In this document: piece after piece, positions 1 through 64,000 of the stretch
Layout: every line of letters begins with the position of its first letter
Position numbering within the stretch: the first letter of the stretch is position 1
Assembly (NCBI GenBank): GCA_016748015.1
Contig: JAAOMT010000590.1
Coordinates: forward strand, 879,667 to 943,666
From: Geosiphon pyriformis uo1
Lineage: Eukaryota > Fungi > Glomeromycota
DNA length: 64,000 nt
Direction: 5' to 3'
Position numbers and translations under genes: made by a program
The notes under the pieces: model-generated
What the model saw: the letters and a program-made list of their open reading frames with translations, nothing else
Database searches by the model: none
Told to the model about the DNA's origin: nothing

Positions 1-1385
1 GTTATAGATAGGTATCTAAAATAAAAGCGTTAGATATGAGTATATATGATAACGCCATTTCATTTAAAAGGCCAAGGTTTCATAGTGAACACACCCAATA
101 GGAGCGTCGAACCAAACATAAAAAACCTTATTCTTCATTTCTTCGAGTGGGACAGGAGTTCCCCATTTTAGATCCCGTGTAATACATCGTGGTTTTAGAC
201 CTTCTTTTAGCCATGATTGTGTAATGCTGATTCCATTCGGAGACCAATTACCCTCTACACTAGTTTTCTCTACCCATTTTTCAGTTTCTTGCTGTAGTTT
301 TTTCAAATCCAAGAACATGTGTTTCGACTCTTTGGTAATTGGAGTATTTCCATCCAATTTACATCGTGGGTTGACCAATTCAATCGCATTAAGCAATTGG
401 CCGCAAGAATCACATTGATCACCACGTGCATCCTTTTTTCGAAAGATTTTGTCAAGAAAGTGAAGAGATAACCACGAACAAAAGTGTTAAAGGCACATAC
501 TTGATAACTGCATTTTGGGCATGTACCCTCAACAAAACGATCTGCCAAAAATCTGTAAATATTTTGCGATTATTAAAGTCAAAATTTCGAGTTAAGGAAG
601 GTGAAAGTGAAAAGTGAAAATAAAAGTGATAGATTTACCGTGAGCATTTTTCACAATATAATTGAACCATAGTATCCTCCATCAAATATCCACGTTGATT
701 CAACTTTAAAAAGATTTCCTGAGCGATTCTAAGCAAATCCAAAATACTTCATGTTAAACATTCTCCAATCAAACAAGATAAATTTTGAATACGAATTCTT
801 ACTGAGTCTGTTGTGGAGTAGTTGTTCTTCCGAAATAATCAAATCCAATATCAAACCATTGATAGACCTCAGCATGAAGAGCATTGTACTTGTCACAAAG
901 TTCTTGACACGAGATTCCTTCCTCAATAGCTTTTGTCTCTGTCGCCGTACCATATTCGTCAGTTCCACAAATATATAAGGTGTTATATCGACGAGCACGG
1001 GCATACCTATTTCGAAAGTGGCTTCAATACTTTTGAAACTGACCTTTTTCAAAGCAACAGTGAGCAAATAAAATGATAAAAAGTACCTGGCAAATACATC
1101 AGCGCTCAAAACACTACCGATTATGTTACCCAAATGTGGAATATTATTCACATAAGGCAGTGCACTTGTGATTAAAACGTTGCGAGCACCTTTTATTGGA
1201 AGACTATAAGGAATTCGATAAGGAAAGGTAACATAGCTGCTTGTTACTTATGTAAATAAGAGAAAAACAAAAACAAATAGAAAGGGTGTTGCTTACATTT
1301 TCTTGTCAGTTTTTGTCTCTAATACGACACGAGAGTTGACTTTACGTCCTTCGAAATGGTTTGACGCTGAAGCCGTGGAAGCCAT
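1..1385 (-). CDS. MES1: Cytosolic methionyl-tRNA synthetase, 5' portion, multi-exon; continues beyond the left window edge
   Basis: ATG at 1385 and GT-AG introns (exon 1 1385-1297, exon 2 1203-1087, exon 3 from 1006). The spliced translation gives [16 protein letters not shown] (HIGH motif), [12 protein letters not shown], the [23 protein letters not shown] zinc knuckles, [10 protein letters not shown] and [11 protein letters not shown], all diagnostic of eukaryotic MetRS. Confidence 0.95.
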
Positions 1386-1522
1386 AATTTACAAATAAAT
1401 AAATTAAAACTCAACTTTTGATCACCAAGTGAAAGTCGGAAAAAGTACGTAATTAGAACGAATTTATAGGTTTTCGAAAATTTTTTTGAAGAATCTTATT
1501 GGTTAGAATTAGGTAAATTGTG

Positions 1523-1549
1523 ATTATCGGGGCAAAAAATTATCGGGGC
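1523..1549. promoter_or_regulatory. Duplicated ATTATCGGGGC motif about 140 bp upstream of the MetRS start; candidate promoter element
   Basis: Two exact 11-bp GC-containing copies (1523-1533, 1539-1549) in an otherwise AT-rich upstream region. Function is inferred only from position. Confidence 0.3.
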
Positions 1550-2269
1550 CGGATATAATGGAATTGTTTTTCTGCTAAATTGTATCACTTTATAAAAAAA
1601 TACAATATTAAATGATATTATATTTTTAAGAGCAGAGACCCTGATAAAGACATTATAATATTTAGAGTATTGTTAAAAAAACATAAAAAAAACCAAAACC
1701 TGAAAAAATTGTGAAAAATTATGATGGTAAATACATCATCTGTTCAAATAATTTTTTTTTTTTCTTTGAATAAAACAATTGAGGCGCGACAAGACAATTT
1801 TTTTTAGCACTGAATTTGAATATTTAATTTAATCGAATTAAATATTGAGATCGGTCAAAAGCTTTCAATTAAACTTACTAATTGAGAGTTTGGACAATTG
1901 CAAAAAAATTTTCTTTTACTTTTTATTTTTTTTCAATTTTCTAATACTGAAATAACTTTGTTTATTATTGAAAAAAGTAAAATTTAAAAAAGGTGCCGAG
2001 ACGTTAATTATTATAAAATTAATTTTATTTTTGTAGTGTGAAAATAAATAAATTACTGTTTAAAAAAAATTCTTTATTGAGATGAGAGAATAATCAAATC
2101 TTTAAAGTCTCAATAGTGTGAACCCTGGAGTCTAACATATCTGATAACAAAGAATGGATACCTTCTGAAATCAATTAAATAATTTCTAAATATTATAAAT
2201 GATGGAGAAAGTTTCAATGATTAATAGAAACAGTTATTTATTATTTACATATTGAAATCACTCTCATTA

Positions 2270-2330
2270 GAAAAATCTTTACTCTTTCTTGGAATAGGAA
2301 AAATCTTTACTCTCTCTTGGAATAGGAAAA
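2270..2330. repeat. Tandem duplication, 2 x 28 bp
   Basis: GAAAAATCTTTACTCT(T/C)TCTTGGAATAG repeated head-to-tail. Confidence 0.8.
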
Positions 2331-2862
2331 TTAAGCTTAACTACTTGACAAGATTCGATAGGTTTACTGGAAAATTTAATTTAACACTTCCCAATATATA
2401 TAAGACATCATAAAGCTTTGTTAATGGTCAAATTTATAACAAAAACCGATATATAACTATCCTGTTCAATTCATATCTCTACTTTTTTTTTTATATCATA
2501 CAAACTTTACGATAATTTTTCTACTAAAAATATCAAACGCATTCAAAAAAACAAATTTTGAAATTGCTAATTATTATTATACTATATGTTAAAAACAAAT
2601 TATATTATGAACTTTCAACTCAAATTTTCAATGTGAATGGTTCAATATTTTTTTCAACTAAACAAGTTTTAGACTTTTCAAAAAAAAAAAATAATTTTAC
2701 CACAATAAACGCAAAATCCAGTGTTATGCTTTAAGAGCAGCTTACCCCAAAAAATTCTGAATAAAATCAATTCATCTCATAAAAAACTGCTCAAACATGA
2801 TCACAGTATTTAAAATTGATAAGCTTTTCCCACAATAGGAGAACAGAATGATATATGTATTC

Positions 2863-2893
<31 letters not shown>

Positions 2894-2894
2894 T

Positions 2895-2934
<40 letters not shown>

Positions 2935-3712
2935 CATAAGTGTTTGCAAAAAAAACAAAATTTACATACAAATACAATTTAAATTGTTGTAGAAGTGAGT
3001 TCAGAGTTAACTTAAACGAAGCCATGAAGGTAATTAATTGTTTGATGAATAAGAAAACGTTAAATAAATAAATAAATAAATAAAAAAGAAAAATTTTAAA
3101 TATACTAATAATGGGGTTGGTGAAGAATCTTGATGACAATAGGTAATAGGTAAAAGATAACAGTTCTATTTCTTTTGGCTTATAATTGGAAAGTGCCAAT
3201 TTTAATTTTATCTCCCGATTATTCATATAATCTACAGGCTAAAACAAAAATACTACAAAAGACGCTCTACATCTCTATTGACTAAAAATACCCTAATACT
3301 TTTAATGTGAAACGATTTACAAATAAATATAGTGTGATCTAGGTGAACAAAAGACCCAATCAAGAATTATGTGAACGAGGGAATTAGGATTAAAAATAAT
3401 TTCATTATATCTTAAAATGGATATAAAGAAGTTTCAGACCAAATGTCTTTTCGTAATTGGGACTCAAATCCAGTGTAAGAAGAAAGGCATTAGAAAATCC
3501 GAACAGAACCTCAAATTTGGCTCGGATGTTTTAGAAAGTTTTCTGATTCCCGAACTCGGACGCCAAAAAAAAACCTCGACCTGCAATAAGCCGGTTGTTT
3601 TCCTCATTATCGAGTCACCGCGATCGTCAAACACTACATCCTTACACGGTAAAACTCGGACAAAAATGTTTTTATAATAATTGAAGCTTTCGAACTTTGT
3701 ATGGGCATAATT

Positions 3713-6700
3713 CTAGAAGCACATGAACTTGCTTCGTTTTGCAATCAATTCTTCCATACGGCTCTCCAAGGCCATTTTAGCACGCTCGGCTTTCTCCTTG
3801 GCTTTTCGTTCTTCCTCAATATAACTTTCTAATGCTTTCTTTTCTTCTTCTACATTTGATTTTGTGGTCTCTACTTGATCTTTAGCTTCCTCCAGTTGAG
3901 TTCTAAGACTCTTTACTTGATCAACGAGATCAAGCTTCTCGCGTTGTAATATACTTAGTTGCTGCTTCGCGATTCTCATATTGGTTTCAGACTCGCTGAT
4001 CTGGGATTCAAGTTGTTCTTTTTCCTGGCGATGTTGGATATTTTCACCTTCCATTTTTGCTAGTTTCTTGTGCAGCTTGTGTATCTCTAGTGAGAGATCA
4101 TCTCGTGTGCCAGAATCAGATGCGTTACTTCGTGACATTGAAGATTCAGATCGTGGTGGTAAAGGTGATCTTGGTGGGGGTAGAATTGGTGTATTGTACC
4201 CAAGTATTGGGGGTGTGCCAGGACCTTGAGGGATCGGAGGTAATGATGTGGTGGGAGGAGGAGGTAAGGGTAAATTAGGTGGTGGCGTTGGGGGTGGGGC
4301 TTTTGCAAGGTTACCAACAATATTGGATCGTAATGAAATTTTAGTAGGTTTCGTCACATCTGAAGAAGACGATGACGTTGAGACGGTCGACATTCGGAAT
4401 CCTCCGACTGCATCCAGGTCTGCACACATTCCCATACCATAATTTGATGGTGTTCCACGCGGAGAGTTATCGCCATCACCATTCCTATGTTCAAAATCAC
4501 CATTTTTATCGTGTGGAGATTTGACATGTGAAATCGGTTGGGGAATACCGGACTCATGACGCATTCCTTTGGGAATGTCGTTTTTCGGGCTTGCAAGACC
4601 ACTACTTAGACTATCCCTTGGGGTGTTTGGCGTTGAAGATGTAAATCCAGAATCACGTGAAGTTAACCTGGCAGCAAGAGCCAATGCGCTAGCTTTGTTG
4701 GCTTTCATTTTTTTCATTTCTTCTTCAAGTTTTTGATTAATCTCCTTTAATCTTGTAATTTCTTGCTCGAAAATCGTAGTGTCCTCCGTCGTTCGGTCTT
4801 TACAATCGGCAAAAATCGAATTGACATTCTTCATTTTATCCTCAAGTTCATCCGATCTATTCACCAGCTTTTCGTTACCATCAACGGCCATCTCGACTGA
4901 TTGCCTTAATGCATTCACCTTTTGATCAAGCATGCCACCATCTTTAAGGAAAGACTCTTCAGAATTCTCTAATCTCTCTTTTACTGTTTCGTTGGTCTCC
5001 GATCGGACTCGAGCAAGTTCACTCTCCAAAAATTTGACTTTATCATCTGATTTCACAATCTTTGCCGTCAACTCGTCATTAGTTTGACGAAGGCTTTCGT
5101 TGGCTACCGCAAGTTTGGCTAATGTTGTATTGGTTGGTCCAGAACCACGAGATTGGGTGGCCTCATCACTTGGTGTTGTTGAATTCTGAAAAGCATTTTT
5201 CGCCATCTCCAGGGCAGTCTGTAATTCACTGATACGATTTTTTTGTTGTTTGGAGTTCTCTTCAGCTTCTTCGTATTTTGAGGCTGCCTCGGCAAATTCT
5301 TCCGCTAAAGAATTAAGATCATCTTGAAGTGTCTTGATTTGTTGAGTGTAGTCGTGAATATCAGAGTATTTTTCGGATTCCAGTTTTTGGGTTGCTTTTT
5401 CCAACTCGACAACGCGATCTCGATATGATTTAGCCTCATCGTGTGCCTTTCTCAATTCATCTACCATGGCATCATCGATCGATTCATACCTTTGAATAAA
5501 AGCTTCAGTTTGAGCGTCATCAATTTTGTGTTGTAATTGGATACATTCGTCTTTTAATGCTTCAAGTTCTTGGTTGGCCTCTTTTAATTTGGCAGTCTCT
5601 TGGTCACGGAGTTTCTCAGTATCTTGAAGTTTACTTTCGAGACTTTTTATACGACGATCATGTCTGGACCCGGCCGCTCTTACTTCCTCGAGCTCCATTT
5701 TTGTCAGTGTAACAATTTCTTGTACCTCACTCAATAGCTGTTTATTTAAAAGACCTTCCTTTTCTTGATCTTTCAATTCAGCCTCCATTTTTGTCTGCTT
5801 GGATTCAGCTTGAGCCAATTGTTCTGTCAACCTTTCTACATGATCATGATCCGGGCTACTGTCAAGGTCGGCAAAAGTGGACAGCTTACTTTCGGTCTCT
5901 GTCAGCTTGGTCTGTAATTCTTTTACCAACTCGGCTTGTTTTTGGCCCAACTCCGAGGAAGTATCAAGTTGTTCGGATACTGCTCTGGTTCTTAATCGAG
6001 ATTCAACGTCTGCAAGTTTAGCCTCAAGTTGTTTAACACGTCCGGCTTCTTTGGTTTCCGAGGTTCTAACCATCTCAAGCTCTAATTTAGTCTTTTGAAC
6101 TGAAGCTTCCAACTCAGATACAAGAGTGTCCTTAACGGCAAGTCCTTGTTCTTTTTCTTTGAGCGCAGTGATCGCTTCTTGTAGTTTTTCCTCCAGTTCG
6201 GTAATTAACGCAGCACGTTTGATATCTGTAGATTTTGCTTTACTCAATTCCGATCTCACCATGCCGAGGTTATCTTCTAAACTGATTATTGTCTCCTTTG
6301 AAAGTTGCCAACTGACCTTGGCTTGAGCAAGCTCGGCTTGCATATCGGCCAGGTTTGATTCGAGAGAGTCAACAGTTTCAATGTGTTTTATTTCAGCTTC
6401 TTCTAGCGTACGTTTAAGTTCGTTAACTTGGGTTACTTTTTCGTCTCGTTGTTTCTCGATAGAAGTGACTTGTGTTTCAAGTTCGGCCAAGATTTCATTT
6501 TGTGCTTCCATTTCCAATCTTGCGTTGGTCAATTCTTGTCGCACTGCATTAATATCACTATCTCCACCGACTTTGTATGAGGAAATCTCAATTTCCAATG
6601 CTCGGACCTTTTTCTCTTGATCTTCTCTTTGCCTTAGCGTATCAGTTAAAAGACGAGAAAGTTCATCATATTCCTGCGAGTTGTTTTCGAGGTTCCTTTT

Positions 6701-9700
6701 AGAATTAGACAGTTCCTCTCTCAAGTCTCGAAGTTCCCGGTCAAGTTGATTGGTAATCCCTTTTTGGTCAACATAATCACTTTTTGCTGTTTCAAGTTCT
6801 TTTATGGCTTCATCCCTGGCATTTTTCAATTCTTGCAAATCAAGTTCCCAGCTAGCTTTCAATTCTTTCATTTCCGCAGTCAAGGCTTCTTCGCGATTTT
6901 GAGCTTCGCCTAGTTTTGTTTTTAATGCTTCGGCCTCGGACTCTTTGGTCTTCAATTTTTGTTGCAAGAGACTTTTATCGATCAAATCACGTTTCAACAT
7001 ATCGATCAACTCATATTTACGACGGATATCCGATTTCAGAATAACAAGTTGTTCTTGCAACGCAACCACAATATCTTGTTCACCTCGCAAGCTTTCGATG
7101 GCTTCTGCTTTGCTCGCTAATTCCTGTTGTAAAATCTCAAGTTTTTCTTGAAGAGAATCAACGGTTCTTTGTGTGGGGTCGTTGACATGAAAATGCGAAT
7201 TTCGAGGGGTTGGGACATGCTGTCCATCTTTAGCCTTTATGAGTTGTGATTCCAGATCTTTCATTCTAGCCTCCAGAGATTTGAAAAATATTTGACTTTC
7301 AGCCGTCTCTGGCTTTTCATCGGGCACTGATAAGCCATGGGATCGCTTTTCTTCGACCGTACGACGATGAGCTTCTCGTAGCTCTTGTAGCTCATCTTCC
7401 AGGCGTCGAATATTATTTTGATGATCGATTGAAGGGAGCAATAACGTTGCGATAGTATGACTTTTGGCTTCAATATCACCTTGCAGCTTTTCAATTTGTT
7501 TACGAAGAACCAAAGTTTCATCCTGTTGAGGTGAAGACGTTTCTGCTGCCTCTTGATCTTTATTTTCATCGCTTTCAATTGACGTGGTGACACCTTCAAG
7601 ACGGGCAACAGCTTCGGCCAAGTTTTCTTGACGTTGAATTTCTTGGGCGTCAGCTAATTTTTCTTCAAGTTCATTGACCTTGGCTTCAAGCTTCAAAACA
7701 TGCTCATGGGTAATTTCAGTTTGAATCTCAGCAGAAACCACCTCTTCTTCATTTGCTTCAGCATTACGTAATTCAGCTTTTAATTGTTCAATTTCTGACT
7801 CAAATTTTAACACTTGATCATCATTGCCAAGTTTTTGACGTTCGGAAAGCGTTTCCATAGTACGTCTTTGTGCTTCCTTAAGAATTTCGACCTCATCACG
7901 GAGACGTTGTACGATATCAAGTTGATCAATCTCGCTAGTGGTAGCCGAGTAACCTCCATCATTATATTCAGATGAGGTCATAATTGACATTAGCTCAACT
8001 TGAGCGATAGCATCACGTTTCTTAATTTCGTGCCGAAGTTCTTCAACAATATCGAGAGTTTCACGATGACTCATTTCGAGTTTGGCAAATTCTTTTTTAA
8101 CAGCATCAAGTCCTTTGGCCTTATCGTCATGCAAGGATTCCAGTTGTTTGAGCTCAATCTGAAGATTTTGAACGATGGCCGCGCTTGCGAGATCTCTTTT
8201 CTCGGCACCTTTGATCTCGGCCGATAAAGATCTGGCCTTTCGATGAGTAACTCTATTGGCCGCATCTATCAGAGGATCTGTTTCTTGTTCAGCTTGTAGA
8301 CGAGATGGAAAAGTGGCTGCACCGGCGGGGGGGGTCATCGGGGTGGCTGGTTGGACTTTAAAATGTTCATTAATATCAATTTCCATCAATTTCGCTTCGT
8401 CGAGATGCTGGTGCAACTCATCAATTTCCCGAAGACAAACATGATATTTTGCTCTGATCTCGTTGAGATTTGCCAAAGTATCTCCATGATTCTGCCGAAG
8501 AATAGAAAGTTTCGATTCGAGACCTGCGATAATGAGACGATCAGTTGTTTCAACAGTTGGTGTTGGAGTGTTAGAAGTGGGTGGAGTAGAACACGGTGTA
8601 TCCTCATCCGAAACATTGGAAGAAGTCGACGAAAGAGAACGCTCATGAATCATGTCATTCTCATGTTCCTTTAATTTTCGAAGTTTATCAACTTCACCAA
8701 TTAACTCTTCAACCTTATTTTCTAACATGGTGATTCTTCGATCCCTATCGTTAATCTCACTTAAAAGCATTTTACGCTCAGCGTCACTTTCAAGATGCTT
8801 CAATTTAGCTTCCAGTTCCTGATAAGATTCTTCACGCTCCGCCAACCTCTTTTCAAGTTTCTCCGCATTCTGAGAAATTTTCGCCATTCTATCGTCAGTC
8901 TTGGTCAAACGCATTTCAAGATCTTGAATATAACATTCACTGTTTGATCCGGCGGTTTTGAGTTGAGTAATCTTGCTCCTCAGTTCTGATATCAATTCTT
9001 GATCTCTCTTCTGTTCAACAGAGTGACTTTCCAATTTAAGCTCAAGATCTTTGATATAATGTTCGGTGGTAGCTTCTCTTTCATGCAATTTCGAGATCTT
9101 ATTTTTCAAATCTCCAATCAAATTTCTGTTTTGATCATTTAATTGTTCGACCTCAAGTAATTTGTTCTCCTGCTCTTGCATCATCGTCTCGGTGTGATTT
9201 AGAGCAGCACGAGAGAGTGCAAGTTGACTTTCCAGAGAGGAAATAGATTTTTCATACTCTTCAATCACAGGTTCTACGGCTTCTTGGAAGCTATTGGAAG
9301 CACGAAGCATAAAATTTTTCTCCTCCTCTTCCTTGACCGCCGCTAAAGAATTGTTAGCGTCCAAAGTTGTGGTGAGTTTTAAGTTTTGAACCCCATCAGC
9401 ATTATCCTGATGCTTCGCCAGTTCAGCGTTAGCTTTGGCGAATTTTTGTGAAAGTTCGAAATAAGATTGTTGAAGTTGAAGCAGTTGTTCTTCGAGCAGT
9501 TCAAGATCTTTATCTTTAGATAGATTAGTGTTGGAATTTGAATTAATACTTAGAGGTGTGGATGGTCGTCGAAGATGAGTGGGTGTATCTCGGCCATTTA
9601 AAGTTGATGGAGTACTTCTACCTGAACCAGTGTTTATGCCACTACCAGCCTTTATAGCTTTAATCTCGGCACGTAATTTTACCACAAGGGCTTGTAAATG

Positions 9701-10049
9701 TTCAAGATCTTGCCAGCCTGATTCTTCTTGATTGACGACAGCTAGATTCTTAATATTACGAGCTCGATTTGCATATTTTAAGGTGTTCACTGTTTCATTC
9801 AAATTGAATTCCGCCGGGGAGACACAAGCGATCATGAGTGTTTGCGCATTACCACCAAGGGAATCTTGTAGTAGTCGAGTGAGCTTAGAGTCTCGATAAG
9901 GAATATGAGTTACATGTTTTGCTCTATTCGGATCTCCTAGTGCAGAGATCACATTGCCTAATGCGAGTAGACCAGAATTAATAGAAATTCCTTCTTTTAC
10001 ACGTTCCCCCGTTGCCGAAGTTCTTTTTAACTGTGATTATAAGTAGGAA

Positions 10050-10081
<32 letters not shown>

Positions 10082-11007
10082 AGGGGTTCAAATCAGAGAT
10101 TTGGTTAAAAAAAATTAAGATTGTGATTGGTTTGGATCAAGATTTAAAATGTTTTCCAAAGTTCCAAAAGAGTCGAGAAACTTGTATTATATGAAGTGAC
10201 GACTACTAGTTCGATAGTAAATTTTTCCCTCAAATCAATTATTTCACTAAATAAATAATGAATCACTTACTCTTTCACTACCAGCCAAATCTACAAAATG
10301 AAATTTACTTGTACACGAAACCCAATCTCCTTCATCAAATCGTTTACTCATTCTAGAATTTGACCTGGTTGGGGTTATCATTCGGGAAGGCGTCGAGGGA
10401 CGATTAGTTGATAATGGAGTTGGTGGGGTCACAATTGGACTTGCGGAAAGACCGTTCGCAGGGACGAATTTTTGTTGAATTAGTGTGACTGAAAAAATAG
10501 CGTGAGATCGTGATGATTGTGCATTCATATCTGTCGCACCAACTTGTCGATTTAATGAGCCACGTGCCAAATGACTAGAAAATCAATTGAAACAAAAAAA
10601 GGTTAAAATAGGATCAATATTAATATATATAAAGATTTCTCTCTCAGAATGAGGATCCAATATTTACCCTGTTACTTCTTCCGCTGAATTGACTCGAAAT
10701 TCTTGAAGACCACTCCATAAGATATTTCCTTTAGAGTCTTCTCTAATCGTAACTTGTGGTCGAGATTCAGAATCTTGTTCAGCCAAAAGATCAATTAAAT
10801 CTTCATTGTATATTTCGATAAATGAAACTTTGATTGTAAACTTTCGTGATTTGTATTGTGCCGAGTTAACATTTGAGAAAAGAGTGTTCATTGCACGAGG
10901 TATTATCCCTTTTGTTTCGGGTAATTGATTCATATGATCCGCTGTACCCATTGTATGTGTTTTGCCAGAAGAAGTTTGACCATATGCGAGGATTGTTACG
11001 TTGTAAC
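3713..11007 (-). CDS. Kinesin-like protein, kinesin-4 (KIF4/KIF21/KIF27-like) type, with an N-terminal motor and ~2000-aa coiled-coil tail; 5' end missing
   Basis: Exons 11007-10668 ([18 protein letters not shown]-loop), 10574-10271 ([11 protein letters not shown] switch I; FVDLAGSER switch II) and 10030-3713 ([50 protein letters not shown], then long heptad-rich coiled coil and a polyproline stretch). GT-AG boundaries preserve frame. The first ~80 motor residues are not visible and probably lie in the N gap. Confidence 0.92.
10049..10082. repeat. (AAAG)n microsatellite in a kinesin intron
   Basis: Seen directly in the sequence. Confidence 0.85.
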
Positions 11008-11207
11008 CTAAAAAAAAAGTAAATTGAAGAAAGGAGGAATATTTAATAAATGGTTTAAATTTTTTTTTTTTTCGAAAGAATGTTTAAAGAGATTTCAACG
11101 ATATTCTTTGGAGTTCATTTTTATAAAGAACAATGAACATGAAGGAAAAAATCATGAAAAACTCGATATAAAAAAAAAAAAAAAAAAAAACTTTTTTCCC
11201 AAAAAAG

Positions 11208-11539
11208 NNNNNNNNNNNNNNNNNNNNNNNNNNNNNNNNNNNNNNNNNNNNNNNNNNNNNNNNNNNNNNNNNNNNNNNNNNNNNNNNNNNNNNNNNNNNN
11301 NNNNNNNNNNNNNNNNNNNNNNNNNNNNNNNNNNNNNNNNNNNNNNNNNNNNNNNNNNNNNNNNNNNNNNNNNNNNNNNNNNNNNNNNNNNNNNNNNNNN
11401 NNNNNNNNNNNNNNNNNNNNNNNNNNNNNNNNNNNNNNNNNNNNNNNNNNNNNNNNNNNNNNNNNNNNNNNNNNNNNNNNNNNNNNNNNNNNNNNNNNNN
11501 NNNNNNNNNNNNNNNNNNNNNNNNNNNNNNNNNNNNNNN
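11208..11539. other. Assembly gap (N run) followed by poly-G
   Basis: N bases. Confidence 0.99.
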
Positions 11540-11742
11540 GGGGGGGGGGGGGGGGGGGGGGGGTTAAGGAATAAAAAGAAAGAAAAAAGTTTTGTGGACC
11601 ACGCCGTCCTTTTGTAAAAATTTACTTTAAGAAAGTTTTAGAGAAAAAAAGGTAACTTTTTTTTTTTACAAAGTTATTTTTTAGAAAGTCGTTCGTCGTC
11701 GTCGTAGTCGTCGGGGCTCGTTCTTTCGTTGAAGTTGAATAG

Positions 11743-11800
11743 GAGTAGCAGTAGCAGTAGCAGTAGCAGTAGCAGTAGCAGTAGTAGTAGTAGTAGCAGT
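11743..11800. repeat. (AGTAGC)n/(AGT)n microsatellite
   Basis: Seen directly in the sequence. Confidence 0.9.
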
Positions 11801-12056
11801 GGTAGTAACAACAGAAAACGGTAGTGATTGAAAAGTTGTGTGAACGAAATAATGAATATTAAAGCATTGATTGGTAAAAGTTTTATGTCACGCAAAAATT
11901 ATCTACAGTTATCTGTATTATATTATATTGTAGTGTTCTTTCACTATTTGTAATGAGTGTTCTTTAAGTTTTCTCTGTGTGTTCGTGCGTCTATTCTAGA
12001 TCAACCAAAAAAGATAACCATTTACGAACGCCAAAAAGGAAGTGAGTTTAGCATGC

Positions 12057-12166
<110 letters not shown>

Positions 12167-12841
12167 GAATTTAAATATACCTTGTGTGTTAAATTTTTAA
12201 CTTTGATGTGGTGAGATTCTAATTTATTAAATATTTAGATTGACAAAATGGTGAAACATTTCAAATAAAACTCAATTTCAAATATAAAATTAAAACTTTT
12301 TCATCATAATAAAATCCAGTAAAAATGAAGAAAAAAAAATAAATTAAATTAAAGCTAACCATTGGTGCATTTTAACATTTAAATAAAAGAATTTAAAAAA
12401 AAAAAAAAAAAAAAATTGATTTGATTTGATTTGATTTGAAACATTGAAAATTGAAAATTGAAATGATTGGATTTCTGAAGACACAAAGCTAGCTTGCATT
12501 AGTGAACATTTGCACATATTTTTACTCAGGTTAGGTATGGCAGTTTTTGACACCACTTACCATATTTTATTTTTCTCGTGCTTGGGTTCCCATATTGGAT
12601 TGTTCAACCGTTGGGGATAAAATTAAAATTATAAATATTTCATCAATCAATCAAACTCAAAAGCTTTTTTGATTGTCTAGCAACATAGGCTGAAATCCGT
12701 AAATAACTGCAGAATCAAACTATTGTACAACCTACTACTGCACTACTATCATTCCCCACATCATTAATGATTACTCCTCATCACCCATTTCTATTATTGT
12801 TGGAAAATTTAAAAGCGTAAAGTTTCTTTTTTTATAATAGT

Positions 12842-12872
<31 letters not shown>
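12842..12872. repeat. (TTG)n microsatellite
   Basis: Seen directly in the sequence. Confidence 0.9.
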
Positions 12873-12873
<1 letters not shown>

Positions 12874-13410
12874 ATTGTTAAGTTTCCCTTTTCTAAATTC
12901 TTAAAAGTTGAAAAAAAAAAAAAAAAAATTTCTTTCCCATTTTTGCTCATGAATCGGTTTGATTATGCGTTTGGCATGTGAGAATACGTAATTTTTAAGG
13001 TATAATGAATAAAGGATAAATTTCTTAAAAATGTTCGAGAGTTTAATCAAGTTAAAAAAAAGTTTATCATTTATAAGTTATCTCTTATTATTTACTTTAT
13101 TAAATGTTTTAATCAAAAATCTTTGAAAATCTAAATATTTAACGATCAAAATCTATTGAACTTTAGATAGGAGTAAATCTTTAAAAAGTATGTTTTTCAT
13201 TTTTTTACCCGAATAAATTTCAATTTATTTATTGTCAAAATATTGAAACTCATTTTTGAAATTATTTTAATTTTAATAATGTCACGGAAAGTATTTGTAA
13301 AGGGGATTTTCAAAAAAAAAAAAAAAAAATGATCTTTTGTTTATCAATAATAAAAATTATCAATTAATCAAATCAAAAATTTTTATCAATTATTTGTTGA
13401 TGATTTTAAA

Positions 13411-13457
<47 letters not shown>

Positions 13458-13499
13458 TTACAAAATTTTCAATTAGTTAACGGTTTAAATTATCTTTCG

Positions 13500-15780
13500 G
13501 TTGATTGTTAAAAAAAAATTTTTTTTTTTATAATAATTTTAAATTAATAGTTTTAACATCATTTAAATAATATATTGAAACGTGAAATAATTCAAACCTT
13601 TATTCTTAATTTCATGAAATTAAAAAATAAAATCAAAATTCAAAGATAAAATAAATATTTTAAAAAAGAATTATGATTATTTTTAAATTTAGATTTTTTT
13701 TATATCTTTAGAATAATCATTTAAAAGTATTTAAAAATTAAAAAAAAACTTGATATTTTTTATATTGTGGTTTTCATAAAAAAAACTTGAAATTTTTAAA
13801 AATTATATTAATTATTAATATTTTTTCATTTAAAAAAAAAAAAAATTTTATTTATTTCAAAAATACTCATAAAACCAAAAAAACTTTTTTGATTAAAGAC
13901 ATTTTTAGATCCGAATTGCATTATTAATTATTTAAATAAAAACAGACTTGATTAAATTTATAAAGATTTTAATCTATTGTAATAATAGCTGTATATTATT
14001 TTTTTATTTTAAATATAGTTATTTTAATTCAGTCAATTTATTTTTAAATGTAAAAATTATTAATATTTAAAACAACTTTTAAAAATAAAATCTTTAACTG
14101 TTATCTTTAATTGCTTAATTATAATAAAAAATTATTTTTAAAAAAAGTTAAATTGCTAATTTAAAAATGGTTTTTATAATACTTATTAAACCTATGTATT
14201 TTATAATATACTTATTATATATTATTTTTTATTTAAATGTAAAAATATTTTTGGTTATTATGTTGATAAATATATTTAAAAAGTATTTTTCTGTTATTAA
14301 CCTTGAAAAATACTTTAAATTAAATATATTAAATAAAATATTCAATATTTAGTATATTTAAAAATATATAAAAAAATAAAAATAAAAATAAAAATACTTA
14401 TTAATTTTAGAATTATATCAATATATATTAATTATTAATTTTAATTATACAATTTTTTTGTTATTTTTAAAATTTTTGGTCTAAAATTTTTACAGATATT
14501 TTTAAAATTTCTGGAATTTTTAATATTATATTATTTTTTAATCTTAATATTTAATTGACTAATTTGTTATAATTATTTTTCTTATTTTTTTTATAAATAA
14601 TATTAACTTAAAGCTTATATAAATAACAAAAAATTAATAATTTGATAATTTTAAATATTTAATAACTAATTTATTCTAATATTTTTATTTTTATAATAAT
14701 ATCTAATTTTTAATAAATTAATTTTATATTTCTGTTTATATTTTTTACTAAATAATTTTTAATATTATAATTTTAACACTTATTTTTTTAATTAATTAAT
14801 TTAACAATAAAACACAATAAAATTAAAATAAAAATCAAAAAAAGAAAATAAAGTAATAAAAAAGTAATATCTATTAATACATATAATTAAAAACTATTAA
14901 TTTAATATAATAAAGTTTATAAAATTATGCTTTTGATCTTTTTTGTTTTATTAAAAATAATTTGTATATAATTTTGTGTAATAACTTTGTTTTTTAAAAA
15001 TAATATTAAAAGATTTTATTAATTTGTAATAATATTAAAATTGTTGTTTTAAGTTTAATTTATATATAGTTTATTAATTAATTAAAGAAACAAAATTTGG
15101 TTAACCAAATTTAAATTTAAGATTAAATTAAAAAAAGTAATATATTAAATATAAATTAATAGTATATTACAAATATTTAGTATTAAAAAATTTTATATTG
15201 TTAATATTATTTTGCAAAAGCATTGTTTATTTTTTTGGTCTTAACAATAATATTATAATAAAAATAATTATATTATACAGTTTTAATTAATCTGAATAAC
15301 TAATTACATATAATTAATACATAACTTATATTTAATTTATACTAAATAGTAATTGAATTTTACTTGTTAAACAATTAAAAAAAATTTGAATTAAATTAAA
15401 ATTTAAAAACTAAATTTATAAAACTAATTTAAAATTTAAAATATAATTAATTTAAAAATAATTTAAAATATTGTAAATTATATAATATAAAAATAATTAC
15501 CAAAACAAATTTGTAATAAAAAAATAAAAATAAAAATTTTTAAGAAAAATATAATTGTAAAAAATTTGAATTGTATAAAAAAACCAAATTTATAAATTAT
15601 ATAATAAAACAAATCTAAATAATAAATTAATATTGTTTTATAATAATAATTTTACTTATTACTTATTTTGTTTAATATTTATTTGATCATAATTATTTAC
15701 TATAACCAAATTTATATTGTCAAAAAAATTAAATGATAGTATAAATTTAAAAGTTATTATTCTTATAATCTAACTCGTAA
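13500..15780. other. Extremely AT-rich block, probably ancient transition-eroded repeat or gene debris
   Basis: Nearly devoid of G/C and CpG, with no credible ORF; resembles the end-point of the C>T erosion seen in the LTR elements. Confidence 0.5.
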
Positions 15781-16018
15781 TTATGTTATAAACTGCACTA
15801 ATTGTATGTTTACTATACTGATTAAAGGGGTGCTGCAACAAAACAACATTTTGTGGCTTGGCGATTGGTGACGTAACCTGAATATTTTTCTCCCTACAAA
15901 ATAATCAACCTAGGCGCGCCTTATTATCTCTACTGTTATTTGATCAACACGCGTTCACTATTTCCTTGCGAAGTTGACCTTTGGTCTTTACAAGCTTTAT
16001 TCTACATTTATAACCCAG

Positions 16019-16869
16019 ATGGCTGCTCCAACTTGGATAACTGACGCATGCCAAGCCATAGAAAAAATACGGAAAATGAAAGATGGTGACGAAAGGTACC
16101 TGAATTATATAATCAAAGATTGTTTTATCGTCTTAATTTTTTGTTGATAGGATATTTTTCTAGTCCTATATGGTGGCGAATTCTGGACCTTCGTCCTATG
16201 ACCAACCGACTCGGTCCTGCTAACAAAAGGGCAAAGGAATTCGTAACGGAGGAGACACTGAAGATGCTTGCACCTCCAAAGCTTATCTCACAACAAAGTG
16301 CCATAGACGAGGAAACGGACGTAGTACTCAATATGGTCAAGGTATATATTTGAAACGTCAACCACTCCTTCAATGACGGACCTGATCAAATTTTATCTTG
16401 CTACAGAGTTTACCTTCTGGCGAAATATTGGCTCAATTCCAAAAACTTCCATCTATTGGAACTCTCGGAATACTTCAGAATCTGTCCTCAATTAAGAGTG
16501 TACAAATGGATCAGAAAAATTTAAAAAAATTTCTAGAGGGCAATGTGAAGATTGAAATGGTTCGAATGGATAAATTTGACGTGGAATTTGGAGGTGGTCT
16601 ATCTATCACTAATGAGAAGATAGAAAAACTCTCTCAACACGCGGACATCATTGCACTCGCCTCTTGTGTTCATGAAAGGTAAATACATTATCCCCTTGCT
16701 AAGTTAATCTAGATGAATTAACAACCTTATGGCATTGCTCTACAATAGTATACGGTACTTGAACTCTGGCATCCTTCACACTACTATGGGGAAGCGGACA
16801 GTGGATATCCATATATTCAAATCACTCTTCGATATACTGCAAATAAGCAATCTCGTCCAGATTCATTAG
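16019..16869 (+). CDS. Hypothetical protein, 4 exons, ~220 aa
   Basis: ATG at 16019 (MAAPTWITDACQAIEKIRKMKDGDE). Three short GT-AG introns keep the frame open through SPIWWRILDLRP..., SLPSGEILAQFQKLP...ALASCVHE and SIRYLNSGILHTTMG...LVQIH*. CpG-containing, gene-like composition, with a GC-richer upstream region. No family recognised, and the 3' end may differ. Confidence 0.6.
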
Positions 16870-16950
16870 TAGGTATTCCTAGCTTCATTTAATTCCTTTA
16901 ATTTCACGATAACAATCGTTTGACACAAGATTCTTGACAACAGTGGCGAA

Positions 16951-17243
16951 NNNNNNNNNNNNNNNNNNNNNNNNNNNNNNNNNNNNNNNNNNNNNNNNNN
17001 NNNNNNNNNNNNNNNNNNNNNNNNNNNNNNNNNNNNNNNNNNNNNNNNNNNNNNNNNNNNNNNNNNNNNNNNNNNNNNNNNNNNNNNNNNNNNNNNNNNN
17101 NNNNNNNNNNNNNNNNNNNNNNNNNNNNNNNNNNNNNNNNNNNNNNNNNNNNNNNNNNNNNNNNNNNNNNNNNNNNNNNNNNNNNNNNNNNNNNNNNNNN
17201 NNNNNNNNNNNNNNNNNNNNNNNNNNNNNNNNNNNNNNNNNNN
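16951..17243. other. Assembly gap
   Basis: N bases. Confidence 0.99.
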
Positions 17244-17476
17244 TTATGTCACTCTGCGTTCTTAGAGCCTTTCGCTGTATGATGATGAGATAAGAGTTAT
17301 AGAGATGGGAATCGCAGAAAATGTTGGACCGGATCATGCTGAAACCGATCAAGAGACTGACGCAAACTCGACCAAGGTCTTTAAAGGGAATCGTGATCAG
17401 TGGGAGGAACTCAAGCGCGTCATTCAGAAGGAGGCGGGTGGTTCACTAACGGATTTATTGCTAAAAGGCCTATTGG

Positions 17477-17584
17477 NNNNNNNNNNNNNNNNNNNNNNNN
17501 NNNNNNNNNNNNNNNNNNNNNNNNNNNNNNNNNNNNNNNNNNNNNNNNNNNNNNNNNNNNNNNNNNNNNNNNNNNNNNNNNNNN
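17477..17584. other. Assembly gap
   Basis: N bases. Confidence 0.99.
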
Positions 17585-19354
17585 AAGCCTAAAACTAAAC
17601 CGAAGCTAAAGAGAAAGAAATAAAGGAATAGTATAGGGTGTTTCCTGTCTGCCTCATGGATATCGAATAAGTGGGTTTTGAATTCAACGTGTGAATAGAC
17701 CCCGCTCCAAAATCATTTCGCAAAACTTAACGCTTATTCAATAATTTTATTAAAAAGCTAAAGCTTTTAACAACTCGAACAATATGGAGCTTGAAACTAA
17801 TTTACATTAAATTCACTGTGGAACCGAAAAATTACAGCATCATCAAAAGTATTATAAAAAATTGCACCTTATGTTTTCAAAATAGTTGATATCAAAATTT
17901 ATTCGAGAATACTTAGATAAAGAAGGAATTACTTATGAGATTTGCCAGAAAGAAAAGGTCATCAAAAGAGCATTGGAAAATTCAAATCAAAACCAAGGAA
18001 AAAGAGAAAAATATCAGAAGAGTAATAAGATATAGGAGTAACCTTATATATTTTTAATAAACCATGTAGAAAATATTTCACAAAACCAGACAAAATAAAC
18101 ATAAAATATATTATATAGTTATGATAATTGAATACATAAAACTAATAGAATTCTTGAAAACAGACTGTAGTTGTGGTTGCTCTATCAAGATTCTTAAAGA
18201 AAAATTTGTGAAAATATATAAAACTTTTTAAGCTCTTTTTAAGTCAGAATAAGATATCTTTTTAATAATTTAGCCCAAGACCATGAATAGTAAATTCATA
18301 AATGTTAATTACTATCTTAAGAAAAAAGCTTACATTAATAAAAAACAATATATTGTTAGGACCACAATATATTTCTTTGCCAAAAAACATATTTGAATAT
18401 GCTAAAAATTGGTTATGTCCATTTTAAAAATATATAAAACTATTTAGTAAAAAATGTTAATTGAATTATCCAATTAATTATCTTTTTATTTGAAAAAATA
18501 AGTTATAATTTCTTAGCTGGTTTAAAAAAAAAAATTATTTGTATGTATTTAAATATAATATGTTTTGTAAATTGTTAATATTAGTTAATATTATATATCC
18601 AAATTATAAGCTTTTAAATTAATTTATGTAATATTTGTTAATACTTATAAAATAATTTACAATTTATAAAAAAAAAAAACTCTAAACATATTTAACCAAA
18701 CCAAGTTAAAATAAAACTATTACAATAAAAATACCAAGTTAATATAAAAATAAACAAAACTTATTAATTGATATTATTTAATGATAATATTAAGACTTAA
18801 TATTATAGTATTAATAATATTATTTAATTATAACTAAACTTAAAATGTTTATATATCATATTTAAATTAATAAATTAACAAAATATATTATCTTAATATT
18901 TATAAAATATATTTATTTAATATTCAAAATAAAATAATATATAAATAAATTAATTTTATACTAAATATAAATAAATTATTTATAATAATATAGATAAACA
19001 AAACAAAAACAATATTACTTTTTAGTTTTTTTTGTATTTGGTATTTTTTTAGTATTATAAAAACATTAAGTTAAATTTTAAATTATATTAAATTTAAATA
19101 TAATAGTGGTTTTAGTTTAATTAAAAGATTTTATCATAAAATTATAGTAAATTATATAAATTATTTCATAAATATAAAAAAACTAGCATTATAAAATTAA
19201 ATAAAACTTGTTTTAAAAAATTGTTTAATTTTAATATTGTATAATCTATTTTAAAAATTTAAATTATTAAAATATTGTAAATTTAAAACTTTAATAACAT
19301 AAAAAATCAAAGCTTTATTATTTTTAATGCGAATATTTATTTTTATTATAATGT

Positions 19355-20884
19355 TGTTACAGATAAGTTTTAGGGTCTCAAAGCAAATAACAAATCTGTA
19401 ATTTGGTGCTCAATTGATATAAAGATGTTGATTACTAAAAGTAGTTTGTATCTGAAGATTTTGGTTAAATTCTTTGTATTGTTACAGTTGAAACCCATAA
19501 TTTTTATTAGTTATCACATGTATTAGCCACTGATGTCATATAATTAGCCACTCTATTTTTAGATAGTAATTATTAACTTGATCAATGACCTGACCATTGA
19601 CCTGATCATTAACCTGATCATTGACCTGATCATTGATCTGGTTATTGACCACTTTTATTAGCTATATAAGTGATGAGTCTTTTAGCTGTAGAAAATCATC
19701 TTTCAGACAAGAATCAAATAAATAAAAATAACAACTTTCATCTCAATCACTCTCTTATTGCTAAATTTCCCTTTCCCTACCTTCAAGTATCTGAACATCT
19801 TAGGATAAAAGATTACTTGTTGGCCTTTTTCTGTTTGAATAATTGTAGTATTTGAAGACTATTTGTATAAACGTAACTAAAGAGCACAAGTTGATACCTA
19901 ATATTGAATTCTAAGAGCACCAACATGAAGACATAGAATTAATACCAGCAGTGATCAATTGTTGACAGTATGGACTATTCTTCTGCCTTCAGATTCTCCA
20001 GTTATCTTTGAAAAGAATAGTGACTGAGATATTTTATGAGACTGATCTTGCATATTGAATCCATACTTATTCAATTCACTCTTTGAAGTTGAATTCCCTT
20101 TGATCTATTCTATCACCATAAAATTCTGTTCTCTCTTGCTATCCATTAGTTTGTTACTCCAACCTGTAACAGTATAATAAACAGAGATTCAATAGTTGTT
20201 TTCAGTAGTCTCCCAGAATCGTAATTCCATTAATTTTTTTCTTATCTTGATGGCCAGCAATTCTTTGGTAAGTAATCCATAATTTTTGTATGTGCTTTAC
20301 CTATTCACAGGGGTTTTTTACCAGACAATTCTTGACATCAATAATTCAGCACTTAATTTTTAATCAATTTAGTAAACAACAAAAGAAATAACAATAGAAA
20401 ATAAAAGAAACAAAAAAAATAAAGAAATAAGCCAAGGCAATTTTTCAAGTTAGTATCTTGTCAATAGCCGTGATCAAGAGCTATTGTTTCAGTATAATTA
20501 AGTATAAATTACTATCAACATAAAGTATTGATAGTAGAAAGTGGATTAAGATAGTAAATAATTATTTATTAATATTTGTGATATGAAAGATTGCTTAGAT
20601 TAAATCTAAACTGAGTGGTTTGTTTTTTCTACTTCTAATTCTACCACTATATATACATAATTGAGATTTCTCAATTCCTCAATTCTTTACACCAGGAATC
20701 CTGCAATTTCCCTGAAAAGAATCCTGGAATTCTGAAATCTTGCAATTTCTTTATATAAGAATCCTAAAATTTCTGAAATTCTGCAATTTTACTACAAAGA
20801 ATCCTAAAATTCTATATTTACTACAGCTATTTCTGATTGGCTAAGTTTATATGCTAATATATTTCTTATATTTTATGAGTAACA
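19355..20884 (-). repeat. 3' LTR of element A (split by a solo LTR)
   Basis: Aligns with 58056-58910 once 19480-20175 is removed; followed on the + strand by a polypyrimidine tract (PPT on minus). Confidence 0.92.
19480..20171 (+). mobile_element. Solo LTR (692 bp) of a different family, inserted in the LTR of A
   Basis: Ends TGTTACAG...CTGTAACA, flanked by TSD GTAT (19476-19479, 20172-20175). Contains a 12-bp tandem array (TTGACCTGATCA-like, ~19578-19651), then a TATA-like CTATATAA and AATAAA. The + orientation is inferred from those signals. Confidence 0.85.
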
Positions 20885-20898
20885 TTATTTTCTCCTTT

Positions 20899-21528
20899 TT
20901 AATATTGAGCTCTGTCAAGATTTTCTAATTCTACTTCTCTGTTGCTGAGTATTTCTTGAACTTCTTTTTCAAGAATTACTTATGCTATTTTGTTCTGTAA
21001 TTTTTCAAATTGGACATTTATTATTTTTTCCATTTGGTTAATGGTAATAGAGTTTATTTTTGGATCGAGTAAGATTTCTAGTCAATTTTGAAATCTGGTG
21101 TGTAGCTGATAAATTGCTCTTGCTTGTGTGGTCAAATTGTTTTTTCCCACAAATTGTTCCAGTTGTTGCAATATTGTTGTGTTAAATAATTGTTTTGTTT
21201 TATCCATATATAAGTTCTGAATGTTCAAGTGTTGTTCCAAATAAAAGTAACAAAAGTTTCTTGAAAATTGTTGTATCCACTAATTCCAAGTTTCAATAGT
21301 CAACTTTTGATATTGGGTAACTTTTGGTTGTGTTTCTATTGTCAATTTTACTTTTATGATTATTTTGTTCACAGTGTTCTCTGTTTTCCTTCATATTTTG
21401 TTTCATAGTCTTTTCCTGATATTTGTATATCAAATAGTTTGTTAATTAATTGTAATTTCTATCTTTTGTTGTTGTATTAATTGAAAAAGTTGTTGTGCTA
21501 ATGAGTGAATACTATTAGTAATCTTCAT
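20899..21528 (-). pseudogene. Extra 3' ORF (ORF3, env position) of element A, ~210 codons, decayed
   Basis: ATG at 21528 shortly after the pol stop; ends in ...LDRAQY* abutting the PPT. Homologous ORFs are present in B and D. Confidence 0.75.
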
Positions 21529-21585
21529 TTTCTATTGTCTTTTGTTGCATATACCATCTTTTTATATTCTTTGATTGTTCAATTT

Positions 21586-24500
21586 TACATGTTTGGTTTA
21601 ATGATTATAATTGGTTTTAGATCTTGTGAAATCTCATCTGGTTTAACTAGTATTCTCTGTACTTCTAATTGTGGAATATTACTAATAGATAATGTTGTTA
21701 TACTGTAGTCTGGCTTCAGTCAATCTCTATGTGCTGTTTTGGTTAAGGTTTTGTTGTTTAATCTTAATTTATAAGCTCCATTTCTAAGAATTTCTTCTAT
21801 GTAAAATGGTTTGTCCCATTTAAGGTCAAATTTTCCATTTCATTGTTTTTCTATTTTGGTATGATGTAGAAGTACTTTGTCTTCAATCTTGAATTTAACT
21901 GGTTTCTCTGATAGTTGGTTATTGTGTCTTTCTTTTTGTTTTTCTTGTGACTTTTATATATTATCAGCTGCTTTTTGCTGTGTGTTTTTTAATGTCTCTA
22001 TTAAGTCATATGTTTTTCTTAACAATGTTTTTTGGAAATTTTCTTCTGTTATTGGTTTTGTTGGATATGTTTTGACTTCTATCTTAACTGGTAATGTCAC
22101 TGTTCTATCATATACTAATTTAAATAATGTTGCTTGTGTAGTGCCTCGCTTCATTATTCAATACGCAAATAATACTGATGGTATGATTAAATCTTATTCA
22201 TTCTGGTTTTTTGGCTGATTTTGGCTATTGCTTCATACAGTGTTCTGTTGAACCTTTCAACTAATCCATTTGTTTGTGGATGGTATGGTGATGATAATGG
22301 TCTTTTTATTCCAAATCTTTGACTTAATTCTGCCAATGTTCTATTCACAAAGTGAGTTTTTTGATCTGGTAATAGTTTTTTTGGACATCTATGTTAACAG
22401 ATCAAATCTTGATGAACAAATTTGGCAATGGATTTTACATCTACTCTTTAAATGGCTTTTGCTTCTGGCCATTTTGTGAGATAATCTATGACTACTGCAA
22501 TATATCTGTTGCTTTTGCTGGTGATTGTTAATGGTCCAACTAAGTTAATTCCAATGTGGTTAAATGGTTGGCCCATTTTAATTGGTCTTAATGGTTCACT
22601 TGGTTTTGTTCTTCCTCTTTTCTGACAAGCATCACAGTTCTAAACATATTAAATAATATCTGGATACATAGATGGCCAATAGTATCTTTTTTTGGTTCTT
22701 TCTATAGTTGCTTCTTTATGAAAATGTCCTGCTGTTAGATCTGAGTGCATATTGAATAATATTGTCTCTTTCTCTGGTTCTGTAATTACTCTGGTTAGTT
22801 GATCTGGGTTCTTTCTGTTCTTCCAATAAAGTATATTTTGGTGGTTAATAAAATATTTTGATTGTTGTTTTATGTTGTTTTGCTCTTTTTGAGATAATTT
22901 TTTCTTGAACAATTGGGTATTTATATAGTGTTAGAGTTGTTGGTATTTTTGTATATTCATTTTTTTTCTATATTTTTGGGTTGCAATGTTTTTAGATTTG
23001 TCTCATTCATGACAAACTGTCAGCATTTCCATTTTCTTTTCCTTTCTTATAATGTACTATATAATTAAATGGTAAGAGTTCTATTTTTCATTTGGCATGA
23101 TGATTGTTTCCAAATTTTTGTTTCTGGATTGAAGTCAATCTTTTATGATTAGTGTACACATTAAACTTCTGACTCAAGTATTTTTTCCATTTGGTGACAG
23201 CCCAATAAATAGCTAAGTGTTCCAATGCTGGAGTTCTATAGTTTTTTTCAGCTGGGCTTAAGCTTCTATTTGTGTAAGCTACTTGATGTTCTTGTCTGTC
23301 TGGTCTTTTCTGAGATAATACTACTCCCAATGCTTAACCAGATACATTAGTTGTGATTATGAATGGCTTGCTATGATCTGAATAGATTAGTACTAAAGCT
23401 TGAATAAGTTTTTTTCTTAATGTATCAAAAGCTTCTTGCTGAATTTCTGTCCATTCATATTTGGCATTCTTTGTTTGGAGTTGGTGTAGTGGTTAAGCTA
23501 TTTTGAAAAAGTTTTTGATAAAACGGTGGTAGTATCCAGCAAATTTCAAGAATACTCTTAATTCTGTAAAATTATTTGGTACTGGAAAGTTTTTGACAAT
23601 CTCAATCTTGTCTGAGTTCGTTTTGATTCTGTCTTTGCTCACAACATGTCCCAAAAACTTGAGTTCAGTTTTTTCAAAGAAACATTTGGTTGTATTTAGC
23701 TTTAATCCAGCTCTTTTTAGTCTTTCAAACACTTGTTGGAGATGATGCAGATGATTATCAAATGTTTTTGAGAACACATTAGTGTTATCCAAGTATATGA
23801 CTACTGATTTCCATAGTAACTCAGTATAAACAATTTCCATAAGTTGCTGGAGTATTCATCAAGCCAAATGGCATTACTTCAAATTCAAAGTTTTCTTCTC
23901 GAGTTGTAAAAGCTGTTTTCTCTTTATCTTCTGGTTTTATGGCTATTTGCCAGTAACCACTATCTAAGTTTAATGTTGAAAACCATTTTTTTCTTCCAAA
24001 AGCATCAAAAAGTTCCTGGATTTTTGGAGTTGAGTAGCTGTCTCCTTTTGTTACTCTATTCAGTTTCTGGTAATCCACACAAAAGTGGATTTTTCTATTC
24101 TTCTTATGGACTAGTACCACTAGTGATGACCATGAACTCATTGATGGCTGAATTAGTCTATTGTCAAGCATTCGATTGATTTCTTGATGAATGATCTCAT
24201 AGCTAGCTGGTGGTATTTTGTATGTTTTTTGTTTAATTGGCATTGTATCTTCAGTCTTGATTTGATGTTAGATAATGTTAGTTCTGCCAAATTTATTTTT
24301 GCTGGCAAAGATGTTATTGAAATTGTTGAGTAACATTTTGAGTTGCATATGTTGTAGTGAATCTAAGTTCCTCATGTTCATTTGTTCCAATTGTTCTAAT
24401 TGGAGCAAATAACATTTATTTTGTTCATATATTGTTTGTGATGTAATATCCACATATCTGCAAAGTTGTGAAAAGTCTGGAATAATGTCTGGCAGTTGGT

Positions 24501-27500
24501 TTTCAATTTTAGTGGTTAAGTATCCAATAGTTGTTTCTTCTGGTATTCTGATAACATTTTCTGTGTTGTTGTAGATGGAAATTTTTATGTGACTATGGTT
24601 TTTGGCTGGTATGTGTAAATTGACTAATCCAATTTCTTCTAATTTGCAAGTATTGCTTCTGCCTCAAAAATTTGAACCTAATTCTTCACTTTTCTCTCTA
24701 TAACTACCATGTATTAGTCATATGGTGGAATAGAAATTGATTGATGGATGGAGATAATTTCTTCCTTGTCAACAATTTCTTCTTCTGCCATATTAATTGG
24801 TACATCTATTCTATCTGTTAATCCAAAATCCTGTATCTCTTTAGTTGTAATTCCTAATTCTTCACTGTTTCCTACTAATACTAATTAAGCTATTTTAATT
24901 AGGGACAAAAATATTGCCTGTATTATCTTTTTGTTTAGATCTATAATATATGCTTTTTCTGAGTCATTTTGTAGTATAGTAATAATATTTCTTATATATT
25001 TTGCGTCAATTATTCCTCTTCTGATGTTGATTTTCTTTTTTGCTAAGCTGCTCCTAGATACTAACTGAACCATTATTGCTGGAATTTTCAATGCTATTTT
25101 GAAATCAATACAGATATGTAAATGGGGTTCCAATTTGATGAGATTTTTTCTTGAATATCTCAGATCAAACTCTGCATCAGTATCATGCACACATTCTGGC
25201 ATAATACCTTCATTATTATCACTAAACAATTTTAGTTCTTGTTCTTTGGTGAGATTAGAGAGTGCAATATATTGTTCATGGTTTAAATTGGAGTTTGAAT
25301 CTAAGTCTAAATTGTTGTCATTGTTATTATCATATGGAATGGAGCTGGAACTATTGTTTTTATTGTCATTATTGTCGGAGTTTGAATCAGAATTAAATTT
25401 TGATTCCAATTCTGATGTATAGCTGTTGATTGGTTTTTCCTTCTCTGGGATCATGTAGATTATGCAAATTGGTGAATTGTAAATGAGATCACATTCATTA
25501 CAATATTGAAAGTTACAGAGAATTAAGCAGTGTTAACACAGTTTAGTGTTTAACTGTTCTAAGCATTGCTCTTGCTCTTCTCTAGTGGGTGCTAAGTTTT
25601 GATAATGTTCATAAAATTTTTCTGGATCTGTTTCAATATCTAGAAATGTTTTTGGATTGGGAATTAAAACAATGTCAACTGGTTCTGGTGGGTTGTTTTT
25701 GATCTCTAAGATTTTGCTGGGCATGGCTCCTTTGACTTTGGCATTAGCCATATGCCAGATCTCGTCCTTGTCATGTGGATACCTATTTAAGCAATTGATT
25801 GCTTGGTGCCAGGCTACAGTAATAGGCATTCCATAACTCACCCAGTTGTTGATGAGAATCGTGTATTAGCATAAAGTGTCATATGTTTCTCCTTACCCAG
25901 AAATATTATTCCACATCTCTTTGTTGAACAACTGTTCACTGCAAGCAAGACATAGTCCATTGTTCTATTTTCCTTGACATTTTGGATACTTATATTGTTT
26001 TCTATAGTATGGCTTACAGTAATAATACATAGATGTCTAGTAGTCTTCATTTGACACCACCCAAGCTCCCATAAAAAAAAGTTTCTTCCCATAGTCTTTG
26101 CATTTGAGAGATATGTATAGTGGTTGTGGCAGTGGCTTGTGAACTGAGTATAAATTTGTCCAGCCACTGTTTATTTCTCTGGTGTTGGTGGCTTTTTTGG
26201 TTATGTTTTCTTCTTCTTTCTTCTTTTCCTTTCCTTTGTTGTTCTCTTTCCACTCCTAATTTGACAGTTTGTCTTGGTTATTGTCAGTTTCCTATGCTTG
26301 GTTAGTATTCCAAGTAAGTTTTTCTCATTGTTTTTCTTTCCCATTGTCATCTTAAGAAAGGATGGATGGTAGCTTGTTGTGGTTGTCATCAGCCCATGAG
26401 ACTTAATACGCTTCCCAAGTTGGTTTTTTTTTTTTTTCCTCAAAGTTAATAAGTGGTACTGGTGGGTTGTTGGTTTTGAAGTGACCACACATGGCTGGTA
26501 CTTGTGTGTATTGGCTGTTTTGGCTAAGTTGAAGCTCTTGTGTTGTCCAGTCAAGTATGGTATTAGTTTTAGATAACCAGTTATTATCTACTAATGCCTA
26601 ATATTAAGTTGCTTTTATTATTAGAACTTTGATGGAAATGATAATACCATTGACTTCAAAAGAGAAGTCATCAATTTCACCAATAAGGGTTTTGGTTGTC
26701 TCATCAGCAGTAATTATGCAAGCACTGGTGGTGTAATCAACTCAGCAACCTAATTGGTCCATGAGTTGTTTTGTAATGATGCTGCCAGTTGATCCACTGT
26801 TTAAGATCAGTTTGATGGAATGCCCATCCACTTTGACATCAGTGTACATTGCAGTTATGGATTTGGTGTCTAATGTGGCTCTACTAAATAATAGAACTGG
26901 AGTCATTTCTTTAAGTTCAAAAAGAAATATAATAACAAGAGTTTTGTCTTTGGTGCTGGTTGCGGGTAGAATATTATTAGTAAGTATTGGTTATTGATTG
27001 GATTCTGGGTTATTGGGTGAGGCATCTTTTGAGGTAACCAGGAGACTTAAATAGTGTTGTAAATTCTGGTTTTGGGTGTACTTAGTTTCCAAGCTCCAAG
27101 AACATAATTTTGATAATTGGTTAAAAAAGCTGGGAATTGGTTGATGAACAACTATCATTGATCTCTAGTTTTAAGTGATCCATAATCTGGGGTTCTCTAA
27201 TGTCATTTGGGCTGGATTTGATGGCAATATTTAAACTATGTATGTCTAATAAATTATTTGGGGCTGTGATAGTTGATATATTATTTGTGGCTGTGGTTGA
27301 TAAATTGAAGGTTGATATATGAGTGGTTGGTATATTGGTGGTTGTGTCATTAATAGATAAGTGATTTGATATTAATCTTGATTTGAGTAATAGTTCAAAG
27401 TTTGAAATTGACAATCAGAGTTTTTGTATTGATTTTCTAATCATAAGTTACTATAAGAATGGCAGTTGATTCTGATGTAATCTTGTTTATTACAGTTATA

Positions 27501-27987
27501 ACAAACATGTATCTCTTGCTGCCATGTTTGATTAGATGACAAGAGATGCAATTAATTTTGGAAATAATTGGTATTTTCTACATTATTGCATCATTGTGGT
27601 GGCTGATAAATTGTGCAATTGTCAGTTAAGTATTCTTCTAATTTCTGATTAATTGAATTATTGAATTGTTTCAATTTGGAATCCAATTTAGATGATCCAT
27701 TCATCACTAGATTAATGGCTTGGGCATGATTGGCCTCTAACTCAGCCAACTCAAAGTCTCTAGCATGAATAATGGCAGCTTGAAGCATGGCTGAATGTAA
27801 TAGACATACATGTTGGAAAATACTACTACACAGGTCATGAATAAACTGGTTCAAAATCTGTGGTGCTGTAAAATAGTTGGTGTTGATTGCTTGGATCTGA
27901 CACAGATTTCAATGGAAGCATCTCAAGTATGTAATGACTGCTTTTGTATCTCCTTGTTTGATTGTATTGAAAATATTGGCCAAGTGA
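21586..27987 (-). pseudogene. Element A gag (C-terminal part) and pol relic: zinc knuckle, protease, Cys-rich cassette, dUTPase, RT, RNase H, integrase
   Basis: Protease LILNSGSTGS (~26790), dUTPase DAEFDL/SRSSLAKK/GIIDAKY (24885-25200), RT FCVDYQKLN...VMPFGL...YLDN (23493-24243), RNase H LEHLAIYWAV, integrase HSDLTAGH and TLFKLVYDR. Many stop codons. Confidence 0.9.
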
Positions 27988-29341
27988 TATTACAAGTGAT
28001 TATTTGGGGTCTCAAATCAAATAACAAATCTGTAACTTGATGCTTGATTGATTTATTAGCATTTGATCTGAAGGTATTGTTATTTGAAAGTTTTGGTTGA
28101 GTCTTTTGTATAATAAACAGAGATTTAATAGTTGTTTTAGTAGCCTCTTGGAATCACAATTCTGTCGAATTTCTTTCTTAGCATGGTGGTCAGTAATTCT
28201 CCTGGTAAGCTATTCTCAAATCTATGAGTGTTCTACCCTTGTTTCACGGGTCTTTTACCAGTCCCTATGATATCTGTACTTCAGCACTTAATCCTTAATC
28301 AATTAGTAAAATCAAAGAAATAACAAAAAAAAAATAAAAAAAATAAAAAAAAATAAAGAAATAAAGAAAAGCAATTGCAAGTTAGTATCTCATTAATAGC
28401 CATGATCAAAAGCTATTGTTCCAGTGTGGTTAAGTATTAATTACTATCAACATGAAATGTTGATAGTGAAGAGTGGATTAGAGATAGAGAATAATTATTT
28501 ATTGGATATTTGTGGGTTGAAAGATTGCTTAGATTAAATCTAAACTGGGAGGTCTGTTTTTTTTATTTCTAATGCTACTGCTATATATACATAATTGAAA
28601 TTCCTCAATTTCTCAATTCTTCACACCAGGAATCCTAAAATTTCTGGAATTCTGCAATTCCTCTAAAAAGAATTCTGGGATTCTGAAATCCTGTGATTCT
28701 TTATATGAGAATCCTGAAATTTCTGAAATTTTGAAATTCCTTTGAGAGGAATTCTGGAATTCCACATTTACTACAGCTACTTCTGATTGGCTAATTTATA
28801 TGTTAATATACTTTCTATATTTTATGAGTAACATTATTCTCTCCTTTTTAATATTGAGCTCTGTCGAGATCTCCTAATTCTAATTCTTTATCTTTGAGTA
28901 TTTCTTAAACTTTTTTTTCAAGAATTACTTGTGCTATCTTGTTCTATAAGTTTTCAAATTGTACATTTGTTATTTTTCTTATTTGGTTAATGGTAATAGA
29001 GTCTATTTTTGAATTGAGTAAAATTTCTGATTGATTTTAAAATCCATTGTGTAGTCAATAAATGGCTCTTGCTTGTGTGGTCAAATTGTTTTTCTTCACA
29101 AATTATTCCAGTTGTTGCAGTATTGTTGTGTCAAATAATCGTTTTGTTTTATCCATATATAAGTTTTGGATATTCAAGTGTTGTCCCAAATAAAAGTAAC
29201 AAAAGTTTCTTGGAAATTGTTGTATCCACCAATTTCAAGTTTTTATCATCAACTCTTAATATTGGATAACTTTTGATTGTGTTTCTATTGCCAATTTCAC
29301 TTTTGTGATTATCTTGTCCAGTATTCTCTGTTTTTCTCCAT

Positions 29342-32300
29342 TGTTATGGGTAAACTTGGTGGATAATAGAAATAGTAATGTTTGGTGCTCTCAATTATTG
29401 GTAATGCATCTTCTGTGTAATTCTGTTGGCTTAGTCTTGATTATCAGTCTCTGAAGATTTATTTCTGGATGTGAATTTACCTATTGAGTTCTTTGGTTAT
29501 AAGGCACAGAGTTTGTCTTTCGTCAATTGCAACGTCTTTCATAAATGTGAGCTTTCTTTTTTGAGCTAACGAGTGCAGTTATTAGGGTCTGGTGGTGTCT
29601 TTTCACACTTCTGGTAAGCTAACAAGATAACATTAATATCCAAAACCTAGGGAGAGCCTCTCTTTTTTATCAGACTATTACAAAGTCTATTCCCAGACAG
29701 TCAATTTTACTATGTTGCCGCTCCACAAAAAGAAAATAAGAAAGAAAGAAAAAGAAAAAAAAAAAAAAGATAAATTAATATCATCAATCACCATGATCAA
29801 GAGCAATTAGTCCAAATTGTTAATAGTCTAAGGCAGTTATGCTAAGCACATCTGTCTTAAAACAAAGATACAAAACAATGGTTAATTTACATAAATTCCA
29901 CACAGTTTGAGAACATGAATTCGTGATTCTGATTTCTTTGATAATTGATTTATTTCAGAAAATGAATATGAAAATATAATAAATGAGAAAAGGTGATGGA
30001 TATTTGTTTTTTGTCTAATGGTTCATATCTATCTGTCCTGTTTTTCTACCTTCTACCACTACTCACTTTTATACATTTTTTTGGTTTTACAAGATTGCTT
30101 CTAATTGTTTTCTTATTGCTAACTATTGCTTTGTTATTTTTGTTATTGCTTCATTTTTCTATGTTATTACTAATTATTCTATGTTATAACATATTATCTA
30201 GTGTTATTCTGTATTATCCTATATTGTAACACATTATCTTTCATTATTCTAAGTTATAACATGTTATTCAATATTATTGTGTGCTATCCTAAGTTATAAT
30301 ACATTATTCAATATTATTGCGTGCTATTCTGTGTTATGTCACATTTTGGTCACATTTCTTCATAACTTTGGATTGGTTTTTCTATTTGGGTAATATTATC
30401 TCTCTTTTTTTAGAATTGAGCTTCTGCAAAATCGTATGTATCTGTTTTTATGTTTTCATTTGTGAGTGGTATGGTGACAATAAGGGTCATTTTATTCCAA
30501 ACTGTTGGCTTAGTTCAGTTAGCATATTATTAACAAAATGTGTTTCCTAATCAGATAATAATTCTTTCGGGCATCCATGTCAGCAAATTAAGTCTTGATA
30601 CACAAATTCAGCTATTGTTTTAGTGTTAGCCACTTGGATTGCTCTGGCTTCTGGCCATTTTGTAAGATAGTCTATGGCTACAGCAATATAGTGATTTTCT
30701 TAGGATGTAATCAAGAGAGGTCCAATCAAATTAATCCTGATTCTATCAAATAGATTTCCAACTGAAATGGATCGAAGTGGTTCTGTTGATCTTGCTCCTC
30801 CTCTTTGCTAACATGCATTACAATTGAGCACATATTCGAAAATGTCTTTGTATATTGTTGGCCAATAATATAAATTTAGTGTTCTTTCGAGAGTAGCATC
30901 CTTGTTAAAGTGTCCTGCAGTTGGATCAGAATGCATATTATGTAATATAGTTTTCTTTTCACTGTTTTTTATAACTCGTTGTGGAATGGGACAGTTTCGA
31001 TGTTCTCATTAATATAGTTAGTTGTCTTGAATAAAATAATTTCGGGTTTGTTTTCATATAGTACCTCATTCCTGTTAAGATAATATCTCCTTGAAACATA
31101 ATGTTGATAGATACTAATGTAGTCATTGATAAGTAAGTGTGTCTATGAGTCTGAGATTAGGTTTGTAGCATTCTTGACAAACTGTTGGCATTGGTGTTCT
31201 TGAATCCTTCCTTGTAATAAACTTTGAGTGAGAATTGTTGCAGATAAATACTCCATTTTGCATATTTTCTTTCTAATTGTGAATTATTGAGTAATCAAAT
31301 AAGTCTTTTGTGATTGGTATATAGGTTAAATGGTTGACTGAAGTAATATTTCCAAGTCTGTATGGCCCAATAAATGGCAAGACATTCCAAATCTGTTGTG
31401 TTGTAATTCTTTTCTGCCAGGTTTGTACTGCGACTGGTGTAAACAACTAGATGTTCTTTATTGTCTGGTCCTATCTGGGATAATACTGCTCCTAGAGCAT
31501 TTTTCGAGATGTCCATAGTAACAATAAACCATTTAGTAAAATTTGGATAAATCAGGATGGAGGATGTGATCAAACGCTGCTTGAGATAGTCAAATGCTTT
31601 CTGTTGCTCTTCTTTCTACAAGTACAGTATGTATTTAGACAACAAATGATGGAGTGGTTTTGTGATGTTCTAGAAACCTTTAACAAATCGATGATAATAG
31701 TCTGCCAATCCTAAAAATTCTCATAATTCTCTGAGGTTGATTGGGGCTGGAAAATTCTTGACTTTTCAGACCTTATCTGGATCAGATTTGACTCCGTCTT
31801 TACCAATTACATGTTCTAGAAACTTTAACTTAGTTTTTTCAAAGAAGCATTTATCAGAGTTGAATTTCAATCTGGTACTACAAAGGCATTCAAAAACTTG
31901 TTGCAGATGGAGCAAATGATTGTCGAACATATTAGAGAAAACATTTGTGTTGTCTAGATATACTACAACTGATTTTCACAGAATTTCTTTGTATACAATA
32001 TCTATGAGATGCTGAAATGTGGCGGGAGTATTACAGAGTTCAAAAAGCATTACATTAAACTCGAAGTTTCTGTTTCGAGTAGTAAACACTGTTTTTTCTT
32101 TGTCTTTGGGGTTCATTTTAACTTGCCAGTAACCATTTGCTAAATCTAATGATGAAAACTATTTCTTTTTCTTTAGATTGTTCAGAATTTTTTGGATGAA
32201 GAAAGTGGGATAATTATCTCCTCATGTGATGCTATTTAGTTTTCAGTAATCTATGCAAAATTGCACCTTTCTATTTTTTTTGGTGACCAAGACTACTGGA

Positions 32301-35300
32301 AAAGACCAAGGGCTTAATGATTCTTTGATCAGGCCATTGTTAAGCATTTGTTGGACTTCTTATTTGATAAGGTTGTTACCAGATGGGGGTATTCAGTAAG
32401 TTTGTTGTTTAATAGATCAAGTGTCTCTCATATCAATCTGATGCTTTATGATGTCAGTACATCCGAACTCATTTTTGCTGGCAAAGACATTAGCATACTG
32501 ATTCAGAAGGACTTTGAATTGCATTTGTTGCAAAGTACTTAAGTTTCCTAAATTTAATTTATTGATCTTCTCCAGTGTAAACAAGTAATTTTTTTTTGGC
32601 AAATTTTATACTTGTGAAGTGATATTGCAAAATAAAAATAGCTGTGCAAAATCTAGAATGGACTGGGGTTTTTCAGAATGTTGAATGTCTGGTGAAATGG
32701 AACCAATGAGAGTTCCTTTGGGGATTTCAATTACATTTTCTGTGGAATTGTGGATGGAGATTTTGAAGTGTTTATGGACTTTGGCCAGTAGGTATAAGTT
32801 AGCAACATTGGCTAGAGAACAGATTTCAGGATTGGCTTCAAATAACAGGGCTTGATCTTGGATCTTTCAATTTATCTTGAGGAGGTATTGTCGGTAAAAG
32901 GGAATGGAGATGACTGTGTTAATGTAGATAAGTTCTACCTGATTATTATCTTCTTCCATGAAGTTAATTGGTATGTTTCCTCTTTTACTTAATCCAAATC
33001 TGTTGATTCCTCAGGCAGTAAGGCCTAATTCTTTTTGGGTTGTTACCGGAGTTAATTGGGGTATTTTGACTAGGGGTAGGAAAATAGCTTAGGCAATCTT
33101 TTTTTGTGATTTTATTTTGTAGAGTCTGTCTGAATTGTTCTGTAGCATCATAATAATGTTTTCCGTGTAACCGGCATCAATGATTCTTCCTTTTATGTTG
33201 ATTTTTTTCTTGGCTAGACTAAATTGAAAGGCAACTTGTACTATTGTGTTAACAAGAATTTCTAATGCTATCTTAAGATCTATTTTTACAAGGGAATGTG
33301 GGGCTATAATTATAGATGATTGTCTGGGGTATCATAAGTTGAAACCAATATTGGTGTCATGCACTCTTTCAGAACAGATTTCTTCTTCATTGTCACTGTA
33401 CTATTTTAATTCTAATTCTTTAGATAGGTCAGGATATGCAAGATACTGCTCTGTTTCAATAGCTTCATTAGGCTTTTGAAATGACATGTCCTCAACTATT
33501 AACTTGACTTCTTCTTCAGATTCTGGTAGTTTGTCAATAAGGTGTAATATTTTTGACAGTGGATTGAACATGAGGTCACATTTGTCACAATACTGGAAAT
33601 GGCAAGGGATTAGGCAATGATCACATAATTTTATGTTTAGGTCAGCTAGTCTCTGTTCTTGTTCTTCTTGGGTTGGGGCCAATTCTTGGTAACAGTCCTG
33701 AAACACATCCGAGTCATCAGTAAAAAAATCTTCAATGATGTAATCAGGTTCTTTGTATTCGGGTACAAATGGGTTTTTTTTGATTTCTTGTATTTCATTA
33801 AGTGTGGCATCTTCAAATTTGGCACTTGCCATCCTCCATATTTTGTGTTCATTATGTAGATAGCCATCCAATCTATTGAGGACTTATCTCTGACTGGCTT
33901 CGATTGGGGTTCTTTTTTGTACCCAATCATTAATCAAGATAATATATTGACACGCTTTGTCACATGTCCCTACTCTGCCAGGGACATCATTCCAGAATCC
34001 TCTATCTGATAGAATCTCACTACAGGCAAGGCATAGTGTACTGTCCCATTTGCCTTGTCATTTCAGTCTTCCAAATCTTTCCATTACACATGGTCTGCAA
34101 TAGTATTTTGTGGCAGTTGGCCATTTTTCATAATTTCCTATACACGTGCCCATAGAGGATAACTTTTTCGCACAGTTGACACAGTTTAATTTCAAGGCTT
34201 GATACCATTAACTTTCTTGACTTGGGGCAGAATAGCCTGCAGGTGCCAATTGTAGTTTTTCTGTTTTTTTCTTTCCTTTTTCTTCCCAAGTTAGTAGTGG
34301 GGATAACTTTGTTTGGAAATTGTCTGCCCACAAAACTTGATAGATTTCTATGGTAGGTGGTGGTATTGTGTCTTCAAATTCAATTAATGGTTCCTCTGAG
34401 CTTTGGACTTGGAAGTGTTTACACATAGCTGAGACTTGGACATGTTGTTCATTAAAGGTAATCTATAATTCCTGTGTGTTCCAGTCAAGAATGGCATAGG
34501 CTTTGGCCAATTAGTTATTTCCAACAAAGGCTTGATATTGCATGGCTTCTATGACCAGGACTTTAATAGAAATCTGGATTCCATTGATCTCAAAGGGGAA
34601 ATTATCAATTTCTCCAATAAAAGTCTTGATATTGCCATCTGCAGTAATAATTTGGGCAGTTGTGGCACGATCTATTCAATAACCTAATTAATCTATGAGT
34701 TGTTTCATTATTATACTGCCTGCTGAACTGCTGTTTAGAATTAACTTAATATCTATGTTCCCAACTCTAGCATCAGTGTACAGAGCTGTGATTGGTTTAT
34801 CCTAATTAATGGCAGCTCCACTAAAAAGACTAGTGGTGTTTAGATGGTCAATGTTGAAGAGAAATATAACAACAAGGGTAGTGTCTTCGGTAATGATGGC
34901 GGATAGAATAGTATTGTTGATTTGATTTTGCTTTGAAGGAGTGGGAGTCTCTCCTACATCCTTCCCTTCTAAAGATTTAGAACTATAAAAATCCTGATTT
35001 TCAGTAAGACCAAGATATGAGGCTTGGTTAAAGTATCTGGTTGGTGCTGGTCAAGATGGGGCATTACTATGATTTAGGGATTGCAATGGTACACTGTTAA
35101 TCAGCCTTTGATTGTTGCTGAGATTTCTCCATCCTTGGTTGGAATTAATCACACAATGCTTAGATTGGCTATTAATAGGACTTTAGTACTGGGGTGCTGC
35201 TTGAGTCATTGGCTGTGAAGACTGGTAGTAGGTCTGAAGTGGTTGCTGGGTATACTGTATTTGTGGTAAGTATTGAGGTGGTTGATATTGAGGCGTAGGG

Positions 35301-38066
35301 TATTGGAATACTATGTTTTGAGGGTATTTCAGATGTTAATATTAATTTTCTTGGTTTTGGTCTATTACTTTCTTACAGCAGTCTTGGATAATGTGTTCAG
35401 GTTTCTGGCAATAGTAACAATTGTGGAAATTGGATCTCTAAGGTTGTTGTTGTTGCTGGTGATTCTGTTGTTGTTGGTATCTGGTGTTATTACTATCTCT
35501 TCGTTGTGGTGGTTGGTAGGGTCCTATGGTACTAGCTAAAAATCTCTCAATTTTCTGAGTTAATTTTTTATTTAATTGAGTTATTTTTGTGTTGATATTA
35601 GATGTTCTATTGATAGCCAGATTAATGGCTTGAGTATGGTTAGTCTCTTGTTCTGCTGACTCAAAGTCACAAGCAAAAGTAACTGCTTCTTATAGGTTTG
35701 TTGGGTGGTGGGGTCTTATGGATCAGAGGAAACTGCTTTTTAATCCTTTGACAAATTGGTTAAGGATTTGCACCACAGTGTAGTAATCCCTTTCAATGGG
35801 CTGGATTTGATGAAAAATTTGGTTGAATTGTCCAAGATAAGTGGTTACTGCTTTGTGGTTTTTTTGTTTTATGATACTAAACTGATTTTGTAATCTGATG
35901 AGAGTATTGGAGTCACAGAAGTATTGCAGAAAGACAAGTTTAAAGACAACAAAGTCAGTTGGTTTCTTTGCAAGGCTTTGATATTATGAGTCTGTAGTTC
36001 CAGTCAGAAAGAATGGCAATGATTAAATAGTCCTATCATTATCCTAATTGTTGGCAGTAATAACTTTCTCGGCTTCCACAATCCATATATATACGTTATC
36101 TTCTTCACTGGAGAATTTCTCTAATTTGGCAATATCTTGGTAAGCCATGATCTGGTGAGTAGGTAGAGGCTTACTGATTGATGCCAGAGGGTTTGGTGTT
36201 TGTGTGTTAGAGTGTTTTCCTGGTGCTAATTCTGATTGTTTTCCTTTGTTAATTTTCCCAATAGGCTGGAGGATAGCTGTTTTTTCAGAGAGAGTGGTTG
36301 ATGATTCAGTCAATGGTTGAGTTGGCAGTGGTTTCCATATCGATATATTTCTGTCTGTTTTGTTAAGTGTTGGAGAGAGATTTCCAAACAACAATTTGTA
36401 TTTTCCTAATGATTTGGTCTAACTATGTTGATTCCAAAGGTATAGATTTTCAGGAGTTTGTGGTGTTTTTAACTGAGTTTCTGGGGGTGGGTTGAATACA
36501 ATTCTACTTTGGGGTGTCTGATAGTATAATGGAGTTATTAGGAAGAGGAATCTTGGTTTCTTGTTGACCATGAACTTAGCTTGGACAGTTATGGAGTTGT
36601 TAGATTCATCTTCGTATTCCTCAGAGTCAAATTCCACTAGTTTTTGTACTTGAAAGAATCATTTTGCCATGTAATATTTAATGTCTGTATTAATTATGCA
36701 CAGAGTTTTAGCAATTGCTCAAGTGGTTGTGGCTGTTAAGTACCCTAATAAGCTTTGATAAATTTGTTCTCTCAGTCTTCCTGTGTCAGTTGCGCGGCCT
36801 AATAAGCAATCAATTTTTGCATTAATATAGTTACAAAAATTACTTTCTGCATAAGTGGTTTCTGCTGGTATTCCTAAGTTTTTTTGAAAGTATTGAAATA
36901 GTGCTCTTCTGTATGGGAAGTGATCCTTTTCTACTGTTCTAATAGTCGCCACTTTTGTGTATTTCTGGAGTGCTCTGTCTTTGTGAATTTATAACTTCAC
37001 AGGAAGCACCAAATGTTATGGGTAAACTTGGTGAGTAATGAAGATGGTAATGTTTGGTGCTTTCAATTATTGGTAATGCGTCTTCTACATAATTCTGTTG
37101 GCTTAGTCTCAATTATCAGTTTTTGAAGATCTATTTCTGGATGTGAATTTACCTGTTAAGTTCTTTGGTTATAAGGCACAGAGTTTGTCTTTCGTCAATT
37201 ACAATGTCTTTCGTAAATATAAGCTTTCTTCTCTGAGCTAATGAGTGCAGTCATTAGGGTCTGGTGGTGTCTTTTTGCCCTTCTGGTAAGCTAACAAGAT
37301 AATGTTAATATCTAAAACCTAGGGGGAGCCTCTCTTTTTTACCAGGCTATTACAAAGTCTATTTTCAGACAGTCAATTTTACTATGTTGTCATTTCACAA
37401 AAAAAAATAAGAAAAAAAGAAAAAAAAAGAAAAAAAAAAGATAAATTAGTATTATCAATCACCATAATCAAGAGTGATTGGTCCAAATCATTAATAGTTC
37501 AAGACAGTTATGCTAAGTGCATCTGTCTTAAAACGAAGATATGAAACAATGGTTAATTCATGTAAATCCCATACAGTTCGAGAACATGAATTTGTGATTC
37601 TGATTTCTTTGATAATTGATTTATTTTAGAAGATGAATATGAAAATATAATAAATAAGAAGGGGTGATGAATATTTGTTTTTTGTTTAGTAGTTTGTATT
37701 TATCTGTCCTGTTTTTCTATCTTTTACTACTACTTGCTTTTATACATTTTTTTGGTTTTACAGGATTGCTTCTGATTGTTTTGTTATTGCTAACTATTGC
37801 TTTGTTATTTCTGTTATTGCTTTGTTCTTCTACATTATTACTAGTTATCCTATGTTATAACATATTATCTAGTATTATTCTGTGTTATTCCATGTTGTAA
37901 CATGTTATCTTGTGCTATCCTAAGTTATAATATGTTATTCAATGTTATTGTGCACTATCCTAAGTTATAACACATTATTCAATATTATTGTATGCTATTC
38001 TGTGTTATGTCACATTCTGATCAAGTTTCTTCATAACTTCGGATTGGTTTTTCTATTCGGATAACA
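29342..38066 (-). mobile_element. Ty3/Gypsy LTR retrotransposon C (most divergent family), inserted in ORF3 of B; internally deleted
   Basis: LTRs at 29342-30395 and 37014-38066 (~1.05 kb); TSD CCAT/CTAT; PBS 36994-37011. Contains gag, protease, Cys-rich cassette (CDHCLIPCHFQYCDKC), dUTPase (GGIIDAGYTEN-like, ~33150-33190), RT, RNase H and the N-half of integrase. The integrase C-terminus and most of ORF3 are missing near 30450. Confidence 0.92.
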
Positions 38067-40024
38067 CTATATTTTGTCTCGTGGTTTTTTTCTGGTGTTT
38101 GTGTATTAGATAGTTTGTTGGTTAATTGTAATTTTTATCTCTTGTTGTTGTATCAGTTAAAAAAGTTGTTGTGCTAGTGAGTAAATGCTGTTAGTAATTT
38201 CCATTTTTTACTGTCTTTTGTCATGTATACCATGTCTTTATATACTCTTTTGATTGTTCAATTTTACATGTTTGGTTCAATAATTATAATTGGTTCTAGA
38301 TCTTGTGGAATCTCATTTGGTTTAACTAGTATTCCTTGTACTTCTAATTGTGAAATATTATTGGTAGATAATGATGCTATATAGTAATATTTTTCAGTCA
38401 ATTACTATATGCTGCTTTGGTTAAGGTTTTGTTGTTCAACTTTAATTTATAAGCTCTATTTCTAAGAATTTCTTCTATGTAAAATGGTTCATCCTATTTG
38501 GGGTTAAATTTTCCACTCTATTATTTTTCTGTTTTGGTACGATATAGAAGTATTTTGTCTCCAATTTTGAATTCAACTGGTTTCTCTGGTAGTTGGTTAT
38601 TGTGTCTTTCTTTTTGTTTTTCTTGTAACTTTTGGATGTTATCAGCTGCTCTTTGCCATGTGTTTTCTAGTGTCTCTATTAAGTCATATGTTTTTTTTAA
38701 CAATGTTCTTTGAAAGTTCTCTTTTGTTATTGGTTCTGTAGGATATGTCTTGACTTCTATTTTAATTGGTAGTGTTGCTGTTTTATCATATACTAATTCA
38801 AATAGTGTTGCTTGTGTAGTGTTTTGTTTCATTGTTTAATAAACAAATAATACTGATGGTATAATCAAGTCTCATTCATTCTGGTTTTCTTGGCTGATTT
38901 TGGCAATGGTTTCACACAGTGTTCTGTTAAACCTTTTGACTAACCCATTTGTTTATGGATAGTATAGTGATGATAATGATTTTTTATCCCAAATCTTTGA
39001 CTTAATTCTACCAATGTTCTATTTACAAAGTGAGTTTCTTGATCTAATAGTAGTTTTTTTGGACATTTATATCGACAAATTAAATCTTGATAAACAAATT
39101 TGGCAACGGATTCTGCATCTGCTCTTTAAATGGTTTTTGCTTCTGGCCATTGTTACAGGTAATTATTTGGTTGTTGAAGTAGATAACAAACCCATAACTT
39201 GGTACTCAAAGCTGTTAATGATGGAATCTGAAGGTGTATTATTTGAAGGTTTTGTCATGGAGTTCTTTGTATAATGGACAAAGATTCAGTAATAATAGTT
39301 TTATCTGTAGCTTCCTGAAACCACAGTTTTGTCAATTTTTTTCTCAGTGTAATGGTTGGTGTTTCTCCTGGTAAGCTAACCTCAATCGAGTATCCTACTC
39401 TTATTTCTGAGTCTTTTACTAATGCTATATTCTGACATTAGTACCCTGTACATTAATCCTCAATAGAGTTAGTAATATCAACAATTAAGACAAAAAAATA
39501 AAAGAAATTATATAAAAATAAGCCAAGACAATGAACATGTTAGTATTCCGTCAATAGCTGTGATCAAGAGCTATTGGTTCAGTGTGGTTATGTATCAATA
39601 ACTATCAATATAAAGTGTTGATAGTGGAGAGTGGATTTGGATGGTAAATGATTTATTTATTTATTATTTGTGAATGAAAGATTTTTAACTAACTGTCTTT
39701 TTTTCTACTTTTAATGCTACTGCTATATATATATGATTGATGTTCTATAAGATCACTTACATTTCTGAGTGATGTGCTATGATTTTTTGAGCAATGCTCA
39801 TATTGCTGAGCAATATGCTCTAATTTTCTAATATTGCTCCACATTGCTGAGCAATATGCCATGTTTTCTGATATTGCTCCATATTGTTGAGCAATGTGCC
39901 ATGATTTCTGATATTGCTCTATATTGCTGAGCAATATACTCACATATTAAATACTATTTTTTTATTGGTCTGCTATTTTCTATATCTGTTTTTTTTCTTT
40001 TATGAGTAACATTATCTCCTCCTT

Positions 40025-40660
40025 TTAATATTGAGCTCTATCAAAATCTTTGTTTTAAATTAATTCTAATACTTCTTTTTCAAGTATTGTTTGTTCGATT
40101 CTGTTCTTCACGTCTTCTACTTGTGTATTGTTTATTTTTTCTCATTGGTTAATAGTTATGGTTTCCATGTCAGAGTATAACAGTATTTTTGGATAGTTCT
40201 AAAATATATTGTGCAGTCAGTAAATTGTTCTTACATGTAGTGTTGAGTTTGTCTTTTTCCCAATAAATTCTTTGATTTGCTGTATTATGTTTTGGTTAAA
40301 TATCCTTTTGGATTTGTTAATATACAACTCTTGAATATTCAACTTTCGACCTAACTAGTAGTAACAGTATGATATTAGAAGTTGTTCTGTCCATTGTTTT
40401 CAATTCTCTTTTGTAAATTCTTTTGTTGGTGCCATAATAAATATTTTCCCAAAAGTGTTCTTTACTTTTTTTATTATGTTATCTGACCCATTTTTATTAT
40501 TCTTTGGTAACTGCTAATATGGCATATTTTTTGTCTTACTTTTGGTGTTTTGATAGCAAATTGTTTGGTTGTTAATGATAATTTTTAAGTCTAAAGGTTG
40601 TTAACTTAAGGCCTAGAATAATTGTTAAGCTATAGTGTAAATATGATCTGGTATTTTCAT
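40025..40660 (-). pseudogene. ORF3 (env-position accessory ORF) of element D, decayed
   Basis: MKIPDHIYTIA...W-QW-EQL-SYCYY-LGRKLNIQELYINKSKRIF...RTIY-LHN...TITINQ...ILEKEV...DFDRAQY*, homologous to ORF3 of A and B. Confidence 0.75.
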
Positions 40661-43600
40661 TTTCTTGGTTGCTTTTGTTGCATATACTGTGTCTTTATAT
40701 ACTCTTTTATTGTTTGATTTTATGTGTTTGGTCCAATAATTATGATTGGTTCCAAATCTTGTGGAATCTCATTTGGTTGGACTAGTATTTGTTGTACTCC
40801 TAATTGTGGAATGTTATTGATGGATGATGATGCTATTTGGTAATATGGTTTTAGTCAATCACTATGTGCTGCTTTGGCTAAGATTTTGTTGTCTCATCTT
40901 AATTTATAAGTTTCATTTCCAAGAATTTCTTTTATGTAAAATGGTCTATCCCATTTGGGGTCAAATTTTCTATTCTATTGTTTTTCCATTTTGGTATAAT
41001 GTAAAAGTACTTTGTCTCCAATCTTGAATTCAACTGGTTTGTCTAGTAGTTGATTATTATATCTTTTTTTTTGTTTTTTTTGTGACTTTTGGATATTATT
41101 AGCTGCTTTTTGTTGTCTGTTTTCCAGTGTTTTCATTAAGTTATATGTTCTTTTCAACAAGATTTCTTGGAAATTATCTTCTGTTATTGGTTCAGTTGGA
41201 TATGTATTGACTTTTATCTCAACTGGTAATGTTGCTGTTCTATCATATACCAATTCAAATGGTGTTGCTTGTGTGGTATCTTGCTTTATTGTCTAATAAG
41301 CAAATAATACTGATAGTATAAACAAATCTCATTCTTCTTGATTTTTTTGACTGATTTTGGCAATTGCTTCACACAATGTTTTATTAAATCTTTCAACTAA
41401 ACCATTTGTTTGTGGATGATATGGTGATGATACTGGTCTTTTGATTCCGAATCAGTGACTTAATTCCACTAATGTTCTGTTCACAAAGTGAGTTTCTTGA
41501 TCTAATAGTAGTTCTTTTGAACATTCATGTCGACAAATCAAATCTTGATAAACAAATTTGGCAATGAATTCTGCTTCTGCTCTTTGAATGGCTTTTGCTT
41601 TTGGCCATTTTGTGAGATAGTCCATGGCTACTACAATATATCTGTTGCCTCTGCTGGTAATTGTTAATAGTCCGACTAAATCAATTCTAATATAGTCAAA
41701 TGATTGTCCCATTTTGATTGGTCTTAATGGTTCACTGGGTTTTGTTCCACCTTTTTTTTAATAAGTATTACAATTCTAAACATATTAAATAATATCTGGA
41801 TACATTGATGGCCAATAGTATCTTTTTCTTGTTCTTTCCATAGTTGCTTCTTTATGAAAATGTCCTGCTGTTGAATCTGAATGCATGTTAAATAATATTG
41901 TCTCTTTCTCTGGTTCTGTGACAACTCTTATTGGTTGATCTGGATTTCTTTTGTTTTTCTGGTAAAGTATATTTTTATAATTGATAAAATATTTTGATTG
42001 TTGTTTAATATTATTTTGCTCATTTTGAGATAATTTCTCCTTGAACTGTTGAGTATTTATATAATGTTGTAGTTGTTGATATTTTTGTATATTCATCTTT
42101 TGTTATTTTTTTTTGTGTTAAGATGTTTTAGATTTGTCTCATTCACGACAAACCATTGGCATTTTCATTGTCTTTTCCCTTTTTATAATGTATAGTGTAA
42201 GTATATGGTGATAGTGCCATTTTCCATCTTAATTGTTTTCCATCTCCAAATTCCTGTTTATAAAGTGCTGTTAATCTCTTGTAATCTGTGTATACATCAA
42301 ACTTCTGGCTCAAGTATTCACTCCATTTCATGACTGCCCAATAAATTGCTAAGTGTTCTAATTCTGGTGTTCCATAATTTCTTTCAGCTGGAGTTAAACC
42401 TTGGCTGGCATATGTGACTGGATGTTCTCTTCCATCCAGTCTTCTTTGTAATAGTACTGCTTCCAATGCTTGGCCTGATGCATCGGTAGTAATAATGAAC
42501 AGTTTGTTGTAATCTGGATAGATCAGTACTGAAGCTTGTATAAGCTTTCTTCTTAGAATATCAAAAGCTTCTTGTTGTGCTTCTGTTTATTCATATTTCA
42601 CATTTTTGGTTTGGAAATAATTGAGTGGTTGGGCTATCTTGGAAAAGTTTTTGATGAAGTGTCAATAATAGCCTGCAAATTCCAAGAATGATTTTAACTC
42701 CATCATATTGGTTGATACTGAAAAGTTCTTGACTATCTCTATCTTTTCTAGATCTATTTTGATGCTGTCTTTGCTTACTATGTGCCCTAAAAAGTTTAAT
42801 TCTGTCTTGTCAAAGAAGCACTTATTGGCATTTAACTTTAGCCCTACTCATTGTAGCCTTTTGAACACTTGTTGTAAATGATACAAATGATTATTAAATG
42901 TTTTGGAGAACACATTGGTGTTGTCTAAATAAATGACTACTGATTTCCACAACAAGCCAGTATATACTATTTCTATTAGTCATTGGAATGTGGCTGGCAT
43001 ATTTGTTAAGCCAAATGGCATTACTTCAAATTCAAAATTTCCCTTCTATGTTGTGAATGCAGTTTTTTCTTTGTCTACTGAATCTATGGCTACTTGCCAA
43101 TAACCACTATCTAAATCCAATGTTGAGAACTATTTGTTTCTTCCAAAAACATCGAATAATTCCTGAATTTGTGGAGTTGAATAGCTGTCTCCATGTGTGA
43201 CTCTATTAAGCTTTCTATAGTCTACACAAAAGTGAATTTTCCCATTTTTTTTCCAGACAAGTACTACTGGTGATGACCATGAGCTCATTGATGGCTGAAT
43301 TAACCCATTGTCAAGCATCTGGTTGATTTCTTAATGAATGATTTCATGGCTGGTAGGTGGTACTCTGTATGCTCATTGTTTTATTGGCATAGCATCTCCA
43401 GTTTTGATCTGGTATTGGATGATGTCAGTTCTGCCGAATTTATTCTTGCTGGCGAAGATGTCATTAAACTTGTTGAGCAATATCTTCAGCTGCATGTGTT
43501 AAAGTGAGTTTAGATTCCCCATATTTATTTGTTCTAATTGTTCTGGTTGAAAGAAATAACATTTATTTCATTCATATATTGTTTGTGATATGATGTCAAC

Positions 43601-43954
43601 ATATCTACAAAGCTGTGGAAAGTCTGGAATGGGGTTTGGTAGTTGGTCCTCTATTTTATTAGTTAAATGTCCTATGATGGTTCCTTCTGGTATCTCCATA
43701 ATCTTTCCAGTGTTGTTGTAAATGGAAATTTTGATGCAGTTGTAATTCCTGGCTGGTGAGATTAATGAGTCCAATTTCTTTTGATTCACAACATGCTGTT
43801 TCTGTCTCAAAAATCTGGTTCTAATCCTTCATTTTTCTTTCTATAACTACCATATACTGATCATATGGTGGAATGGAAATGGTTGACTGGTGAAGATAAT
43901 TTCTTCCTTGTCAATAATCTTTTCTTCCACTATATTAACTGGTATATCTACTCT

Positions 43955-44347
43955 ATCTGTTGATCCAAATCCCTGTATCTTTCTTGCTGTTATTCCTAAT
44001 TCTTCTTTATTTCCTACTGATACTAACTAAGCTATTTTGACCAGAGGCAGAAATATTGCCTGCACTATTTTTTTGTTTGGCTCTATTACATAGGCCTTTT
44101 CTGAATTGTTTTGTAACATAGCAATAATATTTTCCACATATCCTGCATCAATTATTCCTCCTCTAATGTTAATTCCTCTTTTTGCTAGACTATTCTTAGA
44201 TGCTAGTTGAACTATTGTGGTTGTTAGAATTTCCAGTGCTATTTTTAGATCAATACAAGTGTGCAAATGTGGTTCTAATTTGATGGCATTTTTTCCAGAA
44301 TATTTTAGATCAAACTCTGCATTAGTATCATGTGCATGTTCTGGCAT
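43955..44347 (-). pseudogene. dUTPase domain of element D pol
   Basis: Motifs I-V in order: AHDTNAEFDL, LASKNSLAKRG, GGIIDAGY, KIVQAIF, ARKIQGFGST. Confidence 0.9.
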
Positions 44348-47300
44348 GATACCTTCATTATTGTCACTGAACTATTTTAGTTCCTGCTTCTTGGTAAGAT
44401 TAGGGAGTGTAATATATTGTTTATAGTTTGAATTAGAGTTTGAATCTGCATTAGAATTGTTGTCATTGTTATTGCTATTTTGAATAGAGCTAGAACCATT
44501 ATTTTCATCATCATCGTTGTTGGAGTTTGAATCAGGATTGAAAATTGATTCTAATTCTGATGTGCAGCTGTTGATTGGTTCTTCTTCTTCTGAGATTGTG
44601 TAGATCATGCAGATTGGTGGATTGTAAATGAGGTCACACTTATTACAATATTGAAAATCACATATAATTAAACAGTGGTTATATAATCAAGTATTTAGCT
44701 GTGCTAAATGCTCTTTCTGTTCTTCTCTGGTAAGTGCCAAGTTTTGGTAATGCTCATGGAAGTCTTCTGAGTTGGTTTCTATGTTGAGAAAGACATCTGA
44801 ATTTAGAATGAAGATGATATCAACCTGTTCAGACAGGTTGTTTTTAACTTCCAGAATTTCACTGGGTGTGGCTCTTTGGACTTTGGCATTCACCATTTGC
44901 CAGATCTCATCCTCGTCATGTGGATAGCCATCCAATTGGTTAATCACTCTATGCCAAATTGTTGTTATGGGCATGTCATGACTCACCCAGTTACTGATGA
45001 GAATCGTGTACTGGCACGAAGTGTTACATGTTTTTCCTTGACCAGAAATGTCATTCCACATCTCTTCATTAAGTAGCTGTTCACCACAAGTGAGACATGG
45101 TTTGTTGTTTCACTTGTCTTGGTGCTTTGAATATCTATAGCATTCGTGATAGCATGGTTTGCAGTAATAATGTGTTCACGTCCAGTGGTTTTCATCTGGT
45201 ATGATCCATGCTTCCATGGAAAAAAGTTTCTTTTCACAGTCTTTGCATTTAAGTGGAATAAATGGTGGCTGTAATAATGGCTGGCAAATGGAGTATGAGC
45301 TTGTCCATCCTTTGGTTGTGTTTTCTGTGAGTTCAATTTCTCCAAGTATGTTTTTTTCTTTTTCCTTCCCTTTCCTTTTTTCCTCCCAGCTTATTGTTGG
45401 TAGCAACTCACTTTGGCTGTCATCAGTCCAAGCATCGATGATGGTTCTTTAGGTATGTTCTTCTCTTTGTTTTCCTTTTTTATTGTCATTGTTGTTCCAG
45501 AAGAGTATTGGCAGTAGTTTATTGTGGTCGTTGTCAGTCTACGAAACTTGATAGGCTTCCCAGATAGGTTTTTTTTCTTCTTCCTCAAACTTGATGAGTG
45601 GTGCTGGTGTGTTGATAGTCTTGAAGTGGCTGTACATGGCTAGTATACATGTATGTCGACCATTTTGGCTAAGTTGAAGCTCTTGTATTGTCCAATCTAG
45701 TATGGCATTTGTTTTAGTAAGCCAGTCATTACCAACTAGTGCTTGGTATTAAGTGGCTTCCATCACCAAAACTTTGATAGGGACTATGATGCCATTGACT
45801 TCAAAAGGAAAGTCATCAATCTTGCCAATAAGAGTTTTGGTTGTTCCATCAGCTGTGATAATCCTTGTGCTGGCAGCTCTGTTAACTCAGCAACCTAATT
45901 GATCCATGAGTTGTTTGGTGATGATGCTGTCAGCTGATCCACTATTCAAGATCAGTTTGATATACTGACCATCGACTTTAGCATTAGTATACATCATGGT
46001 TATTGGTTTGGTGTCCAGAGTGGCTCTACTGAATAATGGAACTGATGTGATTTCCTCAAGTTTAAATGGAAATATGGTAGCAAGTGATTCGTCTTCAGTG
46101 CTGGCAGCTGGTGGAATGTTGCAAGTAAGTGGCTTTTGGTTGGTTTCTTGTTTGCTAGATGCAGCATCTTCTGAAGTAACCAAAAGACTTAAGTAGTTCT
46201 AGGAACTTGGGTTTTGATTATACCCAGTTTCTGAATTCTGCTGGCATAATCCTGATGATTAATTTGATGAACTGGAGATTGGTTAGTGAACCACTATTGC
46301 TGATCTCCAGTTTTGGATTACTTTGAATCTGAGATTTTCAGATGTTATTATAGATTGGTTTTAGGGCAGTGTTTGAATTGATTGTTGTGGTTGATAGATT
46401 ATTTGTGGCTGCAGTTGATATATTATAGGTGGCTGCAGTTGATATATTTAAGGTTGATATACTGGTGTTTGATAAATTGGCATTATTGGCAAGTAAGCGG
46501 ATTGATATTGATTTTGATTCTAGTAATAATTTGGAGTAAAGAACTGGTGATCGGGATTCTGGTATTAATTTTCCAATTGTGGGTTACTATAAGCACAGCA
46601 ATCGGCTCTAATGTGACTTTGTTTACCACAGTTGTGGCAGATTTGCATTTCTTGTTGCCACAGCTAATTTGTTGATGATGATGGATGCAACTGATTTTGG
46701 AAACAATTTGCATTTCCCTAATTATTATGTCATTGAAGAGACTGATAAATTGGGTGATTGTTAGTTAAGTATCCCTCTAATTTTTGATTAATGAAATCAC
46801 TGAATTGTTTCAGTTTAAAATCCAAGTCAGATAATTCATTCATTACTAAATTCACAGCTTGGGCATAGTTGGCTTTTAACTCAGCAGCTTCAAAATCTCT
46901 AGTATAAGTGACTGCAGTAAGAAGGTCTACTGGATATATTAGACATATTCATTAAAGAATGCTACTGCATAAGCCTCTGATGAACTGATTTAAGATTTGT
47001 GGTACTGTAAAGTAATCAGCTTAGATAGCTTGAATTTGGCACAGATTTCTGTGGAAGTGTCTCAAGTAAGTGGTGACTGCTTCTGTGTCTTCTTGCTTTA
47101 GGGTGGTGAAAGTACTTACCAGGTGGTTGATGCTGTTATTATCACTGAAATATCTTAGGAATTCTATTTTAAATACATTAAAATTTTGGGGTTTCTGGGC
47201 CAAGCTATAATACTATGAGTTGGTGGTATCTTTTAGGAAATATGGGATAACTTGCATTGTTTTTGCATCATCCCAATTATTTGTAATGATGGCTTTGGCA

Positions 47301-48034
47301 ATGTCATTGATCTATGCCTGGGCGTCATCCTCTTTACTGGTAAACTTCTCAAGTTTTGCAATTAGTGCCAAAGCTATTGGTGCAATCAGTTGCTGTTGTT
47401 GTATTAGTGGTTGAAGCTGTTGTTGCAGTTGTTGACCTGGTTGCTAGATAAGTTGCTGTAGTGGTGGCTGTTAAAAGGGTATTTGCTGTTGTTGAATTGG
47501 TTCAATAATCAGTTCAATTGGTGGCTGATCGATGACAATATTTGGAGGTAAGTTTTGTTAATTAATTAAGTTAAGGTTTCAGTTGTTCTGATTTGGTGGA
47601 GTTTTGATTTCTGGATTTTCTAAATTTTGATTTTGCTAAGTCTGAAAATTTGGAGTCCCAATATCTGGGTTTTCAGTAATTGAGTTCTGATAAGTGAATT
47701 TTTGATTTTCAGATTCTTCTTCTTTTTCTTTTTCTTCTTCTTCTTCTTGTTTTTTTTCTGATTCAGTTGGTTTCTACGGATCAGTAATTCTGAAATCTGG
47801 TTAAGGTGGTGGTGATTGAACTCCTGATGGTATTGGTGATCTCAATTTGAATCTCTCAAAGTATGTGCCATATGGTCCTAATAGATCTTCTTTCCTTTGT
47901 TTACTTTGGAATGGAAATTGTCCAAATGTTGATGTTGTGTTTAATATAGACATGCCTGCTAATGTGATATTGATGGTGCTTCCAGGAGTATAATAATATG
48001 ATGGATTTGTAGGTAATTTAATTTTGTGTTTCTT

Positions 48035-48412
48035 TTAAGTAGGTGGTTGGATCCATTGAAGTGTTACTGCCAGTGTTTGTAATTTTCCTTTGTCTTTACT
48101 GGCATAAGTGATTGGGTATCTTTGTTGTATGTGATGTTCAATTTTTTTATTAATCTCAGTGATGATAGATGCAAAATTATAATTTGTTGGTAGGCTGGTG
48201 TTTTGGATTAATTTGTGATAAAAAGTTTCTCTCACTGATTCAGTGTTTACTAGTGTTTTTAACAAATAGGCAATTCTTTCGTTGATGTAGAAATTAAAGG
48301 CTGATTCTGCTGATATCTGATTGTGGTTCAATCCCAAGTGTTGACAGTAATGTTGAAATAAGGATTTCACGAATTCTAAATGGTTTGCTTCTATACTTTC
48401 TGATTCTGCCAC
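48035..48412 (-). pseudogene. N-terminal extension of the gag ORF of element D (predicted helical domain upstream of the capsid)
   Basis: VAESESIEANHLEFVKSLFQHYCQHLGL...AESAFNFYINERI; homologues at 57499-57993 (A), ~55574-56030 (B) and 36719-36952 (C), each just downstream of the PBS. Confidence 0.75.
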
Positions 48413-50327
48413 TGTTGATTTATTTGTTGGTGCTGGTTCTCTGTAAGATTATACTTCACAAGGAGCACCAAATATTACAGGTAATTATTTGGTTGTTGGA
48501 GTAGATAATAAACCCATAACTTGGTACTTGAAGCTGTTGATGATGGAATCTAAAGATGTATTATTTAAAGGTTTTGTCATGAAGTTTTTTGTATAATAGA
48601 CAGAGATTCAGTGGTAATAGTTTTATCTGTAGCTTCCCGAAACCACACTTTCATCAATTTTTTTCTCAGCATGATGACCGGTGTTTCTTCTGGTAAGCTA
48701 ATCTCAATCAAGTGTCCTACCCTTATTTCTGGGTCTTTTACCAATGCTATATCCTGACATCAATACCCCATGCATTAATCCTTAATAGAGTTAGTAATAT
48801 CAACAATTAAGACAAGAAAATAAAAAAAATAACATAAAAATAAGTCAAGGCAATGAACACGTTAGTATCTCATCAATAGCCATAATCAAGAGCTATTGGT
48901 CCAGTGTAGTTATGTATCAATGACTATTAACATAAAGTGTTGATAGTGGAGAGTGGATTTGGATGGTAAATGATTTATTAATTTATTATTTGTGAATAGA
49001 AAATTTCTAACTAACTGCCTTTTTTTCTACTTTTAATGCTATTGCTATATATACATGATTGATGTTTTACAAGATTGCTCACATTCCCGAGTGATATGCT
49101 ATGATTTCTTGAGCAATGCTCACATTGCTGAGTGATGTGCTCTAATTTTCTAATATTGCTCTACATTGTTGAGCAATGTGTCATGTTTTCTGACATTGTT
49201 CCATATTGCTAAGCAATATGCCATGATTTCTGACATTGCTCCATATTGCTGAGCAATGTACTCACATGCTAAATACTATTTTCTTATTGGTCTGCTATTT
49301 TCTATATCTGTTTTTTTTTTATGAGTAACACCATTTTGTGAGATAATTCATGACTACTACAATATATTTGTTGCCTCTGCTGGTAATTGTTAATGGTCTA
49401 ACTAAATCAATTCTAATACATTTGAATAGTTGTCCTACTTTGATTGGTCTCAATGGTTTACTGGTTTTTGTTTCACCTTTTCTTTAACAAGCATTACAAT
49501 TTTTAATATATTGAATAATATTCAGATATATTGATGGCCAATAATATCTTTTTCTGGTTCTTTCTATGGTTGCTTCTTTATGAAAATGTTCTGTTGTTGA
49601 ATCTGAGTGCATGTTGAACAATATTGTCTTTTTCTCTGGTCTTGTAATTACTCTGGTTGGCTGATCTGGATTCTTTCTGTTTTTCTGGTAAAGTATATTT
49701 TGGTGATTGATAAAGTATTTTGATTGCTGTTTTATGTTGTTTTGTTCTTTTTGAGATAATTTCTCCTTAAACAATTGGGTATTTATATAATGTTAGAGTT
49801 GTTGGTATTTTTGTATATTCATGTTTTGTTATATTTTTTTTTTTTTTTGGGTTGAAATGTTTTTAGATTTGTCTTATTTGCAACAGACTGTTGGCATTTC
49901 TGTTTTCTTTTCCTTTTTTGTAATGCACTGTATAATTAAATAATGACAGTTCTATTTTCTATCTGGTATGGTGATTGTCTGCAAATTTTTGTTTTTGAAT
50001 TGAAGTCAATTCTTTGTGATTAGTATATACATTGAACTTTTGACTCAAGTATTCTTTCCACTTCATAACTGCCCAATAAATAGCTAAGTGTTCTAGTGCT
50101 GGACTTAAGCTTCTATTGGCATAAACTACTGGATGTTCTCTTCCATCCAGGCTTCTCTACAATAGTACTGCTTTCAATGTTTGACTAGATGCATTGATTG
50201 TAATTATGAATGGCTTGCTATGATCTGAATAAATCAGTACTGGGGCTTGAATAAGCTTTCTTTTTAATGTATCAAAAGCTTCTTGTTGAGTTTCAGTTCA
50301 TTCATATTTAGTGTTCTTTGTTTGGAG

Positions 50328-51113
50328 TCAGTGTAATGGTTGAGCTATTTTGGAAAAGTTTTTGATAAAATGGCAGTAGTATTCAGCAAATTCCAAGAAT
50401 GCTCTTAATTCTGTGAGATTATTTGGTATTGGAAAGTTTTTGACAATCTCAATCTTGTCTGGATCTGTTTTGATTCTGTTTTTGCTCATAACATGTCCCA
50501 AAAACTTGAGTTCAGTTTTTTCAAAGAAATATTTAATTGCATTTAGCTTTAATTCAGCTCTTTTTAGTCTTTTAAACACTTGTTGGAAATAATGCAGATG
50601 ATTATCAAATGTTTTTAAGAACATATTGATGTCATCCAAGTATACAACTACTAATTTCCATAATAGCTCAGTATAAACAATTTCCATAAGTTGCTGGAAA
50701 ATGGTTGAAGCATTCATTAAGCCAAATGACATAATCTCGAATTCAAAGTTCCTTTTCTGTGTTGTAAAAGTTGTTTTCTCTTTATCTTCTAGTTTCATGG
50801 CTATCTGCCAGTAATTATTGTCTAAGTTTAATGTTGAAAACCATTTTTTTTCTCTAAAAGCATTGAAAAGTTCTTGGATCTTTGGAGTTGAGTAGCTGTC
50901 TTCTTTTGTTACTTCATTCAATTTCTAGTAATCTATACAAAAGTGGATTTTCTCATTCTTCTTATAGACTAGTATTACTGGTGATGACCATGAACTCATT
51001 GATGGCTGAATTAGCCTGTTGTCAAGCATCCAATTGATTTTTTGACAAATGATCTCATGACTGGCTAGTAGTACTCTGTATGCTCTCTGTTTAATTGGCA
51101 TTGCATCTCTCAT
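50328..51113 (-). pseudogene. Reverse transcriptase of element B
   Basis: PIKQRAYRV, SSWSSPV, FCIDY, IMSFGLMNA, VVYLDDI, KFLGH. Confidence 0.93.
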
Positions 51114-51669
51114 CTTGATTTAATGTTGGATAATATCAGTTCTGCCAAATTTGTTTTTGCTGGCAAAGATATTGTTGAAATTGTTAAGTAACATTTTAAG
51201 CTGCATATGCTGTAGTAGATCTAAGTTTTCCATGTTCATTTGTTCCAATTGTTTTGGCTGAAGCAGATAACATTTTTTTCATCCATAGATTGTTTGTGAT
51301 GTGATATCTACATATTCACACAATTGTAGAAAATCTGAAATGGTGTCTGGCTGTTAATTTTTGATTTCAGTGGTTAAATGTTCAATGGTAGTTCTTTCCA
51401 GTATTTCTATGATTTCTCCTGTGTTGTTGTAAATAAGAATTTTTATGTGGCTGTGGTTCTTGGTTGGTATGTGTAAATTAACTAATCCAATTTTTTCTGA
51501 TTCATAAAGTGTTGCTTCTGCTTCAAAAATCTGTACCTAATCCTTTACTTCTCTTTCTATAACTACTATGTACTGGTCATATGGTAGAATAGAAATTGGT
51601 TGATGGGTAGAGATAATTTCTTTTTTGTCAACAATTTCTTTCTCTGCCATATTAACTAGTACATCTATT

Positions 51670-52064
51670 CTATCTGTGAATTTGAATCTCTGTATCCCTC
51701 TAGTAGTAATCTCTAATTCTTTTCTGTTTTTTACTGATACTAATTGAGCTACTTTTACCAGTGGCAAGAATATTGCCTGTGCTATTTTTTCATTTGGCTC
51801 TATAATATATGTTTTTTCTAAATCATTTTGTAGTATTGCAATGATATTTTCTACATATCTTGTGTCAATTATCCCTTCTCTAATGTTGATTTCCTTTTTT
51901 GCTAAACTATTCCTGGATGTTAGTTGAACTATTGTTATTGCTAGAATTTCCAGTGCTATTTTGAGATTAATACATATGTGTGAATATAGTTCTAATTTGA
52001 TGACATCTTTCCCTGAATATCTTAGATCAAATCCTGCATCAGTATTATGCATGCATTCTGGCAT
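51670..52064 (-). pseudogene. dUTPase domain of element B pol
   Basis: DAGFDL, TSRNSLAKK, GIIDTRY, EKIAQAIF, TTRGIQRF. Confidence 0.9.
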
Positions 52065-55000
52065 GATATCTTCATTATTATCACTAAACTATCTGAGTTC
52101 CTGCTCCTTGGAAAGATTAAAAAGTGCAATATATGTTTCAGGGTTTGAATTGGAGTTCGAATCATTATTAATTTTGTTGTTATATTGAGCAGAACTGGAA
52201 CTGTTGTTTTTATTATTGTCATTGTTGAAGTTTGAACTGGGATCAAAATCTGATTCTGATATGCAGCTGTTAATTGGTTCTTCCTCCTCTGAGATTGTGT
52301 AGATCATGCATGTTGGTGGATTGTAAATAAGATCACACTTATTACAATATTAAAAGTCACAGAGAATTAAGCAATATTGACATAATTGAATATTCAATTA
52401 CTCTAAATGCTGCTTTTGTTCTTCCCTAGTGGGTGCTAATCATTGGTAATGTTCGTGGAATTCTTTTGGATCATTTTCAATATTACCAAAGACATTAAAG
52501 ATAAGGACATATTTAAGTTCGGACAGTAAGAGTGGTTTATTCTTAATTTCTAATAACTCACTGGTAGTAGCACCTTTTGCTTTCGCACTCACCATTTTTT
52601 AGATTTTATGTTCATTGTGAGGATATCCTTCCAATCATCACAATGCTTTTTTCCAGATGTTGTCAATTGGAGTTTTTTTATGTATCCAGTTGTTTATCAA
52701 GATAATATACTGACATGTCTTGTTACACATTCTTTCTCGTCCAGGAATGTCATTCCATATTTCATCATCAAGCAGAATAGTTTCACATGTAAGACAAGAT
52801 TTGTTATCCCATTTTCTTTGTTTTTTTGGGCATTCAAACTGTTTTATAACACATAGGTAACAATAAAACTTTGTTGCAGTGAAGTATTTCTCATCATTAC
52901 CATAGCATGTACCTATTGACAACAATTTCTTGTTACAATTTACGCATACTAATTTTGGTCAGCAATAGTTAGATGGCAGTAGTGAAGAGTAAGCATATGG
53001 GCTGTAAGTGGTGTTTAGTGTTGGATCTTTTTCTTTTTCTTTCCCTTTTCCCTTATTGTTATCTTCTTTCTACTCCCAAGTTGTTAGTTTGTCTTAATTA
53101 TTGTTGGTTACTCAGACTTGGTCAGCATTCTAGGTAGGTTCTTTCTTTCATTTTCTTTTTCCCTTGTTGTCCCAAGAAAGTATCAGTAATAGCTCATTGT
53201 GATCTTCATCAGTTCAGAATACTTGATAGGCTTCTTAGGTAGGTTTCTCTTTTTCTTCCTCGAATTCTATCAGTAGTGCTGGTGGGTTGTTGGTTTTGAA
53301 GTGACCACACATAACTGGTACTTGCATGTGTTGGCCATTTTGGCTCAGTTGGAGCTCCTGCATCATCCAGTCAAGTATGGTGTTGGTTTTAGATAACCAG
53401 TCATTTCCTACTAATGCTTGATATTGAGTTGCTTTCATCATTAGGATTTTGATAGGAATGATGATGCCATTGACTTCAAAAAAAAAGTCATCAATTTTAC
53501 CAATAAGGGTTTTGGTTGCCCCATCAACAGTGATTATATGAGTGCTGGCAGTGTGATCAACTCAGTGACCTAATTAGTCCATAAGTTGTTTGGTAATAAT
53601 GTTGCCAGTAGATCTACTGTCTAAGATTAGTTTGATGGAGTGTTCATTCACTTTGGCATCAGTGTACATCATGGTTATGGGTTTGGTGTCCAATGTGGCT
53701 CCACTAAATAATGGAACTGAGATCATTTTTTCAAGTTCAAAGGGAAATATGGCAGCAAGAGTTTCATTTTTGGTGCTGGTTGCAGATGAAATATTATTGG
53801 TAAGTGTTAATTATTGGTTGGTTTTTAAATTATTGGGTTGGGTGTTTTCTGGAGTAACCAGAAAACTTAAATAGTGTTGGAAATTTGGGTTTTGGGTGTA
53901 CTTAGTTTCCAAATTTTGAGAATGTAATTTTGTTGATTGGTGAAAGGAGCTGGAGATTGGTTGGTAAACAACTATTGCCAATTTTCAATTTTGAGTGACT
54001 CTTGATCTAGAGTTTCTTAATGTTATTTGAGCTGAGTTTGATGGTAGTGTTTGAACTACAGATGTCTAATAAATTATTTGTGGCTGTGGTGGTTGATATA
54101 TTGCTGGTGGCTGTGGTTAATAAACTAAAAGTTGATATATGGATAGTTGATATATTGGCTGTTGTGTCATTGGCAGATAATTCAGTTGATATGGTGCTGA
54201 ATTGGGTTGGTAATTCAGAGTTGGAAACTGGCAATCAGGATTTCAATATTGATTTCCCAATTGTTGGTTATTTATCTTTAATCTGCAGTCAATTCTCAAA
54301 TATCTTTGTTTACCACAGTAGTGGCAAATATGTGTCTCTTGTGGCCACTGTTGATTGGTCAAGGATAATAGACACGACTGATTCTAGAAATGATTTGTGT
54401 TTTCTTGATTATTGTGTTGTTGTAAAGGTTGATAGATTACCTGATTGTTAGCTAAGTATTCTTCTAATTTTTGGTTTATAAAATCACTGAATTGTTTCAA
54501 CTTAGAATCCAATTCAGATGATTCATTCATTACTAGATTGATGGCTTGAGCATGATTAGTTTTAAGTTCAGCTGTTTCAAAGTCTCTGGCATTTGTAATA
54601 GTGGTTTGAAGATCTGCTAGATGCATTTGACATATGCATTGAAGGATGCTACTGCACAGTCCATGGATAAACTGATTTAGAATCTGAGGCACTGTAAAAT
54701 AGTCAGCTTGAATTGCTTGGATTTGGTGCAAATTCCTGTGGAAACATCTCAAGTAAGTAATAACTGCTTTTGTTTCTTCTTGTTTGATTGTGGTAAAGGT
54801 GTTGGCTAGGCAATTAATACTGTTGTTATTACTGAAATATTTCAAGAATGCAACTTTAAATTCTTAAAATGTTTAAGATTTGATGGCTAAACTTTAATAC
54901 TACAAGTTGGCAGTATTTTGTAAGAAATAAAAGATGGTTTGGAGTGCCCTGGCATTATTTTATCCATTGGCAGTAATGGCTTTTTCCACATCATTCAGCC

Positions 55001-56073
55001 ATACTTGTATGTTGTCCTCTTTTTCTGTGAATTTCTTAAGTTTGACTATTGGGATATAGACTATTGGATCTATGTTTGGTTGTTGTGGTGGTTGAAGTGA
55101 TAATTAAATTTGGGGTTGTGATGGTGGCTGTTGTTGTAGAACAACTAGTGATAAGTTAATGATAATTACTAGAGGTAAGTGTTGTTGATTATTAATATTG
55201 GAGTTTTAATTGTTCTAATTTTGCTGAATTTGAAAATTTGGAGTTTTGATTTCCAAATTTTCTAAATTTTGATCTTGCTAAGTTTAAAAGTTCAGGGTTT
55301 TAATGTCTGGGTTTTCCAGAATCGGGTTCTAATAAGTAAATTCTTGATTTTCAGCTTCTTCTTTTTTCTCCTCTTCTGATTCTGTTATCTTCCAGGAACT
55401 TGTGTTTCTGAAATTTGGTTGACATGGTGATGATTAGAATTTTGATGATGTTGGTGATCACAATTTAAATCTTTTAAAATAATTACCATAGGTTTTTAGT
55501 AATTCTGCTTTCTTTTATTTACTTTAAAATAGAAGTTGTCCAAATGTTAATGTCATATGTAATGTAAACACGTTTACTGAGAAGATATTAATGGCACTTC
55601 TTGGTATATAATAGTATAATGAATTGATTGGTAATTTGACTTGGGTTTTCTTTCAATGAGTGATTGTATCTGTTTTGGTGTTCCTGCTGGTGTTTGCAAT
55701 CTTTCTTTGCCTTTGTTTACATAGGTAATAGGGAATTGTTGTTGGGTGTATCTTTCAATGATTTGATTAATTTCTCTAATAATTGGTGCAAAACTGTAAT
55801 TTCTTGGTAGACTGATATGTTGAAACAATTCTGTATAGAAATTTTCTCTTGTGGATTTGATGTTAACTGTTCTTCCTAAGCAGTCTGTGATTTTATTGTT
55901 GACATAAAAGTTAAAAACTGATTCTGCTTGGAAGTGGTTATTGTTTAATTCTAATTGTTGGCTGTACTATTAAAACAAAGATTTGGCGAATCCTAAATGG
56001 TTTGTCCCTATAATTTCTATTTCTGCCACTTTTGAATGATTTGTTTGTTGGTACTGGTTTTCTGTAGAATTAT

Positions 56074-56091
56074 ACCTCACAGGGAGCACCA
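56074..56091 (-). promoter_or_regulatory. Primer-binding site of element B (best-preserved copy), complementary to a tRNA 3' end ...CCUCACAGGGAGCACCA
   Basis: The minus strand reads TGGTGCTCCCTGTGAGGT, 2 nt after the 5' LTR. The same motif follows the 5' LTRs of A, C and D. Confidence 0.85.
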
Positions 56092-58055
56092 AATGTTACA
56101 GATGATTATTTGGAATCTCAAATCAAATAACAAATCTATAATTTGGTGCTTGATTGATTTATTGGCATTTGATCTAAAGATATTGTTATCTGAAGGTTTT
56201 GGTTAAGTCTTTTGTATAATGAACAGAGATTTAATAGTTGTTTCAGTAGCCTTTTAGAATCGCAATTCTGTCAAATTTTTTTCTCAGCATGGTAACTGAT
56301 AATCCTCTTGGTAAGCTATTCTCAAATCTATAAGTGTTCTACTTTTGTTTTATGGGTCTTTTACTAGTCTCTATGATGTCTGTACTTCAGCACTTAATTC
56401 TTAATCAATTAGTAAAATCAAAGAAATAACAAAAAAGAAATAAAAAAATAAAAGAAAATAAAGAAATGAGGAAAAGCAATTGTAAGTTAGTATCATGTCA
56501 ATAGCTGTAATCAAGAGCTATTGTTCCAGTGTGATTAAGTATCAATTATTATTAACATAAAGTATTGATAGTGGAGAGTGGATTGGAGATAGAGAATAAT
56601 TATTTATTGGATATTTGTGAGTTGGAAGATTGCTTAGATTAAATCTAAACTGGAAGGTCTGTTTTTTCTACTTCTAATGCTACCACTATATATACATAAT
56701 TGAAATTTCTTTAAGAGGAATCCTGGAATTCCATATTTACTACGGCTACTTCTGATTGGCTAATTTATATGTTAATATACTTCCTATATTCTATGAATAA
56801 CAGCAATTAATACTATTATTATTACTAAAATATCTCAAGAATTTAAGTTTAAATTCCTGGAAGATTTGTGGTCTGGCAGTTAAGCTCTGATACTATAAAT
56901 CAGCAGTATCTTGAAAAAAGTACAGAATTGCTTGGAGGGCTCTGTTATTGTCCCAGTTATTTGCCGTAATTGTTTTGTTAATGTTATTAATTCATGCCTA
57001 AGCATTATCTTCTTTGTCAGTAAATCTTTTCAGTTTCACAATTGGTGCAAACACCATGAATTATTGTTGCTGTTGTTGAAGTAATTGTTATTGGAATGGT
57101 CTTTATAGTAGTTGAATTTGCTGATTTGGTTGTTGGGGTAGCTGCTGCAGGGGTTTGGTTATTGGGTCAATCAGTAGCTAATTAATGATTCTTATTAAAG
57201 ATAGGTTTTGCTAATCAATTAATTTAGAGTTTGGATTATTCTAATTTTCCTGAGTTTAAATATTTAGAGTTTTATTTTCTGGATTTTCTGGGATTGGGTT
57301 TTGATAAGTAAATTTCTGATCCACAGCTTCTTCTTTTTCTGATTCTGTTACTTTTTATAAATCAACTGTTCCAAAATCTGGTGGTGGTGGTGGTAATTGA
57401 AATCCTGATGGTATTGGTAATTGTGAATTAAATTCTTTAAAATATTTACCATATGGTCCTAATAAATCTGTTTTTTTTTGTTTACTTTGAAATGGGAGTC
57501 AGCCAAATATTAATGTTGTATTTGATGTAGATGCACTTACTGACATTATGTTAATAGTACTTTCAGGTATATAGTGATAGAATGGGTTGTTTGGTAACTC
57601 AACTCTGGTTTTTTTCCAAGTGGATGGTTGTATCTTCTGGGGTGTTACTGCTGATGTTTGCAGTTTTTCTTTTCCTTTACTGGCATATGTAATTGGGTAT
57701 CTTTGTTGGATGTGATATTCAATTTTTTTATTGATTTCTGTAATAATGGATGTGAAATTGTGGTTTGTTAGTAGACTAGTGTTTTGAATTAATTTGTTGT
57801 AAAAAGTTTCCTTTGCTGACTCAGTATTTACTGATATCTTTAACAGATAGGCAATTTTCTCATTGACATAAAAATTGAAGGCTAATTCTATTAATATGTA
57901 ATTGTGAGTTAATTCCAAATGTTGACAGTAGTATTGAAATAAGAATTTCGTAAATCCTAAATAGTTTGCTTCTATTTTTTCTGATTCTGCCACTTTTGGA
58001 TAGGTGTAGTTGGTGCTAGTTCTCTGTAAAATTATACCTTATAGGGAGCACCAAA

Positions 58056-58910
58056 TATTACAGATAAGTTTTGGGATCTCAAAGCAAATAACAAACCCAT
58101 AACTTGGTGCTCAATTAATCTAAAGTGTTGATTATTGAAGGTGATTTGTATCTGAAGGTTTTGGTTGAGTTCTTTGTATAATGGACAGAGATTCAATAGT
58201 TGTTTTCAGTAGCCTCCCAGAATCACAATTCTGTTAATTTTTTTCTTGGCTTGGTGACCAGCAATTCTCTGATAAGTAATCTGTAATTTTGTATGTGCTC
58301 TACTCACTCACAGAGGTTTTTTACCAGGCAATCCTTGACATCAATAATTCAACACTTAATCCTTAATCAATTTAGTAAACAACAAAAAAAATAACAATAG
58401 AAAATAAAAGAAACAAAAAAAATAAAAGAATAAGCCAAGACAATTTTTCAAATTAGTATCTTGTTAATAGCCATAATCAAGAGCTATTGTTCTAGTGTGG
58501 TTAAGTAAAAATTAGTATCAACATAAAGTGTTGATAGTGGAAAGTGGATTGAGATAATAAATAATTATTTATTAATATTTGTAATATGGAAGATTGTTTA
58601 GATTAAATCTAAACTAAGCAGTCTGTCTTTTCTACTTTTAATTCTACCACTATATATACATAATTAAAATTTCTCAATTTCTCAATTTCTCAATTCTTTA
58701 CACCAAAAATCCTGGAATTCCAAAAATTCTGCAATTTCTCTAAGAGGAATCCTGGAATTCTGAAATCCTGTGATTTCTTATACAAGAATTTTAAAATTCT
58801 TGAAATCCTGCAATTTCACTATAAAAAATCCTGGAATTTCATATTTACTACAACTATTTCTGATTGGCTAAGTTTATATACTAATATATTTTCTATATTT
58901 ATAAGTAACA
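58056..58910 (-). repeat. 5' LTR of element A
   Basis: Homologous to 19355-20884; PBS adjacent; ends in GTAACA followed by TSD ATGT. Confidence 0.92.
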
Positions 58911-59329
58911 ATGTTTGTTTGTTTTTTTTTTTATTATGTTTAATGAGTGAAGTCCAAACACTTTTTGTTTTTAATAAATTCAAAAATATTATTTGTTTAA
59001 AACCAATATAATTAATTTTTTTAATAAGTAAAATATTATATATATATATAATTTTTATAGTAATAAAATATAAAAATCGATATTAATTAGAAGTTTTATT
59101 AAAAAAGTTTGATTTTTTTAACAAAACTTAATTTATTGAAAACTTTTCTAAAGTTATTGCTTTAAATTTAAGTAATAATAAATTAAAAAAAGTAAAAATA
59201 ATTAACTATTTTAAACTAAAAAAGATTATTACTTCCTATAATCAAAAAATAATTAAGAAAGAAAAATTTATACTTTATATTAGTAAAAAAAAAATTAAAA
59301 CTGGCAAAATAACTGTTAGTAAAAAAATT

Positions 59330-59980
59330 AAATTAATTTTAATAAAATTAATTATTATTAATTGCTTAAAAGTTAAAAAATTATATGTTTATAGCAACAA
59401 ATTAATTGATTTAAAAATTAGAAAATTAAAAAACTAAAAAATTTCTTTTTATAATAATTAAATAATAAGAAAATTAAGTTAAATAAATTGAATACCTATT
59501 AAAAAATATATATAAAAATTAGTATTATTAAAACCTAAAATAATAAAATTTTTATGCATAATTATAAAATAACTAAGATTAATATTTTTAATATTGCTAA
59601 TTAAAAAAATAAATTAAAAATTAAAAACTGTGATAAACTTATATTTTTGGTAATTAATAATTATAAATTAGAAAAGTTAATAATTAAAAACAGTTTTAAT
59701 TTAAAATTTATTTTTTTAACATATTAAGATTGAAAAAATAGAATTATTATAACTAACTAAATTAGAAAATTTATATTTTTTAAACAATAAATTAATTTAT
59801 TTAGATTTAATAAAAAATTTTTTAAAATATTTAATTTGTAATAATAATTTTATTAATAAATTATAAGTTAAATATTTAAAAAAATTAGAAAACTTGTATT
59901 GTTTTCATTGTAATTTAAAAATTTTAAACTTAAAAACTTAAAAAGTTTAAAAAAATTATATTGTGCTTATTAATAAAAAG
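59330..59980 (+). pseudogene. Hypermutated leucine-rich-repeat gene relic
   Basis: Residual frames read NCLKVKKLYVYSNKLIDLKI (~59360), KKLENLYCFHCNLKILNL (~59880) and KSLKKLYCAY (~59940), matching the LxxLxC/VxxNxLxxL LRR pattern, among many TAA stops. Confidence 0.5.
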
Positions 59981-62900
59981 AAAAACTTATTAAATTACAT
60001 CTTGAAATTCGAAATTTTTACAAATTTTGAATTTTGCTAAAAACTCTATTTTAGAAGTAATTATTTCTAATAAGCAAAATTTTAATGCTGTTTTTTGCAA
60101 AAAAAAACTTGTTAAATATTTAAACTATTAAAAATTAATCTATTTTAAAACAATTAAATTTAATTAATCAAAATTTTCATCAAGAAATAACAAACTATTA
60201 TACAAGTTTTCAATTAATAATAATAGTGTTAACAATCTAAAAAAAATTTATCTAATAAAAATACTATTGTTTTTAGTTAAAAAATTATATAAAATAATAA
60301 ATAATCTTATTTTATTAAAAAACTAATTTTAAAAAAATTAAAAAATTAAAAAAATAGAAGATATTTTAGTCAATTTTAATGAATATTCACTAAATAATTT
60401 GTAAAAACTAAGTAAAAAAAAATTTATATAGTATTTTCAGTAAATTAAAATATAAGTTATTTGTATTAAAAATTAAAAAACAATTTACTTCTTATAAAGA
60501 AAAAAAAAGATAATTTACCAACTAAATATAATTTTAACTTATTGATTTTAATAAAAAACTAATTATCTATCTTAAATTATTAGCAGAAATAAAAATATAA
60601 AAAAGCAGTTACCAAAAAAGAAAAAAAACCAATTATATAAAATAAAATTACTAATTCAGTTCTTAATAAAAAACAAAAACAAAAACTATATAAAAAATTA
60701 TCTGATCAACAAAGTCTTATTATTAAAAATAAATTGCAATCAATTAATTATTTTCTTTATATTCTAAGGATAAAAATATTGATAATATTAATATTATTAT
60801 ATATTTATTTAGTAAAAAAAATAAAAAAAAATCAGTTTAAAAAATTATAATTAATATCTAAACATAATTAAATAAAAAGTTTTCTAATCAGAAAAATTAA
60901 AAAATAATTAATATTTTAATAAAAAAACTAATTATTAAATAAAAATTGTTTTTAAAATTGCTTATATTAACTTTGTATATTTTATATATTTCTGAGTTTT
61001 TTATAGTTTATATAATAAAACATTGTATTATATATATAATAATATAATTAACTAAATTATTTTAAAGCTTTGTAATAAAGTACTGCATATATTATTGTGT
61101 AATTAACTATATAAAAAGCCTAAAAAATAAGATAAAAAAAAACAAAAACTTTTAAGTAAAATAAAAAAGAATTAGAGAAAAATATTTTAAATTAAAAAAA
61201 TGCATTGCTTAAAAATTAGTTATTGTTATAGATAAAACTTTTAATTATTTAATCATATTTAATCATATGTATTAGTTATTAATATTATTATTAACCATTC
61301 TATTTTTAGAATTAATTATTAATTATTAAATAGGTATTAATTTAATTATTGACTTGATTAGTGATTTTTTTTGAGAATATATAACCAAGATTTTTAATGT
61401 CGTAAAGAAACAAAAAAGACAAAAATTATTACAATGATTCCGATTTTTTTTCACTATTTTTTTTCGTTTTTTTTATTTGTATATTGTTAACTTTTGTGAA
61501 ATATATTGAATAAACATTTACTAAAAAGTACAAATAATTAATATTTAATTTTAAGAGTGTTAATATAAAACATAAACTTATACCAATATGTAATTTTTTG
61601 TTAACAGTATAGATTATATTTTTATTTTTAAATTTTCTTATTACCTTTTTAAAAAAAATAGTAATTAAGATATTTATAAAACTAATTTTATATATTAAAG
61701 TTGAATTTACTCGATTATTTTATTGCTATGTAATAATATTTTTTTTAACATATTATATATAATTATAACAGTTATTAATCCAATAACTTTGAAAATATAT
61801 ATTTAAAAAAAGAATAACAAAGCTAAATAACAATTTTAACCAAAAATTTAAGTTATGAGTTATTATGTTTAGATAATATCAAATGTTTACTTTGTTTGGT
61901 TTTGTTATAGCACACTTTATATAAGAGAATATATTTATAGTCTTTCACATTGATTAAAAAACTTAATATTAAGCAGACACTATATGATAAATTTGTATTA
62001 AAAATAATTTGATATTATCTTTTTAATTATTATAATTGATAATAAAATAATATTTTTATCTTTTTTACAAATTTGTTAATTGGTTAATTTGATTAAATTA
62101 CAATTTTTTATTACATACTAAAATTTTCACAAATTGGTATAATCAATTTTATAAAGTATATTTATAATTCAATTTAATGATTTAATAAATAGTTTTTTTT
62201 TTACTTTGTTACAGCTTAACACACAAAATTATTCTTAAAAGACTTTGGTTTATAAAAGTTATTATTGTTGTTACCAATACTAAAACGAAATAAATCTTAT
62301 TTGCTTACTAAGTTATATTTGTCTAAACTGATATAATCGATCTTAATTTTAATGAATTTAATTTTTGATGACAATGAATTAGATAACTTGGGAAAATAAA
62401 CATAAAATTCAAAAAAGCTTTCTTAAACAAAAAGACAAATATTTATTTCACTTTATTAAAAAACAAACAATTTAAAAAATAGTATTTTTGAAAAAAGTAT
62501 AAATAATCAATTAAATCATTTCATATTTCAGTTTTTTTTAGTATTTATTTATTGCAGTTTTACTAATGAAAAAATTCAAATGATTGCTACTTTTTCTAAT
62601 AGAAGTTTCAACATAAATGTAGTCATGATTCAGTTTAATTAATAATAAATAAAACTTCTTTGGTAAAAAGAATGTTAAAATAATAAAAAGAGTTTCAAAA
62701 TAAGAAATAATTTGGCATTTACTATATAAATTTTTAAAAATATGCAAGAATTTAAATATAGACTAGATGTATTTTTATAAATTTTATTTGGTTTTTCATA
62801 CATTGGGGTTAACAAAAATTCCTATCAACTATAATAGGATAAAAAGTATTTTTGATTTAGTTCATAAATAACATTATTAAGCATATTAAATCAGCTGCTA

Positions 62901-62982
62901 TATTACAACAATTAACTTTTGAAATTTTAACTAGAAACCTAACCACTTAAATCGTTCGTAAATCTGTTTGATTTTCATCCAG

Positions 62983-63931
62983 GCTAATTTATTAAAACGC
63001 TCCCTGTATAATCCTGCTACCTTTCGTGACAAACAGATCAAATATTTTGAATACAATAAATTTTATAGTAAAAAAAGCATGGTGATGAAGCTTCTAGCGT
63101 GTTAGAGAAGACAAATTATACTATAAATGGTATGGATATTATATTTGCATTGAAAAAACTCAAACGAGTCGCAGAACAAGATAAAACAGATATAGAAGAA
63201 TTCATAAAAGAGGTCTGAATGAAAAAAGTTTACATGATTAATAAAGTATTAATTGCTATATTATTTATGCTAAAAAATCCCTAAAAACATTTAGCTGAAA
63301 TTTCTGCAAGATATTGATTTTTTTCCCTATATTCAGAGATTTTGTGGTCTTAGTAAATATATAAAAGGTATTTATTTTCAATGCTCAATGATAAAATTAT
63401 TTTAGCAAATCCTAACTTTACTTTATGATAATGTTTTAGATGATAATATAAAATATATTTTAGTTTTTGAATACGCTAATGGAGGTTCTTTGCGTGATTA
63501 CCTATCATTAGAGTTTGAGAATATGAATGGAAAAGAAAAGCTTCGGATGGCACAGGAATTGGCAAGCAGGGTTCAATGTTTGCATGAAAACCAAATAATT
63601 TATCGAAATCTTGTAGGTTTTGCGCTCACTTTGATATTTCAAAAGTTATTCAAAGATTAAACTCAACCACTAAATTGTTTATTTTTAGAATTCTTCAAAT
63701 ATTTTAGTGCATAATAAAACGGTAAAAATATCCGATATTGGTCTTCCGAAAAATCAAAGTAAAATACTAGGGTTAGCCAATGAGATTAAAGACCAACCTG
63801 CTTACATAGACCCTCAATGTTTTAAAAACGAACAATTCATTCGAAATAAGAAATCAGATATTTATGCTCTCGGCGTCCTCCTATGGGAATTAACAAGTGG
63901 CTGCCCATCATTCAAAAATACTAAAAAGTGA
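62983..63931 (+). pseudogene. Degenerate tyrosine-kinase-like (TKL) protein kinase: pseudokinase or pseudogene
   Basis: Spliced exons give IKYFEYNKF, FALKK, EEFIKE|LKFL, YILVFEYANGGSLRDYL, CLHENQIIYRNL|NSSNILV, VKISDIGL, AYIDPQ and KSDIYALGVLLWELTSG. HRD is changed to YRN, DFG to DIG, the Gly loop is lost, there is a 1-nt frameshift in the A-run at ~63070, and the frame stops at 63931. Confidence 0.8.
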
Positions 63932-64000
63932 ACACTTATACGTAAGGAAATTTTAATTTAGCACATTTCTTTAATAGTTCTACTTATATATAAAACTTCC

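What the first reader, a model, noticed from the sequence alone, without database searches (positions are those of the whole stretch)
39151..49330. Ty3/Gypsy lineage with a retrovirus-like accessory set: dUTPase, Cys-rich cassette, pseudo-dUTPase and an env-position ORF
Seen: element D, and in pieces A, B and C, has the order N-extension, gag/CCHC, protease, Cys/Trp-rich cassette, Asn/Asp linker, dUTPase, beta-rich domain, RT, RNase H, integrase-GPF, then a separate ORF3 and the PPT. Four elements with different LTR families keep all these extras, so they were maintained while the lineage was active. Known: canonical Ty3/Gypsy elements have only gag-PR-RT-RH-IN, sometimes with a chromodomain, and dUTPase capture is rare and sporadic among fungal LTR elements. 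Inference: this is a distinct, possibly undescribed Metaviridae clade of early-diverging fungi with several accessory modules. It is the best candidate for a novel system in this window.
Basis: partly seen in the sequence, partly recalled or inferred. Interest (0 to 1): 0.8.

Follow-up and report, generated by a model that had tools for sequence, protein, structure and literature searches.

The report
Fungal Gypsy retrotransposon with twin dUTPases
These are nested, mutation-riddled copies of a fungal Ty3/Gypsy jumping gene that carries a dUTPase, a likely dead second dUTPase also found in related animal elements, an unnamed cysteine-rich domain, an integrase set apart behind a stop codon, and a small extra gene that is likely not a viral envelope.

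Summary
The anatomy is real. Element D (39151-49330, minus strand) has TG..CA LTRs, a 4-bp target duplication and one reading frame from Gag to RNase H with 48 decay stops. Copies A, B and C keep the same order. Every named relative is a Geosiphon pyriformis gene model; one unnamed ENA protein (P0272) has the same PR-to-RT order without stops. Three corrections. (1) The 'pseudo-dUTPase' is dUTPase-related, but not special to this lineage: it is homologous to the protease-RT spacer of animal Gypsy elements, whose profile alone retrieves only dUTPases from the PDB (3 of 3, best E 0.003). (2) ORF3 is a real, selected 210-residue gene with no membrane segment, so not env. (3) The Asn/Asp linker is not conserved, C lacks GPF and ORF3, and the LTRs of A, B and D are relatives. 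dUTPase between PR and RT with a non-env ORF3 is already described in rotifers, so this is a new variant of a known kind.

The parts
48475..49330 (-). 5' LTR of element D (TG..CA; 40-bp tandem repeats at its U3 end)
48455..48474 (-). primer-binding site beginning TGG, alike in A, B, C and D; the tRNA was not identified
47855..48436 (-). Gag N-terminal extension, no family match, weak codon-position signal
46790..47386 (-). Gag capsid domain (Retrotrans_gag)
46598..46639 (-). CCHC zinc knuckle
45665..46003 (-). aspartic protease, active-site Asp decayed in D
44600..45253 (-). Cys/Trp cassette: three conserved Cys clusters (likely zinc sites) around a confidently predicted helical core; no family or fold match
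44420..44599 (-). Asn/Asp low-complexity linker (A, B, D only)
43958..44416 (-). dUTPase domain; motifs decayed in D, all five present in P0257 and P0272
43600..43957 (-). beta-rich dUTPase relic without catalytic motifs, homologous to the animal Gypsy PR-RT spacer; two compensating frameshifts in D near 43880 and 43774
42695..43402 (-). reverse transcriptase
42185..42586 (-). RNase H
42128..42130 (-). stop codon ending the gag-pol frame, at the same aligned place in A, B, C and D
40720..42096 (-). integrase ORF in the +1 frame with its own ATG (HHCC, core, decayed GPY/F region, no chromodomain hit)
40024..40660 (-). ORF3, about 210 codons, 10 stops in D, soluble and mostly helical, TATA-like motif about 40 bases upstream
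40012..40026 (-). polypurine tract
39151..40011 (-). 3' LTR of element D
39147..39150 (.). target-site duplication CCAT (mate at 49331-49334), inside the integrase of element B
19355..58910 (-). outermost element A (19355-27986 and 56803-58910), split in gag by B
27987..56802 (-). element B (27987-29341, 38068-39150, 49331-56802), split by C in ORF3 and by D in integrase
29342..38067 (-). element C, the distant member, deleted from mid-integrase to the 3' LTR

Best explanation
These are dead, nested copies of a Ty3/Gypsy LTR retrotransposon lineage that likely copied itself inside fungal cells without an envelope, using one Gag-to-RNase H polyprotein that holds a likely once-active dUTPase beside a likely dead, older dUTPase domain, with integrase and a small soluble ORF3 protein encoded in separate frames. 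Shown: the layout, the single frame, the stop after RNase H, selection on each module between subfamilies, sequence homology of the beta domain to animal spacers and of both to dUTPases. Inferred: (1) the dUTPase was cut from the polyprotein, formed trimers and kept uracil out of the cDNA in the particle; (2) the beta domain is the ancestral relic of this Gypsy branch, kept as a structural spacer, and the working dUTPase arrived or was kept separately; (3) integrase was made at lower level, most likely by a +1 frameshift near the stop (frame kept in 4 of 4, and fusion would explain packaging), otherwise by restart at its own ATG (3 of 4); (4) the Cys cassette binds zinc and nucleic acid or a host protein; (5) ORF3 is a separately transcribed intracellular regulator. 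All copies here were then killed by heavy C-to-T mutation.
For: Layout and nesting. Gag to RNase H in one frame also in B and C and PR to RT without stops in P0272. Selection: transversions at codon position 3 exceed position 2 in D versus C for the Cys cassette (2.2x and 6.5x), dUTPase (3.3x), RT (6.4x), integrase (3.0x), in B versus C for the beta domain (36 vs 17) and in A versus D for ORF3 (59 vs 28). dUTPase: all five motifs in P0257 and P0272; 53 PDB hits at E<=1e-8, all but the top unnamed row and one 'Pol polyprotein' and one CG-numbered row labelled dUTPase. Relic: lineage beta versus animal spacer 90.9%, E 1e-6, 82 columns, versus its own dUTPase 0.3%, E 0.2; joint profile retrieves 7 of 7 dUTPases at E<=10 among 177,635 PDB sequences (best 0.0067), animal-only profile 3 of 3 (best 0.0034). 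RT tree puts the five lineage rows in one clade (98) inside a 26-row group that holds all 17 spacer-bearing rows (84, weak). Integrase: same stop in 4 of 4, gaps 31, 40, 10 and 31 bases, all 1 mod 3; no other letter listed at the stop among 1601 contigs laid on the junction. ORF3: 151 relatives, hydropathy peak above 1.6 in 1 of 120.
Against: No intact copy and no whole genome were available, so the active form is inferred from decayed ones. The relic's E-values are modest (0.003-0.007), 1 of 26 members alone touches Pfam dUTPase (E 0.075) and it was not folded. The spacer rows come mostly from one pseudoscorpion genome plus a few frogs, and the tree has no named reference elements and is the quick search. 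No frameshift signal was identified; one-base indels occur in the RH-IN linker in some contigs, which fits a non-coding gap better than a frameshift; only contigs 31 or more bases from their end count at the stop. P0272 ends inside RT, so it cannot test the split. The roles of the Cys cassette and ORF3 rest on no match at all. The N-extension shows little selection (ratio 1.2-1.6).
Confidence: 0.72

Rival explanations
1. The element is a retrovirus-like (errantivirus-like) fungal virus and ORF3 is an envelope or cell-fusion protein that moved it between cells.
For: ORF3 sits between integrase and the purine tract, where env lies (PMC7879559); it is under selection; short membrane ORFs can replace env (10.1101/2025.03.14.642691, abstract).
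Against: About 210 residues, 0-2 cysteines in full-length forms, no hydrophobic segment in 119 of 120 relatives; no consistent Pfam, PDB or phage match; model mostly helical, low confidence.
Confidence: 0.05
2. The beta domain is a recent tandem duplicate of the neighbouring dUTPase, private to this lineage (or the pair forms a herpes-type two-domain enzyme).
For: It lies directly after the dUTPase in 25 of 25 proteins with both and is dUTPase-related.
Against: It is far closer to animal spacers that have no dUTPase next to them (90.9%) than to the adjacent dUTPase (0.3%); the first domain already has all five motifs.
Confidence: 0.12
3. The stop between RNase H and integrase is damage, not design: either repeated C-to-T decay at one codon with later indels, or one inherited defect in copies moved by helper elements.
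For: C-to-T change is extreme here (369 transitions to 12 transversions in four LTR pairs); the linker is an unstable A-run; A, B and D are close kin.
Against: The distant copy C (about 64% identical) has the same stop and the same +1 offset; integrase stayed under selection between D and C; no variant letter at the stop.
Confidence: 0.15
4. The extras are a chimera of a few copies or an assembly artefact.
For: The locus is a four-deep nest and many gene models are scrambled.
Against: 420 representatives carry the Cys cassette, the order is kept, the D-B junction is bridged by a contig with no difference, and each element has its own LTR pair.
Confidence: 0.02

Closest known systems
Bdelloid rotifer Juno, Vesta and TelKA LTR retrotransposons (PMC5408684, abstract and passages)
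   Same: dUTPase between PR and RT, an extra zinc knuckle upstream of RT in Juno, GPY/F, no chromodomain, non-env ORF3 including 210-230-residue forms, one family without a gag-pol frameshift.
   Different: Here the Cys cassette is about 220 residues and precedes the dUTPase, a dUTPase relic follows it, integrase is behind a stop, and ORF3 has no membrane or enzyme match. Kinship was not tested (no sequences at hand).
Fungal dUTPase-carrying Gypsy elements: PosPlaTy3-5 of Postia, Phanerochaete elements, Tmt1 of Tuber (PMC2864245, passages)
   Same: Fungal host; dUTPase between PR and RT in PosPlaTy3-5; some have additional ORFs of unknown function.
   Different: That survey concerns chromodomain-type elements with dUTPase at varying places; no chromodomain hit here, and the order is fixed across hundreds of copies.
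Animal Ty3/Gypsy elements with a PR-RT spacer (Cordylochernes, frog and fish gene models); 'dUTPase-like' domain of planarian Burro (PMC6431247, passages) and of the PNMA-ancestor metavirus (PMC11011659, passages)
   Same: Nearest RTs found (41-45% identity); homologous beta-rich spacer at the same place; a dUTPase(-like) domain has been noted in single lineages.
   Different: The animal proteins examined have no motif-bearing dUTPase, Cys cassette or ORF3 match; their integrase is annotated in the same protein as RT.
Lentiviral and betaretroviral dUTPases (PMC4531489, passages)
   Same: Polyprotein-embedded five-motif dUTPase; the lentiviral structures 1duc and 1f7d rank 2nd and 4th, and 1duc aligns without a gap from motif II to IV; a truncated inactive dUTPase is kept in BIV.
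   Different: Scores are near-tied with cellular enzymes, so origin is open; no env; different position in pol.

Membership tests
Metaviridae (Ty3/Gypsy) | two LTRs, PBS after the 5' LTR, PPT before the 3' LTR | tested here: met
   definition PMC7879559
Metaviridae (Ty3/Gypsy) | gag with capsid and nucleocapsid domains | tested here: met
   Retrotrans_gag 3e-7; CCHC in D
Metaviridae (Ty3/Gypsy) | domain order PR, RT, RNase H, integrase | tested here: met
Metaviridae (Ty3/Gypsy) | integrase made as part of the Pol polyprotein | tested here: inconclusive
   integrase present and downstream but behind a stop in the +1 frame in 4 of 4; fusion by frameshift cannot be tested here
Metaviridae (Ty3/Gypsy) | RT groups with Ty3/Gypsy RTs | tested here: met
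   nearest hits and tree; no named reference elements in the tree
Errantivirus / env-bearing elements | Env with surface and transmembrane domains after integrase | tested here: not met
   210 residues, hydropathy peak above 1.6 in 1 of 120; no env family hit
MDG1-group sORF2 (FAST-like) elements | short transmembrane accessory protein | tested here: not met
   ORF3 has no membrane segment; other short ORFs were not searched for
Chromoviruses | chromodomain at the integrase C-terminus | tested here: not met
   no chromodomain family at E<=1 in the D integrase frame; decayed copy
Trimeric dUTPase (first domain) | five conserved motifs | tested here: met
   P0257 and P0272 have all five; decayed in window copies
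Trimeric dUTPase (first domain) | dUTP hydrolysis | not testable with these tools
   needs an enzyme assay
dUTPase superfamily (beta domain) | sequence homology to dUTPases | tested here: met
   7 of 7 and 3 of 3 PDB hits are dUTPases, best E 0.0067 and 0.0034
dUTPase superfamily (beta domain) | catalytic motifs I-V | tested here: not met
   only one Asn is invariant in alignments A5 and A7; motifs absent in the alignments
dUTPase superfamily (beta domain) | dUTPase fold by structure | not tested
   both fold jobs went to ORF3 and the Cys cassette
LIM / GATA / RING-type zinc fingers (Cys cassette) | structural match to a known finger | tested here: inconclusive
   Foldseek top rows are GATA and LIM fingers but E>=0.58; best Z 4.7
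Bdelloid Juno/Vesta/TelKA clades | RT groups with these clades | not tested

The most novel reading that the evidence does not exclude
A dead dUTPase domain is an ancestral, overlooked part of Pol in a large branch of Ty3/Gypsy elements spanning animals and fungi, and this fungal lineage has both that relic and a working dUTPase, while moving translational control from the gag-pol junction to the RNase H-integrase junction: a single Gag-to-RNase H frame with integrase made by a +1 shift or a restart.
Probability: 0.45. Interest if true: 0.72.

Novelty: new variant of a known kind. Interest (0 to 1): 0.52.

Why it matters
dUTPases in LTR elements are read as rare independent captures (PMC2864245, PMC5408684). 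If the unnamed PR-RT spacer of many animal Gypsy elements is a dUTPase relic, capture is older and wider than thought, and that is directly testable by folding. A separate integrase frame would be an unusual way to set protein ratios in a single-frame gag-pol element. Practically, hundreds of 'hypothetical protein' models of Geosiphon pyriformis are fragments of this lineage, in a genome reported as 41.2% LTR (PMC11952901).

Tried and rejected
No whole genome is held, so no genome-wide count or search for intact copies. The ESM Atlas gave no answer for any query. Metagenome and viral contig scans found no relative; these need exact short peptides and are no evidence of absence. The RT search ranked multi-copy animal gene models first and gave no fungal RT. 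ORF3: model pLDDT 53.5, pTM 0.31, best Z 4.1 over one helix, Pfam scattered, PDB best E 0.44, phage tblastn none. Cys cassette: model pLDDT 72, no match at E<=0.001 in PDB or BFVD, best Z 4.7, PDB sequence best E 2.1. N-extension: no Pfam, PHROG or PDB match (the PDB profile also held gag and PR columns). One search read the wrong frame and was repeated. Direct profile comparison of the beta domain with the lineage's own dUTPase was not significant (12%, E 0.002 with the wider profile). No RNA holder listed. No tRNA gene in the window to identify the primer. The Geosiphon genome paper was not held; it, its supplements, Repbase and GyDB could describe this lineage and were not seen. Literature searches listed no paper describing this lineage, a Gypsy-wide dUTPase relic, or an integrase split at this place; only listings were seen for most rows.
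Full report
1. What is there. Self-comparison of the window and the junctions show a nest on the minus strand: A (19355-58910) is split in gag by B (27987-56802), and B is split by C (29342-38067) in ORF3 and by D (39151-49330) in integrase. D has LTRs of 88.9% identity and an exact 4-bp duplication; a contig of run X1 crosses the D-B junction with no difference. D reads in one frame from 48499 to 42131 with 48 stops, with Pfam hits for gag, protease, dUTPase, RT and RNase H in that order. B and C keep gag to RNase H in one frame too. All copies are dead. The four LTR pairs differ by 369 transitions and 12 transversions.

2. Where it comes from. All 13 long proteins matching the Cys cassette-to-beta region, the 120 listed of 151 ORF3 relatives and 19 of 20 looked-up representatives (20 of the 150 listed, of 420 hits) are Geosiphon pyriformis gene models. 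The window is therefore likely from that fungus or a close relative (inference). The twentieth, P0272, is an unnamed ENA protein on a 19-kb contig: 1064 residues without stops, PR, Cys cassette, dUTPase, beta domain and the first half of RT, about 40% identical to the Geosiphon forms. So the plan is older than the copies in this window, but I found no named host outside one species; the 270 weaker hits were not seen.

3. Are the extras real? The order is kept in 83/83, 98/99, 43/43, 25/25 and 5/5 protein pairs (most of these proteins were selected for carrying the cassette, and one, P0015, has PR and dUTPase without it). Counting transversions only, to escape the C-to-T decay, third codon positions changed more than second in the cassette, dUTPase, beta domain, ORF3 and the core enzymes, but hardly in the N-extension and not in the Asn/Asp linker. 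That linker is absent from C, P0272 and P0257. C lacks GPF and ORF3 by deletion. The LTRs of A, B and D are 71-79% alike, so the window holds three kin and one distant member.

4. dUTPase and its relic. The first domain is a five-motif dUTPase. The beta domain has no Pfam hit and does not match the neighbouring dUTPase. It does match the unnamed stretch between PR and RT in the animal Gypsy proteins that carry the nearest RTs: 92 of 120 of those proteins have such a spacer (profile built from 11 of them), and lineage versus animal profiles align at 90.9% over 82 columns. A profile of 26 such domains, with no true dUTPase in it, retrieves 7 PDB sequences at E<=10 out of 177,635, all dUTPases; the 17 animal rows alone retrieve 3, all dUTPases. 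Catalytic motifs are absent. In a quick RT tree of 58 rows (213 RT domains collapsed at 80% identity, plus five lineage rows) the lineage is one clade (98) inside a weakly supported group (84) holding all 17 spacer-bearing rows. It was not folded.

5. Integrase is set apart. After RNase H the same stop stands in A, B, C and D; integrase begins 31, 40, 10 and 31 bases on, always in the +1 frame, with ATG in A, B and D. Among 1601 contigs laid on this junction no other letter is listed at the stop, while one-base indels occur in the A-rich gap. I favour a +1 frameshift near the stop over a restart, because the offset is kept and fusion would solve packaging; no shift signal was identified, so this is inference. 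That single-frame elements need some way to lower integrase is recalled, not from a call.

6. ORF3 and the Cys cassette. ORF3 is about 210 residues, ends at the purine tract, has a TATA-like motif about 40 bases before its ATG in B and D and a weaker one in A, and has no membrane segment in 119 of 120 relatives. Its model is low-confidence and helical with no match. It is not env; an intracellular regulator is the likeliest role, untested. The cassette has three conserved cysteine clusters around a confident helical core with no significant match; zinc binding is inferred from the pattern.

7. What is known. The ICTV profile (PMC7879559, whole text) gives the family definition. dUTPase between PR and RT is described in Postia, and dUTPase in Phanerochaete and Tuber elements (PMC2864245, passages), in rotifer elements with an extra knuckle and non-env ORF3 (PMC5408684, abstract and passages), as 'dUTPase-like' in Burro (PMC6431247, passages) and in the PNMA-ancestor metavirus (PMC11011659, passages). 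The AMF transposon survey reports 41.2% LTR in G. pyriformis and never mentions dUTPase (PMC11952901, passages); PMC3248453 and PMC13524379 do not mention it either (passages). PMC2774666, PMC2238898 and PMC4531489 were seen as passages, and 10.1101/2025.03.14.642691 as abstract and outline. The Geosiphon genome paper was not held, and no supplements were read; these, Repbase and GyDB may already hold the lineage. Nine searches listed no description of it.

8. Verdict. A real, selected, apparently undescribed architecture within Ty3/Gypsy: a new variant of a known kind, not a retrovirus-like system. Its most interesting parts are the dUTPase relic shared with animal elements and the separate integrase frame. 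Interest 0.52.

Noticed in passing
LTR pairs of A, B, C, D (e.g. 39151-40011 / 48475-49330): 369 transitions against 12 transversions; C/T differences at 78% of CpG, 41% of CpC, 26% of CpA and 21% of CpT sites; CpG observed/expected 0.07-0.2 in the elements against 0.95 in the host gene. A strong methylation-driven or RIP-like process; LTR dating by total divergence (0.12-0.14) would overstate ages, since transversions are only 0.1-0.6%.
   Followed up: partly
3713-10036 (-): A 2107-codon open host frame, kinesin-like by recalled motifs at its start followed by a long coiled coil; untouched by the decay.
   Followed up: no
about 19480-20171: A 690-bp insertion in the 3' LTR of A, bounded by TG..CA-like ends and with 12-bp tandem repeats, likely a solo LTR of another family.
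   Followed up: partly
39761-39941, 49074-49257, 30141-30345, 37843-38016, 20697-20811: 40-bp tandem repeats near the U3 end of the LTRs, with different units in D, C and A.
   Followed up: no
flanks of A, B, C, D: Target duplications are 4 bp: exact in A and D, one transition apart in C, two in B.
   Followed up: partly
P0003-P0015, P0136-P0405: Hundreds of Geosiphon pyriformis 'hypothetical protein' models are spliced-together fragments of this retrotransposon lineage.
   Followed up: partly
42040-42220 and 38000-50500: Run X1 lays 17,636 contigs on 12.5 kb at 95% likeness, most deeply over integrase: a very large family.
   Followed up: no
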